Positions 1 to 64,000 of a DNA stretch of 64,000 bases are shown here, one piece after another. The position numbers were made by a program, and so were the translations under genes. The first letter of the stretch is position 1. Every line of letters starts with the position of its first letter. This DNA comes from Paraspadella gotoi (taxonomy: Eukaryota > Animalia > Chaetognatha), in the NCBI GenBank assembly GCA_051294375.1, contig CM119270.1:15747845-15811844 (forward strand), in the 5' to 3' direction. Under the pieces are notes generated by a model, which worked only from the letters and a program-made list of their open reading frames with translations, was not told the DNA's origin and ran no database searches.

Positions 1-109
1 ACAAGAATAACCATGACAACAAAAACAATAAAAACACAACCGAAATAAAATTTGTTGGGTTTTGTTTTCAATGAACTCACTATTGCTTCTTCAAATGACG
101 TCATTGAAG

Positions 110-347
110 GACGACGACGACGACGAGAACGACGACGACGACGACGAAGATGACGACGACGAAGACTACGACGAAGACGACGACGAAAAGACTACGACGA
201 AGACGACGACGAGAAGAAACGACGACGACGAAGACGACGACGAAGACTACGACGAGACGACGACGAAGGACTACGACGAAGACGACGACGAGAACGAGAA
301 CGACGACGACGAAGACGACGACGAAGACTACGACGAAGACGACGACA
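110..347. repeat. Degenerate (GAC)n trinucleotide repeat tract
   Basis: Runs of gacgacgac interrupted by gaa/gag/tac; this is the source of the poly-Asp/Thr ORFs in the track. Confidence 0.9.
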
Positions 348-502
348 CATCTTTTGTCATTCGACTTGAAAAAGAAGAAAAGGCTTCACTTGACTTGAGG
401 CTTTAGCGACGCCCGTCGAACCAGAGATGAATTTTAATGTTTCGTCCAGCATTCTTCTTCTTTTCTCTTTCAATCATCTTTTTTTTTCTTTTTTTTTATT
501 AT

Positions 503-597
503 CGAGAGAGAGAAGAGATGAGAGAGAGAGGATAGAGGAGATGAGATGAGAGGAGAAGAGAGATGAGATTGGAGAGATAGAGAGGACAGAGACGAGA

Positions 598-629
<32 letters not shown>

Positions 630-630
630 C
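503..630. repeat. Imperfect (GA)n microsatellite
   Basis: Direct reading of the sequence. Confidence 0.85.
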
Positions 631-1616
631 AGCACTCAATCTCTCTCTCAAGATTCAATAAAGACTTTTTTTTTCACTTCTCTAAATTTCCAGGACTGAA
701 CGCTTCCTTATTTAGCCGGTAACGGATTAATTATTTATGGCTCATTCATTATTCAAAGGCCTTTCTTTCCGGATTAGAAACAGGAAGCATCTCTGTCGTG
801 ATAACCGATGAATTAAGAATATTTAGTTTTTTTTCAAACGATTAAAATGTTAGTTTGATATGAGAAGATTCAAGATGTTTAACGAAAACGACACCAACTA
901 CGACCAAAATAATAAATCCAGAGCCAAACCTTAATTGAAATCCCGATTGCCTTTTGTTCCTTACCTGGAATCTTCTCTCACTCTCCCTTACTCCCTCCCC
1001 TGGCGGAAAGTATGGGAAGCTTTAAAGTAGTTTCGCAGCCTCGAAAGCGTCATTGTTTCCAAAACTCTAAGACGGCGCGAGTTAAACTAACTCTTTTTTT
1101 GTGTGTGTACTTAATTTTAGTTGAGCGAGAGAGAGAGAGAGACGATGCCGCGGAAAGGGGAAATGAAATCGTCTCGTAAACGCAGAAACAAAAGAATATC
1201 CCGTCGCCCGTTTCCATTTTTTTCTTGTACGAGGCTCGCTGCACCCAACGATCCAAATTCGGTCTACGTGACTCATGAGTTTCCGTCTCTCGCACGAACC
1301 AGAAACACACAAAAAACACACACAAACACTTAAATAAAAAAACGCACCTGTTAAAACTAACCTCGCCTCGATATGAATCAAAAAACAAGTATTCTCTCGA
1401 CTCTAAATGTGTCTTAAGGATAAAAATAAAAAAGTCGAAACGTTTTAAATGTGTTTACTAACAAAACCCGTTGTCTGTGATTAAAACGAAACTAAAAACA
1501 ATATGATAAAGGGAAGCGAAAAATTAGATCAACGTCCGTCTCGATTATAATTTTGCAAAACTCGCACAATTCTTTATATATATATACATAAACGCAAAAG
1601 GATAGAGAGAGAGACG

Positions 1617-4600
1617 ATGTCGGTCCCTCTGAGCAACGTGTTGCTCAAACCCAAGAGTCACATGTCCTTCAGCAACGCCAAGGGCCTCCTCAACGGCCCG
1701 GGGGAGAACAATTGCTTTCTCAACAGCGCCGTCCAGGTCCTCTGGCACTTGGACGTCTTTCGCCGTAGTTTCCGCGAGCTCAGCGGCCACGCCTGCATGG
1801 GCGACAGCTGCATCTTCTGCGCCGTCAAGGTCATCTTCACTCAATTCCAATACAGCGAAAAGTCGGCGCTGCCGCCCAACTCTTTGCGGAAGGCGATGGC
1901 GGAGACGTTCCACGACCAGCGTCGGTTCCAGCTGGGCTTCATGGACGACGCCGCCGAGTGCTTCGAGAACATCCTCCAGCGCATTCACCTTCACGTGGCC
2001 GTCGACGAGGACGAGGACCGTTGCGCGGCGCCGCACTGCATCCCGCACCGCAAATTCGCCATGACGCTCGTGGAGCAGGTGGCCTGCGGCGGCTGCGGCG
2101 CCGTCTCTGAGCCGCTGCCCTTCACTCAGCTCGTCCACTACGTCTCCGTCTCAGCCATTTGTGCGCAGACGGGACGCGAGAGGAAAGGCGGCGCCGCGAG
2201 AAAGAATAACTTTGGCCTTTTGCTTCGAATGGCGTCGGCGATGGGCGACGCCCGCGATTGCCCCGTCAACTGCGGGGCGAGGAACGAGATTCTCCGGCTC
2301 TTGGTCAATTTGCCGGAAGTGGTCAGCGTCGGGTTGGTTTGGGACACGACGAACCCGTCGACTGAGCAGATCTCCACCTTGCTCAACGTCATCGGCACTT
2401 CGATCTTTTTGCCCGATCTGTTCGAACTGAAATCCGCGAGCGCCGACGCCCATCAGATGTCGCTGAGACTCGTGGGCGTGGTCACTTATTACGGGAAACA
2501 TTACTCAACTTTTTTCCTCCACGGGAGATTGAAGTTTTGGATCTATTTCGACGACGCGACGGTGAAAGAGATCGGTTGCTGGCCGGACGTCATCAACAAG
2601 TGCGTCAAAGGTCATTATCAGCCGCTGTTGTTGTTGTACGCGAATCCCAACAGTACCGTAATAAACACGGACTATGCGCTGAAGACGACGACCATCGTTC
2701 AAGGACCCAATTCCATAAAACCGACTCCAGCGCATCCTGCGAGACCCTCTTCGACTTCGACGAGGGGCGGGTCTTTCGATCTCATGGCCAAAGTGGATAA
2801 CGAGCATTTGGACGAGGAAAGGACCGTCAACGTGCGTCCAAAAGTAAAGACAAAAAAGCAGCACCAACGCTCGTCCAAAACGAAGGAGGAAGCGAGCGAT
2901 AGAGAGCCAGAGAATTTGCGCGAGCGTCGTCGTTCGAAAACTCCCGTTCCCGAATCGAATCACCCGGACGATCGCCTCGATCCCGGTTTGTACGCGGATT
3001 CCAAAAACAGAGCCAAGTATCGATCCGTCGGGAGCTGCGATGCGGAAAAATACAAGCAATTTTATCAACAGCAAAAACGAGAGGCCGGCGGGGAAATTAG
3101 TCTTAATCCGACGAATCAACAGCGAAGTCTGACGAGGCGAAATTCTAGCAAAAGTTACAATGAATACGTTAATAGCAACGATCATGAATTCGCACTTGCG
3201 CCGCACGAAGTTTACAGTCAAAAATTGGCCGTTCCATTAACTCTTAATACTAGTCACACGCAATCTTCGATTGAAACCGAGTTTTCAAGCATCAAGGATC
3301 AATCACCAAAGCCTTATAATCACACTAAAATGGAATTTACTTTGCCTATGTCACCTCAACCGCTTAACAAGAAGAACAAAAGCACAAAAGATATGTCAAT
3401 TGTAAAGAGTGATGCCTCTTGCAAAGAGTTAGAAACCGATTCATATTCACGTCACGAAAAGACGAGTAACAACGAATGCGAGTACGTGAACCAAGAAAAC
3501 ATTTGTTTTCAACCATCTAACAGACACGACCGCACTCAAGGCAAGATCGAAATAAAGTCCGAATCGAAAAACTCAAACGCGGGCAATCACGATCAAGTTG
3601 ATTCGGCTAAAGGAAGACAGTTTAGTTTGAGTTCGCGCGAGTCGGAAAAGGCTAAAGGCGCAGGAAATTATATCGACTTCAAGGACAACGTGGACGACAT
3701 CGATTTCAGCGCTTTGCCCCCACCATTCGATTGTCAGGACGAAAAGTTAGGAATCACGATTCGCAGAAGATCTCTCGAAGAAGCGTTTGGCTATGACAAT
3801 CAATTGCATCAAACGTCAGTCGTTCAGTCTCCCGATTTTACAGATAATTGTCGCGCAGATAAAGACCATGTAGACGGATATCAGTATGAAGTCCCAGTTA
3901 AAAATAGTTCTAATTTTATGAGTCATGTTAAAGAGTGGACTTCTAACGATAATGTTGACACCACTCTTGGCACTACGAGTTCAAGCAATGATCAACCAAA
4001 TTATATTTCGCAACGACAAGTTGAATCGATTCTCGTCTATCAGCAAATGACTCGGCTAAATATTACTCCTCCTTTAGCACCTTTGAATCCACCAAATGCA
4101 TCGGTCAGTTCCTATTCTTCTTCTTCATCTCTTGATTCCTATCATCACAAGGATAACTTCCTTCACTTTAAAAAGCCTAGTAACTCTAATTTGATGGCTA
4201 AATTACCAGCAAAACCCTCCCTTGGTGGGGATAAACTATCATTAGACTCTAGCTATCACAGTGACGAAAGTGGCGTTAGCGGTCCCAACTTCTTGAATCA
4301 TGGAAGTCAACACACCGGTTTTGCAAGAGATAGAAATTCTGGCACAAGTTCCAGCTGTGCTTCGGTTTCTATTGAATCGACTAATACAGAACCAACTTAT
4401 CACAACCCCTTAAAAAGTCATCCTCGTAAAACTCAAGCGTCACAAGATACAAAAGTTAACTATTTGTCTAACAGAGAAAATATGTCTTTTGGTAATCCAT
4501 CAGCCAGTTACTCACCGAATCCTTCAGGCACTGACTCAGATACCAACCGATCATCAGTCGATATTACTCCGACCAATCATCATTCTGTACTTACGGCAAA

Positions 4601-7496
4601 ACAACAACTAAATCCGGATTCTGTTCATTCACGCTTACATGAAACTAATTTGGACAGTGAAAATAAGTGCGAAAATATAATTTCTGAGTCAGAAGATTTA
4701 TTGGCGAGATCATTAAGAAAAGAAGGTAAGGAAACTAAGATAAGTTCTCATTTTAAGTTATTTTTAAAAGTACCCAGATGCTGATAAGTTAAAATTTTAT
4801 ATCTAAGTTTATAATTTTGAATTTTTTTTATAGTACTATTGACCACATTTTGTATGATTTTTCTTTTTTCCCTAATCTTTACAGCTGAAGGGGATTTGGC
4901 ATCATCCCTCTGTCTTTGTCTTTCTGCTGTGACCTGTTTAAAGAAAGCATTAGAACTTCCACATCTTAATCCAAAAACTTTGGCTGTCGCGACGGGAAAG
5001 AGGAATGCTGCGATTCAAAGAACCAAACGCCTTCATCAGACGATGCTTTCCCAGGGAACGGAGGCAAATTCCGCTGACCCAAATAAACATGAAACAGGAC
5101 AAAAGTAAGCTAAAGATAGTAATTGAACTAATAATTGAGAAACCATAACGGTTAAAAGCATAAAAGGAAAATAGCAAAATAACAGTAAAGGTCGAGTTTA
5201 ATTCTGCGGTTGGTTAAACTAAAAATGAAATTACTTATTGGTTGTTTCATTATTGATTCACAGGGTTGTTATTGTTGTTACAGTCGTGGTTGTTATTGTT
5301 GGTGTTTATGTTGCTAAAAGTTTATATTATTTCAGTGATTGATCACAAATTGATTTTAATTTAACTATTAGACTATTTAGTTTATCTTAGTTGAATAACT
5401 CGTTAATAATATAAAAATTTTCCCATTTTAGGTTACAACCTCTTCACGTCGATATTCCAAAGACGTCCTACTCAAAAAGCAGTTCATTTCGCTTGAGTAA
5501 GCAAAAAATTACCACGCCTTCATCTATGCAATCTTCTATGTCGTCAGTTTCCAATGTTCGGAAAAATATCGTAAATTCGGAAATTGCGTCTTCCCTAATT
5601 CACTCCCGCCCCTCGAATCCACGGAATCATGGGAAGAAAGAGCACATGCGTCGAATTGCGAGCTCGAGTAACATTCATCAAGGAACTAATTACGGCAATG
5701 GATCCAAGGGCGATGATTTCAAAGAGGGTCCCGTTCTGCAACAAACGCGGTCGCAAGGGTCACTCAATCACATTGCTGATTCACAACCAAAGAGCGGCAT
5801 AGATGAACGAAAAAGTATTGATGATTTATCTACTGGTTCGAGCTCTACAATTGACATTTATGCCACATTACCCAAACATCGAAAAAAACGAAGTGACAAA
5901 ATGAGAAGAGAATCAGAAGAATCGGATAATAAAAACCTTGATACTTATGAACCTAAAAGATTTTCAGAGGTAAACTACGACTACCCTCCTTCACACGGAC
6001 ACTGCAGCGATGAATTTCAAAGGGAATCTCTTACAAACGTTAGCTCGTCAATTGATAAGAACAATCCTTCGAGAAAAGGAAAAATTTCTAAGGAAGAAAT
6101 AAAAAAGCTGCTAATTGATGATATGCTCCAAAGGCAAGGAATGCAACCGGTGAAGCCAGTCCCAAAAAATGATAATGGAAATCAAGTGCCCATTGACAGG
6201 GATTCCTGTCAAAATTCTAATAATTGTGATATCAGTAATGACTTTCAACCTATGTGCAATAAATCTTACCCAAAAGAAAAACCCAATGTTAAACCCAATC
6301 AAAATTTAAGGTCCCAAAATGACTCCTCTCAATTGACTAATGAACAAAGCACTAGCTCGAATCCGCAGCTTCCTATTATTGATCAATTAAATTCTCTGCA
6401 GCAACAACTTCTACAAATTCAAAATCTTCACCCTGAATTATCACTGAGTGTAGATAATTTTAAACTAACGCAAGGAGATGCCATTAATCTTCAGGGCCAA
6501 ATTCAGTCATTACAGAATCAATTATATCAGATTGGTAACCAGCTTCATTCTACTTTTTTCATGCAGCAAAAAGAATCCCAACTGCCCAGTTCATATTCGA
6601 CAATGACTCAAGATAAGCATCATCAAAACCTATCTTCAGCACAAAACTGTGATGCATATCAGCATTCGAATGACCAAACCGAACTGAACGCTCCGCAGGA
6701 ATCTCAACTCACTTCATTAGAATTAGGAAAATATTGTTTAAAAACAGGAAAGACTGTTTTAACTGTAAATCCTTTTCATTCAGATGCAATTATTAATCAC
6801 AACATGGTAGAAGAATCTGTGTATGAAAAGAAAATTCCATGTTTATCCCGCAGCAATGAACTAACAACTCAAACTTCAAACGACCCGACTCCTTCTCGTC
6901 ACCCTTTGTCCCATCCTCACCAAACTCATACCTCCAGATATTCTCCGTCAGAAATCACCACTAGTCCTCGTGTAAATCCTTTAGATCTTGAATCGTCAGC
7001 GATTCAAGCAAACAATTCATCCTCTCAAAAGCGTTGCAACAATCAAGATAAATGTACCTTTCCCTCTACTAGTCATGAACAAACTGTTACGACAGTTGTC
7101 GCCTCCTCCAATTCTTCCAGAGACCCCAACCCTCCGATCTTTTGCACACTCCCAAGAAGAAAGACTCCCGAGTTGGACACCGAGAGAGAGGCGGCGAATC
7201 GCGGCAACGCGAAAGGCCGGAGGCCCTGCAACACGTCGTCGCCGAAAAAGAGCGTCACCTTCGCCGAACACATATCGATGCTGCCGACGTCGGCCCGCTC
7301 CGGCGGAGCGGCCGGAGCCGACGACTTTGCTGAGATGCCGTCGAGGACGACGGACGCTAAAGGTTTTGCTCACGATGAACAAATTTCTCGATCGTTGTGT
7401 TCATTGTGTGGAAAAACGCCGGTGGACGCTGGCGTAACCTACTGTGCCAATTGCTCTACTTACTTGCAACGGCTCAATGGCAAATCTTCTATGTAA
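1617..7496 (+). CDS. USP53/USP54: USP53/USP54-family ubiquitin-specific peptidase (echinus-like), 3 exons: 1617-4725, 4885-5104, 5432-7496, ~1797 aa
   Basis: N-terminal USP domain: KGLLNGPGENNCFLNSAVQVLWHL, RFQLGFMDDAAECFENIL, YYGKHYSTFF, WIYFDDA, HYQPLLLLY. Splice sites G|gtaag..acag|CT (phase 1) and AA|gtaag..ttag|G (phase 2) keep the frame. Helical MIT-like segment across exons 1/2; C-terminal CxxC..CxxC. Confidence 0.93.
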
Positions 7497-7686
7497 AATC
7501 TAGGTTCTATGCTAAGCTTGATTTTATTGTAATTCGTGGATACTCCCTTCATCATGGCTACCATGTGTTTTTGTTAATCTTTTAGCTTTTTTTGGAAATA
7601 TATTTCCTCCTGTCCTGGAAAAAAAACATATTCTTGAAGTCCTCGTTTTCTTATTTTTTAAAATTAAACAGTATACACTACAAAAA

Positions 7687-7721
<35 letters not shown>

Positions 7722-8365
7722 ATACTACAAAATAAACTTCCAAAAAATTATTTTAGAGTTCTTAAATAATAATAAATTTGAATAAACTATACACTTTATT
7801 CAAATTTATGAGCAAAATACAAAAAATAATCATTTCTAAAGTAATTTGTAGACAAAATCAACTAAGTCAAGTTTTCTGGTTTATATGTAAAACAAATTGA
7901 AATTAGGTAATTATGAACCATCATTCTCAGTCTAGTCGAAACTGAAAGTTAGGAATTTTATTTTTAAACTGACTTGTAATTTATAAGTATTAATGAGTTA
8001 TTGATGATGATTGGTATGAGTTTTATTACCTTTTAATGAGTTTCAAGTGAAATTAAATGTCTAGTCTGAAGTTAATATATAGTAGTTAGTGAAAATACAA
8101 AAAGTTATACCGATACAATACGTAGCACTTCAGAAGGAAAAAACATTAGTCAAAAACGTAGAACAGTTTGCTTATTAAAAAAAATTATGATTAATCCCAA
8201 AAGTATTTACATTTTTTTTTTTGTTTCCTCAATTCATTTACACCCTCGAAATTCCATCGCTTAAATTCTTTCGAGACGCCATTCCATTAATAAGTCATGC
8301 AATCCACCTCTGGTCGGTTCCATTGGCAACATGAAATAAACTCGCCCACATTTTTTTATCCAAAA

Positions 8366-8908
8366 ATGGAGGATCGAAACTACGACCGAAATTCATTCGA
8401 CCAATTTCAAGACGTTGAGGCTCAGAGGAAGGGCGGGATGAGACGACGACAGAGAGAGAGTTCATCCTCGAGATCTTCGTCGAGGTCGGCGTCTAAATCG
8501 CCGTCGAGATCATCGACTTCCAACACTTCTTCCAAAGCATCTCCTTCAAGATCACCGACGTCAGACAATGAATCGGTCTTCTACGGTCGTCCCGGATCGC
8601 CCACTCCTAGGACGCCCCCTTCAACCTTCGATAACCCCATATCCCGCGACTCATACTTGATTCGCCCATCATCAAAGCGGCCGCGTTCTCCAAAAACAAA
8701 ACCGCAAGAGGGCGCATGCGCTCCGTCTTATTGCGGACTGGCGCTGGCCACTCTCGTCATTGCACCGCCATGCGGTCTCGGGGCATTGTTTCTTGCAAAG
8801 TCGTCCATTGACGCCGCGGAAACCGGAAACGTGGAAAAAGCCCGGTCAAGGGGGCGGGGCGCGCTGGCATTATCTGTGATTGGAATCTGCATAGGGGAGA
8901 CTGCGTAA
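8366..8908 (+). CDS. CD225/dispanin (IFITM/PRRT-like) domain exon with a Ser/Pro/Arg-rich N-terminus; second helix incomplete in this exon
   Basis: PSYCGLALATLVIAPPCGLGALFLAKSSIDAAETGNVEKARSRGRGALALSVIGICIG fits the CD225 pattern (hydrophobic segment, G-x-x-x-x-A loop, start of a TM helix). ATG in aaaaATGG context at 8366; an in-frame upstream ATG exists at 8297. Confidence 0.8.
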   Translation: MEDRNYDRNSFDQFQDVEAQRKGGMRRRQRESSSSRSSSRSASKSPSRSSTSNTSSKASPSRSPTSDNESVFYGRPGSPTPRTPPSTFDNPISRDSYLIRPSSKRPRSPKTKPQEGACAPSYCGLALATLVIAPPCGLGALFLAKSSIDAAETGNVEKARSRGRGALALSVIGICIGETA

Positions 8909-10196
8909 ACTTGATAGATTAGATGAAAAGTATGACGAAATTGTTAAAAAATAGCAAGAAAACATTTTAGAAAATACTAAAAATATTAATTAAATGATGA
9001 TTTTATTCTTATTTAAGGGACTGCATCTGTTTATCGATCTGCTGATTACAATGATTAGTTGTAGATAAAATTATGAGTAACAAGGTAAAATCGTTATACA
9101 AAAGAATATTGTATTGATTTTGCTAATTTCATATCCTTTTCCAGTATAAAAGGGAACGCTTAATTGTTTTAGCAGCTCAGTATTATTAGTATTAGAGTTA
9201 ATATTAGTAACAGGCATAACAAAAAATAAATAAATAAGGTTTAGAGATGAAATGATAAAATTTTAATGGTTAACAACAACTACATGAAAACGGTCATCTT
9301 TCGATTAATTTTTAGACTTCATCAGTGCAAATGAAGTGAAATAAAGTTAAAAATTTATAAAATGAAATGAAAAGCGAGAAAAGTACACTTATTCTCAATT
9401 ATTCTATTTAAGTTTTAGCAAAATAACAGTTCACAAATTTTTTTTAAAAGTTATGAGCAAGTTCTATTTTTAGGTATTTGTTTTCGAAGTATCTCTTACT
9501 TATTTGGATAAAAATCTGACTAAGTTTCTAATATCACAGCTTATTACATATCTCTTAAAAATATCTATTAAAAAAAGTACGATTTTAATTGAAATAATTT
9601 TATCATTTTTCTATTCAGCATGCATATATTTAAGGTTTAAATTAAAAATACAAAAAATTATTAACAATATCTCTTAAAAGTTATAATAACAAATCCAAGA
9701 AAAAAAATTTAAAAAAACATTAGGGTTTATTTAAAAAAAACATAGAGATTAATATTTCTGCTTCATCCAATCCTTAAGCCTTATTCCCAATTCTAATTAA
9801 TTCATAAACTTAATGCCCAATTTCTAATGCTAACAACTTTAATTTTTAATTTATCTGAAATGAGGCGCTTTTGGAAAAGTTGGCGCATTCATGTCTGACA
9901 TAAAAAATTAAGATAAGTTAATCAAATTTAACCAAATTTAACCAAGGTATTTCTTATTTTGTCAATATGTATCCTTTCCTTATAAATAATACATTAAAAC
10001 AGTCTTCAGCAATAAGAATTTCATATGAGAAAAAAAAATTCAAAAGTTTTACTTATGCAGTATCATTTGTTAAGATTTTACTTTTTATAAGAATTTTTAA
10101 TGACCTACTTAATTGTTGCCCAATATTTCTGTAACAAATAGTACATATATTTAAAAAAAAATTAAACCTATCAAGTGACACGGTTACTTTATGCAG

Positions 10197-13100
10197 TTAT
10201 AATTATATGTGTAATTCTTCTCACCATGTTTCTCTACAAATACTATCATGGATGTCCTGCCGGCACTTATGACATAGCTCAGGATCTGTTAATTGAGTGT
10301 GCTTATTGCCCTGAGGGAACATTCAGTCCACAAAATGAAAAACTTTGTCTTCTGTGTTTGCCAGGTTTTTATAATGATATAAAAGGCAAAGAATTTTGTA
10401 ACCCATGTAGTGAAGGAACTTACAATGATAAATATGGTTCCATAAATATAACAGCTTGTATAAACTGTAAAGCTGGCTTTTTTAGAAATAGTCATGCAGC
10501 AAAAAGTGAATCTGACTGTTTACCATGTCCTCCCGGTACTTACTCAGTAGAAGGTTCCTCAAGTTGTATACTATGTGAAAAAGGTTTTTTTGCTGCAACA
10601 TCTGGAAGTAAAGTATGCGTCAAATGTCCAAAAGGATCATATAATGATAAAATTGGGCAAGTATCTTGTGAATGGTGCATACCTGGCACTTATAATACAA
10701 ATATTGGGTCTGCTTCAAAAGGAAATTGCCAGTGTTGTCCAGCTGGGACTTATTCACTTAATGGAAGTGAGATATGTACTCCTTGCCCAAAAGGAAGTTG
10801 GCAGGATCAAAAATGCAGTTCTAGCTGTACAAAAAAATGTGATAAAGGATTTTTTGGAATAATTGATGGTTCAATTGATAATACTACCTGTTTACCTTGT
10901 CCAGAAGGTCATTATTCGCCAGAGGAAGGAATGGCAAATTGCTTGAGTTGTCCAAAAGGAAGCTTTGCAGATTTGAAAGGAATGAACCTGTGTAAGTTAT
11001 GCCCCATAGGTACTTGGGAAAATAAAAATGGTAGTAAAATATGCTCTAAAAAATGTAATAAAGGATTTTATGGAACTCTTGTCGGATCACAAACTGTTAT
11101 TACTTGTGTTCAATGCCCAAAAGGGTCATTTTCTTCCCGTGAAGGAGAATCAAAGTGTGACTTATGCTCTGAAGGAACCTATACTGCTATTAAAGGCAGT
11201 ACCTCATGCATTTCCTGTCCTATCAGCAGATGGACAAATATCACAGGCAGTATTTTTTGTGATAATTCATGCCCTATCGGAACTTTTGGTACAGTAATAG
11301 GATCAAAATCTGAAAATGATTGTCAGGTGTGCCCAACAGGTACATATTCTCCTCAAGAGGGTTTGTCTCAATGTTTGCCATGCTCAGATGGGACTTTTAC
11401 AATATCAACTGGTAGTATAGAATGCAAAAAATGCCCAAATGGTTCCTGGGGATACAATTGTACCAATATATGTTCCATCGGTACTTTTGCTAAAATAAAT
11501 GAAACATCAAATATTACATTTTGCGTTAATTGTCCAAAAGGATCATATGGTCCAGTTGAGGGTGCAACATCTTGTTTGATTTGTGAAAAGGGTACATATT
11601 CCAATGAGTCTGCAAGTTCTGTATGTAAATTATGCCCACGTGGAACATGGGAGAATTCAACTGGAAGTAGCAAATGTTTTAACTCTTGTCCCCCAGGAAC
11701 TTATGGTACAATAGAAGGTGCTTACAACAATTCTAGCTGTTTTTCATGTAAAGCCGGAACATTTTCTTCAAAAAGTGGTGCAGCTAATTGTGAACCATGT
11801 CCAGCAGGATCCTATAGTAATGAATTGGGAGCAACTACTTGTATTAATTGTGATACAGGTTATACTTCTCTTTCAAGTAGTTTAACCTGTGACAAATGCC
11901 AACCTCATACATTTGCACCTGAAGCAGGAAGCCCATATTGTCAAAACTGTTCTGAAGGCTATTACATTAATTCAAACAGAACAACATGTTTAAAATGTCC
12001 CAAAGGAAGTTTTAGTAATGACAGTGAAGCAGGATGCATTACTTGCTTGCCAGGAACTTACAGTAATGTAACTGGTGCAACCGGTATTGAATTTTGTTTG
12101 CCATGCAAGAAAGGTTTTTTCAATGACAAAAATGGAGGTGAAGTTTGTTTTCCATGCCCAAAAGGATTCTATGCCTCCAAGGAAGGTAATGCCCTCTGTC
12201 ATCCTTGTGGAAAAGGTTTTTATGCAGATGTGGAAGGCATGGATTACTGCAAAGAATGTGGTTATGGAAGATTTTCCAATGATTTCAATTCGACACAATG
12301 TAATGCCTGTAGACCTGGTACATATACAAACTTAACTCAAAGTACCGAATGTATAAAATGCGACATAGGAACATCTTCTGCAAATGAAGGAAAAAGCTAT
12401 TGCACTCCATGCAGTCGTGGAGAATATGCTGACACACAGGGTTTAACAGCATGCAAATTGTGTCCCTATGGCACATGGGAAGATGAATTTGGAAGTTCCA
12501 ATTGTTCACATCAATGCATAGCAGGTACAAAAGGCATTACCTACGGAGCAACTAATATATCTACATGTGTTCTTTGTCCTATAGGGACTTATTCAAATGA
12601 TTTGGGCAATACTCTTTGCAATTTATGTCATGCTGGAACCTATGCAAATTCACTTGGCAGTATTACATGTGACCCTTGTCCTCAAGGTCAGTGGACAAAT
12701 GTTACAGGAAGTTCTTTATGTGAAAGAAAATGTTCAATTGGCAGATATGGTGTGAAAGAAAGCTCGACATCGGACTTGGATTGCGACCCCTGTCCTGAAG
12801 GAACTTATGCGCCAAGAGAAGGAATGAGCAAATGTATCAGTTGTCCAGATAGTACTTATGCACTTAGTGTTGGAAACTCTAAATGTTTTGATTGCCCAAA
12901 TGGAACATGGGGATTCAATTGCACGCAAAAATGTAGCAAAGGATACTATTCTGTTAAAGATAATGATAATATTACCAATTGCATTCCATGCTTAAAAGGA
13001 ACTTTTGCTCCCAATGATGGAATGCCAAGTTGTTACCCATGTGAAAAGGGTACATATTCTGATATTTCTGGAAGCATTCAATGTAGTTATTGCCCAAAAG

Positions 13101-15253
13101 GATTTTGGGAAAATTTAACAGGAAGCATAAATTGTACTAAAAAATGTCCTATGGGAACATATGGTGACAGCGTTGGAGCATTCAATGATTCGAATTGTGT
13201 ACCCTGTGGTTTAGGAAACTTTTCTTCCTCTGATGGTCTCTCTTTCTGTCAAATGTGTGAACCAGGAACATTTTCCAATACATCAGGTCGTAGTTATTGT
13301 GACAATTGCAAACCAGGATTTTCATCATATATGTCATCTTCCTCGTGTTATAAATGTCCCTACCGAACATTTGCTCCAAATACTGGAAGCCCAGTTTGCA
13401 AAAATTGTTCAGAAGGATATTTTACAAATGTTGAGCAGACAGATTGTAAAATATGCACAAATGGAACATACAGTATTTTTGAAATCAATGATTGCCTAGC
13501 CTGTCCAACTGGGACATTTTTGGACAGAGAAGGAGGAAACAGTCCAGATTCTTGTAAGCCCTGTCCTATTGGAACATTCAATTCTAAAAATGGAAGCTCT
13601 GCTTGTAATCTTTGCCCTCAAGGTTTTTATGCCAATAGTGAGGGTTTAAGTATTTGCCATCCTTGTGGACTTGGCAAATTCTCGGATCAGGAAGGATCGG
13701 AAGAGTGCTTTGATTGTGATTTAGGAACGTTTTCCAATATCCAAAATGCTGTTATATGTAATAAATGTGATGCTGGTAGTTTTGCTAATAATACTCAAAC
13801 TCATTCTTGCCACTTATGTCCATTGGGTACATTTTCATCAAAAGAAGGAAGTTTTCAATGCCAACCTTGCTGGGTAGGCACTTATGCAGACTCTCTTGGT
13901 TTTACTCAGTGTAATGTTTGTCCAAATAATATGACTACAAACAGCACCGGTACCATCAACAGCACTGAATGTTTTTCTTGTCCAGCAGGCACATACTCAA
14001 AATACTCAATAACCGGTATCATTTGTAAAAATTGTAAAGTTGGAACTTACAATGATCAAGTTGGAGCAACTTGGTGCCAGCCATGCAGAGCTGGTTATTA
14101 TGCAGACATTGAGGGTCTTTCAGCATGTCTTCCATGCCCAGAAGGAACTTCTTTAGAAATTCGAGGTGGATCCAAGTGTCAGCCGTGCGATGCTGGTTCT
14201 TTTTCAGCAACAAAAAATTCAACCTCTTGTTTAGAATGCAAGGAGGGCACATTTAATAATTATCGTGGCGCTGATACCTGTATTCTCTCGCCCAAAGGCT
14301 CGTATGTGCCAGACCAGAGAATGCTTGAGCCAATTCTTTGCCCGATCGGCACTTTTTCAGATGAAGAGGGTGCATTAACATGTAAAGATTGTCCAACAGG
14401 AAGGACAACATCATCCACCGGATCCACAGCGTCGGATGACTGCTTTAGTGTGACCACCATCAGCGGAAAAACTTGTGCTACAGGCTCCAGGTGAAAAAAG
14501 GGATGATTCTTAAGATTTCATTATGTCAATAGTATACTGACTCGTCATGGTATAGCAAAACACTCACTCTCATTACCCAGTACCCACCTCAATACATCAG
14601 CACAACCCCGATGACGAGCGCCATAGGTTTAGGCCCCATTGGGGTACACTGCTAGCATGAGGGATGAGACGTCCTACCCACCTGTATTGACAGACAGCAG
14701 TTAAATTTGTAGTTTTAAACCAAGCAACTAAATGGCATAAATTTCTAGCGCATGAGAGGCACTAATATGCTTCAGTTGCCTCACTACTATTTGTAACCAT
14801 CTGTAAATGAATATATATCTATCACTATGTAAATGTTATTTAATTTATTCATTCTTACTTAGATGTCAATCTTGGGGAAGAAGTTATCACTGGTGCCGCA
14901 CAGGATTCGAATGGGACTATTGTTGCGCCGCTCTGCCCTGCGACTTTCACGGCGACGAAGTGACTTGGTGCTACATCGACGTCGCCGGAACGATGCGACG
15001 AACCTGCGTTGTCCCCTCGGCGTCTTTGGCGCTGTCAAGCGGGGTAATCGCTGGCATCGTCGTCGCCATGGTTGCGGTCATAATTGCGATCGCTGTCATT
15101 TGCGTTTATATAAAAAAGAAAAAGTCGCGAAGCGAAAGTCGGGTCGGCGTCGATGAAGACGTTGCGACAAGAGACGGTGTACGTCGAAAAGAGTTCAACG
15201 CTGCAAAAATGGAATTGGAAAATTTTCAAAATATACCAAAAAATGATAGATGA
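10197..15253 (+). CDS. Very large Cys-rich repeat membrane protein (GCC2/GCC3 / ephrin-receptor-like repeats); exons 10197-14490 and 14863-15253; WDYCC module, C-terminal TM helix and basic tail
   Basis: 4.3-kb open frame of CxxCPxG[ST][YFW] repeats with many NxS/T sites. AG|gtgaaa..cttag|A phase-2 junction joins it to RCQSWGRSYHWC..WDYCC..GVIAGIVVAMVAVIIAIAVICVYIKKKK. The ORF begins at GTG, and an acceptor ttatgcag| lies at 10196. Confidence 0.88.
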
Positions 15254-15495
15254 TTCTGTAGTTAGTTATTAAGTTTTATTGATCAGCGAATATAAATGAT
15301 TTTTTTTTAAATGTTTGAATGAAAAATATTTTATTTAACTGACTTAGATTTTGTAAAAAAAATGTTTTTTAAAAAAATATTGTAAAAAATCATTGCAACT
15401 TAGATGGTAACATTCGTGCAAAGTATCTACTAGCTCGTCTGAGAGATAATTTAACAATTGTTCCTTTTTATTTTCTGTATCCCATTTCAAGTTCA

Positions 15496-15825
15496 TTATT
15501 CAGTTCCTAGAAGCTTAAGAGGGCGTAACTTTATAAAGTTCCAATGCAGAACTTCTTTCAAGAACAAATGGTATTCGAAATTTTCACGTTTTAAACTTCG
15601 CCTCTCATACTTCAGTATATATTTGGCTTCAATAATATAATCAAGAGTCATAGTAACCAACAATTCAGTCCCAAAGTGCTTATAATGGAGGCTCATAGCA
15701 TTGGCACTATCGGTAACTTTGATAAATGCAGATAATTCTAAGCAGATAATTCTATCACTTATCATATCCTGCAGGGAAATACTACTGGCGGCCAAAGGAA
15801 TTTTTGACTTAAAATACCTTAAACC
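15496..15825 (-). CDS. Candidate terminal exon of an unidentified AT-rich gene
   Basis: Acceptor ccattttcag| followed by 109 open codons (GLRYFKSKIPLAASS..KLLGTE*). No family recognised; upstream exons not resolved. Confidence 0.3.
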   Translation of the reverse strand, partial: GLRYFKSKIPLAASSISLQDMISDRIICLELSAFIKVTDSANAMSLHYKHFGTELLVTMTLDYIIEAKYILKYERRSLKRENFEYHLFLKEVLHWNFIKLRPLKLLGTE

Positions 15826-16014
15826 CTGAAAATGGTTATATCAATATTATCAGAAGACAAATTAACATGAAGAAATAATCATTGAGGATTAGAATGAAAG
15901 CTTACATATCATCGATATAATGATTATCCTTCAATAATTATGATTATACTAATATATATAAGTATTTTTATAATAATATAATGATTATCCTATTATAATA
16001 ATATATATAGATAT

Positions 16015-16082
16015 TATGAAATTGGTGCAACCAATATAAAAATCATCCATCCATTTAATAAATAAGCGATCTTGCCCCTGAA
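16015..16082 (+). repeat. Fragment of dispersed repeat family A
   Basis: aaattggtgcaaccaatataaaaatcatccatccatttaataaataagcgatcttgcccctga matches 46010-46075. Confidence 0.7.
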
Positions 16083-18264
16083 TTATATTATAATAGTATA
16101 TACTGCATATATTTCTATAATTACACAACGATGATTATCCCACAATAATTAACGCTCATCACAGATAATATTTTATTACAGAGGATCTTTCAAAGGTTGG
16201 TGTCTCACAACAAATCCCGAATTTATTTGTTATATCAAAATTAATTTAGTACTTTTATTTAATTTGTTGTATCCAAATGCCCAAAGTTTTTCGTCTGCTG
16301 TTACCTTTACATTTTATTTCTAAAATAAACTAATAATTATAACTAACTATCTACATACATAAATGGCAAGTTTTCCATGAACTAATCAATCAAATCAATA
16401 TAAATCGAGTATTTCAAAAACAAAGCTCTTTTTATCAACTAATATATATTTTTTAAAGAACTAAAACCATTTTCAGCAATTCGGTCATAAACAGGAATGA
16501 CAGAACATGGCATGACATAACATGACATGACTAGCAACGATGAAAAAGGTTGCTCTCTGACTAATTCTAATTAATAAATATCTGATAATGTAAATAATCA
16601 AGAATTACATTGTCAATATATACAACAAAATTTTCAATAGTTCGTATCACTCCAAAAGTTAAACAATTCATTGTTCAAATAGTATTTTTGATAATATTTC
16701 TCCGAAATTCTTTCAATGTGAATGCCACCAAGAAATTTGATTACTTGTTAAAATATACGAATTTCCAACAAAATGGATAAAAATATTTCTTGGAGCACGT
16801 TTGAAACGAAGAAGAAATAAATAGAAATTTATTTAAACAAATTAAGCTTCTAATGATAATTGTGCTAAAAAAATTGACAGTAAAAAATTTAGGAAGCTCC
16901 ATGAAAAATAAAAACAATTTAAATGTATGAAATAGTGAACACTAAAAGCTTTGTTGGTCGACCTTCCAGTTTTTTTAAAAAATATGTTTTAGGTTAATTA
17001 AAAATAGCTTTAAATTTATCTGAAAAATTTTGGATAAAAATTGACTAGCTCTAGCAAGGCTAACATATTTTTTATTTCGGAACCTCTCTGACAATAATCA
17101 AAATTAACGTATAAAAAAAAAGTGGAAGATTTTCCAACGCAGCAAAATATCACGGATTCATTATGATAGGAGTATAAAATTTACTGCAAATATTTACAAA
17201 TAAATAATAAAAGTAGGAACCTGTTGAACCAACGTATCTGAATTAAAATTAATATATTTAAGAATCTAACGATTTTTAATATTATTAATCTTACCATTAA
17301 AAAATTTATAAATAATTCCAAGTTTTAAAATAGGTCAACATCATGTTATAAACTGGCATAAACTATTTTTTAAACTAAATTAAAAACCTAAAAATATTTA
17401 TAACATATAAAAGTATAAAATATATTTTCCAGTTTTGTAGCAAAATAAAGCGATTTATCAAAAGTTATCAAATTCTTTAAAAAACTTAGTTTTGATAAGT
17501 TTTAGCTACAGATTAGGGGCTGCAACAATAGCTTACTGACGCTGGCCTAGCTGGCTAAAACTACAGCCACGCTGCAATTAGCCATACAAACACCTGCAAA
17601 CCGCAATGTTTTTATGTAGAATTACAAGTCTAAATTTAAGAGACAAATTTAAAATATAAAAAACAATTTATTGGCTTTTAGCCGCCCCTTATAATGACGA
17701 TTTCGGTTTTATTGCAGAAAATAGTTTTGCACTAAACTTGCACTGTTTTCCTTTTAACTAGTATAATTTCATTAAAACTATATTGCTAAAAACCTTTAGT
17801 AAAATATTAATAGAAATACAAATACATTTTCTAGGACGAATGATGCAGCATTTTTCTGAAAAAGGTTCATCTTACTTTATCCCATGTACGGTAAAAATAT
17901 TTTTGCGGCATTATGTACCGACATTTAAATTTTAAAAAATGCTTAACTGTAGGGGGAAAACGAAAATACCCCTCATCATTAAGTTCCTACCAAAAAAAAA
18001 TTAGAAGTAATTCATTTCGATAATTCAAATTGATATTTAAGGGAAAAAAATCCAAGAGATTCCAACGACAATCCAATTGTAACTGATTTGACGAATGCGA
18101 AAATAACATTCGCAAATGCGACATAAAATTCATAATAATATTAATAATAATAATAATAATAATAATAGCTATAATAATAAGAAAACCAGCAGCGAATAAC
18201 GTCGCAACTTCGATGGGAGATTTTTGTAATGATAATAAAAAAAAAGATCGATCATCTTCGGATA

Positions 18265-19157
18265 TCATAAAAACGAATTATAGAAACTCTGAACTTCGTC
18301 GCTGTACGGAGTCGTTCGGTAGAAGTTGGTGGAAGTGGTTGAGCTGCTCAAGTAAACGGAAGAACCTGGTTGATTGGGCTGATGAAGATGTTGATGGGGC
18401 TGCCCGGGCTGATGATGGAACGGCGACGGCGTCGGGGACAGCTGAGTCGAGTGCTGGGGTTGCGGCTGCTGCTGATGCCACGAATTCGGACGCGGTAGGT
18501 GATATGAAGACGCGTGATTGGACGGGGCGCCGGAGGACGAGTTCCAACCGCTCGCGGATGAAAGGTCGGCGTCTCGAAACCGACGCTGCTCCGACGCCGT
18601 CGCCCTAAGCTGGTGTTCTTGCTGCAGGTGCTGCAGCTGCGTCGGATCGAAGGACATACCGAAGTCCGTGGACGCGAGTCTGGAGTGATCGCCGGTCGGA
18701 AGTGGATCGAAGGAAGGAAAGGGCGAATCCGGACGAAAAGAGGTAGAGGAGGGAAACGAGGAGGAAGGGTAGGAAAAGGAGGAAGAAGAGTGGGGGAAGG
18801 AAGGGGAGCAAGTTCGGAAAGAATTAGGCTCCTGAAGGGAGTTGGAGGAAGAGGAGCACCCTTTGAGAGGACTGAGGAGCGAGGATAGCGGAGGCGGCCG
18901 AAACGATCCAGAGGAGGAAGGAAATGAAGAAAAGGGATCCGGGCGGAGAGGGGCGTGCGGCGAGAAGGTCGTCGAAAACCCAGAAGAATCGTAAGGGATC
19001 GAATGACTAGAATCTTGGACGAAGGAACCTTTAGAGGGTCTGACGGCGGCGTTGGAAGAGGCCGCGGAGGCGGCGGCGCCGCTCTCCGTCGACTCTCCGT
19101 GAGTTTTCTCTGCGCCGCAGAAAAAGGCAAAAGCGGATTGAGTACAACTCGGCGACG

Positions 19158-19191
<34 letters not shown>

Positions 19192-19547
19192 AATGAGCGA
19201 TTGTTCGGATGAAGGCATTGGGGTGAGGCGAGGAGCGGCGGCGGCCGAAGCGGCGTCAGACACCGTCTCCGGCGCCGATGAAAGCGGAGGATGAGCGAAG
19301 TTTGTGTTCGTCGTCGTCGTTGAGACTAACGACGCCGCGGATTCTGACGATGACGCCGGAGCGAGAGCGGCGTCGACCGAGTGGACGAAAGGTTCGACGT
19401 TCGACGCCGAAACCTCGACTTCGGGAAGATCGAAGTCGAAGGCGTCGATGTCGGAGGAAGAGGAGGAGGAAGAGACGGTAGAGACTGGAGGAAGGACTAG
19501 ATCTGAAAGAGGAGAGAGACAGAGAGAGAGAGAGAGAGAGATGAGGG

Positions 19548-19586
<39 letters not shown>

Positions 19587-21231
19587 AGAGAGAGAGAGAA
19601 GAGAAGGAGAGAGAGAGAGTCTTTCGTCAAACTATCGGAGAGGCTGATTTAATAAACATTTGTTCATCTTTATAGATTGCCTTACCTTTTCCGTGATTGC
19701 TGACGAGTTTAGCACCATCGGCGGCAACGGCGGCGGATTGGCGGTAGCGGCGGGGTCGGCGGCGTCTGGAGTGTTGGCGGCGACCGGCGGGGATGGCGGT
19801 GGATCCAAGTCCGCCAAGGAGGCGCCGGCGGCGGCGCCCGAGAAAGAGGCCAGGTTCTTCGGTTGGGGCGGAGAGTTGGAGGATTGATTGACGGGAACTC
19901 CGTCCTCGATGAATTCTTGCTCGATGCGACGGAGTGTGTTGCAGATCAACACGGATCTAAAATTATGAGACGGTCTTGATATGGGTGATATTATCTCGAT
20001 AAATCTTATTGAATAGTAGTAATTAGTATTTTAATTAGTATTTTTTTTTCGAGAGTTAAAAGTATTTAAATCATTTTTATGAGCTGCTCAGAGGAACGCA
20101 ATGCAATAGAATAGTCGAGCATAGCTCATAAAATAATATAAACCTTTTCTTTTATGTTATAAAAAACCGACTAAACGTACTAATTTCTATAATAAACAAA
20201 CTACAAGAAGTTTCAACTTATTGCGTGTATGAAAGAATTTCCCAAAACTTAACGTAGACTCATCCACTCACCGTCGCAAATGCTTTTCCATGGTGGCGTG
20301 ACAGACTTGCAATTTGCACATGGACATGTTGAAGACGAGACGGCGTTGTTCCGAGTAGGCGGGGCTCGGGCGAGGCGGGCCCCAGGACGAGGCCGCGTCT
20401 TGCGGGGAGGACGGAGCGGATTCGGATAGAGTCGAGTTGGAGTCATCGCTGCTGGGTTGGATAGAGATAGAGAGGATTCGAGTAAATGTGTGTGTGAGAA
20501 AGTGAGAAAAAAAGAAAGAAAGAAAAAAAAAAGAATTTAAAAAAAAATGTAATAAATGAAAAGAAAAGGAAAACTGAAAAATAAAGCTAAGAAATGGAAA
20601 AAAAAACCAAACCATCTATCCATCAAATCAATCAATCAATCAATCAATAAATAAATCAATTAATCAATCAATTAATCACCAACCTGCACCCAGAGTCCGA
20701 ATCCGAATAACCCGAGTCGTCGAAAGAGTCAGAGTTTTTCCTCTTAACGCCGGTTCGCGGCGCCTTGGCGCCCTTCGACGCCGCCTCCGCGGCTTCCGGC
20801 GTCGCCGACGGAAAGTCTCCGACTTCGACGGCGCCGGAAGACGAAACGTCGGCCATGAGGAAATCGTCGTCGCCGGCAACCGGAAACGACGTCGGCGGCG
20901 TCATGAGTTCGTCGGCGTCGAGAGAGAAAGCGGCGCCGATTTTCTCCGTCGACTCGACGCCGAGAATCGTCGATGACGTAGTCGTCGTCGTCGAGAGAAA
21001 ACCGGAAGCGACGAGGGAAGACGACGACGACGGAGACGACGACAACGACGACGTCATCGGCGCCAGAAACTCTTCCTCGCGAGGAGGCGACGTCAGCGTC
21101 AATGACGTCAAGAAAAGTTCGTCGTCGTCGTCGATGACGGGACGCGGCGCTGGCGTCTCGGCGTCGACAACGGATTTCGTCGTCGCCATGGAAACCTCGA
21201 TGTGACGCGGAATGACGTCGCAAGCGGACAT
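18265..21231 (-). CDS. SERTAD: SERTA-domain transcriptional cofactor (SERTAD/CDCA4/taranis-like); exons 21231-20684, 20451-20272, 19956-19686, 19502-18265
   Basis: Spliced YSEQRRLVFNMSMCKLQVCHATMEKHLRR|SVLICNTLRRIEQE matches the SERTA motif. The first two junctions are phase-compatible; the third is off by 1 nt (likely indel). The rest is low-complexity Ser/Pro/Gln. Confidence 0.85.
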
Positions 21232-21994
21232 TTTGTTTTTTTGTTTTGTTTTTGTTTGGAGGGAGAGAAGAGTTTTCGTTATTAGTGGATGACTAGAGGG
21301 AGACTCTACCTCGAGTTTGGAATAGAGAGAGTGTGAGAGAGAGTATCAGAGGGAGACAGAGTCGATGGGATTCGCGAGTAGGGGCCGACGTCGGCGGCGA
21401 CGCGAGCGGCGTCGCCCGGGAGGCGAATGCGGCGTCGTCCAAATCATCACATTTCCTCGATGAGATATTTTTTTTTTGCTTTTGAGAAGAGGACGTCTGT
21501 GAATGAAGGTGGAAATTTGGGGGGGGGGGAGAGGGGAGGAAGATAGAATGAAGATTATCGTTTTCAAAACATCACGAGTAAAAAGATGACAATTTAGGTC
21601 TGAGGTTAGTAATTACTTGATAGTACGTTCTAAGCAGGTTTTAGGATCTTTTTTTTTTTACCTAACGGCGCAAAGGGTTTTTGCCAGAACGTTTTATTCC
21701 TTATTCTTAAACGAATTGCACTTCATCAATATAAGAAATATCCGATTACTAGCACCATTAAAACGAAAATTGTGGAGTAAAAAGCAATTCTAGGTATTTA
21801 CTACTATTGTTTTTTTTTTAGATTGTAACCCGACCCGGGTCACACTAAGCTTCCCCGCATTCTTTTAGGATCGAGTTAGATTTTCCTATCTTAGACTATG
21901 CGTATAACAGTAAGCGACAAATACTAAATTATTCAAAATTATGTGACTATATTTCTTATAATTATAGGATATGATTAAAATTATGCTCTAAAAT

Positions 21995-22100
21995 AATATC
22001 TTGTAAGAGAGATGGAGGCCTTAAACCACCAAAGCCTTCCCAAAGTCAAGGGCAAAATAGCTTATTTATAATTTTTATATTGGTTGTACCAATTTCATAA
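21995..22100 (-). repeat. Dispersed repeat family A, inverted copy
   Basis: Reverse complement reads aaattggtacaaccaatataaaaatt..aataagctattttgcccttgactttgggaaggctttggtggtttaaggcctccatctctcttacaagata, matching 46010-46125. Confidence 0.75.
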
Positions 22101-22325
22101 CTACTTTTAGAACAGTAGCTAAAATAAAGTCAAAAACTCAATAATTGCTACAAACACAAACTATGCTAGCGTCTCTTGGAATAAGCAACGGTGGACAGTT
22201 AAAACAAACCTCTCAACTACGTTAGTTAATAGGAGGGAAATTTAAAAAACTGCAGCATGCAGCGGCTTGCGAGAGCAATGAGTGCGACCGGCCTCACCCC
22301 AGCCGCTAGCACAGTGATCAAAACC

Positions 22326-22750
22326 ACTTACACGCTCGTACACGCAGAAACTCGCACACTAACACACACACACACACTCCTGGGCTTCTCGGTTCAACTT
22401 CGATCTCAATTCTATTAAACAAAAAAAAAATTTAAATCTATTTTCTGTTCGCTGATTAACGTTAGCTTCTTGCACCCTGATTAGCTCGCGTTTTCGTCTT
22501 TCAGCCTCCCATTGGTTAAACGACTCGAATTTTTTTTTTCCTGCTTCTAAGTCAGTGAACCTAATTCTCAATTCGCGCGAACCGGAGCCCGATTGGCCCG
22601 ACTAGGCCAACGTCCGAACCTCATTGGTCGAGTCAAGTCCTCTCGACGAATATCGCGGGACTTTTCTGTTCGCGAAGTAGATTGAAATGACGTCATGGAG
22701 ACAAACTGAGCGTTGATTGGAGGACGAGAGAGGTAGAGGCTCGGCCAATC
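22326..22750 (-). promoter_or_regulatory. Putative proximal promoter and 5'UTR exon of the SERTA gene (CCAAT cluster plus CRE)
   Basis: ATTGG at 22511, 22592, 22623, 22716; CCAAT at 22745; TGACGTCA at 22688. Minus-strand donor gtaagt at 22331-22326; matching acceptor ttcacag| before 21496. Confidence 0.5.
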
Positions 22751-23637
22751 GGAACGTCTCTGGGAAAATCGGTGAGGCGATGTGAGGTTAACCCCAAATC
22801 TGTTTGACCTCTGGAGATTCGGAGCTTTCAACGTTGGTCTTATGGAAAGCATGATATCTTCGTTAGCGATTGAAGTCTGGACACTCATTATGGATGCGAA
22901 TTCTACGTAGAACAGTTGAATAAAATAAATCGTTGGCGAGGAGAGAGAGAGAGAGAGACAGAGAGAGAGAGAAGAGGAAAAAAAAAAGTCGTTCTCTGGC
23001 GCCGGGAAAGGGTTGATGGTGGTGAGTTCCGTCCGCGCGAGCAGAGATGAGGGGGGAAAGGGGGGGAAAGGGGAACTATGGGGGGAATAAGCGGGGGAGT
23101 CCAGGGGGGGATGAGAAAAGGAGGGAGTAAAGATGAGGAAAGCGGGAGTGAGGGGAAGAGAGGCGGGCGGCGCAGAGAGATAGATTGGGCAAGTAAATAT
23201 AGATTTCTGATTGGATAGAGCTTGAGAGTGAGGCCTGCGGTTAAATTAAAATAACTATATTCTTATATATTAATTCCTTCTTAATTAATTATTAATTAGG
23301 AAGGAAAATGATGAGGCGATTGGGACAAAGAGGAGCAGAAGGGTTGCTAGGGAACAAAGAAGAGAGGTTGCTGGAGAGAAAAGAAAAGAGAGGTTGGAGG
23401 GAAAAGGAGAAATGTTCCTAAAGAGAAGAGGATAGAAACAAAAAGCAAAAAATAAGAAAAGGAGAGTGTTAGGAAAAAAGAAACTTAAAGATAGAAAAGG
23501 AGATGAGGGACAAAAGCGAAAAGGAGAAAGATTGTGAGAGAGAGAGAAAAATAGAGAGCGGTATAAAGATAGAAAGAGGTTACAAAATAGAAAAGGAGCT
23601 TGGTCGAAGTGGAGAAAGGGAGAAAGACAGAAAAGGA

Positions 23638-23647
23638 NNNNNNNNNN
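23638..23647. other. Assembly gap (10 N)
   Basis: N run. Confidence 0.99.
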
Positions 23648-24389
23648 GAGAGAGAAAAAGAGAGTGGTGAATAGAAAAAGGGTATGTAGTAGCGGCTCAG
23701 TATGGTAGGAAAGAAAAAGGGGAAAAAAAGTAAAAAAAGAATTTCGAGATAGGGACGTTTAGATAAAAGGAAAGAAAGAAAATATATTAACTTCGTTGGG
23801 GGAGGGAGAGGTTGGGGAGGCGATACGGCAAACGGGGAGAGGAAGGATAAAATATATGGAGAAAGTAGATTGAGCTGCGGGGAGACGAAGTAGACAAGGA
23901 GAAAATGAGAAATAGACACGGGTGAAAGGGAGAAAGGACAATTGAACTTGCAAAGGGGGAAAAAGAAAAAAAAAATTAGTAGAGAAGAGGGCGAATATGG
24001 AAAGGGTTCACGGGAAGTGAAAAGAAGGGGGAGAAAAACAGAATCGAAACGTAAAACTTTTAAATGAAATAACGTTGGGCTAATTGCTCCGCTTTGACAA
24101 TGTAAGGCTTAATAAGAAATAGGCAATGGACTAATTGGGACAATCAATGTAAAAAAAATTATCCATTCACTTAATAAATAAGCTATCTTGCCCTATCTAT
24201 GCTATCTATCTATATAAAAAAGGATGATAGCTAATCGCAACGAATTTACTATTACTTTGTAAAAACTATAATCGCTGAAATACGTACGAAAAAAAAGAGA
24301 CTGAAATTTAAATTAAATTACAAGATCAGTTATCAACCTTGATTAAGGAAAAGATTTTTCCAAAACTTATAAACAAACAAGATAAAAAG

Positions 24390-24421
<32 letters not shown>

Positions 24422-25450
24422 AGAGGAAAAGAATGGCAAGAAGGAAAGAGAAGAGTGAAGAGAAAAAACGAAAAAAAAAGGAAAAAAGAGAACAAGAATA
24501 AAAAAATGAATTAGAAAGCATGGAAAAAAAAGAAAGAAAAAAAGAAAAAAAGGAAAAAAATAGAAGAATAAGGATACTGAGTAGTAGGAAGAGGAGGTAG
24601 GAAAGAGGAGGAGGGAAGAGGAAGGGAGGAAGAGGAAAGGAAAAAAATGAAAAGATAACGGCAGAGGAGGAGGAGAAAAGTTGGTTAATCCCCGTCAAGG
24701 TGGAACGGGAGAGAGCTAGATTTGAGGAAAGAGAGAGCGTTTGTGGCGATGGTGGTGGGAGGTGGCGATGGGTGAACGAGGAGGAAAGAGGAGGAAGAGG
24801 AGGAGAATAGAGAAAATGAGGGAAGAAGGAAACAAGCAGAGAGGAGAGAGAGTTAGCGCAGCGGCGGAGAGAGAGAGAGAACTAGCGAGCCGAGAAGAGC
24901 AAGAGAGAGAGAGAAGGGAGAGAGAGAAAGTGAGCGAGGGAGAGAGAGAGCAAGATCCAGCGAGAACAGAGAAGAGAGAGAGGAGAGAAACATAGCGAGC
25001 GAGTAGCGAGAGAAGAAAATCAGAGAAAGAGAGAGAGAGAGAGAGCATTTTTTATGAGGCGGAGAGATGAGAGAGGGAGACAAGAGAAAGTAAATGCGGA
25101 GGGAGGGGAGAGAGACGAGAGAGAGGAGAGAGGAGCAGAGAGAGAGGAGAGAGAGAGAAAGGGAAAACGAGACAGAGAAGAGAGTGGAAGAGAGAGAGAA
25201 ACAGGAGGAGAGAGAGAGAGAGAGAGAAGAGGAAAATAGAGAGAGAGAGAGAGAGGAGCGCAGCAGAGAGAAGAGAGAGAGAGAGACCGAGAGCCCAGAG
25301 GAGAAGTAGAGGAGAGAGAGAGAGAGAGGAGAGAGAGGAGAGAAAGAGAGAGAGGAGAGAGAGAGAGAGAGAGAGAGAGATAAGAGAAAGAAAGAGAGAG
25401 AGTGAGAGAGAGAGAAATCGAGAGAGAGAGAGAAGCGAGAGAGAAAGAAA

Positions 25451-28198
25451 GAGAGAGCTTCGATGAGCAGGCCGCAGTGACTCGGAGGACGATCGTTTCG
25501 ATGCGGCAAATGGAAGCGAACTCAGCACAAGAAAGACATACATTCATATAATTAATTAATAATACTTATTCTGTTAAATCAATATATATATTCAGTTTGA
25601 TGAAGAATTTCCAAGGGGAAAGACAGGAGGAGCGGTCTCATCTACGTAGACAAGGCCTCGCGTCTGCTATGGAAACAACGACGCCAAAGGAACACAGAGA
25701 AGACGAATGCGAGAAGAGGATGAAAAGAGTTGAGAAAGAAGAGGATGAGGAAGAGGAAGAGGAGGAAACGAAAGAGGTTGATTGGTAGAGAGGATGAAGA
25801 CGAGAAAAGAGTTGAAGGGAAATGAGTGAATTTGAGAGAGAAGGATGAAATAATAGAGAAAAAGGAAAAGGAAAAGGCTTGTGGAAGAGGAAAAGGGAAA
25901 AGAAAAGGCTAAGGATTAAGGAGGAAAAGGAAAAGTGATCAGGCAAAGGTTTGAGGAGAAAAAGGAAAATAGGAAAGGGAAGTGGAAAAGGCAAATGTTG
26001 AAAAAGAGGAAAAATTGAAAGGGAGAGGGAAATGGAAAAGGCAAATGGTTGAGGAAGAGAAAAAATGGAAAAGATGAAATGAAAAGGCAAAGGGTTGAGG
26101 AAGAGAAAAATGTAAAATGAAAAGGCAAAGGGTTGAAAAGAGAGGAAAATGGAAAGGGGAGAGGGAAATGGAAAAGGCAAATGATTAGAGGAGAAATGGA
26201 AAAATATAAAATGAAAAGGCAAAGAGTTGAGGAGAGAGGAAAATTGAAAGGGGAAGAGGGAAATGGAAAAGGCAATGATTGAGGAGAGGAAAATGGATAA
26301 AGATAAAATAGAAAAAGCAGAAAGGTTGAGGTAAGAGGAAAATGGTAAGGGGAGAGGGAAATGGAAAGGCAAATGGTTGAAGGAAGAGGAAATAGAAAAG
26401 ATAAAATGAAAAGGCAAAGGGTTGAGAAAGAGGAAAATGGAATAGGGAGACGGGAAATGGAAAAGGCAAATGGTAGAGGAAAAGGAAATAGAAAAGATAA
26501 ATGAAAAGGCAAAGTGTTGAGAAAGAGGAAAATGGAAAGGGGGAAGAGGGAATGAAAAGGCAAATGGTTTGAGGAGGAGGAAAATGGAAAGGGAAAATTG
26601 GAAAGGCAAAGGTTGAGGAAGAGGAAAATGGAAAGGGGAAATTGGAAAGGGAAAGACCTTAGACGGCAGGAAAATGAAAAAAAGGAAAATTGTAGTGTTG
26701 AGAAAGAGGAGAAAAAGAATTTAAGAAACGGGAGAAGGTGGAAAGGGAAGGTTAAGAAGAGTAGAATTGAAAACGTGGCGACGAGGAGCCGAGAGAGTAT
26801 TTTAGACGAGGGGGGAGGGGAAAAAAAGGGGAGGAGAGAGAGGAGATGTAGGAGAGAAGGATGAAGCGCGGGGAATCATAAAGAAGGAAACAGAGGAGGC
26901 GAACAGAGGGGAAATCGTTGAGTGGAGGTAGGACGAAAGGGTTGAGCGCTGAAACAAGTTTGTTGTAGAAGAGGACGAAATAAAGATAGAAAGAGTTTGA
27001 AATAATTAATGGGAACGAAATTAAAAAGACTACAAATACGAATCTGCGAAAACTGCGGAAGCTTTGCAAGGGAAGAGAAAGAAGAATTTGAAGAGGATAG
27101 ACTAGCTTGAAAGAAACGAAAGAATTTAAGATTGAAAGTTGAGAGAACAAAACGGATAAGGAAAGGATGAAGAAGTTGCGAGGCGAAAGGTGGGTAAGTT
27201 GGGAGAGTAGCAGGACGCAGATTGTAGAGAGAGAGATCCTAGGAACGATGGAGTGTGGAAAGTCGGGTAGAATAGGAGGGGGGGTAAATGCCGAGGGGGA
27301 AAAGGAGGAATGAGAAGTTTCCATGCCGACGGGTTGTAAGGAAAAGTCAACGATGGCTCGAAAAAGTGATTGGAAAATGGGAGGAGGGGATGGGTCATTG
27401 GGGCAGGTGATGGGTTGCGAGGAAAAGACTTATCTTTTAAATTGACTCGGATATATAACGACATTATAACGTTTTTTATTCGATGTAATAATTAGGTAAA
27501 CTAAAATTTTGGCATCAGGAAACTGATACAACGAGAGAAAGTGCGCAGAAAATTAGGTTTGTATGAAGAATTTCACTGTGCAAGCGGTTTAAAAAAAAAA
27601 TCGGACGACGAAAATACGGTTAGGAAAAAACCTGTAATACATTCAATGACGTCAAAGATATTTTTAATAAACAGACAGGAAATGCGTATTTATCAATAAA
27701 TGGTAAGAAGAGGAATAACAACCGCAAGAATAAGTTTAAATATGATGGAGGATTATTATATTTCCCAACAAATTAGATAAGGAGGGAAGTGAGCAAAGGA
27801 TCAGAACGTCAGAAAAAAATGGTTTAAATATTCGTAATGTTTGTCATAATGTGAAATATCATGAAAAATATTTTAAATACATCATCGATAAAAAGCCTAT
27901 TGCACAATGTCGCATTCCAATTTCGAAGCTTTCTATCTAGAAATTAAAGCTCAAATATTTTTGTACACTTTAAACCTAATTTTGATTAATTCACGTCAAT
28001 TGACTCGCAAAAAAAATTGATGAGATCGAACTCATTTCGATGTAATGATTTTTTAAATATAAGTCCCCGAACCGCTAATTCGATTATTCATTCTTTCTCT
28101 CTCTCTAGTGCTCTCTCTTTCCTCTTTCCCCCTTTTCTTATCTGACTCACCACTCACACCTCGCTTCCACCCTCTCATCATCAACTCCTAAGCACCAA

Positions 28199-28230
<32 letters not shown>

Positions 28231-28965
28231 CTCATCTCTCTCTCCTCTCTCTCCTCTCTCTCTCGTCATTTTCAACTTTCCAGCAGCCGCCGCTGCTCTC
28301 TGGGCTTCGTCCGACCGGTCGTTCATTCGAAAGGGGAAAGGGATGTAACAACGAAAACCGTTGAAGCGATGGTTTACTCGCGGACGGAAAACGTCGAACC
28401 GCGCGAGGAGAAAGTCATAGAAGCGAGAGAAAGGAGAAAGAGGGGAAAGAGAGGTAGAGATAGAGAAAGAAGAGACCGGTGGAACACAGGAAAAGAAAAC
28501 AGAAAAGACGAAAAAAGGGACAGTAAAGGGAGTTAGAAAGACAGTGATATAGTGAAAGCGACGGATGAGAAGAAAATACAGGGGGAAAAATAATTTTAAG
28601 AATTAGAAGAAAAAACGCAAAAATGAGACAGTGAAAGGTATGAGATAAAGTTTTTTTCACAGAGACAAATATAAAAGATATAGAAGAGATTTGAATGCTA
28701 TGTGTGGAAAAATAGAAAAAATGAATAAAGAAAAAAGAGAAAAATAAAAGAAAGAAGAAAAGAAAAGATAAGAAAGAAAAAGTAAAGAAAGAAAGAAAGA
28801 GAAAGAAACGAAGAAAAAGAAAAGAAAGAAAGAAAAGAAAGAAAATGAAAAGAAAGAAAGGACGTGGAAAGGAAAGAAAAGAGAAAGGGAAGATGGAAAG
28901 AGAGAGAGATAGTGAGAGAGAGTAAGACAAGACCGACAGAGATAGAAGAGAGAGAGAGAGAGAGT

Positions 28966-29040
<75 letters not shown>

Positions 29041-32000
29041 GGAGTATGAGGAGGTTGAGAGAGAGAGGATGTGCACGGAGAGACAGAAGAGTAGACAAGC
29101 GAGAGGGAGAGGAGGAACCGGCGGGCCCGCGCTTCTCTCTCTCTCAGTGTCCGGTAATTTTTCGCGCCGTCGTGGTTTCTTGCAGCATAAATTCATGACT
29201 GGCGTCACTGCGGCCTAACGCGGCGGAAACGTCTGCTGCTTATTTTCAGAAGAAGGCGTATGAACTTCTACTAGTTTGTCAATGGTTATAGAGAATTACG
29301 TATAACTGCACAAACGGATCCGCTTCTATAAGATCATGCGTTCTGTTCCCATTTTCTCGTTAATATACGTTTATCAATTTTTATAAGTATAATATAAAAT
29401 ATGATAAGCATTACGTTCGTTGAGAACGAATTAAATTCGAAAGTTGTGCCTCCAACTGAATCGAACGTGTCCGCAAACTTAACCGGATGACCCGTTCAAT
29501 GTTGCAAGCATAGGATGATAAATTAAGTATTTCTTGTAACTTACAACGCATCCATACAAACTTAATTTACAGAACTCTTTTAAAAATTTTTTTTTCTTTT
29601 TAAGGCCAATTTTATAACAATATTTAATTCCTTTTTTTTTTTAATAAATAAACGCAATAAGGTGATGAAATTAGTTACAAACAACATATTGAAAAGATAG
29701 ATTTTAAGTTTCCGATCAAATTAAAACAAATTCTATTTTTGTAAAACCTTATTGATACAAAATAAATTTTTATTTAAGTGATTTATTTGTTTTAACTTTC
29801 ATTTTATTCGGGTAAAAAAAAGGAACTTGTATGTAAATCAATATATACAATATTAAACCTTTATTTTATGCTAAATGCCCAGCCTCCACAAACAAACAGG
29901 TTTTTTAATATAATAACAAGTTTTGAAAATGTTAATTTATTTTCCTTTTCAACTTAAGTTAAAGATTTCACAGCTTTAAAGATTAAATATCCTATACCAA
30001 GTAGTTAATAATTAACATTTATATTCATCAGTAGCTTTTAATTCAAACGGTAAACAGACCTATTAATGTTTTCTTAAGACCTAAAACTTTAAGGTAAAAA
30101 AAAAATATTTCAAAAATAATGGTTATACAAACAACAATTATAATAATAATAATTATTAATAATAATAATTATTATTATTATAATAAATATATAAATAAAT
30201 AAATAATATAATATTAATAATAAATATAATATAAATTTAATAATAATAATAATAATAAATATAATTAATAATAATAAATAATAACACAAAATTTGGACTT
30301 TTCAGAAACAATCCACTTTGTTTCCCTACCCCTGCTCTCTCTCTCCTCGCCCTGTTTCCTTTCGCTTCGACGCGGTGCAAACTATAATCTTATTAACAAT
30401 TCCTTTGGATCTCCACCCAGAAGTATCACAGAAGCTCATTGGTCACACCGCCGTTTGGTCAACACGCTATTCCGCTTTCAGCCTCTCGAGTGAACGCCTA
30501 ATACTGAATTCCTTCATTCCTATTCGCTGCACGTCTCTAACAGAGGAAGACTCTCTCATAATGCTCGTCTCTCGTTGGCTAAAAGTTGTCTCCGCACGCT
30601 TTTTTCACTCGGTCTTTGGGCTCCAGCTGGTTCGTCACTGAGCCGAATTCTCATCCTGACATAAATTGCGACACGCTGACGTATTTTCGATAAGCTTCTC
30701 TGGTTGTCGATTCAAAGAAGAAAAGAAATCCTATTGGTGGAATGAAATAGTTTCAAAAGTACCGTGTTGTTTATCTTAAAGCATAGAGTGATGACTTAGC
30801 TAAAAATAATAGAAAAAATTGTAGTCCCAATCCTGAAGCGTATATGTTTTTGATAACTCTCAATTCTTTCAATTTTAGTTGGGTTCAAACATCGGTCATC
30901 ATAGGATTGGGTAATTGCTTACTTTTCAACGTTAATGCACGTTCCATTGAATCTTCGAATGCTTCACTTCTTTTAATTCTTATTTTTTAACTATTTTTAT
31001 TCTTGGCTGTTTTCTTGATTATACGGTATATGTTCAGAAGTATATAATCAGTGCTTGCTCGGGTGCCGCAATGTAACAAGAAATTGGATGATGGTTAGAT
31101 TGAAAAATTTACATCTTAAAAGGACCAACACTCCACACGCTTTTACCGTAAACGGATAAGCAGTTTGTTTATTAATTATGAAATTTTGCAAATTACTTGT
31201 TTCACTATTTTCTATTCTATATTTTATGAAGGATTTACTATTTAATCTATATTCTTTAAATAATATATGTATTGCTTTCCTTAATTTTTTTACTTATCAT
31301 TATATCTAATACTCATTTTGGGAGGAGAAGTCAGTGTTTGTCCTTCTGGAAAATAGCAGGGAGCATCCTATAACAACACAAGGTTAGATTTTACATTTCG
31401 TCCTCGTTTTCTATTAGATATCACACAAGCATTCGCTGTTAGAAAGTCATTAATGAAAATCACATAATATCTAATAGGCTGAAAAGAAAGGGTGGGAATG
31501 GATAAATTTTTTTGAAGGGGGGACCAAAGTGGATTTTTTTTACCATAGGGATAAGACTAACCAAGTAGAATCATATGTTTTGATAGGGATACATACTGGG
31601 GAAAGGTCTATAAGGGCAACCTTTATGTCATGAATATAATTTGTTTAAAATACTTCAATGAAAATTTTTTTTTCTTTATCCTATTTTAAATTATTTTAAT
31701 TTTTTGAAATATTTTTTCTCTTTGATGTTTATACAATGGGAAGGTCATAGTTGGGATCCTATATCCTTTTATGGATTTTCGGCTGCTTTATATTTACAGC
31801 TAAATTGTTGAAAGCATTCGATTTATAAAATTTAGAATCAATATAATTTGGAAAGAAAACGAAAAAAATATACATTAAATTTTTTTTTATGCTATGGAAT
31901 CAAGCTTAACAGAGTTACTTTTTTACACCAGTACAGAACCTTTCCACTCCATGAAAAAATGAACTTTAAAGGGAACAGAAAGGGTTTTTAACTTTGGAAG

Positions 32001-33317
32001 ATCGGAAACCCTAGAAATTCATTAGAAAATCGACCGTTGGCGTCCTAATTCGATCACTTTGTAGAAATAACCAAATAAAAAAAAGATTCATAAAAATCAA
32101 TAATTATAATCATTATTTTCATAGCTAAGAACTTATAATGAAGAAAATTTCGGGCATTGTATAAAATAAAACAGTAAAATAAACGAATTTCGTGTAAAGT
32201 TACAGATTTGAAAGCCCTTAATGTGTAACTGTCAGTTAAGAAGACATTCAAAGTCATCATTCCCATAGTTTAATAAACTTTTTAACGACAGACTTCTTAA
32301 CTATGCAGATTTTTCTCTATTCCATAAGAGGGACGTTAAGAATAACACAAAAATGAGAAGAAAGTTTAACCTGCGTAAATGCGAGAAATGAAAAAAAACA
32401 TCTTTTGACTAACTATTCATTATGGAAAAAATCTTATTTTTTCATTCGTATAACAGAATACGTAGTAATTATAATAAACATTTTTTTAAACCTAATGAAA
32501 AAGAAAGGGGCAATAAATAACCGAGTCAAGAAGACAACCTCATATTCCAAACTGGCAAAGCTTCCATAAATATTGTAAAAAAAGTTGTTTATAAGGAAAG
32601 CAAAAGTAGGAGAGTCATTTTCCACTGCAACCAAACAGAAATCTTTAAATCAAAAAGAAAAAAAATACAAAAGGAGAAAGAACGAAGTCCATAGTTTGGT
32701 GATGTTCTTCAAACGAGCAGTAAACTTGATTGGTCCTCACTTCATGGTTTTCTTCCAAATTTTCGACGTTTTTTTAGTGTCGCCTTATGTCGGTAGAAGT
32801 GAAACAAAAGTGAATCGATAAGTTGCGCGTAAGCTCGGAAACAAAGTCGATGAAATTAAAATCATCGAATAAAAAAAATATTCAGAACATTGATTTTTAA
32901 ACAAAGACAATTTCCAGAAAATCTTGCAACGCATAACACATAAACATATTCAATGGCGGTCAATTATGAAAAGAGTCTGGTGCTTCAATTAGTCATATCA
33001 CAAGGGGAATATTATCATGTCTAAATAGTTAAGTATTATAATTTTCAAGACTAGGAGAAACTAGAAGAAAGAAGAATTTAGTTGACAAAAAAGTAAGTGA
33101 GCAGAATGTGGAGAAATTAAAAGCGTTTTTTTGAATTCAGGCGAAGAAAACATTAAACATCAAATGGTCGATTTGAGGAGAATAGAACAGGCAAAAAAAA
33201 AGAATTTTAACGAAATTAATTATAAACGCCCTTAGTCGTTTTAGGGGCAAAATAATAATTAAAAAAAAACTATAGACGGGTGAAAAAAATTTGTAAATCG
33301 ATTAAAAAAATCCTTTA
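25451..33317 (+). repeat. ~7.8-kb tandem duplication, copy 1
   Basis: Runs from gagagagcttcgatgagcaggccgcag to aaaatccttta; colinear with 33343-40978, differing mostly by small indels. Confidence 0.95.
25860..26700 (+). repeat. Purine-rich minisatellite (alternating ~51- and ~45-bp units)
   Basis: Units gaggaagaggaaaatggaaaggggagagggaaatggaaaaggcaaatggtt and gaggaagaggaaaatggaaaagatgaaatgaaaaggcaaagggtt; repeated at ~33750-34600. Confidence 0.85.
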
Positions 33318-33342
33318 NNNNNNNNNNNNNNNNNNNNNNNNN
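33318..33342. other. Assembly gap (25 N) between the duplicate copies
   Basis: N run. Confidence 0.99.
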
Positions 33343-36068
33343 GAGAGAGGCTTCGATGAACAGGCCGCAGTGACTCGGAGGACGATCGTTCGATGCGGCA
33401 AATGGAAGCGAACTCAGCACAAGAAAGACATACATTCATATAATTAATTAATAATACTTATTCTGTTAATCAATATATATATTCAGTTTGATGAAGAATT
33501 TCCAAGGGGAAAGACAGGAGGAGCGGTCTCATCTACGTAGAAGCGCTCGCGTTGCTATGGAAACAACGACGCCAAAGGAACACAGAGAAGACGGATGCGA
33601 GGAAGAGGATGAAAAGGGTTGAGAAGAAGAGGATGAGGAAGAGGAAGAGGAGGAAAACGAAAGAGTTGATTGGTAGAGAGAGAATGAAGACGAGAAAAGA
33701 GTTGAAGGGAAGATGAGTGAATTGAGAGAGAAGGATGAAATAATAGAGAAAAAGGAAAAGGGAAAAGGCTGTGGAAGAGGAAAAGGGAAAAGAAAAAGGC
33801 TAAGGATTAAGGAGGAGGGAAAAGGAAAAAAGTGATAGGCAAAGGTTTGAGGAGGAAAAGGAAAATAGGAAAGGGAAATGGAAAAGGCAAATGGTTGAAG
33901 AAGAGGAAAATGGAAAGGGGAGAGGGAAATGGAAAAGGCAAATGGTTGAGGAAGAGGAAAATGGAAAAGATGAAATGAAAAGGCAAAGGGTTGAGGAAGA
34001 GGAAAATGAAAAATGTAAAATGAAAAGGCAAAGGGTTGAAGAAGAGGAAAATGGAAAGGGGAGAGGGAAATGGAAAAGGCAAATGATTGATGAGGAGGAA
34101 AATGGAAAATATAAAATGAAAAGGCAAAGAGTTGAGGAAGAGGAAAATTGAAAGGGGAGAGGGAAATGGAAAAGGCAAATGATTGAGGAAGAGGAAAATG
34201 GAAAAGATAAAATGAAAAAGCAAAAGGTTGAGGAAGAGGAAAATGGAAAGGGGAGAGGGAAAATGGAAAGGCAAATGGGTTGAGGAGGAAGAGGAAAATA
34301 GAAAAGATAAAAATGAAAAGGCAAAGGGTTGAGAAAGAGGAAAAAGGGTGGAATCAGGGGAGAGGGAAAGGAAAAGGCAATGGTAGAGGAAGAAGAGGAA
34401 ATAGAAATAGATTAAATGAACAAGGCAAAGTGTTGAGAAAGAGGAAAATGGAAAGGGGAGAGGGAAATGGAAAAGGCAAATGGTTGAGGAGGAGGAAAAT
34501 GGAAAGGGAAAATTGGAAAGGCAAAGGGTTGAGGAAGAGGAAAATGGAAAGGGGAAATTGGAAAGGGAAAGACTTAGACGGCAGGAAAATGAAAAAAAGG
34601 AAAATTGGTAGTGTTGAGAAAGAGGAGAAAAAGAATTTAAGACGGTGAGAAGGTGGAAAAGGGAAGGTTAAGAGAAGTAGAATGAAAACGTGGCGACGAG
34701 GAGCGAGAGAGATTTTAGACGAGGGGGAGGGGGAAAGGGGAGGAGAGAGAGGGATGAGGAGAGAAGGATGAAAGCGCGGGGAATCATAAAGAAGGAAACA
34801 GAGGAGGCGACAGAGGGGAAATCGTTGAGGGAGGTAGGACGAAAGGGTTGAGCGCTGAACAAGTTTGTTGTAGAAGAGGACGAAATAAAAAGAGTTTGAA
34901 ATAATTAATGGGAACGAAATTAAAAGAACTACAAATACGAATCTGCGAAAACGCGGAAGGTTTGAAGGGAAGAGAAAGAAGAAATTTGAAGAGGATAGAC
35001 TAGCTTGAAAGAAACGAAAGAATTTAAAGATTGAAAGTTGAGAGAACAAAACGGATAAGGAAAGGATGAAGAAGTTGCGAGGCGAAAGGTGGTAATTGGG
35101 AGAGTAGCAGGACGCAGATTGGTAGAGAGAGAGATCCTAGGAACGATGGAGTGTGGAAAGTCGGGTAGAATAAGGAGGGGGGGTATAATGCCGAGGGGGA
35201 AAAGGAGGAATGGAAGTTCCATGCCGACGGGTTGAAGGAAGCAAATGTCAACGATGGGCTCGAAAAAGTGATTGGAAAATGCGGAGGAGGGGATGGGTCA
35301 TTGGGCAGGCTATGGGTGGGTTGCGAGGAAAAGACTTATCTTTTAAATTGACTCGGATATATAACGACATTATAACGTTTTTATTCGATGTAATAATTAG
35401 GTAAACTAAAATTTTTGGCATCAGGAACTGATACAACGAGAGAAGTCGCAGAAAATTAGGTTGTAGAAGATTTCACTGTGCAAGCGGTTAAAAAAAAAAT
35501 CGGACGACGAAATACGGTTAGAAAAAAAACCTGTAATACATTCAATGACGTCAAGATATTTTTAATAAAAACAGAAATGGTATTTATCAATAAATGTAAG
35601 AAGAGAATAAAACACCCAAGAATAAGTCTTAAATATGATGAGATTATTATATTTCCAACAAATTAATAAGGAGGGAAGTGACAAAGATCAGAACGTCAGA
35701 AAAAAATGTTTAAAATATTTGTATGTTTGTCATAATTGAAATATCATGAAAAATATTTTAAAATACATCATCGAAAAAGCCTATTGCACAATGTCGCATT
35801 CAATTCGAAGCTTTCTATCTAGAAATTAAAGCTCAAATATTTTGTACACTTTACCTAATTTTGATTAATTCACGCATATGACTCGCAAAAAAAATTGATT
35901 GAGATCGAACTCATTTCGATGTAATATTTAAATAAAGTCCCCGAACCGCTAATTCGCTTATTTCATTCTTTCTCTCTCTCTATCTCTCTCTCTTTCCTCT
36001 TTCCCCCTTTTCTTCGACTCACCACCACCACCCCTTCCACCCTCCATCATCACTCCTAAGCACCAACC

Positions 36069-36130
<62 letters not shown>

Positions 36131-36596
36131 ATTTCAACTTTCCAGCAGCCGCCGCTGCTCTGCTTCGTCCGACCGGTCGTTCATTCGAAAGGGGAAAGGG
36201 ATGTAACAACGAAAACCGTTGAGCGATGGTTACTCGCGGACGGAAACGCGAACCGCGCGAGAGAAAGTCATAGAAGCGAGAGAAGGAGAAAGAGGGAAAG
36301 AGAGAGTGAGAGATAGAGAAAGAAAGAGACGGTGGAACACAGGAAAAGAAACAGAAAAAGACGAAAAAAAGGACAGTAAAAGGGAGTTAGAAAGACAGTG
36401 GATATAGGTGAAAGCGACGGATGAGAAGAAAATAAAGGGGGAAAAAATTTTAGAATTAGAAAGAAAGAACGCAAAATGAGACAGTGAAAGGTATGAGATA
36501 AAGTTTTTTCACAGAGACAAAATAAAGATATAGAAGAGATTGCTCTATGTTTGGGAAAAATAGAAAAAAATGAAATAAGAAAAAAGAGAAAAATAA

Positions 36597-36676
<80 letters not shown>

Positions 36677-36800
36677 AAAAAAGAAAGAAAGAAAGAAAGA
36701 AAAATGAAAGAAAGAAAGGACGTGGAAAGGAAAGAAAAAGAGAAAGGGAGATGGAAAGAGAGAGAGATAGTGAGAGAGAGTAAGACAGACCGACAGAGAT

Positions 36801-36853
<53 letters not shown>

Positions 36854-39800
36854 GGGAGTATGAGGAGGTTGAGAGAGAGAGGATGTGACGGAGAGACAGA
36901 GAGTGAGACAGCGAGAGGGAGAGGAGGAACCGCGGCCGCGCTTCTCTCTCTCGGTCGGTATTTTTCGCCGCTGGTTTCTGCAGCATAAATTCATGCTGCG
37001 TCACTGCGCCTGCGCGGCGGAACGCTGCTCCTTATTTTGCAGAAGAAGGCGTATGACTTCTACTAGTTTGTCATGGTTATAGAGATTACGTATAACTGCA
37101 CAAACGGATCCGCTTCTATAAGTCATCGTTCTGTTCCCATTTCTCGTTAATATAGTATTATCAATATAAGTATAATATAAAATATGATAAGCATTAGTTC
37201 GTTGAGAAACGAATTAATTCGAAGTTGTGCTCCCAACTGAATCGAACGTGTCCGCAACTTAACCGGATGACCGTTGCAATGTTGCAAGCATAGGATGATA
37301 AATTAAGTATTTTGTAACTTTACAACGCATCATACAAACTTATTTACAGAACTCTTTTAAAATTTTTTTTTCTTTTTAAGCCAATTTTATAACAATATTT
37401 AATCTTTTTTTTTTAATAAATAAACGCAATAGGTATGAAATTGTTACAACTAATTTGAAAGATAATTTTACAGTTCCGATCAAATTAAAACAAATTCTAT
37501 TTTTGTAAACCTTATTGATACAAAATAAATTTATTTTAAGTGATTTATTTGTTTTACTTTATTTTATCGGGTAAAAAAAGGAATTGTATGTAAATCATAT
37601 ATACAATATTAACCTTTATTTTATGCTAATTGCCAGCCTCCACAAACAAACAGGTTTTTAAATATAAACAATTTTAAAATGTTAATTTATTTTCTTTCAA
37701 CTTAGATTAAAGATTTCAGCTTTAAAAGATTAAAATATCCTATTACCAAGTAGTTAATAATTACATTTATATTCATCAGTAGCTTTAATTCAAACGGTAA
37801 ACAGACCTATATGTTTTCTTAACTAAACTTTAAGGTAAAAAAAAAATTATTTCAAAAATAATGGTATAAACAACAATTATAATAATAATAATTATTATAA
37901 TAATAATTATTATTATTATAATAAATATATAAATAAATAATAAATATAATATTAATAATAAATATAATAATAAATTTAATAATAATAATAATAATAAATA
38001 TATTAATAATAATAATAATAACACAAAATTTGACTTTTCAGAAAACAATCCACTTTGTTTCCCTACCCCTCTCTCTCTCTCCTCGCCCTGTTCCTTTCCC
38101 TTCGACGCGGTGCACACTTACTCTTATTAACAATTCTTTGGATCTCCACCCAGAAGTATCACAGAAGCTCATTGGTCACCATCCGCCGTTTGTCAACACG
38201 CTATTCGCTTTCAAGCCTCTCGAGTTGAACGCCTAATACTGAATTCCTTCATTCCTATTCGCTGCCCGTCTCTAACAGAGGAAGACTCTCTCAAATGCTC
38301 GTCTCTCGTTGGCTGAAGTTGTCTCCGCACGCTTTTCATCGGTCTTTGGGCTCCACTGGTTCGTCACTGAGCCGAATTCTCATCCTGACATAAATTGCGA
38401 CACGCTGACGTATTTTGCGAAAGCTTCTCTGGTTGGTCGATTCAAAGAAAGAAAAGAAATCCTATTGGTGGGAATGAAATAGTTCAGTCACCGTGTTGTT
38501 CTCTAAACATGAGTGATGACTAGCTAAAAATAATAGAAAAAATTGTAGTCCAATCCTGAAGCGTATATGTTTTGAACTCTCAATTCTTCAATTTTAGTTG
38601 GTTCAAACATCGGTCAATCATAGGATTGGGTAATTGCTTACTTTCAACGTTAATGCACGTTACCATTAATCTTCGAATCGCTTCACTTCTTTTTAATTCT
38701 TATTTTTAACTTTTTTATTCTTGCTGTTTTCTTGATTATACGGTATATGTTCAGAGTACTATAAAATCAGTCGTTGCTCGGGTGCCGCAATGTACAGAAA
38801 TTGGATGATGTTAGATTGAAAAATTTACATCTTAAAGGACCACACTCCACACGCTTTTACCGTAAACGGATAAGCAGTTTTGTTTATTAATTATGAAAAT
38901 TTGCAAATTACTTGTTTCACTATTTTCTATTTCTATATTTTATGAAGGATTTACTATTTAATCTATATTCTTTAAATATATATGTATTGCTTTCTTAAAT
39001 TTTTTTACTTATCATTATATCTAATAACTCATTTTGGGAAGGAGAAGTCAGTGTTGTCTTCTGGAAATAGAGGGAGCATCTATACAACACAAGGTTAGAT
39101 TACATTTCGTCCTCGTTTTCTAATAGATATCACACAACATTCCTGTTAGAAAGTCATTAATGAAAAATCATAATATCTAATAGGCTGAAAAGAAAGGGGT
39201 GGGAATGGATAATTTTTTGAGAGGGGACCAAAGTTGATTTTTTTTACCAATAGGGATAAGACTACCAAGTAGAATCATATGTTCTGATAGGGATACATAC
39301 TGGGGAAAGGTCTATAGGGGCACCTTTATGTCATGAATATAATTTGAAAATACTTCAATGAAAATTTTTTTTTCTTTATCCTATTTTTTAATTATTTTAT
39401 TTTTGAATATTTTTCTCTTTGATGTTTATACAATGGGAAGGTCATCAGTTGGGATCCTATACCCTTTATGGATTTCGGCTCTTTATATTACAGCTAAATT
39501 GTTGAAACATTCGATTATAAATTTAGAATCAATATAATTTGGAAAGAAAACGAAAAAAATATTACATTAATTTTTTTTTATGCTATGGATCAAGCTTAAC
39601 AGAGTTACTTTTTTACACCAGTACAGGAACCTTTCCACTCATGAAAAAATGAACTTTAAGGGAACAGAAAGTTTTTACTTTGGAAGATCGGAAACCCTAG
39701 AAATTCATTAGAAAACGACCGTTGGCGTCCAATTCGATCACTTTGTAGAAAATAACCAAATAAAAAAAAAGATTCATAAAAATCATAATTATAATCAAAT

Positions 39801-40978
39801 TATTTTCATAGCTAGAACTTATAAAATGAAAGAAAATTTCGCATTGTATAAAATAAAAAACAGTAAAATAACGAATTTCGTGTAAAGTTACAGATTTGAA
39901 AAGCCCTTATGTGTAACTGTCAGTTAAGAAGACATTCAAAAATGTCATCATTCCCATAGTTTAATAAACTTTTTTGACGACAGACTTCTTAACTATGCAG
40001 ATTTTTCTTCTATTCCATAGAGGGAGTTCAAAGAATAACACAAATGAGAAGAAAGTTTAACCTGCGTAAATGCGAGAATGAAAAAAAACATCTTTTGACT
40101 AACTATTCATTATGGAAAAATCTATTTTTTCATTCGTATAACAGAATACGTAGTAATTATAATAAACATTTTTTTAAACCTAATGAAAAAGAAAGGCAAT
40201 AAATAACCGAGTCAAAGAAGACACCTCATAGTTCCAAACTGGCAAAGCTTCACATAAATATTGTAATAAAAGTTGTTTATAAGGAAAGCAAAAGTAGGAG
40301 AGTTCATTTTCCACTGCACCAAACAGAAATCTTTAATCAAAAGAAAAAAATACAAAAGGAGAAAGAACGAAGTCATAGTTTGTGATGTTCTTCAAACGAG
40401 CAGTAAACTTGAATTGGTCCTCACTCTTCATGGTTTTCTTCCAAATTTCGACGTTAGTGTCGCTTATGTCGGTAGAAGTGAAACAAAAGTGAATCGATAA
40501 GTTGCGCGTAACTCGGAAACAAAGTCGATGAAATTAAATCATCGAAATAAAAAAAAATATTCAGAACTTGATTTTTAAACAAAGACATTTCCAAGAAATC
40601 TTGCAACGCTAACACAAAAAAACATATTCAATGGCTGCACATTATGAAAAGAGTCTGGTGCTCAATTATAGTCATATCAAGGGAATATTATCATGTACTA
40701 ATAGTTAAGTATTATAATTTTCAAGCTAGGAAACTAGAAGAAAGAAGAAATTTAGTTGACAAAAAGTAGTGAGCAGAATGTGGAGAAATTAAAAGCGTTT
40801 TTTTGATTCAGCGAGAAAACTTAACATCAATGGTCGATTTGAGGAGAATAGAACAGGCAAAAAAAAAAAAGAATTTTAACGAAATTATTATAAACGCCCT
40901 TTCGTTTTAGGCAAAAGAATAATTTAAAAAAACTAAGACGGTGAAAAAAAATTTGTAAATCGATTAAAAAATCCTTTA
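33343..40978 (+). repeat. Tandem duplication, copy 2 (~7.6 kb)
   Basis: Colinear with 25451-33317. Confidence 0.95.
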
Positions 40979-41794
40979 AAATTCTAAAAAAAATTGTCTT
41001 TCAAGTCCAGATTTGGGAATTTAAATCCTTTTTGATGACAAGATCAAAAAGTCTTGTGATAAGACAATGCATGTCATTCAAGTGACTAAACAAGAGACGG
41101 GAGTAATAATGATGTTCATAGATGAAATGATTGCGTCATTTTGATACAAATCGGAATTTTGAATCGAAAGTTTGAATCTGACAAGTATGCGAAGAGACTC
41201 GAACGCAGGACTTCGGGATTTGAAAGCCACGATCCGGCAATTGTCGCCAAAAGGGGGCAGCAGGTGATGCCTTGTCTTTGTACGTTACAAATGGTCGCTA
41301 CTTGAAAAGGGAATTATAAGAATTATCAAGTGAAGTAAAGAAAAAAATGCATTGAATTCATTACCGACTGTCGAAACAAATTTAGTTATTGACCCACTTT
41401 ATCCTTGATCTCCGAGGAAGTATTATACTAGTTATAATTCAAGCTTGTTCGAAGAGTTCATAATCATTGTTTGACCACGACAAACGAGCGATGTAAGAAG
41501 AGGTACGACGAGACGGTAAAATGGGCTAAAGGTTTAAATTCTTTCAGAGTTAAATTCTTCCAGAGGTAAATCTGGACGATTTGGTAGTTTAAAAATGTTC
41601 CGGTTGCGAAATATTTTCACAGAAAATACATAATCAATGAGCTTCCACTGCAAAAACAATTCGAACCATTGCGCAATTTCCGCCGTCACGTCGTCCAAAT
41701 AGCCCTTAAGCCCGGTCGGCCGTCCGCGACCCTGATCCGCTCACGACCCCCGCGCCCCCCCAGGGTTCCACCGAGCGCGTTAAAACTTGTCTCT

Positions 41795-42750
41795 ACTCAC
41801 CCGCGGAGAAAATGGAAGAAAAATCCTCCTCCCGCCCGTTCGGAACCGGTGAGAGCGAGAGCGAGAGAGAGAGAGCGAAAAAACTTTTTTGAAACGTTCG
41901 ATCCTTCAAAGACGCTCTCTCTCCCGGCGTCTTGGCGAATGAAGCCGACGTCTCTGGAAGAGGGGTGAGAGACTATTTGCTTCACTTCGATATATTGTTT
42001 TTTTGATTCCCCGGGCAGCGGTTATCAATTGTTAGTCTTTTATTTCGTAAGTTTTTTTTTGGGGGGGGGATGTGGCTTTGTAATCTCATTTGCATATGAC
42101 AGAGACCGAGTTTATAAAAAGTTGTGATCGGAGAATCGTCGATTCGTTGGTGGCGTGAAGGGCGTTGCCGTTGGCGAGCGCGTTGGCGGAACGAGTCGGT
42201 CGTCCGATGAGAGCGTCGAAAAAAATCAAAGGACTGAGGATGCAAGCAGCTTTCCCTGTGTCCACCATCTTGCCTTCTAAAGCGAAAAGGGTTCTGTCTC
42301 TCGATCTCTCTCTCTCTCGTTTCTTCTCTCCATCTCTTCGTCGCACTCGATTCTCTATTCGTTCTCTCTCTCCCTCCCTTGAGAACACGCGTCGTCCATT
42401 CGATTTACGCCTTTTGATTGGTTAGTTAGCTCAGTAGTATCTGATCATTGTCGAAAGTTACTCTGTACGTCAATATGAAGAAATTTAAGAATACATTTGA
42501 ATTTGATTGGTGGCGTTGAGTTTGCAATCAGCGAGCTGGTGTTTGATTGGGCAGCAGTGGAAAGACCAGATTGTAATTGGTCGGTGTTTTTCTGAAATTT
42601 TTTAGGAAACGTGTTCAAGATTGGCGCAATTCGCCGACGGACTGAAGCTTATTGGATAAATTGAGTGTCATATAATTGCCGAAATGTAAATTTTACTTAG
42701 CGATATTTGATAGGCGGAGGAAACCACATACAAACGCCATAATTGGCCGA
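41795..42750 (-). promoter_or_regulatory. Putative promoter with a CCAAT array and octamer, plus a non-coding first exon
   Basis: Seven co-oriented ATTGG (42417, 42506, 42546, 42576, 42620, 42651, 42742); ATTTGCAT at 42088; minus-strand Inr-like TCATTC near 41940 and donor gtgagt at 41800-41795; CpG-rich. Confidence 0.45.
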
Positions 42751-44335
42751 ACGGCAAACACGACGTGTTAAAGGCTAATCTCAACAAATGCGATCAGGAT
42801 TCGACTGACGCGGTTCTGCTTGACTGGCTGCTACCGTAGCAGGAGCGCGGAAGATGAGGAGAAAGAGAATAAGAGAAAGAGAGAGAGAGGGACTACAACG
42901 ACAACAAAAACGACGACGACGACGACAACAACAACAACAACAACAACTACAGCGAGAGAAGGAAGACGAGGACAACGACGACGACGACGACGACAACACT
43001 GAAGACGGTACTGTGAAGGGGAAGAGGGAAGAAGAACCTTCGCCTCAGACTCGGAATGGAGAGAGGAAAAAAAAGGAAGGGAAGAGAAGCTAAGCAACAG
43101 CGCGGCGGCGTCGGCGGCCTCGGCGGCGTCGGCAGCGGCGCCGCGCCGTTTCTGTTGTGCGTCGCGACGAAGGGAAAAATTATTAAGATGGAGGGAGACG
43201 CCGAGCTGTGGAGACGATGCGGGGCGAAAAAGAGGGAGAAATGAAAACTAGTCGTAGGCAGATTTTTTGAAAATTGGCTTTCGATAACGAAAACCGGTTA
43301 TTTGTTTTAAGAGTTGTGGGTTTTGTTTGTTTACAAGTGTATTTTGTATGTGTTAAAACTGTTATGTACAATATTATGGCCTCATTCCAGTGTTTCAAGA
43401 CTTTGAAAGAACAAAGTGAAATAAATATGATAATGACTTGTGTTAATTTTTAAGTATTCATATTTTCATATTATTGATTAGGGAATGTCACAGAAACGAC
43501 TTTTTTTATTTTTTGTTTGTTTTTTTGTTTGTGTGTTTTTTTTTTTGTTTTTTTTTTCTTTGATTGTCCTTTCTCTTTAGTTTATCTTTCAGTAATGATA
43601 TTAACTCGAATGCTGTATCATTGCTATACTAGAAAATACGGCTTCAATAAAATAGCGTATGACTACGTATTTAAATTGAATTAGCAAAAATGGTTCTCTA
43701 CAAAAAAATCCAATCAAGATTTCTGAATACTATTGAAAACACAAATTGGGAGACATTTAAAAAGAAATTAAAATTTCTTCACCATTATTTTTTTCGATTT
43801 TACTGAACAACTTTAATAACTTTAATGACTTTAATAACTTTAATAACTTTAAAACAAAAAAATTTGAATCATTAGTAAAATAATCAATTTTAATGACATT
43901 TTTTATAAAATATTCTCTTTTTTCTAAGATTGTTGTTGTTGCAAAGATTGTACAGATGGCACTGCTGAATGCAAATCATTTGAACTGGAGAAATGAACAA
44001 TGTCAAAGAGATAGACGAATTAAATAGATAAATCATTTTTTATAAGGAAATTATTCTAAAATATTTCCATAACACATAAATTAAATGAATTAACACATTA
44101 ACATGTTTAATGTTATTGTCATTAATAAAATAAATAATGAAACATAATATGCTAGAAAGATTTAATCCACTCTTTAAAGTATTAAAAATCATACATTTGT
44201 TTCCTTAAAAAGACTAACTACATATTATAATCAAACAAATATTTCTGGCTTTATAAGCATATACATACAGAGGTAACGAATACGTTAATTAATATAATTA
44301 AAAAGAGAAAATTTTTGTGGTTGATGACAGTTATG

Positions 44336-44500
<165 letters not shown>

Positions 44501-44770
44501 TAGAGAGAATGTTTTAAATTATGAGTGATCATTATTCTAATATTTCTTAACCTGCACTACGATGGAAATAGCTAATCCTTATAAATCTTTCTTCAAAACT
44601 TTTTAAAAATCCTATATACAGGCTCATTAAATAAAAAAAAATTAGCTCGAGATTGGTATTTTTATTCAATTATAAAACGACTCGGTTACTTAAAGTAATT
44701 CATAACCATTAACCATAGCATCCCCAGAAAGACTACCAAGAGCTCTGGAACCAATGGGAGCTGCTTCGAT

Positions 44771-45078
44771 TCAGTTGTATTTGGGATCGCAATAGTCCCA
44801 GTTGCCGTCGTGATTCCCGGGGACCTTGGAATCGGTCCAGCACCAGTTGCCTCGCTCGGGTTTGCCGTTGGTGCCGCAAACGCTGGTCGTTGAACAACAA
44901 TAGTCCCAGCCGCCTCTGTTTAGCCAAAATAGTGAAGTTTATAAGTTTATAAGTTTTCTCGAGGTACAAGGATTTCAAATGGGAGTGAAAGGAAAAGAGG
45001 TCTTATAATTCTTAACTGACTGACTATGATTTATATTTGATCTTTTCATTAGTTAAAAAATTCTCTGACGTTTATGTT

Positions 45079-45127
<49 letters not shown>

Positions 45128-46815
45128 CAACATCATAACAACTGGTGCAGTTGTCTTGAAAAAGCTTTTTTGTAACATTTTACCATCTTATTTTATGCTT
45201 CAATTTTAAACTCGTTGTGAAAAAAATTTGAGGCGAATAATTTAAATTTTTTTACATTTATTAGTTAGTTTATTGTCTCGGAGGCCTGGAAAAAAATTCT
45301 TATTAATATATATCAGGGTTCAGTGAGGCAATAAGCTTTTTACAGATCATTGTTCTTTTCTTCTTTTTTTTCAATGCTGAAATTTTTATTTTTTTATAAA
45401 TTTTAACTAGAAAAACTATAAAATGAAAAAAGGTGATTTTGTGGTTGTGAAAAAGTTTTTGAAATTCCAATTGCTCAGACACATACTCGAATGTCTATAT
45501 TTCTAAGATAAACTCAAATTTTTTTGACATTACATTTTTTAATAGAAATAATATATCTTCAAATGCAAGAATTTTTCTCAAATCCGGCATTGATAGGCAC
45601 ATAACTATTAACTAAGAAAGTAAGCAAGCTGGATAATTGGGAGTTGAAAAGGAAAAAAAGTCAGCAATTTTACTAGGGTAAAAAATATGAAGTAGCCATA
45701 ACTTGTGATTTATTCCCATTCGAAATCTTTATATATTTCCTTTTTTTCTTTCTTTTGATTTTTCTCCTTCCGCACCCGAGCACCTTACCCTTCCTTGTAG
45801 CACCATCTGTATCCAACACGGTTGCTTCCCAAAGTCTTGATGTTGCACTTTCCCATCACCTCGGGTTTTTCAGAGCAACTGGTGCATTCCATGTCGAGAC
45901 ACTTTACTCCTTTCGCCGTGTATTCTCCGCCCCATTCGTCACGAAGGCCCTGGTGAGGGACGCGCCAATTCCGTTTTCCTACTGGTAAATTAAAATAAAT
46001 ATATATATCAAATTAGTACAACCAATATAAAATTTATCCATTCATTTAATAACTAAGCTATCTTTCCCCTGACTTTGGACAGGCTGTGATGGGTTAAGGA
46101 CTCCATCACTCTTACAAGATAATAACATAGCACATACAGTATGGCCCAATGGTACTCTCCGTTAAGAAAAGCTTACTGCTCCTACCATATAGAAAACTTC
46201 AAATAATAAAATTTAAATATTAAATTAATTAGCATATTTTTTTCAATTTTTATATTTTTTTAAATATTTGTTTATTTCTTTTAATTAATGAACTTATTTT
46301 ATACAATTAAAATTTAAATAATTTATATCTATGTAAAATATTTTTTACGTAATTTTTTGAATAAAATATCTAAAAATTTAAAAAATGAGAAATGAGGACA
46401 CATTTAAATTGAAATGAAATGAAATTTAACAACATAGTTCCGCACGATATGTAGAAGTTAAATTGTAAAAGTCTCTAATCTTTTAATAAAGAGTTTGGTT
46501 TCTCTATCAATCCAATCGTTTAATGATTTTAAAGAAAAGTTTCAATTGTAAATGAAATATTCTTTCTCCGACGATGCAAAAAGTTTAAAGGGACAAGTAA
46601 GAATTTCGATAACCACTACTTTTTACCTTTTAGCCAATTATTTTTGTATATATACACTTTATCAAATGATTATTGTAAACCAATTAATAAAAGAAATAAA
46701 GAATTGAGTATCGAGATTAAAGTTAAACTTCCTCCTTACATAATATGCTATCTCCTGGGGTCGCGGCGACGATGACGGCGACGATCAGCAGAACGAAAGA
46801 AAAAGTCGACGACAT
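44771..46815 (-). CDS. Small secreted 10-Cys protein (137 aa); exons 46815-46740, 45981-45789, 44915-44771
   Basis: Spliced product MSSTFSFVLLIVAVIVAATPGDSILLGKRNWRVPHQGLRDEWGGEYTAKGVKCLDMECTSCSEKPEVMGKCNIKTLGSNRVGYRWCYKEGGGWDYCCSTTSVCGTNGKPERGNWCWTDSKVPGNHDGNWDYCDPKYN*. Both introns are GTAAGG..CAG with matching phases; signal-peptide-like N-terminus. Confidence 0.85.
46010..46135 (+). repeat. Dispersed repeat family A, longest copy (intronic)
   Basis: Matches ~16015-16082, 21995-22100 (inverted), ~24155-24195, ~55185-55255 and ~62695-62820. Confidence 0.75.
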
Positions 46816-48565
46816 TTTGAAATTCGGTTGGGTTTAATATTTTTTCTTTAACCCCAGAATCTCTTAAATACTTTTCTATCTTCGTCTTGTTTGTTGACAT
46901 TTGACTCAAGCTTATTCCCAGGGACAAAGTCTAAGATAATATTTTCCAAACAATTGTCCGAGGTGATTTTTAATTTTACCAGTAGAAATAGGAATAAAGC
47001 CTGTCAATAGGGTTGTCAAATTTATTAAGGGAGAATTTGAGGAACAACGCTTATTTTGTTCAAAATTTTTAGATTTTGCTGGAAAGTTGTCGGGAGAAAA
47101 ATGTTTATTTAACAATAAATTGAAGCCAAATCAGGCTAGCTCATATTAAACTTTTTTTAATGTTAGTATAGTAGTACATATGTTGTTAGTTGGAAAAAAC
47201 TACTATCATAATCTCTTTTGAACTAGATCGCGGAGCTGACTACTTGTGCCCTACTTTTTTGCGCCCTCCGTGTCCGACAAGCAGCAGCAGCTGAGCCTAG
47301 GAGCCCACAAAACACAACAAACAAAGCAAACGAGATATATATATATATATATAACAAACAAATAAATCCCAGTACTCGAATTTATAATTTAAAAACCAGG
47401 TTTTCAGATCCTGAATTGGTGACCTTCCTAAGAGTAAATCTGAAACTTTAAGTTAAAGCAAGGTCAAGGTCAATGCTACCGATCCAAGTTTTAAGCTTCG
47501 TTTCAGCTTCTCCGATGTGTAATTAATAAAAACTAAACAATTGTCTGTATTTTGCAATCTACGTAGACTAAAGATTATCGAATATAGATTGAAAAAAGTT
47601 TTACTATTCTTTATTAAGACCGAATACTGTGATTTCATACAATGACGATGAATAGTTACTAGTTCCAATTCCTATTTTCTAGAAATAATAAACAGGCGAA
47701 GGCGATAATCATAACAAATTTACGATTTTACTTACAAAACAATGAATCACATTTTGAGAATGCTCAATTCGTAAGCGTGGAAATGTTTATAGTTCAGGTG
47801 ATTATTTAATAACATTTGAAATAAATTTTCAGTTCCACAATTATACTCAAAATACGCAAGTTTTGCTTGTATTTCAACTTTCATATTTGAATATCTGAAT
47901 TCATAAATAATACTAAACTTTAACAGCCAAAGCAAAACTATATATTTCTATTGGAGACAAGACGATCCCAGCGCCAACCTTCACATCACAGCATTCAGAC
48001 GTTTTCACAACCACCGCGGATTCAGCCTTCGATTCACGATTTCGTGACCTCACAAAACCGAAAGATCGATTCTTGAGAAACGAAGAAACGATTCGCCAAC
48101 AGAGGGACGATCTGGCTCCTCTAATTCATCCTCTTATTCTCACTTCTTCTTCTTCCCCTGTTTCCTCTTTGTATCCTTCTTGCTTCTCCTTCTCCGTATT
48201 AGAACACAAGTCACACGATGCGGTGTTGACTGTTTTCTTTTAGCAGTCAAAACGAATCCTTGAAGATTTCGCTATTTCGCTTTTTCGTTTGCGACCAGTT
48301 TTACACAAGTGTTAATTAATCTCAGAGATTAAGGTTTGTCCACGGAATTCCTGCTTTTACTTCGTTTATTACACACACCCAGAGCCGAGAAAAGTTCGAA
48401 ACAGGTTTGAGCTCTCTCTCGATTTGGCAAACGACTTTTTTTCAGTATAATCAAAGACAATTTTTACAAGAACCAAATTTTCAAAAAACTGAGCACATCC
48501 GAAAAAAAAACACTGTGTGCGCCGATATAACCTACCTAAACCTTTACAAAAAAAAACAAAATGGC

Positions 48566-48744
48566 ATAATTTTACTTTCGCCTAGGTTAGGGAGGGGTTT
48601 CGAATTAGGGATAGTTTAGATATGGATTAGGGGTAGTTTGGGTTAGGATAATTCGGTAATTATTTTGTCATTTTTTAGTAATTAAATTGTTTCATATTAT
48701 TATTCAAAAAATGCCAGAATCCCTGTCGGCGAAAGTCAAATTAT
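48566..48744. mobile_element. MITE-like element with 17-bp terminal inverted repeats and a degenerate TTAGGG-like core
   Basis: ataattttactttcgcc (48566) vs ggcgaaagtcaaattat (48728): 16/17 complementary; internal ggttaggg/ttaggg/gggttagg motifs. Confidence 0.6.
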
Positions 48745-49012
48745 ATCAACAAAATCGTGAAATTGAATATATATATATATTATATGTATATATATGTATA
48801 TATTATATATACGTTACAGATTTCTAACTAAAGCGTTAGAACTTTTTTGACCCACAATTCACTTTTGAAGTTGAACCTATCGATCCAAGTTGGTTTTAAA
48901 CTTTAAATCGTTTCCTTCTAATTAATTGAACCCATAGCTATTCACTAAAATTTTAAAACGTTAAGAAAATGAAAACGAATTTCCACACTAAATTCCTTTT
49001 CCGTTTAGAAAA

Positions 49013-52000
49013 ATGAGTTTCGCGACGAAGACAAGGATCCTAACGGCGATCGTCGTAGTTCTTACGACGATTATTTGCGCGGAGGCAAAATCCACGAAGC
49101 GTATGGAGTGCTATCAATGCATCACCAGGAATCCCAGTTGGAAAAAAGGTAAGGTTCCTCTCGAGTAGGCTAAATTTAGTAAAATTTAAATGAAAATGAA
49201 GTTTATATGTTTACAAAGTTTTTTTTCGTACGAAGAATTATTTTGCTCTGGCAACAGCCGAGTTGCATGTGATGCCCATTGGGATGGGGCAACGTCACTG
49301 TTGGCTTTGGGCGCATCCGACCCTCAGTGACGCCTCCTATCACTGGCGCGGTTACCCCTTAATTGTTTACACCGTGCTATAACTTATAGTATAAGTAGAC
49401 GCGCGTCACTATTGTTTGATTTCTCTTGATTTCTACAGAAAGTTGCAAGTCTAACAAGGTAACCTGCACGTTGGGCTCCTTCTGCATGAAGTACAGTTTC
49501 GGAAACAGTCTAATCCTGAGAACTTGCGCGCCGGGAGGCACTCCGACCTACAACATCAAATCTGATAACATGTGAGTATTAAGGAGACCGAATTTGGTGC
49601 TCTTGAAATTCTTTACGTTAGAACATGACGGCGGCTTGACGGCCCCACTTACTGAGGAAGTCTGTAACTGTGTTCTTTTCATGCCCGCCTTCCGACGAAA
49701 ACGACAAAAGTTAACTTAGGAGACAAATTCTTTACAACTTTATTGGCGATAAGGTCTAAATTTTACTTTTTCTGACCCTTTCAACCCTAACTACCTCTAA
49801 CTCTAAACCAAACTTAACCCTAATCCCAACCAAACCTCGGTCGGCGCAAGTAAAAATAGCCCGGCGATTTGGCATATTGCTACTCCAAAAAAAAACAGTA
49901 GAAATAGGCTTTCAGATGGATTTGTCTTTGGTCTTAATTAAGTTTTTTTTTAAATTTAGAAACCAGCAGAAACGACCAGTGAATCTACGAATTACGATAT
50001 CTGACCTGAGATCTAACGAATCTTGAGAGAAAAAAAATAGGGAATGAGATAAGACACAATGAAAAATGGCGTAACGTTACTGTTCCGTGCATAAAAAAAT
50101 TCACTGTTCAATATTATTATATTTCTTTTTATTTTTTGAAACGTTATAGTTTCATATGTTGATATCCAAAATATCAATGCAAAATCTTTTTTTGTTTTTT
50201 AGATATGACTGAATATAGGGTGAAAGATGATAAATTTTTTAAAAAAGTTACTTATTCATATTTATTCATAGAATTGTAATAGAAAAAAAAAAATAATAGT
50301 ACTAATAGTTAGTGTTATGTCTCAAATAGATGGAAAAAAAACCTCATTTAAAAATTCGATCGGGAAGTGGGGTAACTAAGGCTTACCAATGGCATCCTCC
50401 ACGCCGATTGTTCTCTCAAATAAATTTTTTTATTTAATACATTTGAAAGGGAAAAAAAGAAAATTTAGAATGCAGGTTGCAGAAAGGGTACAGATAATCT
50501 GGACTTTTTGACATGATAACCATGACCTTTTATATCTTGTGAAATGGGGGCAGTAAAAAAATCTAAAAAATTTCATCATTAAGTCAGTCAATGAACCCTT
50601 TCAATGGGCTATTACGAGAAATATTTTTTCTTAATTAAAATGGATGATAAATAATAAAATTAAATTCCTTGCTATATTTAAAAAAAAATTATCAATACAA
50701 TTTAACATAATGATGTTTTGCTTTGTCAAATATGTTACCAGCTATATAATTTTTTACAACTTTATTATGATAAACAAGCAGTGTGTCAAGCTTTTAGTTT
50801 GCAGCTAAAGATAATGAAAAATAACGATTTTTTTTCACAGACAAGAAGGTAGATGTCCAGACTGTTTATATCAAGCTGAAAACATTTTTGTATTTATCAT
50901 TTTTAATATTTAAAAATACATTTTATCAAGCTACAACATAAATTTTTGCTTGTTTTTTACTTTAACTGAAAAATATAAGCAATTTTATGGAATAAAGAAA
51001 ATTTAATAATAAACAAAATGTAATTCAGTCTTTCCTTTTTCAAATTACAAAAGAAAAGAAAAAATTTCATATGCCTTCATTGAAATTTTTAAAGCAAAAA
51101 ACTGTTATACTTTTAACTCTGATTTAAACAAAAGCTGTGTAAAGATTTATGGATTTAATTTAATAAAACTCTTTTTGAAAGGTGTCCCATGATTAGGGCT
51201 TTAATTTGATACCACATCCACCTTGCTACCTCTTTTCTTTCAAAAGTTATTTAAAAAAATAACTCTTTTTAAATTACGCAGTACAAATCTTTGTTAAATA
51301 AAAATTTCGGCAAAGCGGGAGTATCTCACTTATTTCTATTGGTACAATACTTAAATTTCAAAATAAAACTTGAAGAAAATTTTTTGTCATTTAGAGAAAT
51401 ATCATTTCAGATGTACCCATCGTATAATAATTTATTTATTTATTTCCCCCAAAAAGCCTAATTAGAAAAGTTGAAATTTTTTCAAATTGTTGGAAAAAAA
51501 ATTTTGTCCGACCTATTCTCATTGAGAATAATGGTTTTGCATAGAAAATCAAAATATCAAAAAAATAAAAAAATCAGCCTCTAAAAAAATCGAAAGGCTA
51601 GAGGCTGATTTTTTTAGAATTGCAAAAATTTTTTCCTGACTCATAATCCATTTTTCTCAGTTTCAAAATATTTTTTCCAAAATCATTCAATCAATTTTTT
51701 TTTATTAATTTAAAATGTTTTTATGATGTTGTTTTTGTTTGAAAGAATTGAAAAAAAGTGAAAAATATAGTAATTATATAAGGTTTTTGAAAATACTTTT
51801 AAAATATTAAATAATTAGACACAAGGGGAGTAAGCAGAGAAAACTTCCCATTCATAAAGAAAATTGAAAATGAATTTGTCATATTGTTATTTAGATTAAT
51901 TGACTATTTACAAACAAATGATTCATATAAATTGAGGAACTGATGGGTAAAAAATATTCATCTTGGTCTCGGTTAACTATTAAGTTATCGTTAAAGTTTT

Positions 52001-52870
52001 GTTTTAATAATATTAATATTTTTTTGTATTTATAAAAGCAATGGTTTAAAATTTTGTAAGCGTTTCGAGCTATATTGCTTCATCTTTTTACTATTTTTGA
52101 TCTAGTTAGCTTTTTGTTGATGGTCAAGGGTTATGGTCAGATACAGTAATGTCCAGTAGTGTATATCGCACATATTACCAAAAGTAATGATCAATTAATT
52201 TGGCTCAGAAACAATTTTAAAGGGATAAAATCAGCACGAGACCGTTTCGCCACGTTATTTTTCATTGTGTCATAAAGAGTTATAACTTTTTCTATTCTAG
52301 GTAGGAATCCTTCAACTTCAATAGTTTTGACGCGACATTTCCAATTATCCTCTATGGTGGACTAAAATCCACCAACCGTTCATCAGCGGCCATTGGTGCC
52401 GGAGGCAAGTCATTCGCCTCCCAACCCAAAGGTCCGGGGTTCTAGCCCGGTGGCCTCCTGGCAGTTAAGAGGGACGGGGCGCTTAACCCGCCTGTAACAT
52501 GGTGTTACAGCCTGATCCGAAGCTCAGGGACTGCTTATATTGAACGGTTCTGTCACTAACACATAACAATTATCACTGTCTTTTCACCTCCATCTTTTTT
52601 TCCTTCCCCCCCCACGCGTACTACAGTTGCAAAAAGGTAAAAAGCTACATGACTTCCGCTCACGTCTCTTCCTCGCTGAAGAAAATCTTCGGGGCGAGAA
52701 AGAGCGTCTTCGAATCTTCCTGCCCAACGAGGGCGACGCTTTTCAAGCAACCGAAGAAGGCCGAGTGCTGCACCAAGTCTCTCTGCAATTCGGCGGAGGG
52801 AAAGAGCGCCGGAATCTTCAGAAACGGCGTCATCGTCGCCGTGGGCGTCGTCGTCGCCAAGTTTTTGTGA
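49013..52870 (+). CDS. Ly6/uPAR three-finger protein, probably GPI-anchored; exons 49013-49148, 49439-49571, 52627-52870
   Basis: Signal peptide MSFATKTRILTAIVVVLTTIICAEA, then ECYQC..SC..TC..FC..RTC..IC..ECCTKSLCN and a hydrophobic C-terminal tail. Phase-1 and phase-2 GT-AG introns join in frame. Confidence 0.88.
49265..49360 (-). mobile_element. 5'-truncated, degenerate relative of the twister-bearing SINE-like element
   Basis: Minus strand UAA-CCGC-GCC-[agugau/gucacu hairpin]-G-AGGG-UCGGAUGC-GCCC, then a 3' hairpin guugcccc..gggcauc resembling the 55624-55645 hairpin. Confidence 0.5.
49757..49860. mobile_element. Degenerate inverted copy of the TTAGGG-core MITE
   Basis: CCCTAA-like core (aaccctaac, ttaaccctaatccc) ending in ggcgcaagtaaaaat. 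Confidence 0.45.
52386..52575 (+). mobile_element. tRNA-derived SINE-like element (in intron 2 of the Ly6 gene)
   Basis: A box TGGTGCCGGAGG 52394-52405; B box GGTTCTAGCCC 52438-52448; acceptor-like stem ggccat/gtggcc; tRNA-Gly-like middle (ttcgcctcccaa); not a clean cloverleaf. Confidence 0.7.
52460..52535 (+). ncRNA. Twister ribozyme-like fold, type P5 permutation; predicted cleavage U52484/A52485
   Basis: P5 GGCAGUU/GACUGCU; GA-CG-G; short P1 loop; UAA; P2 CCC with G(A)GG; GCC; P3 CUGUAACA/UGUUACAG; P4 CCUGA/UCAGG; L4 UCCGAAGC; T1 pairs CG with CG. Confidence 0.75.
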
Positions 52871-53335
52871 TTCTCCGTTGCTGGCAATACATTGTACAGA
52901 CTACAAAAGTGATCTTTTCTAAAATGTTCCGAATCATTTTTTTTTTTAAAGCCATTGTGGTTGATATTTCGGTAGAGTTTTAGAACGTATGTATTTGTTC
53001 TGTCTCTATGATGTTTTTTTTTTTACCATTTTTTTTTTGGCCGTTGTTTTTTACTTTTTCCCCACTCAGGAATTGAAGGTATTACGCGTCATATACGGTC
53101 TCTAGTTGATAAAAAGTTTGAAACTGCCTGAAAGCAAATTGAGAAATAAAAGTTTTGTCAATATTTTGGTTAAGTCACATTCCACGCCTTTCAAGGTTTC
53201 GTCAATGTACAGTTTATTTATATGCAGTTGAAATCATTTTTTCTTGTCGCAACTTTGACTTTGGTTTAGCTTTTACATATAAATTATTTAAAGTCATTAA
53301 AGACATTACTATCGTCACAATCAAAAAAAGATCGA

Positions 53336-54070
53336 TCATTTATTTTGGAGCTTTGCTTTTACGTAAGTAATGTAATACTTCATATTAGATTTGCACGCTC
53401 GCTTTCCTGACAGAAGCCTTACATCTTGTATAAAAACTGCAAAAGACTTTGTTAGTATTTCCAGTCCAAAGTTTTTAAAACTATCTGAATGTAATCAAAA
53501 TATACATAACAAAGAATAAATTATCCAATGTTTAAACATGATTTTTCAATGTAAACAAAGTATCACAGTATCAATTGCAAAGTATTATGCAACTTATTTA
53601 GATAGAATATAAATCCGGGGGAGATTTAGTATCTTTAACAATTTTTCTAGGAAATTTTGTAAGATTCTCCAATCTCCATTTTCCAAATATTATTCTATCG
53701 ATCGAATAAATTGTTTTGGCAACAAAGAATTAAGTGCAAATTGTAGGTAATATGGTTGCAACGCGATTGGTGTCAACATTTCTGAAAGAAACTTTGCTAA
53801 GGCACTTGAATTTTTATTAAATGCATCAATTTTAGATGCTATAATTAATACATATATGTAATATTAAAGATATGAAAAACCAAGAATCAAAGCTCTGAAA
53901 TATTTTTCACAATACAATAGAGTATAGACGAGAAATGAGGTAACAGAGTTACATTGGAGATAAAAGGCGAAAATGATAACTTTAGTTATATCTACAAAAT
54001 GAAGCCGATACGCATGACCAAGACATGATATAATTAAAAAAATACTTATTAAACCAATATTTATTTTCAT
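53336..54070 (-). CDS. Candidate small secreted orphan protein (multi-exon, AT-rich)
   Basis: MKINIGLISIFLIISCLGHA signal-peptide-like start; internal coding-like stretch (~53830-53590) with one in-frame TAA; terminal exon cattcag|53484-53336 open to TGA. Donor sites not firmly identified. Confidence 0.3.
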
Positions 54071-54471
54071 AACGAAATCACGAAGGGAATGCATGGAAGT
54101 ATGATTGTTCGTTCCCAGGCCATCGAAATCCTAGGTCAAGCTTAATGTCTCGTCGATCGGCTTTTGCCAACCGATTGCGGGGAAAAAATCCTTCCGAGTC
54201 TCTAGATCAAAGAAAAGCATTAAATTTAATTTTAATTCTTTTATTTAATTACAATTTTTTATTGATTTTTTAACGAAACCTTAATCTGATATAATCTTTA
54301 AGCATTTATTTAAGTTAAAAACAAATTTAATTTTAAATTTTGATAGAGGGAGCTTTCGGAAAAGATGGCCCAAAGGCTCCGGCTCCTTTTCGACATTTGT
54401 GAAGAGATTTGAGTACAACACCTCCAAGGTAGCCGGTACGGGGAACCCCTACATAGCCGATCGGCCGTGGG

Positions 54472-56447
54472 CTAGAGCAGTTCGACGATGAAGTAGGAAA
54501 GGCCCGCGCCGACGCCGAGGCCCGCAGCCAAGAAGAAGGCCATCAAGGAGCCGGCCATTTCGGCCGAAGAGTCGACGACCCGTTTGGGGCCGAACATCAT
54601 CGCCAAGGAGGCGAGGTAACCGTTGGTGAGGGAGAAGACGGACTGTTTGAGAAGGGTGGAGTGGGGGATTGAGTTGGAAGGGTGAGTTTGATGGTTGAGA
54701 GAGAGTGAGAGACTAGCCGTTCCACTTTTCTACGTCCACAAGCCACAATTTTCCACCGAATCCCGCCACAACTCACCACAAATGCGATCGGGTAAGCGTC
54801 GTGAGTGAAGGCCGTCCACAATCGCCTTGTCTCCGCCGTCTGCACGTTGCACAGCATGAAGGCGGGAACGAAGCCGACCCTGACGCAGCAGAGCAGCGGC
54901 AGCAGCCAGCGCGGGCTGAGGGCGTGGGGGAACTGGATGCGCCCGGCCAGGGAGCGGCCCAACATGTCGCCGAAGTTGAAGAGAAAGAAGCAGAAGACGG
55001 GGGTGAAGAACTTGACGTACGGGTTGTCGTCGGAGGATGGGGTGTCGTCGGAGGTAGTGGTGGAGATGGGGCGGATGAGGACCAGCACTCCGGGGAACAC
55101 ACTGGTTGTGATTTGAAGGTGAGTGAATAAAAATGAGGGAAACTCATTTTATAAGTAAAAAGGAGATAAAGACGCATAATACCTACTATCTTGCACCTGA
55201 CTTTAGACAGGCTTTGGTGTGGTTGTTTAAGGCCTTCATCACACTTACAAGAAACTTACACAAGAAAGTTACAGGACCCTCCAAGCTTTCAATCAAAACG
55301 GTTCAACGTTTTTCTTTTTTCACCCTTTGTCAGCAACCGGTTTAGATGACACCGGAATACTCACGTGAGAGTGATGACAAAAGTGATGAAGACGGAGAAG
55401 GCTTCAGGAGCGATGCTGCAGAAGAAAGAGGAGAAAACTTGTGTTGGACAGCGACCGCAAAGTCGAATATCTCAAATGAGATACTGCTACATCATATCCC
55501 CGACATCGGCGTTCTTTAAACCCTTTCACAACATCACGGCTACTCAGGTCTCACTTACCCGCTCCATCATTGTTATGATCAAATCAAAAAATCAATCACT
55601 TATAGCAAGGGGGAGACATGATTGATGCCCGGGGTATGAGGCATCTCCCGACAGCTGGCGCTCAGGGCTTTGGACCGGCAGTGACCACCCCATGTCACTG
55701 GCGTGTTTATGCCTACACCATCACAACCTAAAGAGCGTGACAGTAAGGGGATTGAACCCGGAACTCACGGTTGGAGAACGAGTTCTTAGCTGTCCAAGCC
55801 AATGAGTTTCACCAAGCTATATGGAGGCGAATTTAGGATTCGCCACACACTAATACGATCACAAAATGATCATTTCACCCACTCCCTTCACCCCCTGCCC
55901 CTTACCCAATCCTAACTTACTTTTTCAACAAATTCCTAAGCCGATCCAACTTCATGCTCCTCTTCTTTTGCTCCTGCGAGACGTAGCCCGACTCCCCAAC
56001 TCCTCTTCCACTTTCTCCTTCCTCCCCTCCGGTCAACAACCCCTCCTCCTCCTCCTCCACCGACTCTTCCGCCTCCACCTCTTCCTCTTCCTCCCTGATC
56101 AGGCCGTACTTCCTTCCCCTCTCCCTCCTCCTCCTCTTCCTCCTCAGCCGGGGACTTCGGCTTCTCTCCACGGCGAAGACGAGGTAGTTTGACCGCAGCG
56201 CCGCCCACGCCGCTCCCGCCGCAGCCGTCATCACGGCGGCGGCGACGACGAAGTAGCCGAAGGTGGCGTAGCGGATCTTGGCGGGAGTGTCGCCGATGGC
56301 GAGGGTGGCGATGGCGGCGAGGGCGGCGACGGGCCGCCTATGGGAGGGGAGTGGAGGAATAAATAAATAAATAATATAAAATGAGTATAAATAAATAATA
56401 ATAAATAAATAAATAAATAAATAAAATAAATAAATAAATAAATAATA

Positions 56448-56490
<43 letters not shown>

Positions 56491-56556
56491 ATAGATAAAT
56501 AATAAATAAATAATAAATAAATAAATAATAATGAAGAATGAATAATGATTAAATAA

Positions 56557-56587
<31 letters not shown>

Positions 56588-56608
56588 ATGATGAAATGCA
56601 ATTAACCA

Positions 56609-56668
<60 letters not shown>

Positions 56669-56728
56669 AAAAAAAGAAAGAAAAAAGAAAAATAGATATA
56701 AAAAATAAAAAATAAAAATAGAAAGAAC

Positions 56729-56787
<59 letters not shown>

Positions 56788-57744
56788 AACGAATGAGGGT
56801 AGGAAATAAGGAAATGACGTAATCATTCGCGTTATTATTTATGCACAATTAAAATTACTGTCGTCACCCGTAAAAAAACTTGGCGAACAGCAGTTACAGA
56901 GACAAAGTCACTTCCCAATAATTTTCATGACTCGTCATTAACTTTGGAAACATTCATTAACTATAGTTGTCAAATATTTACAACCAAAATCTTCGCCCGT
57001 ATTTTTTTACGCGGAAGTGAAACGTTATTCTTTAATCTTCACGCTTTCCAGTCAAACTCACTTTTTCACTAAACGACACTTCTCACACAAAATATCCCTC
57101 ACCAAGTCCGAGATGTCACCGTTTCTGACTTTCGACACGAACTCAAAGTCTCGATTTCTTCTCCCAAAAATTTGGCCTCTGATCTCGATTTCAAAATCGA
57201 CGGCTGCACCGAGATAATAGAAACGACTGCACTCAAAAAAAGTATTTGACAACGAAAAGGTCACAGTTTATCTAAAGCTTACGGATTAATCCTTCACTTA
57301 TTTTTTTTTTATGCCATATTTTTCCTTCTCGGGGATTTTTTTCTTTCTTCTTAACTTACCTTCGACCTTTCCCCCCCCCCCGCTGTTCCGCTTCTCCGGT
57401 GCTCCTCACCTCACCTCACCTCTTTTCTTTCCCTTAAGGTTTTTCTTATATTCGATTCCCTCCCATTTTCCAAATTCGGCCCATTTTTTACTTTCACGAA
57501 CCCCGTACTTCCCTTGCCAAGTTTCTCAATTCACTTCATTTTTTTTTTTCATTCCTTTCTTTACAGGTATCTCAGGTAGCCCATAGCCCACAAGTCACTA
57601 CCCACAACGGAACCTCTCCACAATTAACCCCCCTCCCACAACTCATCTATCCACGAACCACCCCCGACAAACCACGGGGTTTTTTTTTTTCTCGCGCGAG
57701 GCGCCAACTCAACGAAGACGGAAGTAAAGGAAGCCGCGATTATT

Positions 57745-57825
<81 letters not shown>

Positions 57826-59986
57826 TTATTCTCAAAGGTCGAGCGAGTAAATATTTTATGACCCTGACAAGTTGTCAAACTTTCCTTCCTCGCTACAAAA
57901 GAAAATTCAGAAAACGTAAGATTGAAAAATCTAAGAGAGAGAGAGCAGAGAGAAGAGAGAGAAGAGGAGGAGGAGAGCGAGAGAGAGAGAGAGAGAGGAG
58001 AGAGGAGAGAGAGAGAGAGAAGGAGAAAAGGATCGCTCAGAAGAGTTTCACAGTAACTCACGAACCTTCATAGTCTCACATCTTTCACTGATCTCCTTTC
58101 AATTTCACATTTTCTTTCTTTCGTTGCCACGACGATCAAAAACAACAACGACGACGACAACGACTACTTAAACTCACCCAACGCCTGTCCGTGCATGACG
58201 CCCTGCATGAACCGCTGCGGGAGGATCCCCGCCAGTCCGAAGACGCCCGACTGCATGACGGCGGAGCAGGCGTTGATGAGTACGACTGAGGTGAGCGTGA
58301 CAGCGTAGAAGGTCTCTTGCCACGGGTCCGTATCCATGGTAACGAAGACGGAGGTGACGGCGAAGAGAAGCGCCATGAAGAGGGAGGAGGTCAAGATGCG
58401 GGTCTGTGGGAGGGAGGGGTGTGGGTTGAGAATGAAGGGTGGGGTAGAGGGGGAGCGTGGGTTGAGAGTGAGGGGTGTGGAAGAGTAAACCAGAAATGGC
58501 TCGAGAAAGGAAAACGGAAGGGACTGACGGACGGATTTAAAGGAGAAACAGATCAACAGACGGACAGGAAGAATTTACATTTCGACACTGAGCCAGATAT
58601 ACAGACTGACAGACTCAGAGCTCGAAACGTAGGTTTGACTTTGACTCACAATTAATATAAAAATGCTGAGTTTATATGACTTTTTCTATTTCTTAGAATC
58701 GTTAAAACATTTTATCTACATACTACATCAGGCAATAAAAATTACCAGCAAGCTCGTAGAAAACCTAAAAATTAAAAACTTTTAGAACTAAAATCATAAA
58801 ATATAAAATATAAAAACTTACGAGCTTACAAACTTACAAACTTCCTAATCAAGCGAGAGACCGACCACTTTTTTCCCCCCAATCTCTCTCACCTCCGCCG
58901 ACAGCACACGCGTCAGCAGCGACGACAGCAGCAGGAACATCACGTTGGGCACGAAGGCGGCGATGGCCATCGAGGGCTGGAACTGCTGCTGGAGTCGCGT
59001 GCTGGACTCCGGGTTGGTGATGTTGTGGAACTTGATCATCCAATAATCGTCGGCGGAAATGAAAAAGTTCCAGGGGAGGAGAGAACAGAGGCCGAGAAAG
59101 AGACAGGAGAGGTAGACGGCGTTGTACCGGTCCTGTAGGTGGGAGGGAGGGGAGGAAGGGAGGGGAAGAGAGGAGGGAAAGGGACCAAGAGGTAGGAAAG
59201 GGAAAATAGAAGTAAGTAAAGAGAGGAAATAATGGAAGGAGGAAGATGAGAAGGAATGAAAAGAGATACAAGGGAGTGAGGGAATAGAAAGAATAAGGGC
59301 GGGAAGTATATAAACAAATAGTTTAGACCGTTTTACTGGAAATAATCGGAGAAGCAAACGATTGTAAATCAAACATTCCGGAAATTCCTTGTTTATGATC
59401 GATTGATAATCTGCCTATTTGTCTATCCTGGCAGTTATTCTATTACGTTGGCTCTCGGTCTCACGGCCGCACGTGCAATGCAACGAAAAACGAAAATCTC
59501 AGTCGGTGCGATTATTCCCTGACGGCCGTCTGTCCGTGACTCAGTATACATCCGATTACACTTTTTTATATTTAATCCATACCTTAAGGATCTCAGGTAC
59601 CCCATCCCTGTCTTTACCTGCGGACCCCCCATTCCAGCGACGCTGTATTTGTGCGCGAAGGGGTGGTTCTTCAAGAAGGCTCGGCGCCTCTGCTGAGCGG
59701 GCGTAAGTCCGTCCGCGCCATGAGGGTCGTCGGCCCCGGGAGTCAAAGCTGGATTGAGAAGCGGCCGCGACGACGACGTCGACGACGACATATTGGGACT
59801 CTCGGCGGACTCGTCTTCCTCTTCGTAGCGAAGTCTCTCCTCCAGGGAAGCCGTTCGTCGTAGAGAGGAGGATCGTCGTAGGGACGAAGACGCCGAAGCG
59901 ACGAAGACGGAATCGTCGCCGAGTTCGTCGTCGCGTTCGTCGTCGCGTTCGTCGCCCCAGCGGAGAGAAGTCGACGAAGAAGCCAT
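54472..59986 (-). CDS. SLC29A: Equilibrative nucleoside transporter (SLC29/ENT); 7 exons: 59986-59618, 59132-58893, 58403-58178, 56337-55921, 55415-55365, 55101-54777, 54642-54472
   Basis: PQ|DRYNAVY..LGLCSLLPWNFFI, GVFGLAGILP..MHGQALG, TLTVFPG, FNFGDMLGRSL, TNGYLASLAMMFGP..EMAGSLM. Canonical splice sites; one apparent 1-nt frameshift near 56331. Confidence 0.93.
55605..55810 (-). mobile_element. tRNA-derived SINE-like element (in an ENT intron, sense to the gene)
   Basis: Minus strand A-box-like TGGCTTGGACAGC (55801-55789); B box GGGTTCAATCC (55759-55749); structured GC-rich body; 3' hairpin gaugccuc..gggcauc. Confidence 0.7.
55659..55737 (-). ncRNA. Twister ribozyme-like fold, type P5 permutation; predicted cleavage U55709/A55708
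   Basis: P5 CGCU(C)/(G)AGCG; P2' UGU; GA-UG-G; P1 UG(UAGG)CA; UAA; P2 ACA(C); GCC; P3 CAGUGAC/GUCACUG; P4 CCGG/CCUG (1 mismatch); L4 UCCAAAGC; T1 pairs UG with CA. Confidence 0.75.
56360..56790. repeat. (AAAT)n and (GAAA)n tetranucleotide arrays in an ENT intron
   Basis: Direct reading. Confidence 0.9.
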
Positions 59987-60041
59987 GGAGAGAGAGAGAA
60001 GAGAAGAGAGAGAAGAGAGGAGAGAGAGAGAGAGAGACGAG

Positions 60042-60094
<53 letters not shown>

Positions 60095-61221
60095 TTCTCT
60101 ACGCGCTCTTTTTAAGTAGGCGTCGTTCACTTTGAGGCGAAAATCGAATTAGGAAGAAATTTTCCATTTTTTTTTTTTACTTGGGTTTTCAATCTGAAAA
60201 TAAAAAAGGGAAGATTTCATAAAATAAAAAAGAACCAAAATAGAACAAAGTATTCCAGCTGAATTGTATTTAACGGTTTATTAAAAAGTGAGTTTTCATG
60301 CATTAGTTTTAATATATTCTCAATTAATCTGTTTAACGATCGAATGTACGAAAATCTTGCCGAGTCGGGCTTTATAAAAAATTCTAAATTTTTAGTCAAA
60401 ATAAAATAAAATAAATAAAAATTATAAATTTCTAGTCAAAATATTTTCTGATTCACTTTCGAAATATTTAAAATAAAAAAAAAAACGTTTCCCGTTTTTG
60501 TTCGAAAGAGATAAAAATGTCGATTACGAGGTCACGCGGTTTTTGTGAGATTAAAGTCTGTTTCCCGGGATCAGGGATCAGAGGTGACGTCAAATACGAA
60601 GATAACGACGACGACGACGACGACGACAATACAATTCACGACTTCAATACGTAAAGTTCGCAGCCGATTCTTGTTAGGACTGATGACCACGATGCAGCGA
60701 AAGAAAAAGACAATGGGCACAATAAGTCGATGACGAGGACGACGACGACGACGACACCCAAGACGAACTCATCAACATTCAACAATTTTTACTTGAGACG
60801 ACTAGATAGCAGATCAAACGCACTAATAACAAAGGAGCGAATGAACGAATCAATGAATGAACGAAAGAACCAATGAACGAAGGAACGAACGAACGAACAT
60901 TAAGAGAACTAACGCGAAACAACTAAAACTAAAAGGTCGTTAAAAAGTCGTAAAGATTCGCGGGTCAAATCTGCGACGAATACTTCTTCCCGCTTAGGCA
61001 GAGAAAGAAGAGGAAGAGAGGAAATACAATCATTTTGTTATGTTAGCAATAGATAGATATATATTGCTTGTTGAATCGTTTTAATCTATTTTTTTTTAAA
61101 TATCAAGTATCGTTCGAATTGGAATTCAATTTGACAATCTTCTTCATTTTTGTTCTCCTATGAAATATTTTTATTTTTCCTAATTTTCCTTTTCCCTGTG
61201 TAATTTATTCTTTTCTTTTTT

Positions 61222-61532
61222 NNNNNNNNNNNNNNNNNNNNNNNNNNNNNNNNNNNNNNNNNNNNNNNNNNNNNNNNNNNNNNNNNNNNNNNNNNNNNNN
61301 NNNNNNNNNNNNNNNNNNNNNNNNNNNNNNNNNNNNNNNNNNNNNNNNNNNNNNNNNNNNNNNNNNNNNNNNNNNNNNNNNNNNNNNNNNNNNNNNNNNN
61401 NNNNNNNNNNNNNNNNNNNNNNNNNNNNNNNNNNNNNNNNNNNNNNNNNNNNNNNNNNNNNNNNNNNNNNNNNNNNNNNNNNNNNNNNNNNNNNNNNNNN
61501 NNNNNNNNNNNNNNNNNNNNNNNNNNNNNNNN
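61222..61532. other. Assembly gap (311 N)
   Basis: N run. Confidence 0.99.
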
Positions 61533-61970
61533 GAGAGGTTCAGGTGGAGCTGAATTCTCGGTTCCAAGAAACCGAATGAGTGACACCAACGAAATGAGGC
61601 AGAGAGTTTCTTTTAGTTCTTTTGTTTGTTTTTTTTTGGTTTTTTTGTTTTTTTGTCTCCCAAACGAGAAAGCTTTTAGTTTAGTGTTAATCCTAGTTCC
61701 TTAACTTCTTCAGCCTTAGGATATTTTTCTTCCTATCTTTTAGATGTCATTTACTCATTAGTTTTGTTTTTAACTTAATTAATTTTCATTAATACAGCTG
61801 ATTCATCGATTACACAGCACAGAGCTTTTTCACTAAAAGTAATTATTAGGCAAACGACATCTTATCAAAAATCATAACTAAAACGTAAAACCATAAACAA
61901 ATGTGAATTTTGTCAAAAATTCTTTTCAAGGAATCATAATCCTGAAAAGGTCATGCTTTCGGAGTTTTTC

Positions 61971-64000
61971 CAGTGAGGGCAATAAGCTTTTTTACAGGAT
62001 AATTGGGTTTCTTTTCTTCTTTTTTTTCAATGGCTGAAATTTTTTATATTTTTTTAAAAATAAAATTTTAACCTAGAAAAAACTAATTAAAAAAAAAAAA
62101 TGAAAAAAGGGTGATTTTGGTGGTGCTGAAAAAGTTTTTTGAAATTCCAATTGCTCAGAACACATACTCGAATGTCTATATTTCTAAATAAACTCAATTT
62201 TTTTGACTAACTTACATTTTTTTAAAATAGGAAAAATTATCCTCAAATGCCAAGAATTTTTCTCAAATCGCGGCATTGATAGGCACATAACTATTAACTA
62301 AGGAAAGTAAGCAATGCTGGATACATTGGGAGTTGAAAAGAAAAAAAGTCCAGAAATTACTAAGGGTAAAAAATATGAAGTAGCCATAACTTGTGATTTT
62401 ATTCGCATTCGAAATCTTTATAATTTCCTTTTTTTCTTTCTTTTGATTTGCTCCCTTCCGCAACACGAGCACCTTACCTTCTTGTAGCACCATCTGTATC
62501 CAAACACGGTTGCTTCCCAAAGTCTTGATGTGCACTTCCTATCACCCTCGGCGTTTTTCAGAGCAAACTGGAGGTGCATTCCTGTCGAGACACTTACTCC
62601 CTTTCGCCGTGTATTCTCTCCCGCCCATTCGTCACGAAGCCTGTGAGGACGCGCCCGATTCGTTTTCATATGTAAATAAAATAAATATATATACAAATTA
62701 GTACACACCAATCCTATGAAAATTTATCCATTCATTTAAATAACTAAGCTAATTCTTTCCCCTGATTTGGACAGGCTGTGATGGTAAGGACTCATCACCT
62801 TACAGATATAACATAGCACAATACGTAGCCAATGGACTCTGCCGTTAAGAAAGCTTAACTGCTCTACCATATAGAAAAACTTCAACATAATAAAAATTTA
62901 AATATTAAATTAATTAGCAATTTTTTTCAATTTTTATATTTTTAAATAATTGTTTATTTCTTTAATTAAATGAACTTATTTTATAGCAATTAAAATTTAA
63001 ATTAATTTATATCTTGAAAATATTTTTACGTAATTTTTTGAATAAAATATCTTAAAAATTTAAATAAAAAATGACAAATGAGGCACACATTTAAATTGAA
63101 ATGAAATGAACTTTAACACATAGTGTCCGCACGATATGTTCGGAAGTTAAATTTGTAAAACAAAAAGTCTACTAATAATAATAAATAAAAGAGTTTGGTA
63201 CTCTATCATCCAATCAGATCATAATATTTTAAAGAAAGTTCAAATTGTAAATGAAATATCTTTCCCGACGATGCAAAAGTTTAAAGGGACAAGTAAGATT
63301 TCGATAACCACCTACTTTTTACTTCTAGCCATGTATTCTTTGTATATAGGTTTACATTTATCAAATGATATATCTGTTAAACCAAATATAAAAGAAAAAT
63401 AAAGAATTGAGTATCGAGATTAAAGTTAAACTTCCTCTTACATAATATGCATCTCCTGGGGTCGCGGCGACGAATGACGGCGGACGACAGCAGGAACGAA
63501 AGAAAAAGTCGACGACATTTTGAAATTCGGTTGGGTTTTAATATTATTTTCTTTAACCCCAGAATCTCTAAATACTTTTCTACTTTCGTCTTGTTTGTTG
63601 AAATTTGACTCAAGCTTATTCCAGGACATAACGTCTAAGATAATAATTTTCCCAAACAAATTGTCGAGGTGATTTTTTAATTTTACCAGTAGAATAGGAA
63701 ATAGCTGGTCAATAGGGTTGTCAAATTTATTAAGGGAGAATTTGAGGACAACGTTATTTTTGTTCAAATTTTTAGATTTTGGCGGAAAGTTGTCTCGGGA
63801 GAAAAAATGTTTATTTAAACATAAATTGAAGCCAATCAGGCTTATGCTCATATAAACTTTTTTAATGTTAGTATAGTAGTACATATGTTGTTAGTTGGAA
63901 AAAACTACTATCATAAATTCTTTTGAACAGATCGCGAACTGACTAACTTGTGCCCTACTTTTTGCGCCCCCCGTGTCCGACAAGCAGCAATAGCAGCTGA
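61971..64000 (+). repeat. Duplicate of 45321-47294 (runs to the window end)
   Basis: Colinear from cagtgagg(g)caataagc to gcagctga, with dense small indels. Confidence 0.93.
62478..63518 (-). pseudogene. Frameshifted second copy of exons 1-2 of the secreted 10-Cys gene (pseudogene or low-quality haplotig)
   Basis: MSSTFSFV.. at 63518 and IKTLGSNRV../GYRWCYK fragments in different frames; exon 3 is not present in this copy. Confidence 0.6.

What the first reader, a model, noticed from the sequence alone, without database searches (positions are those of the whole stretch)
52386..55810. tRNA-headed SINE-like elements that each carry a circularly permuted (type P5) twister ribozyme
Seen: two elements (52386-52575 +, 55810-55605 -) have Pol III A/B boxes followed within ~12 nt by the same ordered layout: P5 - P2' - GA-NN-G - tiny P1 - UAA - P2 - GCC - P3 hairpin - G - P4 - UCCNAAGC loop - P4' - P5'. 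Their stem sequences differ almost completely, yet pairing is largely kept. T1 covaries: loop UCCG with GA-CG in one and loop UCCA with GA-UG in the other, versus UCCC with GA-GG in the rice Osa-1-4 twister as I recall it. Established: twister ribozymes occur as P1/P3/P5 permutations and cleave at U^A using a conserved G and A; animal twisters are known in non-LTR retrotransposons; a tRNA head plus hammerhead is known in schistosome Sm-alpha. Inference: a Pol III-driven, self-cleaving retroelement/ncRNA family that cuts its tRNA head from its 3' body. I do not recall a described tRNA-head + P5-twister SINE, but I cannot verify novelty.
Basis: partly seen in the sequence, partly recalled or inferred. 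Interest (0 to 1): 0.92.

Follow-up and report, generated by a model that had tools for sequence, protein, structure and literature searches.

The report
Twister ribozyme in tRNA-bearing solo LTRs
Two very common repeats in this animal genome each carry a tRNA-like segment followed by a twister-ribozyme-like fold and sit between 4-base target duplications, so they are likely leftover end repeats of tiny LTR retrotransposons rather than SINEs, and their RNA is predicted to cut itself, a pairing I did not find described.

Summary
The observation largely holds. Both elements have a tRNA-like segment followed by a type-P5 twister-like layout with compensatory changes. Rfam's P5 model scores neither, and P1 is only a 6-8-base linker.

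The SINE reading fails. Contigs of public runs show high-copy families. e1 has sharp ends at 52353 and 52586, starting 33 bases before the tRNA-like part; e2 spans about 55847-55601. Both are flanked by exact 4-bp duplications (2 of 2) and have TA..CA and TG..TA ends. This fits solo LTRs of Helenus-type non-autonomous LTR retrotransposons (Kojima 2024), for which no ribozyme was reported. Two published wasp Helenus LTRs carry, by my reading, an unmentioned hammerhead at the same place.

Best model: likely a Pol III-driven animal LTR retrozyme, in which cuts in both LTRs would free a unit RNA that circularises. The self-complementary linkers suggest that pairing of two copies boosts cutting. 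Cleavage, Pol III use, circles and a two-LTR form are untested.

The scan noted P1-less P5 twisters in Naiad elements, and Helenus elements, on other DNA; my look-ups found no note with both together.

The parts
52353..52586 (+). e1: 234-bp solo-LTR-like element (ends TA..CA), member of a very high-copy family
   Evidence: Loose ends at 52353 and 52586 in 196 and 163 contigs of run X3, 96 and 78 of X5, 32 and 37 of X9; summed depth 4.2 million against about 220 on unique DNA in X3
52349..52352 (+). e1 left 4-bp target-site duplication
   Evidence: identical to 52587-52590
52587..52590 (+). e1 right 4-bp target-site duplication
   Evidence: chance about 0.8-0.9% at fixed ends
52355..52374 (+). 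e1 5'-terminal 7-bp hairpin; e2 has a 6-bp hairpin with a similar loop and different stem
52374..52382 (+). e1 5' arm of a perfect 9-bp stem that closes the tRNA-like and twister domains (3' arm 52541-52549)
   Evidence: (1 of 5000 shuffles as stable)
52386..52458 (+). e1 tRNA-like segment with A-box-like and B-box (GGTTC 52438-52442) motifs; likely Pol III promoter
   Evidence: acceptor stem 6/7 pairs
52460..52535 (+). e1 type-P5 twister-like fold; predicted general base G52473, self-complementary linker 52478-52483, predicted cut 52484/52485, L4 52516-52523
52581..52584 (+). T4 run two bases before the end of e1 (possible Pol III terminator)
55601..55847 (-). e2: about 247-bp solo-LTR-like element (ends TG..TA, 8-bp terminal pairing with 3 G.T), second family; sense strand in an intron of a nucleoside-transporter gene
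   Evidence: Outermost ends of the longest contig pieces (less sharp than e1)
55848..55851 (-). e2 upstream 4-bp target-site duplication
   Evidence: identical to 55597-55600
55597..55600 (-). e2 downstream 4-bp target-site duplication
55739..55808 (-). e2 tRNA-like segment with A-box-like and B-box (55758-55754) motifs
   Evidence: the relaxed ARAGORN call here is at noise level (175 calls in the window)
55655..55737 (-). e2 type-P5 twister-like fold; predicted general base G55722, predicted cut 55709/55708, L4 55674-55667; this copy is decayed in P4, P5 and the linker
21994..22099 (+). Family B: headless repeat with the same twister-like layout, no P3 hairpin, palindromic linker, T2 pair swapped to A-U
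46006..46124 (-). Family B copy (duplicated at about 62689-62828, minus strand)
55173..55260 (-). Family B copy in the same intron as e2

Best explanation
e1 and e2 are members of two high-copy repeat families, each made of a tRNA-like segment followed by a twister-like fold between 4-bp duplications; they are likely solo LTRs of Helenus-like non-coding LTR retrotransposons whose RNA would be made by Pol III and is predicted to cut itself.

Shown: family abundance, ends, duplications, fold and compensatory changes. Inferred, by analogy with plant LTR retrozymes: in a full LTR-internal-LTR element Pol III starts at the tRNA-like segment of the first LTR. The twister cuts at U^A in both LTRs and leaves a unit RNA with 5'-OH and cyclic-phosphate ends, which a host ligase closes into a circle. 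The reverse transcriptase and integrase of a Gypsy-type partner copy and insert it, giving 4-bp duplications; recombination or short cDNAs leave solo LTRs. The self-complementary P1 linker would let two copies pair and swap halves, so two-LTR RNAs would cut better than lone copies inside host pre-mRNA.
For: Ends noted before the duplications were looked for (notes), then exact 4-bp duplications in 2 of 2 elements, about 0.8% chance each. Animal Helenus has 4-bp TSDs, tRNA-like LTRs and common solo LTRs (PMC10886601). Several of its consensus LTRs start with TA or end with TA. Plant LTR retrozymes have 4-bp TSDs, ribozymes in LTRs, solo LTRs and circles (PMC4918200).

Three families in the window keep pairing with different letters at T1, T2, P2 and P4. 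Where these copies break or weaken a pair, most family depth in X3 carries a pairing letter: 52456 (98%), 55677 (98%), 52460 (60%). Linkers are fully self-complementary in e1 and in 2 of 3 family B copies; about 4-5% of random 6-mers are. The e2 family linker reads self-complementary with G.U pairs in most copies (55714 differs in 94% of X3 depth). As a hairpin the e1 linker costs +5.6 kcal/mol, as a duplex it gives -8.3. Palindrome-capped dimeric hammerheads are the precedent (PMC4209133, PMC7229834). Helenus-2_SyJa and Helenus-2_SyUm LTRs carry, by eye, a type III hammerhead just after the tRNA-like part.
Against: No two-LTR element, PBS or PPT was seen. Loose-end consensuses at e1's ends are diverse AT-rich DNA (agreement 0.40-0.46), and no genome was available. 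Neither element has exact TG..CA ends, and e1 has no terminal inverted repeat. e2's ends rest on single long contigs. There are only two TSD cases. Rfam Twister-P5 gives no hit, whereas 11 of 13 phage loci fetched by a P5 pattern pass it, and the 10 parsed have P1 regions of 14-30 bases. e1 has A-U for the near-invariant G-C closing P4, and its P2 has 2 stacked pairs plus one beyond a bulge. The loose descriptor alone is at chance level. Twisters can cut without P1, 'almost wild-type' in PMC5408937 and 'inefficient' in PMC8501958, so dimer gating may be unnecessary. The e2 copy's own linker pairs poorly (-2.1 kcal/mol), and 1 of 3 family B linkers is 4/6. A T4 run at the end of e1 could stop Pol III inside the first LTR.
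Confidence: 0.55

Rival explanations
1. The elements are dispersed monomers of a non-LTR, SINE-like retrozyme: a Pol III head plus twister as in schistosome Sm-alpha, moved by a Penelope-like (Naiad) or LINE partner from tandem arrays or circles.
For: Promoter-plus-hammerhead SINE-like repeats exist in Schistosoma (PMC6765202). Animal retrozymes are tied to Penelope-like elements and occur as monomers (bioRxiv 2026.07.22.740005). Family B has 5'-truncated copies and TA-rich flanks, as Naiad insertions do (PMC8557442). Circular permutation could also carry sequence upstream of the promoter.
Against: Exact 4-bp duplications and fixed ends unrelated to the cut site or the promoter start. No tail and no duplication of 7 bp or more at the ends. 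None of the 15 joints shown (of 101) is a head-to-tail join. No reverse-transcriptase match in 57 ORFs screened beyond position 15300 or in 8 others.
Confidence: 0.2
2. The fold descends from a twister but no longer cuts, or cuts too slowly to matter; the families spread as ordinary Helenus-type elements.
For: No Rfam hit; e1 departs from a near-invariant pair; P1 is nearly absent; these copies carry mismatches. Most published Helenus LTRs I read show no such insert.
Against: Catalytic-core letters are kept while stems change in step across three diverged families. Family majority letters pair where these copies do not.
Confidence: 0.15
3. The carrier is a DNA element (a miniature cut-and-paste transposon with 4-bp duplications, or a Helentron-type rolling-circle element) that picked up a tRNA-twister cassette.
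For: Fixed ends, a 5'-terminal hairpin in both families and an asymmetric internal inverted repeat in e1. Features of these element types are recalled, not tested.
Against: No long terminal inverted repeats. Rolling-circle elements leave no duplication (recalled), but both copies have one. A DNA element needs neither promoter nor ribozyme.
Confidence: 0.1

Closest known systems
Helenus (TRIMp3) non-autonomous LTR retrotransposons, Kojima 2024, PMC10886601 (read: parts 1-4 of 6 of the text; supplement parts 1 and 5-9 of 11 by eye, whole file by motif search)
   Same: tRNA-like segment with GGTTC B box inside a short LTR (the longest reported is 323 bp); 4-bp TSD in animals; solo LTRs; thousands of copies; a T-run near the LTR end
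   Different: The paper reports no ribozyme in Helenus, and no twister L4 motif in a twister context was found in its consensus file. Here about 75 bases of twister-like fold follow the tRNA-like part. The internal region was not seen.
Plant LTR retrozymes, Cervera et al. 2016, PMC4918200 (passages)
   Same: Self-cleaving motif in the LTR, 4-bp TSD, solo LTRs, no coding capacity
   Different: Plant elements use type III hammerheads and I saw no tRNA-like promoter in the passages read; here animal, twister-like and tRNA-like; circles untested
Type-P5 twister ribozyme, Rfam RF02684 (consensus seen; review PMC5408937, passages; Roth et al. 2014 not read)
   Same: Strand order, L1 and L4 core letters, T1 and T2 pseudoknots, P2 and P4
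   Different: 6-8-base self-complementary linker instead of a long P1 hairpin; P3 and P5 present; A-U closing P4 in e1; below the model's threshold
Schistosome Sm-alpha SINE-like hammerhead repeats (through review PMC6765202, passages and section 11 part 1) and Perere-3 twister variants (PMC8501958, passages and section 17)
   Same: Pol III-type promoter followed by a ribozyme; twister in an animal retroelement
   Different: Sm-alpha uses a hammerhead in tandem repeats; Perere-3 has a P1-type twister at the 5' end of a LINE; neither is LTR-like
Dimer-dependent minimal hammerheads of Penelope-like elements and amphibian retrozymes (PMC4209133, PMC7229834; passages)
   Same: Weak helix next to the cut site capped by a palindrome
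   Different: Hammerhead rather than twister; dimer action was shown there and is only predicted here

Membership tests
Twister-P5 (RF02684) | Reaches the family's gathering score (37.6 bits) | tested here: not met
   controls 11 of 13 phage loci pass
Twister ribozyme class | Pseudoknots T1 (3 pairs) and T2 (2 pairs) | tested here: met
   e1 and e2 3/3 and 2/2; family B T1 3/3 in 2 of 3 copies, T2 2/2 in 3 of 3
Twister ribozyme class | Conserved core: GA of L1, U^AA, U..AA of L4 | tested here: met
   against consensus lines and the table
Twister ribozyme class | Near-invariant G-C pair closing P4 | tested here: inconclusive
   Met in e2 and 2 of 3 family B copies; A-U in e1 (PMC5408937)
Twister ribozyme class | Stem P1 | tested here: inconclusive
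   Only 1-2 pairs possible within one copy; 6 pairs between two e1 copies; P1 reported dispensable
Twister ribozyme class | Self-cleavage at U^A dependent on the conserved G | not testable with these tools
   needs an in vitro assay
Helenus (TRIMp3) | tRNA-like segment with GGTTC B box and TRGCY/YGG A box in the LTR | tested here: met
   B box in both; A box fits in e2, only the YGG half in e1
Helenus (TRIMp3) | 4-bp TSD (animal families) | tested here: met
   2 of 2
Helenus (TRIMp3) | TG..CA LTR termini | tested here: inconclusive
   TA..CA and TG..TA, one transition away each; TA variants occur in published consensuses
Helenus (TRIMp3) | Two LTRs around an internal part with PBS and PPT | not tested
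   No genome held; one search shows no common loose end but collapses repeats
tRNA-derived SINE | 5' end at the tRNA-derived head | tested here: not met
   Shared 5' end 33 to about 40 bases upstream
tRNA-derived SINE | A-rich or simple-repeat tail and long variable TSD | tested here: not met
   Sharp 3' end, no tail, no duplication of 7 bp or more at the ends
LTR retrozyme | Hammerhead ribozyme in each LTR | tested here: not met
   The motif is twister-like; no hammerhead hit
LTR retrozyme | Unit-length linear and circular RNAs in vivo | not testable with these tools
   Only contigs were available

The most novel reading that the evidence does not exclude
Animals have Pol III-driven LTR retrozymes: Helenus-type elements that captured a self-cleaving ribozyme behind their tRNA-like promoter at least twice (a twister here, a type III hammerhead in Synergus wasps), copy themselves through RNA circles, and use a twister that works as a swapped dimer so that lone copies in host genes stay mostly uncut.
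Probability: 0.35. Interest if true: 0.87.

Novelty: new variant of a known kind. Interest (0 to 1): 0.72.

Why it matters
LTR retrozymes are described mainly from plants and with hammerheads; animal retrozymes are described as non-LTR. A twister in a tRNA-bearing LTR would join Helenus and retrozymes into one life cycle and offer a route by which a Pol III-made TRIM RNA is processed for reverse transcription. It would give eukaryotic twisters a second concrete job, and a natural dimer-gated twister would be a new regulatory form with a simple bench test. It also warns that Rfam's twister models miss a form present in thousands of copies.

Tried and rejected
Rfam on the whole window and on each element: no twister at threshold. 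No whole genome was held. Minimum-energy z-scores of the twister parts were uninformative (-0.06 to -1.56). Relaxed ARAGORN is noisy (175, 25 and 6 calls in the window at three cut-offs), so the tRNA types (Gly, Trp) are not claimed.

Pattern scans for other copies: an e1-specific pattern gave 0 in metagenome contigs; a general pattern gave 19 loci that show no P2/P4 pairing by eye and match the roughly 24 expected by chance on my estimate; one viral pattern gave 0. No RNA holder was on record. Run X9 is a guessed RNA run whose contig skips two introns of the transporter gene, but contigs cannot show RNA ends or levels, so expression is not claimed. Run X10 (another organism) laid nothing on the elements, which is no proof of absence. 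No reads were laid on e1's wider flanks, so the empty-site test and finer covariation within the families remain open. No covariance model was built, because MAFFT misaligned the five cores. The closing stem I first drew for e2 (7 of 5000 shuffles) competes with the family's P5 and is not relied on. One linker coordinate (family B, 22 kb copy) was off by one; that energy is not used. The host was not identified: nearest USP53/54 relatives are 61-64% identical and spread over arthropods and amphioxus (proteins of 644-2000 residues only).

Nine literature searches listed no paper on a twister in a tRNA-bearing LTR or SINE. Repbase, Dfam, SINEBase and most subscription papers could not be searched. 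The supplement lists of PMC8501958 and the bioRxiv supplements were not seen.
Full report
Setting. The window is animal DNA with a USP53/54-like gene and a nucleoside-transporter (ENT) gene on the minus strand. The nearest USP53/54 relatives are 61-64% identical and scattered over phyla, so the host was left unidentified. No whole genome was held. e2 lies on the sense strand of an ENT intron (55920-55102 by its GT and AG ends). e1 lies on the opposite strand just past the end of a spliced ENT contig.

The observation. Both elements are there. Pair by pair, e1 has T1 3/3, T2 2/2, P3 8/8, P4 5/5 and P5 6/6; e2 has T1 3/3, T2 2/2, P3 7/7, P4 3/4 and P2 3/4. The predicted general base and cut are G52473 and 52484/52485, and G55722 and 55709/55708. 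The heads are homologous (0 of 2000 shuffles) and hold the window's only two B-box-pattern hits. Against this, Rfam finds no twister at threshold; e2 alone reaches 17.1 bits (E 0.4) on twister-P1. Of 13 phage loci fetched with a P5 pattern, 11 pass RF02684, and the 10 parsed have P1 regions of 14-30 bases, where these elements have a 6-8-base linker. A loose descriptor recovers 10 of the 13 controls and both elements but also hits shuffled windows 1.14 times on average. With a B box upstream, 31 of 1000 shuffles have one or more hits and 1 of 1000 has two. Two other descriptor versions each found one element only, at 0.033 and 0.48 chance hits per window. The descriptors were post hoc.

A third family. 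The window holds four further twister-like copies without a tRNA-like head (21994+, 46124-, its duplicate near 62800-, 55260-) and two 5'-truncated pieces (16084-, 24194-). They lack the P3 hairpin and carry A-U at the T2 position where e1 and e2 carry G-C. Across the three families T1, T2, P2 and P4 change letters but keep pairing while the core stays fixed. This, not any single score, is the main reason to take the fold as twister-derived.

What the carrier is. Contigs of four public runs were laid on 52300-55900. Summed depth in X3 is 4.2 million over e1 and about 0.3 million over e2, against about 220 on unique DNA; the tool warns this is no copy number, but it shows highly repeated families. 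e1's family has sharp ends at 52353 and 52586 (196 and 163 contigs in X3) with unrelated AT-rich flanks. The longest pieces put e2 at 55847-55601, less sharply. I noted these ends before looking for duplications (notes). Both elements then proved to sit between exact 4-bp duplications, each with about 0.8% chance at fixed ends, with termini TA..CA and TG..TA; e2's termini pair over 8 bases, e1's do not. A SINE should start at its head and end in a tail; these start 33 to about 40 bases upstream, with a terminal hairpin, and have no tail and no duplication of 7 bp or more at the ends. The pattern matches solo LTRs of Helenus, TRIMs with tRNA-like LTRs and 4-bp TSDs in animals (PMC10886601). The defining two-LTR form with PBS and PPT was not tested, so I call them Helenus-like.

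Selection on structure. Where these copies break or weaken a pair, most family depth in X3 has a pairing letter: 52456 (98%), 55677 (98%), 52460 (60%) (40 rows shown, 65 not shown). e2's P5 region differs from most of its family, so this copy is decayed. No compensating partner was shown for the 13% variant at 52519 in T1.

Mechanism. Shown: ends, duplications, abundance, fold. Inferred from plant LTR retrozymes (PMC4918200): cuts in both LTRs give a unit RNA without a terminal repeat, a host ligase circularises it, and a partner's reverse transcriptase and integrase copy it back; Kojima links animal Helenus to Gypsy. The P1 linker is fully self-complementary in e1 and in 2 of 3 family B copies, and in most e2-family copies with G.U pairs; about 4-5% of random 6-mers are. 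For e1 the hairpin costs +5.6 kcal/mol and the duplex gives -8.3. Two copies could therefore swap halves, as palindrome-capped hammerheads do (PMC4209133, PMC7229834). I noted this idea before reading a scan note that proposes it for a clam Naiad twister; that note is not independent support. Twisters can also cut without P1, nearly at full rate in one account (PMC5408937) and inefficiently in another (PMC8501958), so gating is the weakest step. e1's A-U in place of the near-invariant P4-closing G-C, and its short P2, may lower activity. A T4 run at e1's end could stop Pol III within the first LTR; many published Helenus LTRs have a similar run.

A parallel in print data. In Kojima's consensus file, Helenus-2_SyJa-LTR and Helenus-2_SyUm-LTR carry, about 15-20 bases after the tRNA-like part, what I read by eye as a type III hammerhead: a GUC triplet, a 7-bp helix I, the CUGAUGA core, a 4-bp helix II, GAAA, a 6-bp helix III and complementary loops 1 and 2. 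The paper's text does not mention it. I did not run it through a program. Twelve twister-loop motifs found no twister context in that file (line breaks can hide matches).

Novelty and verdict. Nine literature searches listed no twister in a tRNA-bearing LTR or SINE; repeat databases could not be searched. The scan's notes hold P1-less P5 twisters in Naiad elements and many Helenus elements, but none with all the words of the combined searches and no look-alike sequence. Verdict: a real feature and a new variant joining two known kinds. My odds are about 0.9 that the fold is twister-derived, 0.75 that family members cleave, and 0.7 that the carriers are solo LTRs; 0.55 for the best explanation as a whole; interest 0.72.

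Noticed in passing
PMC10886601 supplement DataS1: Helenus-2_SyJa-LTR and Helenus-2_SyUm-LTR: An apparent type III hammerhead ribozyme with complementary loops follows the tRNA-like segment; the paper's text does not mention it. Read by eye only.
   Followed up: partly
window 21994-22099 (+), 46006-46124 (-), 62689-62828 (-), 55173-55260 (-), 16014-16084 (-), 24134-24194 (-): Family B: AT-rich headless repeat with a P3-less P5 twister-like fold, 5'-truncated copies and TA-rich flanks; no duplication of 7 bp or more at its ends. It may derive from Naiad terminal repeats and could be the source of the ribozyme; untested.
   Followed up: partly
window 52623 (run X9, record 23): The spliced ENT contig leaves the reference at 52623 with 626 letters unplaced, which may mark an allele without e1.
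   Followed up: no
window 52374-52382 with 52541-52549: A perfect 9-bp stem closes e1's tRNA-like and twister domains; role unknown.
   Followed up: partly
window about 45900-47200 vs 62600-63900, and about 25700-31300 vs 33600-39000: Long near-duplicates that differ mostly by small insertions and deletions, as in uncollapsed noisy long-read assembly or allelic duplicates.
   Followed up: no
window 1551-4784 and 5415-7496 (+): USP53/54-like gene with very long open frames (1077 and 693 codons).
   Followed up: partly
window 10166-14494 (+): A 1442-codon open frame made of about 29 ephrin-receptor-like cysteine-rich repeats.
   Followed up: no
window 19635-20615 (-): SERTA-motif gene split over two frames.
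   Followed up: no
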